Source of the DNA: Ostrea edulis
Taxonomy: Eukaryota
Length of the DNA stretch: 64,000 nt
Direction: 5' to 3'
NCBI RefSeq assembly: GCF_947568905.1
Contig: NC_079168.1
Coordinates: 30,938,001 to 31,002,000 of the forward strand
This document shows positions 1 through 64,000 of this stretch, piece by piece. Made by a program: the position numbers and the translations under genes. The notes beneath the pieces were generated by a model, which saw nothing but the letters and a program-made list of their open reading frames with translations, was not told where the DNA came from and did no database searches. How positions within the stretch are numbered: position 1 is the first letter of the stretch; every line of letters starts with the position of its first letter.

Positions 1-11381: not shown

Positions 11382-14348
11382 TCATTCTTCTTGGACTGGT
11401 TCAGGCAGGAAGCCCTTTCGTCCCCTTATTCTAAGAGCCAGCTGCATGTCCTTCGGCAGTATGGTTACTCTTTTCCCATGGAGAGCACACAAATTTGTGT
11501 CTGCAAAAACGCTAACTATGAAATCTTCGCATGCTTCCTGGAAAGTGTAAATAGAAAACATTAAGTACTAGCAAAGTTTTGAAATAGGAAAACGAGGTAA
11601 TTAAAATACCCCCATGCGGGACACATTTGCAGAACTGTAGCTCTCTGAAATATATTGGGATATCTGACCTGTACTGGTCAGTATTTTTTTCAGAGAGCTA
11701 CAGTTCTGCAGCTAGGGCACATTTGGACTGCGTGGTTCATATCAAAGTGCTGAATTTCACGATTTTTGATAATTGAATATTTTTCATTTTTGATGGTAAA
11801 CATTAAAAGTATGACTCATTTCATATTGACAGCCAAATTTTGACCTTCTGAATGCAAGAATAAAAGCAATATTTTAGCCTTAAATCTGTGTTATGTAAAC
11901 AAAAACAGGAGTCTTTTTATGTATACAAACAAACCAGTGAAATATCAATTTTGTAATATAAAGCATCTTAATTTTGCATACTCACAAATTTGAACTTTTA
12001 GATGACACATTTTCTCCCAAAAATGCTTGAAATGTGAAAGATAACAAACATAGATCGATATCCATTTCTTTAAAAAAAATTCGTAAACAATAACATACCG
12101 CAATCTTTGTTTACAAAACAAATAACAAACTCTCTAAAATGAGCTTCTGTGATAATGTATAGCCTTGATTTTTATGTGAACTCTTTTAAACATATTAGAC
12201 AGTAGATTTTGATCATTAAAAGTGAAAAAGAAAATTTTAGGGAAAATCGTGAATCAGTCATTTTAAATGATTGAATTAGCATTTAATCATTAATTCAACA
12301 CTGAGAAGATAACGACTTAATTTGACGAGAATTACATATTTTTCTCCACGTGACTTTGAAAGTGTTGAATTTATCTTGGTGGCATGTATTGAATAATGAT
12401 ACTACATACAACGTTATGCAGTGAAGGCAACCTTTGCACCCAGAGAGTATGTTTGCTTCTAAAATATAACCGTTACAACATCTTTAAACATATGTGAATA
12501 GCAACCTTTAATAACAGCGTCCATATTATTCTCTTAGAGAAGTCGAGAGGCATAGCCTTCATCTGCCTCTCGACTTCTCTAAAGAGAATACGTCCATATT
12601 ACTTCAAGTTCATTCGCAAGAAATAACAAATTGCATACCACTGTCAATAACTCTTATTCATGTATGTGACTTTTCCGACGTGACCTTGTATATTATTTAA
12701 ATGACTTTGATCTGGGATCAGGACATAAGTCACATAACATTATGCCATACGAATCCAAGAATGCAATATATCTTTTCAAGGGACCTTGTCTAAATGACCT
12801 TGGGCAAGGGTCAGGACACACTATCATTTCATCAACAACCTCTGTGCCCAGTACAAACATCTTTCTTTAAAAAGTACTCAGAGACTTTACAGAATAAATA
12901 ATTAAAAACCAATAAATCTTGTAGAGCTGTCTAAAATCAATCTGTAATACCAAAATTCGGAGTGCTATGACCAAGTCTTAGGGAAGTTAGGTCCTGAGCT
13001 TTTGAGCACAACTGCGCAGGATGCTGTACAACTAAGTATAAATTTACTGGTACGGTGCTGATTCCATTGGTGCAGACACATTATACATCTATTACTAAAC
13101 CCTATACTTTCCAGTTGAAATTTTGTGTGTCAATTCAAATGAAAGGGTTTGCTACGGACTATATTTTGTGGAGGAAGGATTGATTAATCAAAAAGTTCTA
13201 AATCTGCATGATTTGACAGTTTCTGTTTCATCCAATTGTAGTAATTAGGGCTAAACGGACCGTGGATATCGGCTTGGATAGCTCAGTGGTTAGAGCACCT
13301 GACTAGTAATGCAGGGGTCCCGGTCCAGCCAAAGATTTTCTCCTCAATTATATCTTCTATTTTAAACTCCTATGTTTTATAATGTATGATACAAGTAGTT
13401 GAGACTTGGAACTAGTTCAAATGTTGAAATTTATCAATTTGGTTGATATATTTTTCCAAACAGAACACATTATCTTAAAAAAAAATTTAAATTAGTATAA
13501 AAATTCAGTATCTTCGCCAATAATAAATTTGATCTCCAACCCCCACTTTGTTTTGTTCCATTTTAAATTTCAAGACAAGACCTTGAAAATTATGTGAAAT
13601 TTTAGAAATTGACATTAATCCCAATATGTCCTTTTAAACTCTCAAATTGATATCATGATTTTTTTCGTATATCAAGTGCAAACAGGTCATTATCTATTTC
13701 CATTACCTATTAAACTTTTTTTTTTTTTAAATTTCTGTAGTGTTAGAAGACATATTTATGTATCTATTTCATGAAATAGTTGAGTTGTGTTGTGTTGACA
13801 TCAACATTTTAAAAATTAATTGAATAAATTTTAAGTGCAAAAAGGTAATGTTTAGAACACTGCAGCTGCACACCCCCCCCCCCTTTTTTTAATCTCCTAA
13901 TTCTCCTTCAATGTAGAGATAAAAAATACATTTCCTTAAAAAATGACAGTACTCCAAATCTACGCCTGTGTTACTCTTGTATGATAATCTCCCCTGCTTA
14001 GATTAAAAAAAAAAAAATGGAAAAAAAAAATGTTAGGCCTACCTGTAAAGCATGAAGTGCTTGAGTTTGAAATTTAATTCCTTTAAAATTCGAATCTGTC
14101 AGAGATCTAACAATCCTTTGAAAAGAAAGTTTTGGTATAAGCAAGCTTGTTGTTCGTTGGTATCTTCGAATATCCAAGAGAACACCCAAGCTTGGTTTCC
14201 AGGGATGAGGTTTTTTAATCCCTCCAGTTATCTTTGACTGACGTTGGAGATTATGTAGCGACTTGTATGTCCTGGAAATGTTATGAACGACATTCTCCGT
14301 AGATGTCAGAGAGGTCGATTTTTTCGGTACCCGCTTAATGCGAGCCAT
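11382..14348 (-). CDS. Divergent histone H3 variant, 2 coding exons (14043-14348 and 11382-11537), 153 aa
   Basis: Exon 1: [12 protein letters not shown]...[62 protein letters not shown], then CAG|GTAGGC donor. Acceptor tttccAG, then exon 2: [51 protein letters not shown]. The phase-0 join gives a complete H3 histone fold. Confidence 0.92.
11630..11712. mobile_element. Small TIR element (TAGCTGCAGAACTGTAGCTCTCTG family); related copies at about 45152-45230 and about 42290
   Basis: gcagaactgtagctctctgaaa ... tttcagagagctacagttctgc inverted arms; the same TIR recurs at the other loci. Confidence 0.7.
12527..12590. mobile_element. 64-bp hairpin insertion with 9-bp TSD, in the H3 variant intron
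   Basis: CGTCCATAT at 12518-12526 and 12591-12599 flanks tattctcttagagaagtcgagaggca...tgcctctcgacttctctaaagagaata. Confidence 0.85.
13271..13330 (+). mobile_element. tRNA-derived SINE head or truncated tRNA(Thr)-like fragment
   Basis: TAGCTCAGTGGTTAGAGC A-box/D-arm and anticodon stem-loop CCTGA-CTAGTAA-TGCAGG (AGT). The T-arm/B-box is missing. Confidence 0.6.
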
Positions 14349-14485
14349 CGACAATCGTCTGCAAAATGTAAACAAAAAGTAGGAACTCTCTTGTATGGGA
14401 GGGCAATTTATAATCACTTCCGTGATAAACAAACCCCAGGCGGCATGTATTCACCGTATTGCAACTGAATTTTGTCTGTTTAAGA
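14349..14485. promoter_or_regulatory. Putative bidirectional promoter between the H3 variant and MOCS3
   Basis: Only 137 bp between divergent ATGs (14348 minus, 14486 plus). ETS-type ACTTCCG at 14416-14422; no clear TATA. Confidence 0.7.
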
Positions 14486-14563
14486 ATGGAAAAGGAAATA
14501 GAAGCATTGAAGTTACAACTCCAACTTAAAGAGAAAGAGAACAGGAGATTAAAAGAACTCCTG
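14486..14563 (+). CDS. MOCS3: MOCS3 exon 1 (coiled-coil N-terminus)
   Basis: [26 protein letters not shown], then GT donor, phase 0. Confidence 0.8.
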
Positions 14564-17500
14564 GTATAGATTTCAATGTTAACGATTGTGATTCTCCACA
14601 TTGTACATACGTCAATAGAGAAAATTCGAATTAAAAAAAAAGCTGTGAGAGAATGCGATTTAGCATTTATTGTGTATATCATTGTGTACAATTTTGTGTC
14701 ATATTCTAACAATAATTCGTTATTCTATCTTGTTATAAAACGCTTTTTTTCTTTGTTTCAAGGGGAAAACCACTTGTCAATCTAATTTTATTATTAAAAT
14801 CATATCAAATCATGCATGCTTTCCTTTGACTAAAGAAAAAAATTCAAGTGTTATTTGTGTCTCAAAGTATTCAGACAAAACTCTTCTATTTCCTCAAAAT
14901 ATGAGCATTGTTTTAATATAATTTTCAAGAATTAGTAATACATCATATTAATGATTGACAAAATGATAAGATGTTTTTTCAGTTGGTGAAATCAATGACA
15001 CAATTTTTTAATGTACAACATTTGATACTAACATGTTGCAGGTGGTCGGAAACTGGCTATCTAGAATACCAGAATTAAAAAAGATAAAATCTTGATGTAT
15101 AAATGTATTTGATTTATTTATCAATGGTCAGAATGATGTAGCAATCGAACATATAAAAGTTAACTTATATTTACCATGTCTTCATAACATTGTGCATTGT
15201 TAACACATTATTGAATATTTTTATAGAAAATTCCAGATCCTGACACTTGCATATCTCATGAAAGACCAGAATTAAGAACATGTCTGACGAATGCAGAAAT
15301 TGGTAGATACAGCAGGCAGTTAATCTTACCTGAGATTGGAGTTCAAGGTACGTCAGCACAAGATATAAGAATTTTGTCCTTCAGCTGTAGTGAGGATAAG
15401 TGTCCCAAGACCTAACCAGATTATTTGAACAAGTAGGACATGTGCATTCAAGTCTCAAGAGGAGTGTGTACAGTGAAACCTGTCTAATCCGACATGCACT
15501 GGAAAACAATTGTTTTGTCGAAATACACAGTGTGTTGAAATAAACAGTGTAAAACAATGTAGCAGGTTGGGCATTTGTATTGTCTGTACTTCATGTTGTG
15601 TTTTGTTTTATTTCATTTCATAGTGGTGACTTCGAAACGACTCAACTACACTATGATTAGAAACTTGAAAATAAACTCACTAGAAATGAAAATAAGATTA
15701 ACAACACATTATGAATTTATTACCAGTATAAATATGACAAATACACACTCCTAAACCCTTGAACTTAGCCTACAAACTATCAAGAAATTCTCCTAACCCA
15801 AAGGTAATATAGTAATTTAGTAAGTAAAAAGGGTATAAGGTCAAAGTGGACAAACAAGCCATGATTCCAGTATAGGAAGATTGGAAGGAGAAGTGAAGCT
15901 AGCAAGGCCAGCTGTCTCGCTCCGACGAATTGTTTGCTGCATGGCTCTATATAGTAACTTGGTCAATAGAAACTGTCATCAAAGTTATTGGCTAAATACA
16001 ATGGGTGTATGATTTACATTGAGATCAAAATTCAGAAATAAATTGATTGATTGTATATTGTTTAACGTTCTTCTTGAGAATTTTTTATGCATATGGAGAC
16101 ATCACCATTGCTGGTGAAGGGCTTCAAGATTTAGGCCTTTGAGCAGGATGGGATCTTTATCGTGCCACACCTGCTGTGACATGGAGCCTCGGTTTTTGTG
16201 GTCTCATCCAAGGGACCGCTCCATTTAGTTGCCTCTTATGACAAGCAAAGGGTACTGAGGACCTATTGTAACCCGGGTCCCCGCAGGAATCGGACGTAAA
16301 TTTAAAGTAAATGTTAAACCGAAACTACGATAAAACAATGAAAATATAAAATTGAGAGTGAAGATAAAAGTTGAAATGTTCATTGAAAATGGATTGTACA
16401 GACCTGTGTGGAATTGGGCATTTTCTTAACCAGAAAGCTTTGAGTTTCATCCCTATTATTTTGAATTTTCAGTTTGTAAGAAATAGCTGAATTGGGCTTT
16501 TTTCACTGTATATTGAATATATAAAAAAAAATCTAAAAAATTTCTTCATCAAAGATTCCTCAAAGAATAAGATTTGTAAGGGGGATTTTTTAAATCTAAT
16601 TTCTTTAATACAGAGCAGTTGAAATTGCTGGTACCTCTGTGCTGGGAGATTTTTTAATCTAATCTCTTTAATACAGGGCAGTTGAAGTTGGCTGGTACCT
16701 CTGTGCTGGTGGTCGGTGCCGGGGGCTTGGGCTGTCCTGCTGGGATTTACCTCGCAGCAGCTGGAGTGGGTGTGTAAAAATGAATTTACTTTGTATCACT
16801 TACTAAGATACCGTATAAGTAGAATTTTTATCGAGACACAAATTTAGCGATTTTCCATCAAAATGGGTTTACATACATTTAGCGAGAGCTAATTCTAGCG
16901 ACTTTATAATTCAAAGGAAAATAACTATTACCTATGATGTTGAATAAATTGCTAGCAATATTCAATTTTAATGATCTCAACACCCTCACTGATAACACTC
17001 AAATTAAAACCTTACTAAAAAGTCTGCTTATACAGTATCACTGTATGATATTCAATTTCATTTGCTTAGCAATCCTCAATGATTGTGTTTCTGTTTTCTT
17101 ATTTAAAATGAATATGAATTCCCTTGTTTTTGATTATCAGTAATTGAAAAAGTGATACAGTAAAACACAGTTACAGTGAACATGCTTATAAATATAATGA
17201 ATTCATGCTTACAGTGAAGTGATCTTCTTGGTAGTTTAAAACATTTGATGAACTTATTGGATAGAACAAATTGTGTTTACAATGAATCTTGTTCATTCCC
17301 AGCAACCCACTATTAGCGTGTTTTACTGTTTACATATCTAGAAGATTTCATGATATGAACATTTCTCACAAATCATTTTCTGTTAAATGTTTTCGCTTTA
17401 TCAGTTCTATCAATCTAGTATCAACTAGTTACTACAGTAGTTTCTCTCATTCTCTTTTCCATCGTCACAAACTACAGTTTTGAGTCAACACACACTCATT

Positions 17501-20500
17501 TAACAGTCCACCTGTATATCAGTTAACGGTTCATCTATATATTTAAGTTAGTTAACAGTTCATCTGTATGTCAGTTGACAGTTCATCTGTATTTTAATCT
17601 ACAGTTCATCTGTATTTTAATCAACTGTTCATCTTTTTATTAGTTAACAGTTCATCTGTATGTTAGTTAACAGTTCATCTGTATGTTAGTTAACAGTTCA
17701 TCTGTATGTTTTAGTTAACAGTTCATCTATATGTTAGTTAACAGTTCATCTGTATGTTTTAGTTAACAGTTCATCTGTATGTTAGTTAACAGTTCATCTG
17801 TATGTTAGTTAACAGTTCATCTGTATGTTAGTTAACAGTTCATCTGTATGTTAGTTAACAGTTCATCTGTATGTTTTAGTTAACAGTTCATCTATATGTT
17901 AGTTAACAGTTCATCTGTACGTTAGTTAACAGTTCATCTGTACGTTAGTTAACAGTTCATCTGTATGTTAGTTAACAGTTCATCTGTATGTTAGTTAACA
18001 GTTCATCTATATGTTAGTTAACAGTTCATCTGTATGTTTTAGTTAACAGTTCATCTGTATGTTAGTTAACAGTTCATCTGTATGTTAGTTAACAGTTCAT
18101 CTGTATGTTAGTTAACAGTTCATCTGTATGTTTTAGTTAACAGTTCATCTGTATGTTAGTTAACAGTTCATCTGTATGTTAGTTAACAGTTCATCTGTAT
18201 GTTTTAGTTAACAGTTCATCTATATGTTAGTTAACAGTTCATCTGTATGTTTTAGTTAACAGTTCATCTGTATGTTAGTTAACAGTTCATCTGTATGTTA
18301 GTTAACAGTTCATCTGTATGTTAGTTAACAGTTCATCTGTATGTTAGTTAACAGTTCATCTGTATGTTAGTTAACAGTCATCTGTATGTTAGTTAACAGT
18401 TTATCTGTATGTTTTAGTTAACAGTTTATCTGTATGTTAGTTAACAGTTTATCTGTACGTTAGTTAACAGTTCATCTGTACGTTAGTTAACAGTTTATCT
18501 GTATGTTAGTTAACAGTTCATCTGTATGTTTTAGTTAACAGTTCATCTGTATGTTAGTTAACAGTTCATCTGTCTGTTTTAGTTAACAGTTTATCTGTAC
18601 GTTAGTTAACAGTTCATCTGTACGTTAGTTAACAGTTCATCTATATGTTAGTTAACAGTTCATCTATATGTTAGTTAACAGTTCATCTATATGTTAGTTA
18701 ACAGTTCATCTGTATGTTTTAGTTAACAGTTCATCTATATGTTAGTTAACAGTTCATCTGTACGTTAGTTAACAGTTCATCTGTATGTTAGTTAACAGTT
18801 CATCTGTATGTTAGTTAACAGTTCATCTATATGTTAGTTAACAGTTCATCTATATGTTAGTTAACAGTTCATCTGTATGTTTTAGTTAACAGTTCATCTG
18901 TATGTTAGTTAACAGTTCATCTGTATGTTTTAGTTAACAGTTCATCTGTATGTCAGATCTCTCTGTCTATTTAGTTTGGATTAATTCATTTTCCCTGAAA
19001 TTTTAGAAACTTAATTTGAAAATTTATAGTATCTGATGAATGGGTTCAGCATTTTATGAGGTAGTTCAGAACAAAATTAGCTGTGGATCTTAAGGATTTT
19101 CCATGTAGTTTTGATTAACACTTTTGAAGATATAGATCTTACACTTTGAAGCATAATGAGATTGGACATTATAGGTGGTGGATTCAAAAACAGTGGGCAT
19201 GGAACTTCACAACATTTTAATATTAAGTTAAAAACATTTTTCACAATTATATACTTACTATGGTGTATAGAGATTCAGAATTCCAAGTGGCATATCTGCG
19301 ACAGTGGTGTGTGTGTGTGTGAATCTTCATAAATATATACAGATTAGGCTCATTGTTTTTCAAATGAGAGGGGGGGGGGGTAAAGCTGATTCTGTGTGCT
19401 TGCATGTATTGATATGGTATGGATTCATTATTTTGTTGGCTGATTTAAGAGGAACGGAGTCTGCTACAACTGAGGGTGATGTAAATTCACCATCACATAT
19501 TTGTCTTTTATTTTTAAGGAAGAATTGGAATCGTAGACTATGATGAGGTGGAGCTGTCAAATTTACATCGTCAGATTCTTCACTCGGAGGGGAAAGTGGG
19601 CATGGCTAAATCTTCCTCAGCAGCTTCAGCATGTACTCAGTAAGTGTTGTACTATTCTCAACAGAAAAAATTGAGGCATTTCTTGAACTAGTAACACTAG
19701 TTTTGAACACCGTATAAAAGTATCTCAAAAGGACATTCCAAGAGTTATTGCCCTTAGAACACTGTTGTTGACCATGAATTCAGGAAAAATAGTTTTTAGA
19801 TATCTTTTAATTTAATATGTACAAATCAAGAAAATAATTTTATTGTTATACCGTACAAGCAGAATTTTTAGCGAGGGATTGATTTTGGAATTATGAGCGA
19901 GAGTGTTGAGATCGTTAAAATTGAATATTGCTAACAATTTATTCCATATCAGAGGTAAATATTTATCTCTCCTGAAATTATAGAATCGCTAAAATTAGCT
20001 TCACAGTCTGCTAAATATATATACCCATTTATATTAAGAATCGCTAAATTTGTGTCTCGCTAAAAATTGCACTTGTACGGTATAAGATTTGTTGGATTTG
20101 CATGCTGACGATGGTGTCTGTATATGTACATGTTATCTGTACTTGTCTTTAATGACAAATAAAACTCATCATCAGCGATAATTAGGTGTGGGATATACTT
20201 TTGTGATAACGGATCTCTACTTAATTCTGTTATACATCAGCAAAGTTTTCAGAAATTTATTATTTCACGGTGGTCATCACACAGCTGCAGGCAAATCTCT
20301 CATAGATAGTGGCCGACCATTTGTCTGACTTTGGTGTGTTTTAACAGACCTTGATTGAAAATTTTGTTTTCAAGGTCACTTTGAACCCCTCACCACCACC
20401 CATCTGACATAAACTAATCACAAGTTTTACTGATATATTCAATTGTCTGCTGCTTGTGTTGAACATCCTTTGCTTTACATGTCAGACATTAATCCAATAT

Positions 20501-23500
20501 TGCAATGTGTACAGCATGTTACGTAGAAGGCTCATTTAAATCACTACAGAAAAAAACTGTCCTGTCTGACATCAACTACTAACCCAGCCTACAATGAACT
20601 TCACAAAACACTTAGGTTTCCATATATAGGCTATAAGCCGACATGTATGTTGCATGTTTTGGAAGTCATTGATTGTAGTTTCTTGGTTTTTTTTGCAGGC
20701 TCAATTCCCTTGTGCAATGTGTGCCCTACCGCATACAGCTTGACAGCTCTAATGCTCTGCAGATCATTAAGCTGTATCCTTGTACATGTGACAGACCTAG
20801 CTGCCTGCAGGATATAGGGATTGGCAAAATTTTTGTCATTTAACATGTCAAACATATTACATGTACATAGGTCTGCAGAGTGTGCGTGAAATGCATTAGT
20901 GCATATGCTGCACACTTGTTCAACAAAGGAAACATGCATTATCCATCATATGTCTATTGCGGAGTATTAGACACAATCTGGAGTGTAACAAATATCTTAT
21001 TGTATCAAAAGTCTGTTTCAATCCAATTTCAATGTATCCATGATCCAAATATTTATAAATAAGACTTGTATTTAGTACGAGTAAATGAATTAAAAGATTT
21101 CATGCAGATCTTGCCATATTGAAAAGGGTATTATCTGTTAGCATTTATATGATTTAACCATTGTCTTACATTCGTTAAGCATTTAGTTCATGCAAATTCA
21201 CATGTAGAATGTATAGTTTCATCAAATTTGAACAAAACTATCTAGTTTTACCATGATGACTGTGCAGTATGATACTGTAGTTTTATTGAGATCATTTAAT
21301 TAAGATGAATCTGTATCCTCCATTATTAGTCCTTGACGATGTGAAGATATGACATTGTTTTGGATGCCAGCGATAACGTGGCCACACGGTACCTGCTGAA
21401 CGATGCCTGCATACTGTCTCAGAAACCGCTGGTGTCGGGTAGTGCCCTCCGATTTGAAGGACAGGTATATGAAGGGTGTCAGTGTCCTGTAAATAGGTGG
21501 GAGTCGAGATTTAAAGATGTTGCCAACGGTTTAAGATTTTATTGAGAAGGGGATTTACTGAACCATGGCAACTGATACAGAAAGAAAACGTGAAGTTTAA
21601 GTTCTCCAATCCCTCCAGAATTTGTATTTGTAATGGAGTTAAGTTCTCCGATATCTCCAGAATTTGTATTTGTAATGGAGTCCTCCGATATCTCCAGAAT
21701 TCGTATTTGTAATGGAGTCCTCCGATCTCTCCAGAATTTGCATTTGTAATGGAGTTCTCCAATCTCTCCAGAATTCACATTTGTAATGGTAGAAGAAAAC
21801 ACAAATACACTGCAATTCTAAGAGATAATCTTGATGGATGAGTATTACAGTATTTCTGTGACATTACAACCGACTCTAGAAAATAAAGGCCGGTGAAAAA
21901 CTAGGGTGCTGATGACGTCTGTTATCCCTCCATCCCCTTAGATCCACCATTTAGATGTTTTCATTTTCCACCATTTAGATGTTTTCATTTTCCATCATTT
22001 AGATGTTGTCATTTTCATTGTTCATATATTTAATATATAGAGAATTGAAGTCTTCATGATGTAAAAATTGCAATGATTTGGGGGGGAAAATGAATAGATG
22101 AAGATGGACAACCATATTGACCGGTCAATATCACCAAATGAATTTTTCTTAGTTAATATACTAGGTCATACTAACATTTACAGATGTCATTATGAGGTGT
22201 CTTAGAATAGCATTAATTTACATTACACATTTCCTGCGTCACTGTGCCCTTCGTAGATCAATCTATCGAGGGAATTGATTATCCTGTTTTATAGAGCGTT
22301 CATTGTCGGGTCAGTGTTTAGAAATTCTGTGTCGTATAGCTGTATGGTATACGGAGTGAATTTGATGGACGAGTATGCTCTCTGTCACATTTCTTACTGA
22401 TACTGTAAAACCGGGCGTGTCATTTGAAGGTGTACCGATATATCCAAAATAGAAGCCACAGTGAGATCGATATATAGACTAATACACAAGTTATATGCAA
22501 GTTTTACATCCAAGATGTTTAAAAAGGATATTTTTGTCATTGAGGTTAAGCACATATATCGATTCCTTTATCAATTTCTTGTACAGTACAACAGCTCATC
22601 ATTTGTCAGCCTGCAATACCAGAGAAATAAGTACAAGAGAGTGAGATAGGGCTTGTTTTTTACTGCGTGTTTATAAGTATAAGAGAGTGAGATAGGACTT
22701 GTTTTTTACTGCGTGTTTATAAGTATAAGAGAGTGAGATAGGACTTGTTTTTTACTGCGTGTTTATAAGTATAAGAGAGTGAGAAAGGACTTGTTTTTTA
22801 CTGCGTGTTTATAAGTATAAGAGAGTGAGATAGAGCTTGTTTTTTACTGCGTGTTTATAAGTATAAGAGAGTGAGAAAGGACTTGTTTTTTACTGCGTGT
22901 TTATAAGTATAAGAGAGTGAGAAAGGACTTGTTTTTTACTGCGTGTTTATAAGTATAAGAGAGTGAGATAGGACTTGTTTTTTACTGCGTGTTTATAAGT
23001 ATAAGAGAGTGAGAAAGGACTTGTTTTTTACTGCGTGTTTATAAGTATAAGAGAGTGAGATAGAGCTTGTTTTTTACTGCGTGTTTATAAGTATAAGAGA
23101 GTGAGAAAGGACTTGTTTTTTACTGCGTGTTTATAAGTATAAGAGAGTGAGATAGAGCTTGTTTTTTACTGTGTGTTTATAAGTATAAGAGAGTGAGATA
23201 GAGCTTGTTTTTTACTGCGTGTTTATAAGTATAAGAGAGTGAGAAAGGACTTGTTTCTTACTGCGTGTTTATAAGTATAAGAGAGTGAGAAAGGACTTGT
23301 TTTTTACTGCGTGTTTATAAGTATAAGAGAGTGAGATAGGACTTGTTTTTTACTGCGTGTTTATAAGTATAAGAGAGTGAGATAGGACTTGTTTTTTACT
23401 GCGTGTTTATAAGTATAAGAGAGTGAGAAAGGACTTGTTTTTACTGCGTGTTTATAAGTATAAGAGAGTGAGATAGAGCTTGTTTTTTACTGCGTGTTTA

Positions 23501-26500
23501 TAAGTATAAGAGAGTGAGATAGAGCTTGTTTTTTACTGCGTGTTTATAAGTATAAGAGAGTGAGAAAGGACTTGTTTTTTACTGCATGTTTATAAGTATA
23601 AGAGAGTGAGAAAGGACTTGTTTTTTACTGCGTGTTTATAAGTATAAGAGAGTGAGATAGAGCTTGTTTTTTACTGCGTGTTTATAAGTATAAGAGAGTG
23701 AGATAGAGCTTGTTTTTTACTGCGTGTTTATAAGTATAAGAGAGTGAGAAAGGACTTGTTTTTTACTGCATGTTTATAAGTATAAGAGAGTGAGAAAGGA
23801 CTTGTTTTTTACTGCGTGTTTATAAGTATAAGAGAGTGAGATAGGACTTGTTTTTACTGCGTGTTTATGATTTTCTATTTTCATTGAATGAATTATATGT
23901 CAGTATATACTTTTTAAAACTTTACAGCCTATAGTATTCTATGTTTTAAAACTTTACAGCCAATAGTATTCTATGTTTATAAAACTTTACAGCCAATTGT
24001 ATTCTATATTTTATAACTTTACAGCCCATAGTATTTGATACTATTTAAATTTTACAGCCAATAGTATTTTATGTTTTAAAACTTTACAGCCAATAGTATT
24101 CTATATTTTAAAACTTTACAGCCAATAGTATTCTATGTTTTAAAACTTTACAGCCAATAGTATTCTATATTTTAAAACTTTACAGCCAATAGTATTCGAT
24201 ACTTTTTTAAATGGAGAGTCCTCAACAAGTTCTTCCGATGATCTCGCAAAATGCATATTATCTCAAGAGCACAGAATACACATTTTGTTATGAAACAATT
24301 TCATGTCACAAGACAGCAGACATGTAAATTTCAGTGTTTTCATGATAAAAATTTCAGTTGTACATAGAGGGTTCCTGTTAGTCAGTTGTTACGGGGATTC
24401 TCATTCCAGTGTGGGGTTTGTATGAATGATAATTACATTATGGTATCACCAATCCAACTAGTTTAGTGTGGGGCCTGCTCCCCCATCCTCAAAATCAAGT
24501 ACTAGTTTCTTGAATTTGAAATTCAAAATTTACAACTATAAAGTTATATATACTTGTATTTCATGATGAACGCTGTAGAAGTATATCCATATTTAGACTG
24601 GTTTATTCGCCTGCCACAGCTGTTGGTTTTGTCACACAGTTTTCGTAATTTGAATTCCTGAAAATGTTGGAATTTGTCTTAGCTAGGCCAAAAAGAAAAT
24701 GAATCAAAAATATCCCATCATGCAATATACATGCAAGTTAAAATCCAAGAGCTTCTAAGGGCTTTGTCCTTTAAACCCCCAATCAGCGAGGTCCCTCAGT
24801 TTTGAACGCAATTTGAATTTCAGAAAAAATTTTACCCAGGCAAAAGTTGAGGAGCTGGATCTGGACCACAGCAGGACACAGTTTTCATTATCGAATCACC
24901 AAAAAATGACTGCAATATATCTTTGCCAGGCAAAAAAACAAAACAAAAACAGTGTGCAATGTAATGAATCTTTGCTAAAACCCTGGAGCTTTCCTAGGAC
25001 GTTGTTTTTATTTTGATTTACTTGCCTTTGGTTTTTCATGTTTGACAGAGTGGTATGACATTGACTAGTATTATTGGACCAGAAAAACATTGTTAATGAA
25101 AGGGGCATGAACTGAAAATTTGCAGATTTTTCCCTCCACATTTTTAATATAATCAAGGTATTTCTAATGATCAGCAAAAATATTTGAATACCAGTTGTTG
25201 GGTTGCAAGTGAGATACAGCACTCACAATTCTTAGTCATGTTTTTGTTTACACGTGACAAACACTGGGAGCTGTTTATCTCCAGAATCAACTTGTAAATT
25301 GAAAAAAACTCTGCTTTAACGAAACTTTTACTAGTATATTTAATGTATGTAAATGAAAACATGGCATGAGCCGTGTTTATATAACAAAGAATTGTGAGCG
25401 CTGTATCTCTATGATACATTGCATTGTAATTCAAATTTTTGCTGACCATCAGAAATACCTTCGTTAAGTATTGTAAACATTAAAATTGCAAAAATAAAAT
25501 TTGAACATTTTTAGTTCAAATCAAGTCCATGCCCCTTTAAGTGTGTACATGTGAAAAGTTGCCCCATTTGATGTAGAGGTTTATGAATTGGTAATTAATT
25601 TATGTGCTGTAGCACTGTAATTAGTCGGTAGGTAGAATGGAATCTGAAAACTTTCAAATTTTATCATATTTTTAGATTTTGTTTTGATATCATGTATTCT
25701 CTTTGACAGCTGACGGTATATGGTTACAAAGATGGGCCTTGCTACAGATGCCTTTACCCCAAGCCCCCTCCCCCAGAAACGGTCACAAACTGTTCTGATG
25801 GTGGGGTTCTAGGAGTCAGTAAGTGATTAGACTCAGTGGAAGATTACTACAATTTTCGTAGTATGTTAGAATCAGAAAACTACTCAGACAATCGTGTACT
25901 TATATTGTGGATTTAAACTGAAGTAGGGTTCACACATTAGATTAGGTCAATGTTCCATGATTTTGAATCTATCACCAAAGTATTAATTTTTCACCAGGCC
26001 TGGGGGTTATAAAACTTTTTAGAGCAAATTTTCATACTCAAACTCAAACTTTGTGCTCTAAATTGTACTCATACTCAAAAGTGAAGGAGGTAAAACTTTC
26101 ATAAAATAATTCTCATACTCAAATGGTGTACATGCTCAAGTTGTTTTGGGGTATGCTTTGGAGCTTGCTCAGAGTTGTACTCAAAACAAACATGACCGAG
26201 TTTGCATATGAGTACGATAAGTTTTATTACCTCCAGGCCAGATTTCAATGTTAGTATAACTACAGCACATTTTACTATTTTGTTTGATACTGTTGTAAAA
26301 TGATATTGTATTCCTGTATCCTGTTTAAAATTTTTGTTTCAACCATGTCAAGTTACAGTGGAAGTACAATGAATACAGAATTCAAAAAGGGTTTAACAAC
26401 CAATTATCTTTTTTTTTCTTTGAAAATTTAATAGTATTAGCACTGTATATATTGTATTGTATTACACAACTTGTGCTATTGATGATGAATGGCAAAATTA

Positions 26501-29500
26501 ATTTGGTACAGTTTGTGCGGTCAAGAATACATGTACACATTCCTCTGATTTAAAGGGGCATTAGCTGTCATTTTATTCACCAAAAATTGAATTCAATGAA
26601 ATTTGATTGCTCTATAATATATATTTTATTAATAACACCAGTATTTAAATATTTCAAACACTTTTAACCTCAAAACAGGCACATGAATATGTGCATTTTG
26701 GTGATTAAATAATTATTGTCTTACAAGTTTATAATTCTTCCTTACATATTTCTTTACTCTAAAAGTGGTTATCTAACATAGTTTTATTAGGTTTCTGTTC
26801 TTTTTGTACAAAATAAATGTTTTTTATTAGTCTTTAATATATATTCCCATGCCATTGAGAGATTTTGAGAGAAAAAAATGGTTTCACAGCTAATGCCCCT
26901 TTACAGTTATATTTGGCAGTGATTTTATGTAACCTATTGTTCCTTTAGTACCAGGGATCATCGGAAGCATGCAGGCGCTGGAGGCCATTAAAATAGCCTG
27001 TGGAATGGAGTGTATCCTTTCTGGAAAGGAAGCGTGGATCTGAGTGCAATTGACTCGGAGACAACTTTAGTTCTGTACTATAATGACAGAGATCTCAGTA
27101 CCTTTAAAAGTCAGGAACACCGGATAGAAAATTCTTATACTTTTGATGTTTGTAGGAATTTATAATAAAAATATTCACAGGTATCATTTTGTAGGGTAAG
27201 ATTAATGTAGGTAGGGGAGGGGAATGAACTGTATTTTCAAGACTTCAATATGAATACATATCAGATTCATACATGAATCAGATTCGAATGTGGATAGTGC
27301 ATCGTGGCTTGGATTTATCAAAAAGAATCTCAAATTGGAGTTTTCCTTTATTTGCATAAATAGTCAAGATTTTAGTAAATTCCCAAGTTTTAACTGAATT
27401 TCTTTTCCGAGAAATTCAGGCCAGGCCTGGATTTCTCGAAATAAACTTATGAAGTCAAAACTTGGACTTAAGTCTGAGATTTTACTCAAATTTTGACTAC
27501 TCAAATAGAAGAAAACTTAACTTTGAGATTTTTTTTAGAAATCCAGGCTAGGTACCTCAGGTTCTGCATGCTGTATACACTGAACATTGATTACATATTT
27601 ACCTACTCTGTTGTAACAATTACCATACACCATTAATCTTAACGGTCTAGTCTCCTTCTGGGTGACATCATGCTCATCACGACACAATGACACGTTTAAA
27701 TAACAGATTCCCTGACAGTTATGTCCCATCAACATGCCTTGTGTCAAAATGAACATAAAAAACATGATCTACCTCGTTAATCAGGAAATATTAATGAAAT
27801 ATTAATCGGTTGAAGACCTGCATTTTTATTCTACATGCGTGTAGGCCATGCAGATCTGCACATTGATATTAATCTTTTTACTCTCTCACTTTTCAACATT
27901 AGTTTTTGTAATGTTTACTATGATATGTCATTTCCACACATATTTTTGCAGTTTAAATTTTACATTGTAGTAATATTACCAAACCTTTTATATATTATTT
28001 GTAGAAATGAGATAGAATGCAAGTGTATGTATGTACGTGAAATGTCATTAAAACACACACTGGTATTATGGTATTGACAAATGCCATGTACGTATGTCTT
28101 TAATAAGAAAAATATAACTTAAATCTTGCACACAAACACTTGCTGAATTGATTTTCCAGTGACCTTGACCTTTATATTTAATCTTGAAAATATAGGAATT
28201 TTAAAAGATCTTTATACAAAGTACCAATCCTAAAAGTTTCACAAAAATTGGAATTCAAAATGAATGCAAATTAAATCTTGACAATGTCCTTCTATAGTGA
28301 CCGGTAACTTTCATGTTGAATGTTGAAAACTAAACTAAATCCTACATCTATAATGAATATCAACAGGTGCTTTACCTGTGATTTTTAAGCATCTGTTGCA
28401 TCATCATTACATTTAGCATCTGTTGCATCATCATTACAATTAGCATCTGTTGCTATTTGGAGTATATGTGTGATTCTAAATGTACACATTTGTGAATTCT
28501 TTATAACACCAAACATCTGAGAGCTGAACCAACAAAAACACAACGAAACAAATGTACAACCAAAGAAGAAAATTTTAAGGGGATAACAAATCATGCAGTT
28601 TTGCATTTGACATACTAAACACCCTCTTAGACTTGTTTTCCTCAACTTTAGCTTTATACACCCAAGACCCATTTCACAAAAAGCTTACAACTGAGATCAA
28701 AATTTAGAAACACTCTAACTTCCATCTCTTGCAGATTTTTTGAATTTGTATGATATTCCATGGTTGACATATATCTTGCATACATATCTGTGTATTCGAT
28801 TGAAAGACGAAAAGGGAATTTTTTATCATTATAACCATTAGATATTTTGAGAAGAGGACCATTGTTCAATACTACATTATCATAATAGTTTCATTTGCGT
28901 ACTTCAATAGCCCACCATTTTACATGTGTGTACATCTTCTGTTCTTGACAACACATATCTTAGTGTCCATTTTTCAGATTTTTAAGTGCCCAAGGCTGTC
29001 ATTGGGGTGAATATAGTCAGCTATTCATGATTGTGCATCTCCTTTTTTATCTCGTAAATGATGAGACAAAAATTGTTTTTCTTAACATATATAGCCTCAT
29101 TTTGCCAAAAAATGCTTTTGTTTGACGGTCAAGAAGGGATCTTTAGAACCATCAAACTGCGACCAAAACAGCCCAAATGCAGAGTTTGTGGGGACTCACC
29201 AGATATCACAGAATTGATTGATTATCAGCAGTTTTGTGGGTCACGGGCAGACGATAAGGTACTTGGCACTTTTATGATTTGGGAAGATGTAACTGTCTGA
29301 CAAATTATGTATTAGTGGTCGACGAGACTTGCGCTTATAGTCAACAATTGCAATGGAAAATATATCAATCTAAAGGGAAAGCACAGATTCATGTCATCAT
29401 GTGTTGGGATTAAATTTCTCTAAATAAAAACAGATTTTGCTACCATTGTAAGACCAGTGTTGAAGATGGAAAAACATTTTTTACTGGATTGTCCTTTATA

Positions 29501-32500
29501 CAAACATAATTTATATAAAAAAGTATTCAAAAATATCATACGATTATCCTGTATCTTGTTTACTGAATCCTCTTGATCTTGTATCTTCAAAGAAATTTCA
29601 AAATATTGTACATATCCACCATTTTTCATCCATATCAAAATTTTCTCTGGTGTAATATTTACTCCTCCTTTTATCAGACATTGATTTTTAATAGTTTTAA
29701 ATGATAATAATTAGCTACTTGCAACAAATGAATTCAGTGAATATGTATTTTATGTAAAGTAATGAATTATCACTTCAGTTCCATTTATCTGAATTGCCAA
29801 TGAATTTTCACACTGTGGTGACAATTTAATTTTTTATATAGAAAACAAAAACTTGGGATAATTTAAATTTTGTGAGGTTTGTGATAATTAAATTTTGTTT
29901 ATATTTTAGGAAAAGTCATTGAACCTGCTTGGAAAAGAGGAGCGAATAAGCGTACAGGTAGACATAAAAATTCAGGAAATTATCACAAAGTATGCCAATG
30001 TGAAAAAACTGCCCCATACAGGAATTTTTCTAATTTCTTTTACATCAAGAAGAAAAAGTTTTAGATATCCTTAAAGATTTCCTCAATGTATTGAATGACC
30101 TAACAGTTGAATTGATTTGCTTAATTTATCAGGAATAACTGTCTGTGTTTCCTTTTCTTATTGATCAATTACTCAACCTCTGAGCTTTATGGATCTATAA
30201 GTACTGTATAAGCAATAATGTGTTGCTTTTTATGTGCTTTATTGCTGTGGTTACATTACTGGTGCTAAGACTGAATAACAACATTTCTAACACAGGCAAA
30301 ATAAGAAGTTACGACACATTGTGTTGATCTTCGTTATAGCCCTCCGTGAAACAATACAATTGTTTGTCAGTCCACCCACTAACATCAATTTTAAAATAGC
30401 TCCTAACACTTCATAAAACATGATCAAATATGTCATTTTCCATGTGTCATAATGTTTGTGAAACCCCTTACAACTTGTCTTATCACCTTTACGTACTCAG
30501 AAGGAAGTTTCCTACCACCTGTTTGTGGGGAAATCTTGTCGCCAAACAGACAGCTTTCAATTAGCAGGAATATCGCATTCAGGACCACTTCAGCTTTTAT
30601 TCTATGTTTTATTATATTTCCTGTGGGAGCATTTCTTAGTTAGCAGGAATATCACAGTTAGGACTCATTTTATTTTATTATATATTTCTTGTGGGAGGGG
30701 AAGGAATTCTATTTGTACAGAGGAGCCTGACACTGTGATACTCCTTGTCTATTTACTTATGTTTCGTTTCTACGGTGACCTATCGGTCAAACGGTCAAAA
30801 TCTCCAGAGTGTGCTCGGTTCACAAGGTATAGGGCAAAATAGCCCTTTCACAGGTATCAATGATAAGAAAACTATTGTAAGTCTAGATCGCCTTTCAAAT
30901 TCCTTGCACTGGAAATTACAACTTTAAAAAAAATTGATTGTTAACAACCACAATCCATGAGTGTATTTTACTTTATATTGGGAGGTTTTTGCCTCATGTT
31001 AATTGCTTTTGCTCCAAACCATGGAAAGCACACTTGCCCTTTCCCCGTAGGCAACCATTTACAGTTCCTGTTCATCACTACAATAATAGTTCCACTGCAT
31101 GAGTTCACCAAAAGATAGGTATGATGATGCCCTTAGCATGCAGAATATCATCCCTGAATAAATCTGCTATTCATTATACAGTAAAACACAGTTATAGCAA
31201 ACTCCCAGAGCCAGTGAAAAACAGTTTGTTATAACCAAACTTCATTATACAGTAAAACACAGTTATAGCAAACTCCCAAAGTCAGCGAAAAACAGTCTGT
31301 ATTACACATTAAAACACAGTTATAGCAAACTCCCAGAGCCAGCGAAAAACGGTCTGTATTTAACAGTAAAACACAATTATAGCAAACTCCCAGAGCCAGC
31401 AAAAAACAGTCTGATATAACCAAACTTCATTATACAGTAAAACACAGTTATAGCAAACTCCCAGAGTCATTGAAAAATGGTCTGTATTATACAGTAAAAC
31501 ACAGTTATAGCAAACTCCCAGAGCCAGCAAAAAACAGTCTGTTATAACCAAACTTCATTATACAGTAAAACACAGTTATAGCAAACTCCCAGGGCCAGTG
31601 AAAAACAGTCTGTATTATACAGTAAAACACAGTTATAGCAAACTCCCAGACCCAGCGAAAAACAATCTGTTATAACCAAACTTCATTATACAGTAAAACA
31701 CAGTTATAGCAAACTCCCACAGCCAGCGAAAAATGGTCTGTATTTAACAGTAAAACACAGTTATAGCAAACTCCCACAGCCAGCGAAAAACAGTCTGTAT
31801 TATACAGTAAAACACAGTTATAGCAAACTCCCACAGCCAGCAAAAAACAGTCTGTTATAACCAAACTTCATTATACAGTAAAACACAGTTATAGCAAACT
31901 CCCAGGGCCAGTGAAAAACAGTCTGTATTATACAGTAAAACACAGTTATAGCAAACTCCCAGACCCAGCGAAAAACAATCTGTTATAACCAAACTTCATT
32001 ATACAGTAAAACACAGTTATAGCAAACTCCCACAGCCAGCGAAAAATGGTCTGTATTTAACAGTAAAACACAGTTATAGCAAACTCCCAGAGCCAGCGAA
32101 AAACAGTCTGTATTATACAGTGAAACACAGTTATAGCAAACTTCCAGGGCCAGTGAAAAACGGTCTGTATTTAACAGTAAAACACAGTTATAGCAAACTC
32201 CCAGAGTCATTGAAAAATGGTCTGTATTATACAGTAAAACACAGTTATAGCAAACTCGCAGAGCTAGTGAAAAACGGTCTGTATTTAACAGTAAAACACA
32301 GTAATAGCAAACTCCCAGAGCCAGCGAAAAACGGTCTGTATTTAACAGTAAAACACAATTATAGCAAACTCCCAGAGCCAGCAAAAAACAGTCTGATATA
32401 ACCAAATTTCATTATACAGTAAAACACAATTATAGCAAACTCCCAGAGCTAGTGAAAAACGGTCTGTATTTAACAGTAAAACACAGTAATAGCAAACTCC

Positions 32501-35500
32501 CAGAGCCAGCGAAAAACGGTCTGTATTTAACAGTAAAACACAATTATAGCAAACTCCTAGAGCCAGCAAAAAACAGTCTGATATAACCAAATTTCATTAT
32601 ACAGTAAAACACAATTATAGCAAACTCCCAGAGCCATCGAAAAACGGTCTGTATTATACAGTAAAACACAGGTATAGCAAACTCCCAGAGCCAGTGAAAA
32701 ACAGTTTGTTATAACCAAACTTCATTATACAGTAAAACACAGTTATAGCAAACTCCCAGACCCAGCGAAAAACAGTCTGTATTTAACAGTAAAACACAGT
32801 TATAGCAAACTCCCAGAGCCATCGAAAAACGGTCTGTATTTAACAGTAAAACACAGTTATAGCAAACTCCCAGAGCCAGCGAAAAACAATCTGTTATAAC
32901 CAAACTTCATTATACAGTAAAACACAGTTATAGCAAACTCACACAGCCAGCGAAAAATGGTCTGTATTTAACAGTAAAACACAGTTATAGCAAACTCCCA
33001 GAGCCAGCAAAAAACAGTCTGTATTATACAGTAAAACACAGTTATAGCAAACTCCCAGGGCCAGTGAAAAACGGTCTGTATTTAACAGTAAAACACAGTT
33101 ATAGCAAACTCCCAGAGCCAGCAAAAAACAGTGTGTTAAAATCAAACTTCATTATACAGTAAAATACAGTAATAGCAAACTCCCAGAGCCAGCGAAAAAT
33201 GGTCTGTATTTAACAGTAAAACACAGTTATAGCAAACTCCCAGAGCCAGCGAAAAACAGTCTGTATTATACAGTAAAACACAGTTATAGCAAACTCCCAG
33301 AGCCAGCGAAAAACAGTCTGTTAAAATCAAACTTCATTATACAGTAATAGCAAACTCCCAGAGCCAGCGAAAAATGGTCTGTATTATACAGTAAAACACA
33401 GTTATAGCAAACTCCCACAGCCAGCGAAAAACAGTCTGTTGTAACCAAACTTCATTATACAGTAATACACAATTATAGCAAACTCCCAGACCCAGCGAAA
33501 AACAATCTGTTATAACCAAACTTCATTATACAGTAAAGCAGTTATAGCAAACTCCCAGAGCCAGCGAAAAATGGTCTGTATTTAACAGTAAAACACAGTT
33601 ATAGCAAACTCCCAGACCCAGCGAAAAACGGTCTGTATTTAACAGTAAAACACAGTTATAGCAAACTCCCAGACCCAGCGAAAAACAGTCTGTATTATAC
33701 AGTAAAACACAGTTATAGCAAACTCCCAGACCCAGCGAAAAACAGTCTGTATTTAACAGTAAAACACAGTTATAGCAAACTCCCAGACCCAGCGAAAAAC
33801 AGTCTGTATTATACAGTAAAACACAGTTATAGCAAACTCCCAGACCCAGCGAAAAGCAGTCTGTATTATACAGTAAAACACAGTTATAGCAAACTTCCAG
33901 AGCCAGCGAAAAACAGTTTGTTATAAGCAGTCTTTGTTATATTGAGTTAGAATTTTGTTATTTTGGAATATTTCCACAAATATATACCCCCCCCCCCCTC
34001 CCTGTTTTGTTTTCTCTCCCCTTTTAAGAATGTTACATAGTTCCTTTTGTTTGCTTAATGGAAAGCAAATCTACCAACCAATAAAAAAATTCTTATTTTC
34101 ATGATTCAGACTGTAGTATCTTACTTTTAGCTGCATCGGTCTGTCATTTGGCCGCAGACATCTGAAGTTTGGACATTATTCTAACACACACCCTCCCTTT
34201 CTGTTCTGAATTTTTATTTTGAAGTGATAATTTCTCTGAAATGTGTGCATTCCCTGTCTATCCCATCCCAATTATTGATTTATGTAATTGCATGTCTCAC
34301 GCTTTTCATAAGCTTATAGAGATTGACCTTCTACCGGTATAATATTTTAGCAACTGTACCATAGTTTAAATTCATCTTGGAAATAATTTCTAACAGAAAG
34401 AAGTTGTCTATTAAATGTTGTGTTCTTGATTTACAGGAATATAAACAGATTCTGGACAATGGACAAAAGCATGTGTTAATTGACGTGAGAATGCAGGTGG
34501 AAATGGAGATATGTCAGCTGCCCACTGATAATTTCAGTATCCTTATTTCCATGTCTTTGAAGTGTACTATAAATATTAAGGGTCAATATGTACTAGACTC
34601 TTATTCATGGTCATTTATTTTGAGCCATTCATTTGTTTTCTTCTTTCCACTACCAGTCATCTAGCTGCAATAATGTAACCCTCTCCAACTTTTTTTTCTC
34701 TCCTGAAAACGTCAGGAAAAAAAAAATCAGAGAGGACTACATTATTGAAGCTACCAGTCATCATGTGAAATGCTTAATGATATTTTTAGACATTTTCATG
34801 AATTTTTGTGGTTGATGTTTTTCATTTGGGAAATAGCATGCAGCTACTGTTGATCATTAGATTTTGTGAGGGATTATTTTTCATGGATTTTCAAGCCACA
34901 ACAAAATACACAATCTACAGTACTTGGCCATCAATCTAATTAAAACCAGATCTTCAATCCGCTCCTCTATTGGCCATGTCGCCTTCAATGCGACATGGCC
35001 AATAGAGGAGCAGATTGAAGATCTGGTTTTAATCAGATTGCTTAGCCATGAGTATGTTCCCAAAGAAAATGTCCACTATATATTTCATGGAAAACCATAT
35101 ATTTTCAAAATTTTCGCTTGGAGCTAATTTTTCCTCTATTTGGATGGAATAAGCAACATTTTATTCAGAATTATCTTAAATAACTGTTATAATTTTTTAA
35201 AAAAATGTTATGATGCAATATTGCAGAGAGATAACATTTTATTCATAATGTTGATTTTTTTAATTCCAAAATTACACATACTTATAGAAAGAGCAAGTAC
35301 TCTCAAATCAAACTTTATAGATAGAGTTTCTAAGGCTGAACTGATCAAATTTCCTGATAGCTGGCAGAAGATGACTACAGTAGTCTTGAATTTTGCATGA
35401 CCCCCAACACAGAGTTCACATGACCTCAGAGTAATGGGAAAAGGATCTGAGAGTAGATCTCATTGATAATTTGATAGAGGTTCCATTTTCCATAGGGAAC

Positions 35501-37166
35501 GTTGCATGGCGAGGTCTGTGTGCCATTGAACAAAGCCAATCTCTCAGATACAATTTAATTGGAGGACTGGCAGTGAGGAGGAGGGCGTGTCGTGGAGTTC
35601 TACAATTTGTAGAGATTACAGTTAAGGGCTGTAAGGTTGTTGTACCAGGAAAGAACAGAGGCCAGAGAGCCAACTCCATGAAATTTTATGGGTGAACTAG
35701 TGATCCAGTTCAGGTGTATAGAACCACAAAACCACCAAGCCTTACTGTATAGAACCACAGAACCACCAAGCCTGGCTGTATAGACCCAGAGAACCACCAA
35801 GCCTGGCTGTATAGAACCACAGAATCATGCCTGGCTGTATAGACCCACAGAACCACCAAGCCTGGCTGTATAGACCCACAGAAACACCAAGCCTGGCTGT
35901 ATAGAACCACATAACCACCAAGCCTGGCTGTATAGACCCACAGAACCACCAAGCCTGGCTGTATAGAACCACAGAATCATGTCTGGCTGTATAGATCCAC
36001 AGAACCACCAAGCCTGGCTGTATAGAACCACAGAACCACCAAGCCTGGCTGTATAGAACCACAGAATCATGCCTGTCTGTATAGACCCACAGAACCACCA
36101 AGCCTGGCTGTATAGACCCACAGAAACACCAAACCTGGCTGTTTAGAACCACATAACCACCAAGCCTGGCTGTATAGACCCACAGAACCACCAAGCCTGA
36201 CTGTATAGAACCACAGAATCATGCCTGGCTGTATAGACCCACAGAACCACTAAGCCTGGCTGTATAGACCCACAGAACCACCAAGCCTGGCTGTATAGAA
36301 CCACAGAACCACCAAGCCTGGCTGTATAGAACCACAGAATCATGCCTGGCTGTATAGAACCACATAACCACCAAGCGTGGCCGTATAGACCCACAAAACT
36401 ACCAAGCCTGACTGTATAGAACCACATAACCACCAAGCCTGACTGTATGGACCCACAGAACCACCAAGCCTGGCTGCATAGACCCACAAAACTACCAAGC
36501 TTGGCTATATAGGCCCAAAAAGTGTGTTTTTACAACAAAAAAATTAAATTCACCCCCTTCTAACTTCCAAATAATGCCGTATACTACGAAAATTAACCGA
36601 AAAAGTAATGGTTGGTTGCAGATTTATGATATATTATCAAGACGAAATTTTACCTACTCCCAACCACAATATTCATGGCAGGGGCGGATCCAGGATTTTT
36701 TTTAAAAGGGAGGGAGTGTTCTACCATTAATTTTGGTTTTCAGGTGTATATTTCACCCTCAAAATGCATTATTTTTAACTCTTTTTGAAAGCAAATTTTT
36801 TGACGAAAAAAAGGGGGGATCCAACCCCCCACAACCCCCCTCCGCTCTGGATCCGCCACTGATTAACTCCCCCTTTTCTACGACGACTCATATTGTCTCC
36901 CTTCCTTAACCTTATTCTTAGATTTGCCTGTGAGTTGTGTGGACAGAGACGATAGTCTAGCTAGCCTGAAGGACCACATCCAAACAAAATCAGCTGGGGA
37001 CGAGGACCTTCCCGTTTACGTCGTGTGCAGACGAGGAAATGATTCACAGGTTGCTGTCCAGAAACTTAAAAACCATTTAAAATCTTACTCCATTCAGTTA
37101 AAAGACATTACTGGTGGACTTTATGCTTGGGCAAAACATATAGACACAAACTTTCCAGTGTATTGA
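14486..37166 (+). CDS. MOCS3: Adenylyltransferase and sulfurtransferase MOCS3 (UBA4), 12 exons, 1335 nt, 444 aa
   Basis: Exons 14486-14563, 15227-15347, 16677-16769, 19519-19639, 20699-20773, 21347-21464, 25710-25818, 26949-27011, 29095-29258, 29910-29957, 34437-34536, 36922-37166; all phases join. Motifs [46 protein letters not shown] and rhodanese CRRGND; ends FPVY*. Confidence 0.96.
15227..15347 (+). CDS. MOCS3: MOCS3 exon 2
   Basis: ttttatAG|[40 protein letters not shown](G)|GTACGT. Confidence 0.9.
16043..16285 (-). mobile_element. SINE-like interspersed repeat with (ATCA)n-type tail
   Basis: ttgattgattg tail followed by a GC-richer body (catcaccattgctggtgaagggct...atcgtgccacacctgctgtgacatgg...). 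Recognised as a common bivalve repeat from recall. Confidence 0.55.
16677..16769 (+). CDS. MOCS3: MOCS3 exon 3 (ATP-binding glycine loop)
   Basis: [31 protein letters not shown](G). Confidence 0.95.
17520..18952. repeat. 23/25-bp minisatellite, about 60 copies, MOCS3 intron 3
   Basis: (gttagttaacagttcatctgtat)n with +tt variants. Confidence 0.97.
19519..19639 (+). CDS. MOCS3: MOCS3 exon 4
   Basis: [40 protein letters not shown](Q)|GTAAGT. Confidence 0.95.
19851..20080. mobile_element. 230-bp Tc1/mariner-type MITE
   Basis: TIRs ccgtacaagcagaatttttagcgag / ctcgctaaaaattgcacttgtacgg, flanked by TA on both sides. Confidence 0.75.
20699..20773 (+). CDS. MOCS3: MOCS3 exon 5 (followed by U12 intron)
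   Basis: [24 protein letters not shown](L)|GTATCCTT. Confidence 0.92.
20774..21346 (+). other. U12-type (GT-AG) intron 5 of MOCS3
   Basis: 5'SS GTATCCTT; branch TCCTTGAC at 21330-21337, about 10 nt before the AG; no polypyrimidine tract. Confidence 0.88.
21347..21464 (+). CDS. MOCS3: MOCS3 exon 6
   Basis: [39 protein letters not shown]; preceded by the TCCTTGAC branch motif. Confidence 0.95.
21605..21790. repeat. 37-bp tandem repeat, 5 copies
   Basis: ctccagaatt...tttgtaatgg core at 21613, 21655, 21692, 21729 and 21766. Confidence 0.9.
22630..23868. repeat. 46-bp minisatellite, about 27 copies, MOCS3 intron 6
   Basis: (ttataagtataagagagtgagataggacttgttttttactgcgtgt)n. Confidence 0.97.
23910..24205. 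repeat. About 32-bp tandem repeat, about 9 copies
   Basis: (ttttaaaactttacagccaatagtattctatg)n. Confidence 0.9.
25710..25818 (+). CDS. MOCS3: MOCS3 exon 7
   Basis: [36 protein letters not shown]|GTAAGT. Confidence 0.95.
26949..27011 (+). CDS. MOCS3: MOCS3 exon 8 (followed by U12 intron)
   Basis: [21 protein letters not shown]|GTATCCTTT. Confidence 0.93.
27012..29094 (+). other. U12-type (GT-AG) intron 8 of MOCS3
   Basis: 5'SS GTATCCTTT; branch TTCTTAAC at 29079-29086, about 9 nt before the end of the AG. Confidence 0.85.
29095..29258 (+). CDS. MOCS3: MOCS3 exon 9
   Basis: [55 protein letters not shown]; preceded by TTCTTAAC. Confidence 0.93.
29910..29957 (+). CDS. MOCS3: MOCS3 exon 10
   Basis: ttttAG|[16 protein letters not shown]|GT. 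Confidence 0.9.
31176..33925. repeat. 57/71-bp satellite, about 45 units, MOCS3 intron 10; MITE-terminus derived
   Basis: Units tatacagtaaaacacagttatagcaaactcccagagccagcgaaaaacagtctgtat (57 bp) and a 71-bp variant ending gttataaccaaacttcat. Confidence 0.95.
34437..34536 (+). CDS. MOCS3: MOCS3 exon 11 (followed by U12 intron)
   Basis: [33 protein letters not shown]|GTATCCTT. Confidence 0.93.
34932..35040. mobile_element. 109-bp hairpin element with 9-bp TSD (MULE-like MITE)
   Basis: About 50-bp arms with a 7-nt loop; TSD CTTGGCCAT/CTTAGCCAT. Same TIR family as 48696-48774. Confidence 0.82.
35715..36500. repeat. 31/28-bp minisatellite, about 25 copies, MOCS3 intron 11
   Basis: (ctgtatagaaccacagaaccaccaagcctgg)n. 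Confidence 0.95.
36922..37166 (+). CDS. MOCS3: MOCS3 exon 12 (rhodanese domain end)
   Basis: [11 protein letters not shown]...[15 protein letters not shown]...[20 protein letters not shown]; preceded by TTCCTTAAC. Confidence 0.95.
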
Positions 37167-37835
37167 TTAAAGTGAGAAAAACAAAAACTAAAAACACCAA
37201 CGCAATTGGCTCAAGCTTCCATCTTTATTTCATAAATCTTTGCCAAACAGAATATACTGGGGTGCAGTGTTGCTCGGGTGAACAGTTTTTTCCTGGCATC
37301 ACAGATGATCATAATGCATGATAGAAATGCCTTTTTAAAAGTGCAGGTCGATACATATATCACAAAGTACCAGAGTAGGATACACACTGTCACAGTACCA
37401 TACAGGTGGAGGATTTCTAGGTCATCAGGCATCAAAGGGAAAAAAACCTGCAGTGAAAAAAAAGCATTTAATTTTCAGTGTGATATCGCAAAAGACAGAT
37501 AAACTGATAATTTATTTCTATCTTATGTAATTGATTAGTACTAAGTACGTATGTTATAACAGTCCTAATTTACTACCGTCAGTTGCGTCATTTTCAATCC
37601 TCATTACAACATAGAAAGACTAGACTTCACGATGTACAAAGAAAGCATGACATCACTAACATGACGTAATACCACTGACGTTGTACAAAGACAGCATGAA
37701 ATCACTAACATGACGTAATAACCACTGACGTAACATTGTATTTCCATTTATAGATTAATAGTCATGGAATAAATTTTTTTTTACCACATTGAACAAATCA
37801 CGACAAATAAACAAAGGTTAAAAATACAACGAATG

Positions 37836-39408
37836 TTAGTAATCACCATGTGGATCTAAGAAAGGATAATACCCGCTGCTGCCCCAAGAATTTCCAAATG
37901 ATCCGCCTCTGAACATATTTTTTCTTTGGTTGGCTTGCTGCTTTTCAATAATGTCACCGGCATCGCCAGCTTCTGACCCTCCGAATCCTCCTCCAAAACC
38001 CCCGAAACCCCCCAAACTCCTCAGAAACCAGCTATTCAGTCCGCTGTTATAATTTCCAAATCCGGAGTTGCCTGATTTTAACAAAGTAAGCATTGTATTA
38101 GCATTGTCGTATTGATTCAACATGTTCAACATTTAGTTCCTGAAATGAATTACGCGTACAGAAAACATTTATAGGATTATGTAATAAATATGAAAAAAAT
38201 TCTATGTGCAAATTGACGACCTTATTTCACATCTAGTAAATGGATGGTGGTTTTTTGTACGTATGTAATCATGGTATTATTTTGAAGGGTTTGTCATATA
38301 AAAATAATCCACCGGAGCAAATTTCAAAATTTTGTTTACTGATTGATTTATTTCATCTAGAATTCATTATTGGAGTCAATGGGAAGATCATGTTTTAACA
38401 AAATAATTTTGAAAGAAATGATATTTTCATACAAATCTCTCGGTAGAAAGTTGCATACACTTTCTCTTTATAAAGATATGAAATAAAATCAATCATTTAC
38501 GACACACATTTTAGAACATTAGATTTTTCTTATTTTTACAAAGGGCAGATAACTCTTCAAGAAACTTTCAAGTGCAAAAAGGCCAGCTTCTAATCGTTGA
38601 TCAGTCTTGTGAATTTCATTTACTTCACTTTCATCATTATAATTTAACAATAAACATTTATGTTGATTTAAATCCATCAAAAATGTACATTATCCTTTCG
38701 TTATACATGGAAATATCGGCATAATTATAGGAAAGAAATCACCGTAAAATACTTGCGCGATTTATTATGGAAATTTGTGAAATATTTTATACAGGCTTTT
38801 TCTACAGCTATATAACGCATATCTGTGCGATTAATACTAAGTCTTTTTTTTTTTTGCCTGATCAAAAGCCTGAAGCTTAATATTAACCTGTTCTAGAAGA
38901 GTAGAATTCAATCTAGAGATTCCCCGAAACATGAGTATATTGAGACCCCTAAAACCAACCTATATTTCTCATAAAATTCATATTAGACCTATATATAGTG
39001 TGTATTTATGATTCAAATTCTTTATTGGCGCCACACATCAATAAGTAATGGTCATTGCCCATATTTATAATGCATTGTGAAAAAGCTATATATAAATTTT
39101 AATTTTATCTGGATAATTTACGTATCCACTCACCTCAAGTGCAAAAGTGTTGGATTTACAAGTAAATCTCCAAAAATGACAAAAGACACGAATAAATGAA
39201 AAGTTGTGTTCAATGGCATTAGATAGAATTTGTCGATATCTTGGGTGAGGCCGTCAAATATTCTGCGGAATCATAGTACAGACGTTGTTTTTCGCCCATA
39301 TGGAACAGGGCTACATACCGACTTGGAGAACTTACCTCCGAATTGAAGAAAAGCCGTGGAGCAGTTGGCGAACATCAACAGTACAACTAGGAAAGCGAAC
39401 CTGGTCAT
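37836..39408 (-). CDS. Small secreted glycine-rich protein, 2 coding exons (39336-39408 and 37836-38071), 102 aa
   Basis: Exon 1: MTRFAFLVVLLMFANCSTAFLQFG-G|GTAAGT (signal peptide, phase 1). Acceptor aaaatcAG at 38072, then GNSGFGNYNSGLNSWFLRSLGGFGGFGGGFGGSEAGDAGDIIEKQQANQRKNMFRGGSFGNSWGSSGYYPFLDPHGDY*. Confidence 0.75.
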
Positions 39409-39529
39409 CTTGATTATCGTTTGCTAGTGCTTCCCAGATCTTACTGCAGGAAATGTAAAAAAAAAAATTAAAAATAAATAAATAAATATTTTATGGTTTA
39501 TATGATTTAGGCGCAAGATGGCTATATCT

Positions 39530-39531
<2 letters not shown>

Positions 39532-39578
<47 letters not shown>
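39532..39578. repeat. (CT)n microsatellite
   Basis: Direct dinucleotide run. Confidence 0.97.
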
Positions 39579-39581
<3 letters not shown>

Positions 39582-42303
39582 TGCATGCTGCTTATCCAGA
39601 GAACGGGGACGGTCAGCGGACTAATTAGGGGAGCCGATTCTCCAATTAGCCACAGTGTTCCTAGGTTAATAGTGAAGGACGTCCATACTTGGCAACAATT
39701 AATTGCAAATGCATGAAGTAGCATTCATGATTTATTAACGAAACGTTCCTTTAAAGGAGAAGTGTCATACACTTATAGATATTAGTTGTCCAACGTGCAA
39801 CTCTTGTCAACTAAGCCTCATTTAGAGCAGTGTGGTACTAGAGGAAATCAAATGATTAGCAGATCTGTGATGAGTGGAACGGGAGATACTTAACGACTGT
39901 TAGCTGTTTAGAATAAATTCAATTTGCCCTCATATATATCTTAAATCCATCACTTATCTCCTCCAAACTCAAATGGTCATTTGCCATTCGTTAGACCGTT
40001 GGTATAAGTTTTATAAAGATCCGCTGAATACTTTTCTGTAAAGTCTGCTAACTGTAACAAACAGAAGTTTTCCGAGTTTTTCGCTGGATCCACTCCACTG
40101 TTAAAATTTGATACTGAGAAAAATCTTAAATCCCCCAAAACCTCCATGGTAGTTTCTGCTATCAGACAAATAACACACCCATAGAAATACATATTCCTTT
40201 GGAGAATATCACTATTTAGGTTTACTAATTGGGGGAATTTGGAGCAGATTTAGCCCCCCCCCCCCCTCCTGTGTTTTGTTTGATATGAAAAAGACCTCGG
40301 GATGTTTAAGTTTTATAGTTAGTTCACAAGTCAAGCGATCACAAACTTCTACTCCAGAAAGGTCGCAGGCGTACATTCCCCCCCCCCCCCTTTTTATTGA
40401 ATTTAAAACTTTGATTTATACTACATGTTTAAATATATGGGTTGTTTCCAAGTTAGGTATAAAAATTGTGCAAAATATGCTACCCGGTATCCAAAAGAAT
40501 TTTTTTTAATCGGTTATATATATTTTTTCAAGTTGCAAGTGACAAGCTTTAAAAGAAAGAAAATAAATTCACATCGATTTTCTAAAGGAAAAGGATCAGA
40601 AAAAATGGAACTGTTCTTACCTGCGGTCACTAGGATAATGCTACAATCTGTAAAAACGAAATAGAATAAATAAATAGGGACAACCCATAGTGTTCCGAAG
40701 ACTCGGTAAACATTCAGAGAGCCATTAGAAAGTTGACACAAAGGTCACAATTGGCTAACCACAGAACGCATTTTACTCGCAAGACAGATGACCGAAAGTA
40801 TGATAGTTTTTTGTGTGCAATTAGTGTATACATTTTATTATATTATTAACGTGATCACTGCATATATGAACAAACTCATGACATGCGGAAATACAGAACA
40901 AACAACTTGCATTGTCCAAAAATACTTAGATGTAAATAACTACATATTGGCCAAGTCAGCGATGTGGTTTCCATAGCATTTTATTGTATACACATTACCG
41001 TGTTTTTAATTTAGTAACCATATCTACGAGTATTCCTTATTACGAAGAGAATTCGAGATAACAGATCACCTTGTGGCATGTCAATACAATGTTATGTGTA
41101 TGGTTTTCAGATATGTTCTAAGACTACAATATTGCAGTTGAATAAAAAATAATATTAATCAGTAATATTCCCAAGAAAACCTGCGTTATAAAAATAATAC
41201 ATGTATGTATTGTAGTAGTCTGGAACAAATGTCAAATTCACGCATTCATTCATAATAGATTCCTTGATTGTTCCGTAATGACTGGACATTTAATCCTATA
41301 TAATGTGTTCTAAAGATTTTTATGGAAGCTTAATTGTTTGAAGAAAGATTTGACATAAAAATAATGCCGATGAGATTTGTTTCCAAATTGAAGTCTCATA
41401 AAAGACAATGTGCCGATGAGCTTTCTCCCTAGAATGTTTGGTCGTATTTTTGGCCGGGTTGCACGAAGTGCAAATCCGGTCTATAGTATGGTGAAGTGCG
41501 GGCGGGCGGGCGGTTGGGGAAATTTTGTGAAATCAACTCCTCCTACAGTTTTTTATGTACAACCTTGAAACTTTGCAGAAAGTAAGTATATATATTGAAG
41601 TTATGCACTAGGTTTTTTGAAGTCTGACCTTTGTCGAATATGGGCGCTACAGCAAAAAGTTGTTACTAAAAATAGAGTTCAACTTGAAAAAGGTAAGTGA
41701 GATTATCTTTTGTGGTTAAATTTAGTTGCACTACCTCTGAGGAAAAATTCAATTATATATGAATGTCAAATTTTCTGGGCATGGGTTGTAAATTTGCAAT
41801 ATAAATAGAGAAATTCTGTTTTTTTATCATATAATCATATACAATTCAAGCACCTGAAGTTATTGTTCATTTTAGTCATTATTACTTAATATTACATATA
41901 TCATGTTTTTTTATTAATCAATAAAAGGCCTGCGGCAATATGTGATGGTTTTTTGTTGTTTTTTTTTTGTTTTTTGTTTTTTTGTTTTTTTTTATATATA
42001 TATCGGCATTTTTACAAGACAAAAATCCGTACCTGTATCCGGAAACAATCGTGTCCACTCACGTTACCGATACGGAACTAACATTTTTTCCACTCGTCAA
42101 AACTCGTTTTGATAATTTACTTTACAATTCTGCCTCCTTCAACACTAAGGCCATAACAAATCATAACAGTCCTCCAGATAACTACCACCAATAAATCCCT
42201 ACCCAAATTATTTACTCTAACTATTGCAACCCGGCCAATTGAGTCTTTGACCCATTTTTTTTATGTTTGAATTGCTTTTGAAAAAACCGTAGCTGCAGAA
42301 CTG

Positions 42304-42434
42304 CATCGTCGCAAACCACGGATTATTGTTTCATTCTATTTCACAAACCCACGGGTTATTGTTTCATTCTATTTCACAAACCCCACGGGGTTTGTGAAAT
42401 AGAATGAAACAATAACCCGTGGTTTGCGACGATG
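42304..42434. mobile_element. 131-bp hairpin MITE with 8-bp TSD (hAT-like)
   Basis: TIR catcgtcgcaaaccacgg; TSD CAGAACTG at 42296-42303 and 42435-42442; internal duplication of one arm. Confidence 0.85.
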
Positions 42435-43303
42435 CAGAACTGTAACTCTTTAAGAATGATTTGTTTATTACAAGTCTTTCACCAGACGGCTGGTGTCCCA
42501 CAGTTATAGGAAAAACGCCGATGGAAACTAGACATAGACAATGATCTGTTTGAGATTATGAGGTGAAAGACATAGTAATATACATGTAGACACTAAGTGT
42601 TTTATGGTGATAGAGACACTAAATGACCCGTGTAGCATGTACACTGTACATATATGAGGTGAAAGACACGTTTTATGGTGATTTGCAGTTTGGTTGGTGA
42701 CGGAGGAGTTGCTGTTCTTCTGGCTAATCGACACATCTTTATTTCCTGATCAAATTTCAGTCTTTCAAGCTGCATTTCTTACAGCATGGGCTCAAGTATA
42801 TGGAGTTTAGCATGGGAATTTTCTGATTTTTACGCACTTTTGGAATTCTTGGTATGATCATATCAGACCTTCCTTGCAAAGAGCAAACTGGCTTTTTAAG
42901 AAATTCAGTAAAATAGCTTGTGAGAAATGCAATAAAAAAGCTTTGTAAGAAATATATAACAAATTAGCTTTGCAGGGTAGAAAAGGAAATGGTTTTGTAA
43001 GAAATACGATATGATACTAAATGTCTTTGAAAAGTCACAAAGTAGTGTCAAGAAAATGTATAACTGAACTAATTTGGACTTTCATGGAAAATTTTCCTGG
43101 ATAATTTCATTCAAATCAATGACGCACGAATATAATTCTAGACAGATGTCGAAAGTTGCGAATGTTAATTTTTTCTCCACGCATTTCTTATTCGATATCA
43201 TGAGCTTTGATCTTCAAAAAATCTCCCGAGAATAATCAATGAGCAAATCTTAGCACTTGGATCTTAACATTTAGCATAGTTTCCTTTTCTTATCAGAAAT
43301 AAT

Positions 43304-43391
43304 CGGATGTGACCGGTCGACAAGGGATGCTTACTCCTCCTAGACACCCGATACCACCTCTGGTATATCCAGGGGCTCGTGTTTGCCCAAC
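43304..43391 (+). mobile_element. Short 3' fragment of the Penelope/Naiad-like element
   Basis: gtgaccggtcgacaagggatgcttactcctcctagacacccgataccacctctggtatatccagggg, homologous to 2790-2870. Confidence 0.7.
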
Positions 43392-44477
43392 ATTCAGCAT
43401 ATGAATGAAAGTGAACAATGTTTATAGATAAATATAAATGTTGAGTTTAAGGCCACGGCAAGATATTATTTTTAAAAATATATTCTGCCCAACAAGAATG
43501 TAAAAACAGAACAGACCACTTTCCTCTCGATTATTCATTTCGTAAATCGTAAACAAAAAATAAACAGGAAATATATTGGTGTCATTTGATGAGGAAGTAG
43601 ATCACGTCCGCCTGGTTTCCATAATCATATTATAGTTGCATTATCTATTTTTATTATGGCTTTGTTCAAAGCGACTGTGTGCTGAGCTTAAATTTTAGGA
43701 ACGCAGAAAAGTAAGAATATTAGAAAGGGTCACTTGGAAAAAAATATATCGGCCCTCAAAGAAGTTTATTGTTTAAAAGAAAATAAATTTTGAACCTGTT
43801 TTTTGTTTGTTTGACATTTGGTCCTGTGGAATTTTTTGTTTTAAACAATTCATGTTATCGCAGATGTAGTTAGGTAGTAGATGTTCTGTTTGCGGTGTTT
43901 ACTTGTATCTTGTACATGAATGAATGATATGAATTTAAGAAACTTGATTGTACTAAAAATAATGAGACCAAAGGACAACAAATATTCAAGAGAATTAGAA
44001 AAAAAAAATCTGTAGAGAATGTGTACCAGGTAACTGTTAAAAGTCACCAGGGATTTAATATTTTTCTGTAGGAAGCGGATGTAGACAATGCGTAGTCAAT
44101 TCACTTGCAATTGTTTGTATTGCTCATAAAGAAGTACTAGAAGAGTGGATTGTTCCAAGGTGATTTGTTGTACAGACATGTCATAGTTTCATGTAATCAT
44201 TCATATCTTCATCCGCATAATTTGTTTGATCATTTTCATCTCTGATCAAGATCAATTAACAAATATCGAATATTTACACGGGTGATATGATTGAAGGTTT
44301 TGAAGACAATGCTCCTTTCCTTTCTCTTGCTTCTACCTTAAATTTCTGGTTTGCAACTCAATTAAAAGGATCAGGTCAGCTGCTATATTTACCGTGAATT
44401 TAAAATTCTAAGTATTTGATTCTCCGTCATTTGACAGTAAGCTTTAATGCTAATCTAAACAATGACAGTATGTGGAT

Positions 44478-44880
44478 ATCCAAACTTAGATTTAGAATTG
44501 CTTCCTGGGTTTTTTTTCTGGATTTCCAAACTTAGATTTAGAATTGCTTCCTGGTTTGTTTTTTTTTTTGGATTTCCAAACTTAGATTTAGAATTGCTTC
44601 CTGAGATTTTTTTCTGGATTTTCAAACTTAGATTTAGAATTGCTTCCTGGTTTTTTTTTTTTTTGGATTTCCAAACTTAGATTTAGAATTGCTTCCTGAG
44701 ATTTTTTTCTGGATTTTCAAACTTAGATTTAGAATTGCTTCCTGGTTTTTTCTGGATTTCCAAACTTAGATTTAGAATTGCTTCCTGGTTTTTTTCTGGA
44801 TTTCCAAACTTAGATTTAGAATTGTTTCCTGGGGTTTTTTCTGGATCTCCAAACTTAGATTTAGAATTGCTTCCTGGTTT
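44478..44880. repeat. About 42-50-bp tandem repeat, about 9 copies
   Basis: (ggatttccaaacttagatttagaattgcttcctgg tn)n. Confidence 0.92.
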
Positions 44881-45269
44881 TTCCTTCCGCGTCTAATTCT
44901 GCCCTGTAGCTTTCTTGATTGATTGTTTGGGGGTTAAAGCCGTATTGGCAATATAATAACCATTTACGGAGGTTAACTAAATAAAATATGGTCGGTTTTG
45001 AAGAGATTTGGAGCAACATAGTTATTAAACATAGTTATTAAACAGAATAGATATACAGTATATATTGCATTGATATCTTTGTGACATTCATCGTTTCTTT
45101 ACCTCGTTTCAGTACTTTGATTCTATATAATTCCTAGTAATATCAAATACGATAGCTGCAGAACTGTAGCTATCTGAAAAAATATTGTTCCGTCACAACA
45201 TTGTTCAGAGAGCTACAGGTCTGCAGCTACAATTAATAATACACTTTCAATTGAATAGCAATCTTTACC

Positions 45270-45800
45270 AGAGGCATAAAGTGACATCATTAGCAAATTA
45301 GATTCTTGAATGCATGATTGAAAATCAGTAATGTAAAATAAAAACAGGAAAGGGCCAAGTATAGATCCCCGTGGAACTCCAGCTGTGACTGGCTGATAAG
45401 ATGATTGATACCTGTCTCATAAATAGTATTGAAACCATTGTAAGGCTGTAGCATCAGAATTGTAACACTGAAGTTTTAGAAGAAGAATATCATGATTTAC
45501 AAGGTCAATCGCCTTACTAATTCGAGAAAGCCCGTCCCAATAAGTTTCTCTTTGTCCGTTTCATGTAACCTTTCACCTGTATATTTAGTGAGAGCTGTTT
45601 GACGACAGTATAATTGTCTGAAGCTTGGGATGGATCTACAAGATCAAAGTCTGCAAAAGAGACCGTATGTATATCGCTACAGGTGTTTGTAACATTTTTG
45701 ATAATGTTGGTAACATAGATGAAAATATGGGTCTATAGTTAATGGGATATAATCTACCCCCCCTTTTGAAGACCGGAGTAACTTTCGCAAGTTCAGGGAG
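45270..45800 (-). pseudogene. Decayed non-LTR retrotransposon RT fragment
   Basis: PVFKRG...NYRPI...LSKM and GVPRGSILGPFLFLFYI...FAND (degenerate FADD). Confidence 0.75.
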
Positions 45801-46098
45801 AATGTCAGGTACTATATTAGTATTTATGGCACGGATCACAGGCTTGTGTATTGGTTGTGCAGTAAGTTTCAACAGAACATCACAACTCTTTATATTTAAG
45901 GTCTTCATTTTTAATAACAAGCAAACAAATAACAAGGACTCCGATTTGTGGGCTGGTGTCGTGGAATCGGAACACAAATGGGCGGTCTAATAACCGTAAC
46001 CTGCAAATAATACTAATCTTAGCAAAATTGAAGTGTAACATGACAATTTATCAAGAAATATCACTAGTGATCATCATAGTCAGGATTTTATATGATAT

Positions 46099-47466
46099 TC
46101 AACTCTTCCGGAATATATTTCTAAAAAATAAAACTTGAAGCAATTTGTAAAATTGAGGAAATTTACCCCTGTATTTCTTCATGAAATAGGGCCTCATGAA
46201 TCTGATCTTCTTGATTGGAATGGGCATGATCTTTTTGTATGAAGGTCTTCTGTAACCTAAGTAGGAGCGCATTCTGTATCCCCCATACTTGGGTTTGTAG
46301 AAAAGTCTTGGCTTAAAGAATCTTTTCACTTTCCTTCCATACCCACTCTTCTTTCCGAATCCACCGCCAAAGCTAGCCCCCGCACTAGCTCTGGATCCTA
46401 CAGACACCCGGGCGCCAACAGAGGCTCCAATGCCGACACCACCTCCAATGCCAATACCGCCTCCAATTCCGACACCACCTCCAATACCGACACCTCCTCC
46501 AATGCCGACACCACCTCCAATGCCGACACCACCCCCAATTCCGGCACCTCCTCCGAATCCCCCGTTACCTCCTCCAATGATGGTGGTGTCGTCGAAATTT
46601 CCAGAAATGCTGCCTGGGTTACCCCCTATGATAGTGGAGTCATCGAATGATCCGCTAATGGAGTTCAGGTTTCCACCTCTGTTGATGATTGTGCTGTCAT
46701 CGAAAGACCCACTGATGCTGTTGATGTTTTGATCTCCAATTATGGTGGTGTCATCGAAATTTCCGTTGATGGTGGAGTCATCGAATGACCCACCAAGGGA
46801 CCCGCCTCCTATGCTGAATCCTCCCCCGACATCGCCTCCAATATCTCCTCCGAAACCTCCCATTCTACCTCCTCCCATACCGCCTCCGATCCCTCCTCCC
46901 ATACTGCCTCCGATACCTCCTCCCATACCGCCTCCGATCCCTCCTCCCATACTGCCTCCGATACCTCCTCCCATACCGCCTCCGATCCCTCCTCCCATAC
47001 CGCCTCCGATACCTCCTCCAATACCACCTCCTACACCAATACCACCTCCTACAGCGGCGCCGACGGACGCTCCGATGGACACATCAGCGGAGGCATGACT
47101 AAGGGCACCACCCCCTATCACTCCGCCATTGTGGTTATCGTGATGACCTCCCTTGCCCATATTGTGGAGACCGATGATTCCTCCTTTTCCGTGTTGACCG
47201 TTGTCAATATGTCCACCATTGAAACTATTATCGAACTGTCCGAACTGTCCAATATCCATTCCAAGATCTACCTGGGTGGATCCGATGTTACCCCCATGAT
47301 GATCGATAATTCCTCCATTTTGATGATGGCCAACCCCGCCACTATTACCCCAGCCCTGGTTTTGGCCACCCACTCCAAGATTGTTGGCTGACGCTCCACC
47401 AATGGTTCTCCAAAGCCCGACGTCGGCCAGGGTCAGGGCGAGAAAAAGGGCGAGCGTTGTCTTCAT
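46099..47466 (-). CDS. Secreted glycine-rich structural protein (shematrin-like architecture), 455 aa, single coding exon
   Basis: Intact 455-codon ORF: signal peptide MKTTLALFLALTLA..., GGG(I/M) and GGGVGI repeats, five FDD(S/T)TI repeats, K/R/Y-rich C-terminus. Acceptor ttaacAG 8 nt before the ATG. Confidence 0.88.
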   Translation of the reverse strand: MKTTLALFLALTLADVGLWRTIGGASANNLGVGGQNQGWGNSGGVGHHQNGGIIDHHGGNIGSTQVDLGMDIGQFGQFDNSFNGGHIDNGQHGKGGIIGLHNMGKGGHHDNHNGGVIGGGALSHASADVSIGASVGAAVGGGIGVGGGIGGGIGGGMGGGIGGGMGGGIGGSMGGGIGGGMGGGIGGSMGGGIGGGMGGGRMGGFGGDIGGDVGGGFSIGGGSLGGSFDDSTINGNFDDTTIIGDQNINSISGSFDDSTIINRGGNLNSISGSFDDSTIIGGNPGSISGNFDDTTIIGGGNGGFGGGAGIGGGVGIGGGVGIGGGVGIGGGVGIGGGIGIGGGVGIGASVGARVSVGSRASAGASFGGGFGKKSGYGRKVKRFFKPRLFYKPKYGGYRMRSYLGYRRPSYKKIMPIPIKKIRFMRPYFMKKYRGKFPQFYKLLQVLFFRNIFRKS

Positions 47467-48695
47467 TGTAATACCTGTTAACGAAATGTGCAGTCTAGTA
47501 AGTCTGATGAGCCAATGAACGGTACGCTTTATACACGTTTTCGTTTTAATTTAAGGTATTAATTATGTATACCCGAGGTTGCAGAATTCGCTGGTAAACA
47601 AATATTATCAAACAAAGTCCTTATTGATGTACTTTAGTTAAGAAATAATGATCGCGTTTTCGTGTATGTTGCAGGATAACCTCCTTGGTCTCGAAATGTT
47701 GTTTGAAATATAAAAGCCAACCTCCTTGGTCTCGAAATATTGTTTTGAAATATAAAAGCCGATTCTTTTATATTTCAAACAACATTTCGAGACCAAGGAG
47801 GTTATCTTGCAATATACACGAAAACAAGAACTTTATTTCTATTCTAATACGGCTCGGAAATATGCAGCCGATCGTTTTCCTATATAGCCACGAATTGGGT
47901 CACTGTGACGTCATGACAATTTTCGAAACGGCCTACATTGTTTTTTGCTGACGAAAAGTTCTTCAGTCATTTGTGAATTTGTTTTACAACATGTATTGAT
48001 TGATGTTTTATGATTATCAGTCATCGACTTTATTGTTGCATTAGCAAAATACAAAATGCGAGCGAGATGAGCATCATTTTTCTCATAATCAGTTAATATT
48101 ACGTATGATAGTATATCGCAGAATAATGACCGCGGTATTCCTTTGATCTTTGCAATGACCGTGGTAGAATTTATTGAAAGTGATACACAGACAAATCATA
48201 TGAACATTTTATTTGATCTGAACAGTTCATGTATTTTATTCATATATATTAACAAAGCATTGCTTCCATGGAGATGCGCTCGATAATGAATATTACCAAC
48301 TACAAAATTGCAGTTATTTTTCCCGGGGATTTTCCATACAATGATATTTTAAAAATGCAATTACAATTTTAATTTTTTGAGAAAATTTCTGTGCATTTTT
48401 CTACAACAGCAAAATGGAACTTCATAGCAAAATGGGAGGGTGGTACACATGTTAGAAAAAATCGAAATGAATTTATATCTCTTCACTAAAAATTCCTAAG
48501 CCGATAACTTTCATGTAAATAACCTTGATAGCCAATAGGCACTATAACTCATCCCTCATATAAGTTTCATGTAAAATAAACAGCGCACATGCAAACTTGG
48601 ACCAATTGATAAAATTTAGAGAGACAGGTCAACAAAATGGCAAAATATATCTGGATATTGAAGACAGTTTGGGGTTATCTAAATGCCATCTATAC

Positions 48696-48774
48696 CAATC
48701 AAATTGAAATTAGATCCTTTGACCTGCTCACGTATATACGCGAGCGGATCAAAGGATCTGGTTTAATTAGATTG
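48696..48774. mobile_element. 79-bp hairpin element with 9-bp TSD
   Basis: TSD CATCTATAC at 48687-48695 and 48775-48783; TIR caatctaattaaaccagatc shared with 34932-35040. Confidence 0.85.
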
Positions 48775-49278
48775 CATCTATACGTTATATGATTCCTTTT
48801 AAGTTATTGGGACATTTCATGAATGATGCATGTGAAAAACATGAAATATTTTTGTTATCCACCTTAGAATGTTAATTACTTTTTTTTTTTTATCACCAAT
48901 CCTTAGGAAAATAATATCAAAAGAAAATTATCTTCCTAGCCAACCTTTCTATCTACATGGGGTATATAAATGATCAAACAATGCGTCTAAAAGTGCGCAT
49001 AAAAATCAACAAAATTTTCCAATTAAACTGCTATTAATGCATAAACTCTGTTACACAATTGAAAATATATAATTTCCTGGATCTTTTAAAAAATATCCTC
49101 TTCAGTTCTCTTTAAAACCTCTGTTTCATAGAAACAGGACTCGCATTTGTTAACAAAATTTACAAGATTAAGAAAATATTTTCTACTTGATAAGTTGTTT
49201 CGAAATATTCACTGAATGTGAATACTACCGGTTACCAGATTTGAAAATGAAAAGTAAATTTTGTCGTGAATTAAGATG

Positions 49279-49340
49279 ACTTACCTGCTTGGAGTCCTCT
49301 ACCTGACACACCTACAAATAGGCATGTGCAGCTTTATATA
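49279..49340 (-). promoter_or_regulatory. TATA box and non-coding first exon of the 455-aa glycine-rich gene
   Basis: TATATAAAG at 49340-49332; CAG|GTAAGT donor at 49285/49284; matching acceptor at 47475. Confidence 0.7.
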
Positions 49341-50214
49341 CGCCAAGTCCTGTCTGGCAGCCCGGGTGTGTTGTCATCTTACAGGTGCTAAAATCTGTCA
49401 TGTTAGGTAACAGTTTCTTTGTCCCGGACTAGCCATTTACGTAATACGCCTTGTACGATGTCCGAATCCAGACAGATCTTTCATTGTGTAAGTGAACCGA
49501 TAAAGGCTGGACCAAGTATAAATCTTGAGAACACATTTGTCTCAAAATATTTAACCTTTTAGACATGTGCGCGGTAATTCCGAAATGACCTATAGTGCAC
49601 AATATGCTGAACATCATATATCTGTGACAACGGACCATATTGTGTATTACTATCGTTTTCCTTTTGAAAAAATAAGATTAGTTCAGACATTTTTGGTTTG
49701 CTTTTATAAAGATTTTCTTTCAATGGGTTGCTGTAATATGGGTCAGTTCGGATACTTTTAATATGGGACAATTTTTCCCCCCAGAAATCGGAGTGAATGG
49801 ATTTTATTTTGAACTTAGGTGATTAAAATTTCCTAAAATATGGCCAGTTAAAATCAATTGATAGATTATCATCCCCGCCCGCCCCTCAAAAAAGGGCCCG
49901 TTCCGATTTTTTTTTTTAATTTTCGCAAATATTACGATTACAAACAAACTAGCTTCCCAGTGACATGAGTGAATGATGAAAGTCCCAGAATGTTGGTTTT
50001 ATATCTTCTACCAAAGAGTATTTGAATGTTAACTTGATTAACACTTTGTGTGATGCCTTTTGTCATTTTTTTTCTCGGGGAAATAAAAATTAAGAAATAA
50101 AATCCTCCCACCCGCCCCATTTTTTTGTGACCCCAAATGATAATCTACTAATCAAGTTGAATTGGCCTAAAGTACCGTGTGGAAGGTTCAATTGACGAAA
50201 TTAATTTTATAATT

Positions 50215-52190
50215 CAGAACATAAGGAGTACAAACGCAATTCATAAAAAAGATTGTAAAAATGAAATAACCAATTACAGGCCAATTTCTTTAATTAGTAT
50301 AATTGGGAAGGTAATGGAAAAATGTGTTTATAATCATATGATCAGTTATATATACGAAAACCAAATCCTGTGCAAAAATCAGTTGGGTTTTATTAAAGGC
50401 GATTCCACTGTGAATCAACTTTTGGATATTTCTAACGATATTGGTAAAGCTATTGACCAGGGAAAAGAAGTAAGAGCAGTCTTTTGTGATACCAGTAAAG
50501 CATTCGATAGGGTTTGGCATCGGGGATTAATATTCAAATTACATCAGACAGGTTTCTCAGGTAAAGTTTTATCTTGGTTAGAAGACTATATATCCAATAG
50601 AAGACAAAGGATAGTTATCAACTTCAAAACATCTAAATGGGTTAAAATTAATGCTGGAGTTCCACAAGGTTCAGTTTTAGGACCTGTACTATTTCTCATT
50701 TACATTAATGACATTATCCTTGACATAAAATGTACCATTAGATTATTTGCTGACGATACTACCCTATATATTGTCGTTGACAACCCGCAAAGCGCTAGTG
50801 ATACCCTTAACTGCGATCTTCAAAAGATTCATTTGTGGTCTAGGAAATGGCTCGTTAACTTCAATCCCTCTAAAACAGAATCATTAATAATAAGCAACAA
50901 ACGTACACAAACTTCTCACCCGGATTTGTTCTTTAACAATTGTGTCATAAAAAATGTTGAATGTCATAAGCATCTAGGCGTTACATTTTCCCAAAATGGG
51001 TCATGGTCCTTTCATGTTCATACAGTTCTCTCCAAAGTTCTGTTAGATTAAATATGCTACGGAAAATTTGTCATATATTAGATAGGAAATCATTAGAGAA
51101 GTTTTCTTTTTCTTTTATCAGACCTATTCTTGAATATGCTGACGTAATATGGGATAATATTTCTACTGAAATTGGTCATAAAATCGAACATCTTAATCAA
51201 GAAGCAGCCAGAATCATAAGTAGGGGTACAAAACTTACAAATATACTTAATCTTTACAAAGAATTGGGTTGGGAACCACTTGAAAGCAGAAGGAAAAAAC
51301 ATAAACTTATCCAATTTCACAAAATGGTCCACGGCCTAGTTCCCGAGTACATGTACTTATGTAATCTTGTTCCTCCCAAAACATATGAATCTCACTCGCA
51401 TAACACAAGACAAACTGACAATATTTTACAAACCAAATGTAAAACCACGCAATACAAAAATTCATTTCTGCCCAGTAGTATCTCTCTGTGGAATAGTCTT
51501 CCTGACGATGTGAAAAACAACCCCTCAATATCAAATCTCAAAAGGCATTTGAACATAGATATTAAATCCCCTCCGCCATACTTTCTGACAGGTTCACGAC
51601 AAGCTCAGATTTTACATGCACGTCTACGAATGAATTCCAGTTCATTAAAGTATCATTTATTCACAAAAAATATTGTCGACAGTCCTTTATGCTTATGTGG
51701 TGAAGTAGAAGACAGCAAACATTATCTCTTAGAATGCCCATTGTGCCATCAACTCAGGGCCAGGTATCTTTTAAATCTAACACAATTGTGTAACATTAAC
51801 ACAAATACTCTGCTTTTTGGAAATTCACACTTATCAGTATCTGAAAACATAACTATATTTCAATCAGTACATAAATTTATTACACAAAGTAAAAGATTTG
51901 CTGTGCCCTATAAAACCTGATATATCAGCAATACGTTCGCTTGCATTCTAATATTTGCCTTTTGTATATGTTCTAAATATGTTGAAATATTCACACAACC
52001 CTACCACACATTATCATCACCATTGTTTTATCATTATTTTGTATGTACATGTAAATGACGAATCGCATGTGTATGTTATTGCCATAACCATAACACGATT
52101 CTGATTTACTAGTGTAAAATAGGAGACGGATTTATACAAGTGCTAGCACTTGTTTCCGAATCCTGTTAATTTTAATAAATATAATTTAAA
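50215..52190 (+). mobile_element. 5'-truncated CR1/L2-like LINE (RT and C-terminal Cys domain), frameshifted
   Basis: NYRPISLISIIGKVMEK, FCDTSKAFDRVWHRGL, GVPQGSVLGPVLFLIYIND, LFADD, HLGV; frameshift near 51040; DSPLCLCGEVEDSKHYLLECPLC; 3' UTR ending in AATAAA. Confidence 0.92.
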
Positions 52191-52681
52191 CCAAACGCAA
52201 TTCCTTTCAAAGTCGACGCGTAGTTGAAAAAACACTACGTTGAAAAAAGGCATTTTAGACACAATTTTCAAAAACCAAAGACATTATGTGACAAAGGAAA
52301 ACCTCTACAAATCAAATCAAATCATGACACCTTGACATTCAAGTAAAGTTTCTTCATTTTTAAGAATATTTCTATAACCCGATATTTTTGTACAATGCAT
52401 TGCCTTAGTTCATGGCTGATATCTCCCGATTTGTTTTCTCTGTATTTACTTTACTACTGTACATTGTGCGATTTAGACCTGAAAGCGCCATGACCAGCTA
52501 TTGAAAGATTTTGTTGAAATAGATTAGATGTTTTTCAATATCTTTGAACGTTTTGCAGTTTATAAAACGCAGATATGTTCAGTAGAACTGTCTGATGAGT
52601 ATAAAGGACAATATTGTAATCGTAAGATTTACGTTACAAAACTTGTCATTACAATAACCTCCACCCCAGGTGCTCTAAGTA

Positions 52682-55600
52682 CAGGCCCGTAGGAAGCAAT
52701 TTCACTTGGGGTGGGGGGGGGGGGGGGGGTGGGGGGGGGGGGGGCACCACACCAAAGTAATTTACGACAAAAAAAGTGGGATATCGACAAAACCATTAGT
52801 AAAAAGATAACTGCATAAATATGTGCAAGCATTGAGGTGTACGTCATGTACATAAATCTAATTATGTACATAGAATCTAATTAGTTTCCCAGAAAACCCC
52901 TTAACTTTAATTTTAAGTTTTGTTTGGTTTTTTTGGGAGTGGGGGGGGGGGGTGTTAAGGATTTTTTTAAATCTTTTTTTTTGTTTATATCTTTATCATT
53001 TTGTTATCAATCATTTCTGAGTCATAAGGTATTTAGTACTCAGTAAACTAATTACTTTCCAAAAATCGCCAGTCTGTGTTCACTTTCACTTACGAACTCC
53101 TCAACTATTTTTTCTGGATTCAGTTCATCACTCTCATTTTTATGAACATGCAATAAAAGCAAATTGTTTGTTCGTATTTGGCTCATTGTTGATCTCAGTG
53201 ATGTTTTCAATCTTTTCAAGGCGCTGAATGAGCGCTCACTGGTAGCGTTAGTTGCAGGAAGTACCAAAAATAGTTTGAGAATTTTGAGGATCTCGGCAAA
53301 CAGACTTTTTTCATTTGAATGTCTGAAAAATTCAACCACACTTGGTATATCTGGCGTAAAGTGTTTTGGCAAAACAGTCTTTAACATTATAAGTTGGCAG
53401 TGAAGATCCTTTGGCTTCAAATCGGTATCATATAGGGTCGTGTCAAAATTGAATTCTTCTTCAAACGTTTGACCTGTGCAAGCCTTAATTACGAGGTTTT
53501 CAAGATTAACTTAAGCTTTGTAACCTGATTGGCCAAATCTAGATTTTATGCCAGCTAAAACCAGATCCTCGTAGAAATCTTTCCTATACATATCTGCACA
53601 CGATGAAAAAGTATGTGCTGCTGTCCCATCATCAAGTTTACGAGGAATTTTGCGTTTTCTAGGAAGAACAGGATCATCGATGTTCATCTGTTTTGCTTTT
53701 TCAACAACTTCCTCGTAACACTAAGTGAAGATTGTCTCATCTCGGAGACTTTGCAAAGCACTCATTGTCGTTGATGCCATTTTTTGACCATCACTCGCCA
53801 AGAGATTTGGAGCCTGCAGAGCCCTTGCCAAATTATCACTATAACGTAAAAGTTTTTCACTCAGTAAACACCCAAAGAAGAAATCAAACCTGCACATATA
53901 AGCAGCCACTCCCCTAATTCTGTTTCTCATTTCTACCTCACGCACGTATTGGAGGCTTTCATCCCAAACATTTCTTAGAATTTCATAGTTTGACAAAATG
54001 CTCAAAAATATGTCGGCTTTTATTGTCCATCTTGTGGGACACAAAACCCTTATTCCCGCTGACGTTTTCTCTAGATTTTGGGCATTTTTTAATGTATTGA
54101 AAATCATCTCCCTTCTTGGAGATTCTTTAATCAACTTTGTTATATCCTTTGCAATGTCCAGGATGTCTCTAAGCAACTTACATCCCTTAATAGAATCACT
54201 GCAAGCTAGATTCCTTGTCGAGCAAGAAACTTCAAAATGTTTGTGATTTTAAGCAAATTCTCTCTGTTAGACTTCTTCTCGACTTCGTGCGTCTTTGAAA
54301 TACATTCTCCAACATCTTTAACCTCCTCCTTTATCGTAAACTCCCTTTCCATTGCCTCTTTATGGCAATAACTTTTCTCGTGTGCGGCGAATTTTGTGGT
54401 TGCTTTTTTCCAGTTTTTAAAACCATTTGATATGAAAGCTTTTTCTTTCTTGTGACAACTGAGAGTCTTCTTCTCTTCTGAAATGATTTTATGCAAGGAA
54501 AACAGAATACAACATCTTTGATTTCTACATAATGTAACCAAGACCACCGATCAAACCAGGAGGCATTGAAAGATCTCATCTTTTTACCAAACTTTTTTGC
54601 TGGAAAGAAAATATTCCGTGGCTGATTTGGGGTACTACCGATCTCTGGTGTATGCCATTTTTCATGTACAACCTAGGCCTTTTGAACTGGTATTTCTGAG
54701 ATATCATCTTCTGAAGAAGAAGAAGAAGAATCAATAAAGGAAGCAACCTTAACATGTTTGTCTGTTTCTTTGTTTGCAGTTCCCCCAATTTACCTGTTTC
54801 AATAGACTCCTCATTTGTGTTAGACTCCAAGAGTGGGGAAGGACTATCTTGTGATTGTTTTGGTTCAAATGAGCGATGAGGTTCAGAATCCTCAAAGGAT
54901 GACCTCGAACGGTTTGAAAGAGGTTCCTCATGCTTGTGAATACAGGCAACAAAATGATTAGGTGTCCAACCATCTATTTTTGTAGCAATTGTTTGAGTCC
55001 ACATGATGTGGATAGCATGCTGATATTCTTTAGCATCAGCACGGTCAAGAGGAACAATAAGCTGATTATGATCTTGTCTGTTTACACCAGGGTTTTGCAC
55101 CTCGGGGAAAATCGACATGATTGGTTTCTGCAAAACGTTAGAAGCTACGAACATATGTAAAAGGCTTGAATAGTAACCGTTCTGGGTTGTTTTTATTGTT
55201 TACTTTTGTAACGAAGCAATCAAATCATCAGTAATTAAACACTCTTCTGACAGGGAACTTTCAAAGACATATTGAAGTGAACTTGTGTTTGTGGACATGG
55301 TCACAAAGGTGTTTTCATTCGTGTAGCGCTTCAGGTTTGAAACAAGTTCAAACACAATTCGTACCCTCATTTCCTTAAAATTGTCCTCATGTCCAAACAC
55401 AAAAAAGAGAGAGTACTGAATAAACAATTCCCATCACCATATATCTGAATCGGGATAAGCTCAGAAGGAGCATCATTTGGATAAAGCTCTGAGGAAACTG
55501 CATCTTTTCGAATATTCGAAGTTGGGATATTAGGTATGCTTGTTGGAAGAGGATATTTCTTAAAAATTTGCCCTTTGAGTCTAACAAGAAAACTTAGTGT

Positions 55601-55690
55601 TCCCCATCCTTTTTTCCCCTACATTCCTTGCTTCTTCGTGCACTTTTTCGAAAAATGCCTTTCTTTCGTCCGTCTGGGCATACATTGTGA
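52682..55690 (-). mobile_element. Internally deleted, frameshifted hAT (ZMYM1-like) transposon with N-terminal vertnin-like OTU domain
   Basis: Dimerisation domain LPATNATSERSFSALKRLKTSLRSTMSQ; CFPC TTF-type Zn finger (RSFNASWFDRWSWLHY...); OTU motifs GDGNCLF (55424-55438) and HIMWT...NHF (54951-54959); TIR-like CAGGCCCGTAGGAAG at 52682; partner TIR not found. Confidence 0.85.
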
Positions 55691-57384
55691 AATATAATCA
55701 AAGTTAAAACTGTGCGGAAGGTTGATCTTACACTGATACGATAGTGTCTACTCTTGGACCAAGAATGAAACAAGGTCTTGACAGCCTGAGACTTTACAAG
55801 CTTTGAAAAAGTTGTTACACGTCATGACCTACGTCACATTGGGGGTGTTACGTCACTGATAAATAGTACTTCACACATTGTCGGGTTTACCTTTACCATA
55901 AAAACTGTGATGATAAAAAAAGTCAACAATTCATCATATTAGCTTTACAAAAAGATTTTAAATATATACAAACGTTGAACTGGTATTAGGGCAGTTGGGC
56001 ATAGACATTTTTGTATCAAGACGAAGTTTCTATGAACAAGCTATCTAATGAATTATTAGACCTTGAAAGTTGTCAAGGTCACACATATTAGATACCTTTT
56101 GATCAGTCGTCCCTTGCGAGATTTTTTCACTCGTATGTGTCGTCAACAAATACCGGTAAAGGACTTTAAACGACATTAGTGTCGGGCACTTGGCAAAGGA
56201 ACAGTCACTACATATCATAGTTTTGACGCAGATGCGGAGCTGGGAACGAGAACCGAACCATTACCTCATGATTACGACCTTTTGGATGATGGCCTAAGAA
56301 ATGTTTTGGCATTAAGTTCTTTTCATAATATTTTTTTTTATTTAAGCTAAAGGACAGTCACACTGACTGACTCTGAGTCTCATTGAATTAAATGAACTTT
56401 CTGCTTAAAAATAATTATACATACACTAGATCTATATGTGAATTTTACTATATGAATTTTTTTTTTTTTGGAAAAATATCTATTCTATGGAAGATGGTAG
56501 GTGCCAGGGTATAGAATTAATATTCATTTAACTGGCGGTCGTTACTTAGTATATGGCGGCCGCCAGTTATTCGCCCTCTCTCCCTCTCGTTCAAAGGGGT
56601 ATAACCTAAGTTATTTTCACATGCAATCTAAGATATTGGCGTACTGGCCCCCATTTCACTCTTTTGTGGTAGTAATGAATGGTTAAAATGTAATAATGAA
56701 TTAACTGATGAATTGACGGACAAACGGAGCACCCCTTCCCTCCAAGTTAGAGAGTATGAAATTTTGGCAAAAGAGAAATTTTTAAGTTCCCTTTCTGCTT
56801 GTCAACAATTTTAGAGGACAATTTCTCCTCCAACTGTCCAGACAACTTTTAAAATGATGCTACGTGTCTGCGTACTATTCTAAATATTTCAAAAATAATC
56901 ACTCAACAGTACAAAGTAAATTGTTTTTGAAATTGGCAGCCGCCATGCATACTTCAAACCAGATCACTCCTACACGAGGTACAAACATATGTTCATCACA
57001 GACACTCGACGTTTTAAATATTTACTATAATTTTTTTTTAAAAATTATAAATATTTTTAAAACGTCGAGTGCCTGTGGTTTATAGGGAAGGGTCACAAAA
57101 TATACAAGTAGGTATTGAAAAATAAATTAATAAAGAAATAGTTAGGTGTAAGTAAATTAGTCTAGGAAAAGCAGTCAGCACTTTAACAAACTTTGCCAAT
57201 GATTTTAAAGTTTAAAGAATTACGTGGCATTCATTCATACTTTATTTCCCACGAGAGATTTACATGTAACATATAATAATGTCATATATATACACTGTAC
57301 ATTAGAAGAGTAAACATGACATAGATGGAGATGGTAAGACAGAAAAATCAGGAGAATATATATTGAGTACATGTTAAAGGTAAG

Positions 57385-58350
57385 CTATACCACAGGTAAA
57401 CTCGGTAAACATTATAGGTAAGTTATACCACAGGTAAACTCGGTAAACATATTATAGGTAATTAAGTTATACCACATGTAAACTCGGTAAACATATTATA
57501 GGTAATTAAGTTATACCACAGGTAAACTCGGTAAACATATTATAGGTAATTAAGTTATACCACAGGTAAGCTCAGTAAAATATTATAGGTAATTAAGTTA
57601 TACCACAGGTAAACTCGGTAAACATATTATAGGTAAGTTATACCACAGGTAAACTCGGTAAACATATTATGGGTAATTAAGTTATACCACAGGTAAACTC
57701 GGTAAACATATTATAGGTAATTAAGTTATACCACAGGTAAACTCAGTAAACATATTATAGGTAAGTTATACCACAGGTAAACTCGGTAAATACTAGTATA
57801 TTATAGGTAAGTTATACTACAGGTAAACTCGGTAAACATATTATAGGTAAGTTATACTACAGGTAAACTCGGTAAACATATTATAGGTAATTAAGTTATA
57901 CCACAGGTAAACTCGGTAAACATATTATAGGTAAGTTATACCACAGGTAAACTCGGTAAATATATTATAGGTAAGTTATACCACAGGTAAACTCGTTAAA
58001 CATATTATAGGTAAGTTATACCACAGGTAAACTCGGTAAACATGTTATAGGTAATTAAGTTATACCACAGGTAAACTCGGTAAACATATTATAGGTAATT
58101 AAGTTATACCACAGGTAAACTCGGTAAACATATTATAGGTAAGTTATACCACAGGTAAACTCGGTAAATATATTATAGGTAAGTTATACCACAGGTAAAC
58201 TCGGTAAACATATTATAGGTAATTAAGTAATACCACAGGTAAACTCGGTAAACATATTATAGGTAAGTTATACCACAGGTAAACTCGGTAAGCATATTAT
58301 AGGTAAGTTATACCACAGGTAAACATATTATAGGTAAGTTATACAACAGG
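57385..58350. repeat. 40/44-bp minisatellite, about 23 copies
   Basis: (ataggtaagttataccacaggtaaactcggtaaacatatt)n with +taat variants. Confidence 0.95.
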
Positions 58351-58519
58351 TACCTGATTTAGAGGAAAATGGTTTTTTTCCCCACATCATACGTTATACG
58401 TATATCATACATGAAAATATACATGCACACATCTATATTTACATATACACGTGTATGTTATGCATAACCAGTTAACTTGCAATATTGGGCATAGTGTGAA
58501 ATACGACATTGAGATATCT

Positions 58520-59540
58520 ACACTGAGGTGATGAACTACACGAGACACTCTATATAGTACCAGGATGCTGCGTCTCTGAATAAACGGAAGTTAAGGGGAT
58601 GTAAACTGGAGGATTGTTCAGAAAATGTAAGGCCTGGCAGAGACCTTCCACCTAAAACAAACGTATATAGGTCACGACTGCCAAGTCCACACAACTCAGC
58701 GGATAGGTATCGAAATTTTCGACTATTGTTTGCACCAAGCTTCTCTGAATACAAAGGTTCCTATGCAAGCTGTTGGAACATGTTCAAATACATTTGTAAA
58801 AACACGATGACAAACTATACACATCTCGGGTGGAGTATCGACAAGAGTCCAGAGTTTCACTATAAATTTGCAAAGTTGAACTTCGTGCATGTCTGTAGGA
58901 ATTTTCCAGAGCATGTTGGAATTTCTACTTTGGGTTATACTTCTGAAGAGTGTGAAGTCAGGGTCTAGGAGTATACGTGCTGATCTAGTTTCTGAGATAT
59001 GGTTGGATACAACAAAGTTAACAGTTCTTTTCCATTCTGCTTTGGTGGGAAACGTTCCAAGTTAGGGATAGAAGTGGAGTTGTATTTGAAGGCTATACTT
59101 GTTGAGTAGATCGATCACATCCGGTGTGAACCCATAAAGTTTGTGTTTTGGAAAGTCGATGTATGAAAAAAAGTCGCCATGAGGTGGAGTTAATGCCTAT
59201 GTCTGAGGGAGAGAAGCGCAATACGCTAGATTTATTTGAGCTGAAGGTAAATCTCCATTATATTGAGTAGCTGTAGGCTGTGTCTAGAAGAATTTGGAGT
59301 ACCCGTGATGACAATGCTACACAGGAAATATCATCTGCTAGTTTCACAGGGTCTAAGCCCGATTGGGCTCGAACTCTGTGATACCATATATTTATGGTAT
59401 CACAGAGTTCGGGCCCAAACGGGCTTAGCCCCTGTGTCTGCTAAGGCTGGATTTGAAGATTTTATACTGTAAATTCCGGTATTTGTGCATTTATTTTGCA
59501 GTTCCTGTAGACGATCATTAATAAACACCAGATAAAGTAT
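58520..59540 (-). pseudogene. Decayed non-LTR RT fragment
   Basis: ILYLVFIND...NPALADDISCVALSSRVLQILLDTAYSYS*WRFTFSSNKS once the 59342-59436 insert is removed. Confidence 0.7.
59342..59436. mobile_element. 95-bp hairpin insertion inside the RT LADD codons
   Basis: Arms cacagggtctaagcccg...ctctgtgataccat / atggtatcacagag...cgggcttagcccctgtg; flanks TCTGCTAG/TCTGCTAA. Confidence 0.75.
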
Positions 59541-60155
59541 GGTTGAAAGGAGTCTACCTTGCCTTACCCAAGGGGCCATGATTTTAACAAATTTGAATCT
59601 ACACATGTCAGAAAGCTGTCATGTCAATTTGAACTTGTCTGGCCCAGTGGTTCTTGAGAAGATGATTTTCCCCTACATATTCGCATGTAAAACGTTTGAT
59701 TCCCTATTTTGGCCCCATCCTACCCCCAGGGCCGTGAATTTAACAAACTTAAATTTGCATTATGTCAGGAAGTTGCCATATAGATTTGATCTTTTCTGAC
59801 CCAGCTAGTGGTTTTAAATCAACACACCTTATTTTTGTGATTATCTCCCATTTGAAGGGGACTTAACCCTTCATTTGACGAAATGTGAACCCCCCTCACC
59901 CAAGGATGATTTGTACCAAGATTAATTGAAATAGGCCACAGGCAATTCCATCGCTTAGGGTCGAATTTACTATTAAAGAGTACTCTGTATTAGTAAATTC
60001 AACCCCAAACGATGCAATTGTCTGTGAAATTGGCCCTCTGGTTCCAGAGAAGAAGATTTTTTAAATTTTTGTCAGTGTATTTTTGCTTTTATCTCCCTTG
60101 GAGAAGAGGCGTTACACCTCATTTCAACAAACTTGAATTCCCTTCACCAAGTTTT

Positions 60156-60193
<38 letters not shown>

Positions 60194-60290
60194 AAATGTG
60201 AAAAGTTTACGACACAACGACAACGGAAAGTTTTGATCAAAAAGGCTCACTTGAGCCCTCGGCTCAGGTGAGCTAAAACAACCCAAGACT
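59540..60290 (-). mobile_element. Helentron-associated (HINE-type) non-autonomous element
   Basis: The minus strand starts TTTTAGCTCACCTGAGCCGAGGGCTCAAGTGAGC (subterminal inverted repeat), then TAAACTTTTCACATTTTC...CCAATTTCAACC and repeated cccc-a-gggcc-atgattt-aacaaa core units. Family assignment is from recall. Confidence 0.6.
59937..60026. mobile_element. 90-bp hairpin insertion with 8-bp TSD
   Basis: cacaggcaattccatcg...cgatgcaattgtctgtg flanked by AAATAGGC/AAATTGGC. Confidence 0.7.
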
Positions 60291-60329
60291 TTTCTTTTAT
60301 AACCCCGAGCTTTGCAAATATATGCCTCT

Positions 60330-60830
60330 GCGCTTCCAGGGGAAAATACATTAACAGTCTTCCTAGGGGCCGGCGCCCCAGATGATGTTAAGCGGCGAGA
60401 AGGCTTCTCCTGACTAGTAGGTACCAGACCTATCAGTAGCTCCAGACGATGACCCAGGCCCACCTTTCGCCCTCGGGGCTTCAGAGTGACGCTGGGGCTG
60501 ACGATCACTGCTTCCCTGTGCGCCTCCTAACTACTGGTACCTGGACACTTCCTACGAAAATGGCCGGCTTCGCCGCATTTAAACATGTTGGGGGAGCCCG
60601 TTCAGCAGTTGCCTCCATTGGCCTGGATGAAGTAAGGTACCAAAGGAGTGGAACCACAGGGCCTGTTACTATCTGTCGGAGCAGCTTCCACGAACTGCAT
60701 GTGGTCCAATATCTCCCCAAGGTCGCGCATGGAGTTCCGGTCTGGAGAAGGATCCCGGCCGGGTTAGCCCTCGCCCGGCCCCGGCGAACTTTCAGCTTCA
60801 CGCCTTCAGGAACTAACTTTGGCTAGATTA
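60330..60830 (-). pseudogene. LTR-retrotransposon Gag fragment with CCHC zinc knuckle
   Basis: (C)FKCGEAGHFRRKCP at 60543-60587, with a one-base frameshift at the first Cys; GC-rich island containing stops. Confidence 0.65.
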
Positions 60831-60969
60831 AATTGCTGGAAATACTACACCCGCTCCACAGCCTCCACTGTTTAGGCTGTGCCCATCCATCCTGGCATCC
60901 TGGATAACAATATGTACTACTATACCGTCAGAGTTCATATTTCTGCACTGCACACACCTATGGTTATAT

Positions 60970-61035
60970 CATCTTCGCTAGCCAAGGGTGACGCTCCACG
61001 GTGTTTCTCTTTTCTACCTTTGGCTAGCGAAGATG
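60970..61035. mobile_element. 66-bp TIR element with 9-bp TSD
   Basis: TIR CATCTTCGCTAGCCAA; TSD TGGTTATAT at 60961-60969 and 61036-61044. Confidence 0.85.
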
Positions 61036-62053
61036 TGGTTATATAGGAAATATTGATTTCAGACAAGATTTAAATTAACAAAATGAAATATACAATAATA
61101 AATAACCAAACTACTTCACACATATAAGGCTAAACATTGAAAGGGGACGTTACCAAAAAATCCCTCGACACGAGAGATTTTGTCCAAGATGCAACAACAA
61201 TTCAGTGGATGACGAAAAACATTTTTTATTCTCATGTAGTCATTTATCAGAAGAAAGGGTTATCTTATTTCAAATGATAGACAAATCATGTAAGAATTTT
61301 GTAAAGATGGACAGTGATCAAAAGCTTATATGGCTGGAATGAAGATGAAAATATCCTCATCCAAATTAGTAAGATGATTTTAAACAGTGGGATATAATAC
61401 TACAAATGTTACATTTCATTGCATTATGCACATTTTCTTTCTTCGTCATATTTTACACCTGTAGGCTGTCTTGGCTACTGGGAGTACAAGACCAACAGTC
61501 TGGTAAAACAATTTACTACCAGATTGTTAACAGGTACTGTCCCTCGGTGCTCCCTGTAATCAGGTCAACATGTCGTGTTTTTATTCTCTCATATAACGCT
61601 ATTCTCTTTTATATAAGTATTCTAACCTTCCTGCTTTAGACATAAAACATTCAGAACAACTGGATCTTGTGTGTAAATATGTAATATACTTGCATGCTGT
61701 ATTCAGTAATGTGATTTTGAACAGTGTAATGTGATACTGCAAGTACATGTCTTTGCATTCTACCCATTTCCTTTACTTTACACTTGTAAGCTGTCTTTGT
61801 TACTGGGAGTACAAGATCAACAGTCTGGTACAATAAATTTATTACCAGACTGTTAACAGGCACTGTCCCTTGGTGCTCCCTGTAACCAGGTCAACATATT
61901 GTGTTTTTATTCTCTCATATAATGCTATTATTCTCTTTTATATAAGTATTCACACGACATATTTCTAAATGATTGTTATTTATTTTCATAGTTATAATTA
62001 ATTGCCTGTTAACATGTACATGCCCCCCGAGGACCCTTGATTGGTGAATAAAC

Positions 62054-62054
<1 letters not shown>

Positions 62055-62137
<83 letters not shown>
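62055..62137. repeat. (TA)n microsatellite
   Basis: Direct, slightly interrupted dinucleotide run. Confidence 0.97.
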
Positions 62138-62140
<3 letters not shown>

Positions 62141-62583
62141 ACAGTGCCAGTTTCAGAGGCAATATCAGTATAATAGTTTAAGTAAATACAGTATCAGCAT
62201 GCAAGTATAAAACACATATGTACAGGATCCAGTTGATCTGAATATTGTTTTATGTCTTAAGCAGATAATTTATTATATAAATGAAAATAATTGTACTATG
62301 TAAAATAAAAGTTAAAGAAAGCATAATTCATTGACTTGATTACAAAGCACACCAAGAGACACGCCAGTTAACAGTCGATCTGGTCCTAAATAATTAGTTT
62401 AAACTATTTATTCGTAAATAATTCAATAATAATGTTTACAAACAATGTCTTATACATGAAATAGATTGAGAAACAAGTCAAAAGGCTTATATTAATCTCG
62501 CTCCAAGATAAATAAATTGCACCAGATTGTTGGTCTTGTACTCCCAGTAACCATGCAGTAACCAAGACACATTTGTAACATGA

Positions 62584-62683
62584 GCACTTGTTTCTGTAAA
62601 TGACTTATGACCTCTGTATACTAATAATAACACGTGTTATTATTAGTATACAGAGGTCATATGTCATTTACAGAAACAAGTGC
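62584..62683. repeat. 100-bp spacerless palindrome
   Basis: Two 50-bp arms with one mismatch, centred on CACGTG. Confidence 0.92.
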
Positions 62684-63014
62684 CTATATGGCAGATACCC
62701 CCCCTTCCCCCGTAAATCTAATAAATTGAATTGAACCGCAACTGATTCCAATTTGATTTAGAAAAATTATGTCAAATATGATCAAACAATAACGAAGCAC
62801 GTGTTGCTAAGTACTGGAGGTGGTTGAAACACGTTGCGAACCAGTAAAAATAAAATTAAAAATATTGACAGGTCGCCGAGAAAACCTCAGGCCGCGAGTA
62901 TCGTCTTTCTGGTTCTCCTGAGGGAAGCTAATATTGTTTGGTCTCTAGGATCTGCACCTTATACCAAATACTATAGCTATACACTGAACACTGTGCATAT
63001 ATCTCGCCCAGCTA

Positions 63015-63330
63015 GTCCCCGCCCCCGCCACTCATTGATCACTTGTACAATCAAGTGGCGGGGGCGGGGACCAGCCTAAACTCGCCCCACGTGAATGTAT
63101 TGTCATTTCTCCGTTAATAAAAATCATGCATATATAAAGCTAATTATTTAATAATACAAATTAGGGACTAGTGATATTATACGTCATTTATTTAACAGAC
63201 AGAAGCGCGGTAACCTCTATTTTTAGACAGTTTATAAATAGAAACCAATCGGACATCGTTTATTAGGCCCAGTGCCAGAAGCCTGAGCGTTGTTGGAGAC
63301 GGAGCTTAGACTGACAAGACAAGGTGAGAA
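63015..63330 (+). promoter_or_regulatory. Putative promoter and non-coding first exon of a gene running off the right end
   Basis: GC boxes CCCGCCCC (about 63019) and GGGGCGGG (about 63060), CACGTG (about 63088), TATAAATA at 63233-63240, AAG|GTGAGA donor at 63323/63324. Confidence 0.5.
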
Positions 63331-64000
63331 TCTCAATTTTTTATTCTTTTTAAAGATATTTTTTGCCTTCTTTCAAATATGTTTTAAAAGAAATAAATAC
63401 GTAGGCTTAAAACAGAGGAATAAGGGCCAGGGATCTAGAGAATCATTTCCCCCCGGAACTATCGCAGTTCTATTTAAAAACATGACCCCCCCCCCTTCCA
63501 CCTCACAGGTGCTTGTTTTAATTTCATAGACTTCGTAAATTATGCTAATCATTAACATTTAAATTCTATTTAAAAATCAAAATTGCATATACCATAACTT
63601 ACAAAGTCTATTAGATAATGAAAACAAATCAATTTCCAATCACTATTTGTAGGATGGGCTATAATGCCTGGATCAATAGTTTTATTTCTGCCACCCTAAT
63701 TGCAATTTCTGATTTACAAATGTCAATAATTTTAAGATATGTGTATCTTTATGATCTACTTTATGCAGAAGTGAATCAACAATTTTCCTGTAAACACTGA
63801 CTCAAGATGAGCACTTTTGTGGACAGTGATCGTACAGTACAAAGTAAATTCCTTATTAAGAAATGCTGTACATGAAAACAATGTATTATATGATAATAAC
63901 AAAAGCAGCTGAATCAGTATAGCATTCATCATATATAATAACTTGGATATACAATGCCCTATACATGATAAAAATATTGTTTCATTTGTTGCTAATAAAT

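Follow-up and report, generated by a model that had tools for sequence, protein, structure and literature searches.

U12-type GT-AG introns are typified by a rigid donor, /GTATCCTT, and by a TCCTTRAY branch site 10-13 nt from the 3' splice site, together with a weak or absent pyrimidine tract and the presence of U11, U12, U4atac and U6atac in the host genome. Genes usually carry one U12 intron; about 50 human genes have two and few have three, the known human genes with several being mostly voltage-gated ion-channel genes, while biosynthetic genes are almost without U12 introns (PMC3584512). MIDB holds, for human and for mouse each, 50 genes with two minor introns and 3 with three (Olthof et al. 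2019, PMC6717393), and U12 introns co-occur in the same genes above chance (PMC7367187).

Three introns of the MOCS3/UBA4 gene of the oyster Ostrea edulis match this description in donor, branch site and branch-site spacing, and the oyster shares the weak or absent pyrimidine tract and the four minor snRNAs as well. Compared with typical U12-type introns we see no difference in kind; the oddity is that there are three in one gene, and that the gene is commonly classed under cofactor biosynthesis, whereas the known human genes with several minor introns mostly encode voltage-gated ion channels. Like those genes, oyster MOCS3 displays non-random clustering of minor introns within one gene, conserved over distant species. 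The case is real and conserved, but the kind of feature is already known; it is no oyster novelty and reveals no new mechanism.

The window is the whole stretch of DNA that was analysed, 64 kb of Ostrea edulis NC_079168.1, and coordinates below are positions within it unless stated otherwise. When the predicted exons are joined and translated, the MOCS3/UBA4 coding region occupies 14486-37166 on the + strand as 12 exons with an open frame of 444 aa. Pfam searches were run with each exon as a separate query, and the exons are as follows.

14486-14563, + strand: MOCS3 exon 1, from the translated 12-exon model
15227-15347, + strand: MOCS3 exon 2, from the translated 12-exon model
16677-16769, + strand: MOCS3 exon 3, Pfam ThiF match
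19519-19639, + strand: MOCS3 exon 4, Pfam ThiF match
20699-20773, + strand: MOCS3 exon 5, from the translated 12-exon model
21347-21464, + strand: MOCS3 exon 6, Pfam ThiF match
25710-25818, + strand: MOCS3 exon 7, Pfam ThiF match
26949-27011, + strand: MOCS3 exon 8, Pfam ThiF match
29095-29258, + strand: MOCS3 exon 9, from the translated 12-exon model
29910-29957, + strand: MOCS3 exon 10, from the translated 12-exon model
34437-34536, + strand: MOCS3 exon 11, from the translated 12-exon model
36922-37166, + strand: MOCS3 exon 12, stop included, Pfam Rhodanese match

Exons 3, 4, 6, 7 and 8 match the ThiF profile in order, over profile positions 15-205, which gives an N-terminal ThiF/MoeB-type adenylation domain, and exon 12 matches Rhodanese, barely over the cut-off, as a C-terminal rhodanese domain. 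The rhodanese active-site Cys loop (CRRGNDS) is found in the oyster translation and in all orthologues, and the oyster translation also has CYRC and CRVC motifs. By local alignment the closest named proteins are the MOCS3 of Saccostrea echinata (86% identity) and of Crassostrea virginica (82%), and identity to the Lingula, urchin, shark and fugu proteins is 56-63%. The predicted product is a MOCS3/UBA4 adenylyltransferase-sulfurtransferase. In the 895-Mb genome, a search finds exon 12 once, and there is therefore no second copy of the gene and no retrocopy.

The gene spans 22.7 kb here against 9.5 kb in C. virginica, and much of the oyster span is due to minisatellite arrays. These arrays occupy introns 3, 6, 10 and 11 (17500-18953, 22627-23868, 31178-33921 and 35715-36512), with units of 23, 46, 57/185 and 31 nt respectively and array lengths of 0.8-2.7 kb. 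A 63-nt tandem duplication at 16580-16709 crosses the boundary of intron 2 and exon 3, so that there are two copies of the acceptor (ctttaatacag) together with the initial ~30 nt of exon 3, and the copy farther upstream might act as a decoy 3' splice site. Farther upstream, a tRNA-like stretch near 13270 was considered and no tRNA call was made.

The introns that concern us are the fifth, eighth and eleventh.

20774-21346, + strand: MOCS3 intron 5, 573 nt, phase 2, U12-type GT-AG by its signals, donor GTATCCTTG, branch site TCCTTGAC at 21330-21337
27012-29094, + strand: MOCS3 intron 8, 2083 nt, phase 1, U12-type GT-AG by its signals, donor GTATCCTTT, branch site TTCTTAAC at 29079-29086
34537-36921, + strand: MOCS3 intron 11, 2385 nt, phase 1, U12-type GT-AG by its signals, donor GTATCCTTA, branch site TTCCTTAAC at 36902-36910

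All three begin with the same 8 nt, GTATCCTT. As a crude stand-in for intronIC we scored donors by the number of matches to RTATCCTT, n/8: introns 5, 8 and 11 reach 8/8 and the other eight introns 3-5/8, with ordinary donors such as GTAAGT, GTACGT, GTGTGT and others. Against TCCTTRAY, the branch sites score 8/8 in intron 5 (TCCTTGAC), 7/8 in intron 8 (TTCTTAAC) and 8/8 in intron 11, where the motif at 36903 is TCCTTAAC with a T just before it. From the branch A to the first exon base it is 11, 10 and 13 nt in introns 5, 8 and 11, the expected spacing for U12 introns being about 10-20 nt, and a loose form of the motif, T[CT]CTTRAY, stands at that spacing upstream of just 0.19% of the window's AG dinucleotides. 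The 3' end of intron 5, gacgatgtgaag, has a pyrimidine fraction of 0.53 and is without a pyrimidine tract; that of intron 11 is pyrimidine-rich (0.82).

We dropped the raw count of GTATCCTT as evidence. The 8-mer occurs exactly three times in the window on both strands, all on the + strand and at 20774, 27012 and 34537, and shuffles of the window yield a mean of 2.03 copies, so that three is not above chance. The three copies carry weight because each of them opens an intron directly after an exon, and all within a single model with an open 444-aa frame.

These results bear out most of what a sequence-only reading of this DNA had reported. It had claimed three U12 introns in one MOCS3/UBA4 gene, and donors at 8/8, branch sites at 7-8/8 and domains matched exon by exon all agree; the shared donor start it described is indeed present at the three positions given above, and the span it marked, 20774-36921, runs from the first base of intron 5 to the last base of intron 11. 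Its observation that intron 5 is without a polypyrimidine tract is borne out by the composition, and its claim that the exon phases are compatible by the uninterrupted frame of the 12-exon join. The placing of the branch motif 9-12 nt before the AG was roughly right, given the distances measured here. Its premise that a single U12 intron per host gene is the rule accords with both surveys (PMC3584512, PMC6717393).

Some further features of introns 10 and 11 should be recorded. The 3' end of intron 10 contains a U12-like branch motif, TTCTTGAT, at 34423-34436, 8 nt upstream of the exon, and its donor is plainly U2-type (GTAGAC); the motif beside such a donor means that a branch motif by itself is not diagnostic. 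Intron 11 holds the tandem array of 31-nt units at 35715-36512, and also a near-perfect inverted repeat of 54 nt with a 1-nt spacer at 34932-35040, a MITE-like hairpin in appearance.

The oyster genome encodes the machinery that such introns would use. Each minor snRNA has one match over its Rfam gathering score in the genome: U12 at 127 bits, U6atac at 94, U11 at 93 and U4atac at 83. Direct reading shows intact segments for pairing with the branch site and the donor, namely U12 GTAAGGAAAAT, U11 AAAAGGGC (5' end) and U6atac AAGGAGAGAAGG. From the presence of these snRNAs and the intron signals, which are direct observations, we infer that the minor spliceosome is actually used here: U11 and U6atac would recognise the rigid donor /GTATCCTT, and U12 would pair with the TCCTTRAY branch site near the 3' splice site.

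A word search with exon 12 and an exon-12 search of a representative library led to full-length named proteins and their genomic loci; the word search also returned genomic ORF fragments from other animals, several of which spell the branch site in the read-through upstream of the exon. The annotated proteins were spliced-mapped exactly onto their own loci and the introns placed on a joint protein alignment, so that the junctions of the named species derive from automated NCBI annotations. The named bilaterian orthologues are those of Crassostrea virginica, Lingula anatina, Strongylocentrotus purpuratus, Hemiscyllium ocellatum (epaulette shark) and Takifugu rubripes; an octocoral (Xenia) and a sponge (Oscarella) are listed with them.

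Column 209, phase 2 (intron 5), Ostrea edulis, C. virginica and Lingula: GTATCCTT...AG
Column 209, phase 2 (intron 5), sea urchin: ATATCCTTT...TCCTTAAT...AC
Column 209, phase 2 (intron 5), shark: ATATCCTTT...TTCTTAAC...AA, 83 nt
Column 209, phase 2 (intron 5), fugu: GTATCCTG...TCCTTGAT...AT
Column 209, phase 2 (intron 5), sponge Oscarella: GTAAAC, 49 nt, U2-type
Column 209, phase 2 (intron 5), octocoral Xenia: no intron
Column 314, phase 1 (intron 8), Ostrea edulis, C. virginica, Lingula, sea urchin, fugu and Xenia: GTATCCTT
Column 314, phase 1 (intron 8), shark: GTATCTTT, with a perfect TCCTTAAC
Column 314, phase 1 (intron 8), Oscarella: U2-type
Column 422, phase 1 (intron 11), all five named bilaterians: GTATCCTT
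Column 422, phase 1 (intron 11), Xenia: donor GTATGT, branch motif CCTTAAT
Column 422, phase 1 (intron 11), Oscarella: U2-type

U12-like introns stand at columns and phases 209/2, 314/1 and 422/1 in all five (5/5) named bilaterian orthologues, which is the outcome of the comparison of intron positions that the sequence-only reading had put forward. Across the six bilaterian genes the donor scores are bimodal, the 18 introns at the U12 positions scoring 7-8/8 and the 51 others 6/8 or less. In the wider gene structure, C. virginica, Lingula, shark and fugu all have 10 of the oyster gene's 11 introns at the same column and phase, the first intron being offset by a few alignment columns between phyla, and the sea urchin has 9 of those 10, with intron 10 missing. 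The branch site of intron 5 is weaker in C. virginica (TCCTGAAT). Among other bivalves, contigs L005, L006 and L009 carry the same signals in those introns that they cover; intron 8 is U12-like in L006 and L009, and L005 covers its acceptor only, with TTCTTAAC.

A compact-genome invertebrate (L007/L008, ENA ERZ28675667) has a MOCS3 orthologue with exons 2-12 in about 2.7 kb. Its intron 5 position is occupied by a ~100-nt AT-AC U12 intron, ATATCCTTT...AC, and the introns at the positions of 8 and 11 are of U2 type. An additional intron splits the equivalent of exon 12. With this gene included, the end dinucleotides of the U12-like intron 5 are GT-AG, AT-AC (urchin and L007), AT-AA (shark) and GT-AT (fugu).

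Taken together, this evidence makes it very probable that introns 5, 8 and 11 are genuine, inherited U12-type GT-AG introns, removed by the minor spliceosome, which were already U12-type in the bilaterian ancestor. One could hold instead that they are ordinary U2-type GT-AG introns with U12-like donor and branch sequences arisen by chance, since GT-AG ends, found on all three, are open to U2 as well, and the 3' end of intron 11 is pyrimidine-rich (0.82). Such an account must accommodate three exact GTATCCTT donors combined with correctly spaced TCCTTRAY motifs, for which the joint chance is ~1e-8 or lower. U2AF requires a pyrimidine tract, and intron 5 is without one. AT-AC and AT-AA ends are characteristic of U12 introns, and the orthologous intron 5 has AT-AA ends in shark and reads ATATCCTTT...AC in both sea urchin and L007. 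We consider chance resemblance highly improbable. A gain or clustering of the three introns specific to molluscs, or to the oyster, was plausible only while the intronless human MOCS3 was the sole reference; it is refuted by U12-like introns at the same positions and phases in brachiopod, echinoderm, shark and teleost, and it now has next to no chance of being right.

The three introns would thus be inherited rather than newly gained, U12-type at the same positions in the last common ancestor of bilaterians, with the type then kept in molluscs, brachiopods, echinoderms and fishes. Because U12-like introns occupy the same positions in brachiopod, urchin, shark and teleost, the three-U12 structure is at least bilaterian-ancestral; on this positional homology, a direct result of the alignment, the predicted architecture is older than the protostome-deuterostome split. 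Intron 8, with its U12 donor in the octocoral, was probably U12-type already in the cnidarian-bilaterian ancestor. All three positions are also present in Oscarella, and are U2-type there; in this one sponge species the U2-type state may reflect conversion from U12, or U12-type introns may never have been there. In some lineages, we infer, the type has changed in direction from U12: intron 5 would have altered its subtype, and a U2-type look would have been acquired by one octocoral intron, all three in the sponge and two in L007.

In the human lineage all three introns would have gone at once, through replacement by a retrogene. MOCS3 belongs to the 25 human 'orphan retrogenes', intronless genes that have lost their multi-exon parent (Ciomborowska et al. 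2013, PMC3548309), in keeping with the sequence-only reading, which had taken the human gene to be intronless. Human MOCS3 encodes the orthologous protein, with ThiF adenylyltransferase and rhodanese sulfurtransferase parts, as a single-exon retrocopy, while oyster, brachiopod, urchin, shark and fugu have the parental structure of 12-13 exons with three U12 introns. That reading had also suggested that the structure is ancestral and was lost in vertebrates by retroposition. Its ancestry and the human retrogene hold up; the loss is not vertebrate-wide, as shark and fugu keep all three introns, and since a teleost keeps the parental structure, the retrogene replacement came later than the branching of ray-finned fishes.

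The MOCS3 protein activates URM1 and MOCS2A. The triple arrangement could be a selected throttle, in which slow or regulated minor splicing limits MOCS3 and hence URM1-dependent tRNA wobble thiolation and Moco synthesis. Several observations are congenial to this: the U12 type has been kept at three sites in lineages more than 500 My apart, retention of any of the three introns leads to an early stop (the case of intron 5 can be read directly from the sequence), U12 introns cluster in genes beyond chance (PMC7367187), and reviews hold that they may regulate gene sets (PMC3584512). Conservation of type, however, needs no selection for slowness, U12 introns generally being lost slowly, and conversion or loss is apparent in the sponge, the octocoral, the invertebrate L007 and the human retrogene. 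Such changes in several lineages make the three-U12 arrangement arguably dispensable, and we regard selection for a throttle as unlikely. That minor splicing is rate-limiting for tRNA thiolation or Moco synthesis, which the sequence-only reading had put forward as a possibility, is speculation. A broader version would have the three introns in non-tetrapod animals as a maintained gate, tying sulfur-relay output (URM1 thiolation and Moco) to minor-spliceosome activity, with the human-lineage retrogene as an escape from it; we give this slightly less credence again, and if it were true, MOCS3 would offer a natural comparison, with and without, for the purpose of U12 introns. Simple inheritance of three U12 introns remains our preferred account.

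None of the sequencing runs that contain the last exon and 3' UTR is on record as RNA. In four small runs from 2017 (X5-X8), 65-78% of the words from the last exon and 3' UTR (36922-37800) are present; reads of X5-X7 placed on 25650-31100 yield dispersed-repeat pieces in introns only, with no contig over exons 7-10. These four may be 3'-tag RNA or reduced-representation libraries, and if they are 3'-tag libraries, the gene is expressed and its junctions could not be displayed by them. A further run, X4, is genomic DNA over the same interval, with introns and exons covered alike. Word searches with full-length proteins did not have Ostrea edulis' own annotated MOCS3 protein among their matches. 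They did include an oyster protein, P0277, of 446 aa and 83% identity, which supports the junctions indirectly, its exons being joined without indel at the three U12 sites; its longest contig is only 1665 nt, and it is presumably cDNA-derived for that reason.

Our literature search found no paper linking MOCS3, UBA4 or CNX5 to U12 or minor introns, and MOCS3 is missing from one supplement to the intronIC/IAOD paper; this search covered the literature, and the three introns may well already stand in U12 intron databases. The sequence-only reading had cautioned that its observation would not be novel if the introns were already catalogued in orthologues, and that caution applies, as public orthologue annotations already contain these junctions. 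MOCS3 cannot figure in human or mouse minor-intron lists because the mammalian gene is intronless.

Very few genes carry three minor introns (three in human, three in mouse), and MOCS3 is one across most of Bilateria, a state hidden when viewed from mammals, whose gene is an intronless retrocopy. The family offers a compact, well-aligned case of U12 intron evolution, with long retention of type at three sites. Within it, intron 5 illustrates the switching of end dinucleotides (GT-AG, AT-AC, AT-AA and GT-AT), the octocoral gene an apparent U12-to-U2 conversion with a U12-like branch site left over, and the human-lineage gene wholesale loss of U12 introns via a retrogene.

MOCS3 should also serve for teaching or testing, and annotation pipelines could be checked against it; one of the oyster annotations seemingly mis-joins exactly at a U12 intron. 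The annotated protein of Saccostrea echinata (P0286) has 8 added residues (ITFLTLCI) exactly at the intron 5 junction, and this insert is probably a mis-joined U12 intron 5 in an automated annotation. Among the cnidarian data, Xenia sp. L012 (GCA_021976095.1) has a 585-aa MOCS3-like protein in which the last three exons are repeated past a 7-kb gap with non-canonical ends, and this looks like a duplication in assembly or annotation rather than a real longer protein.
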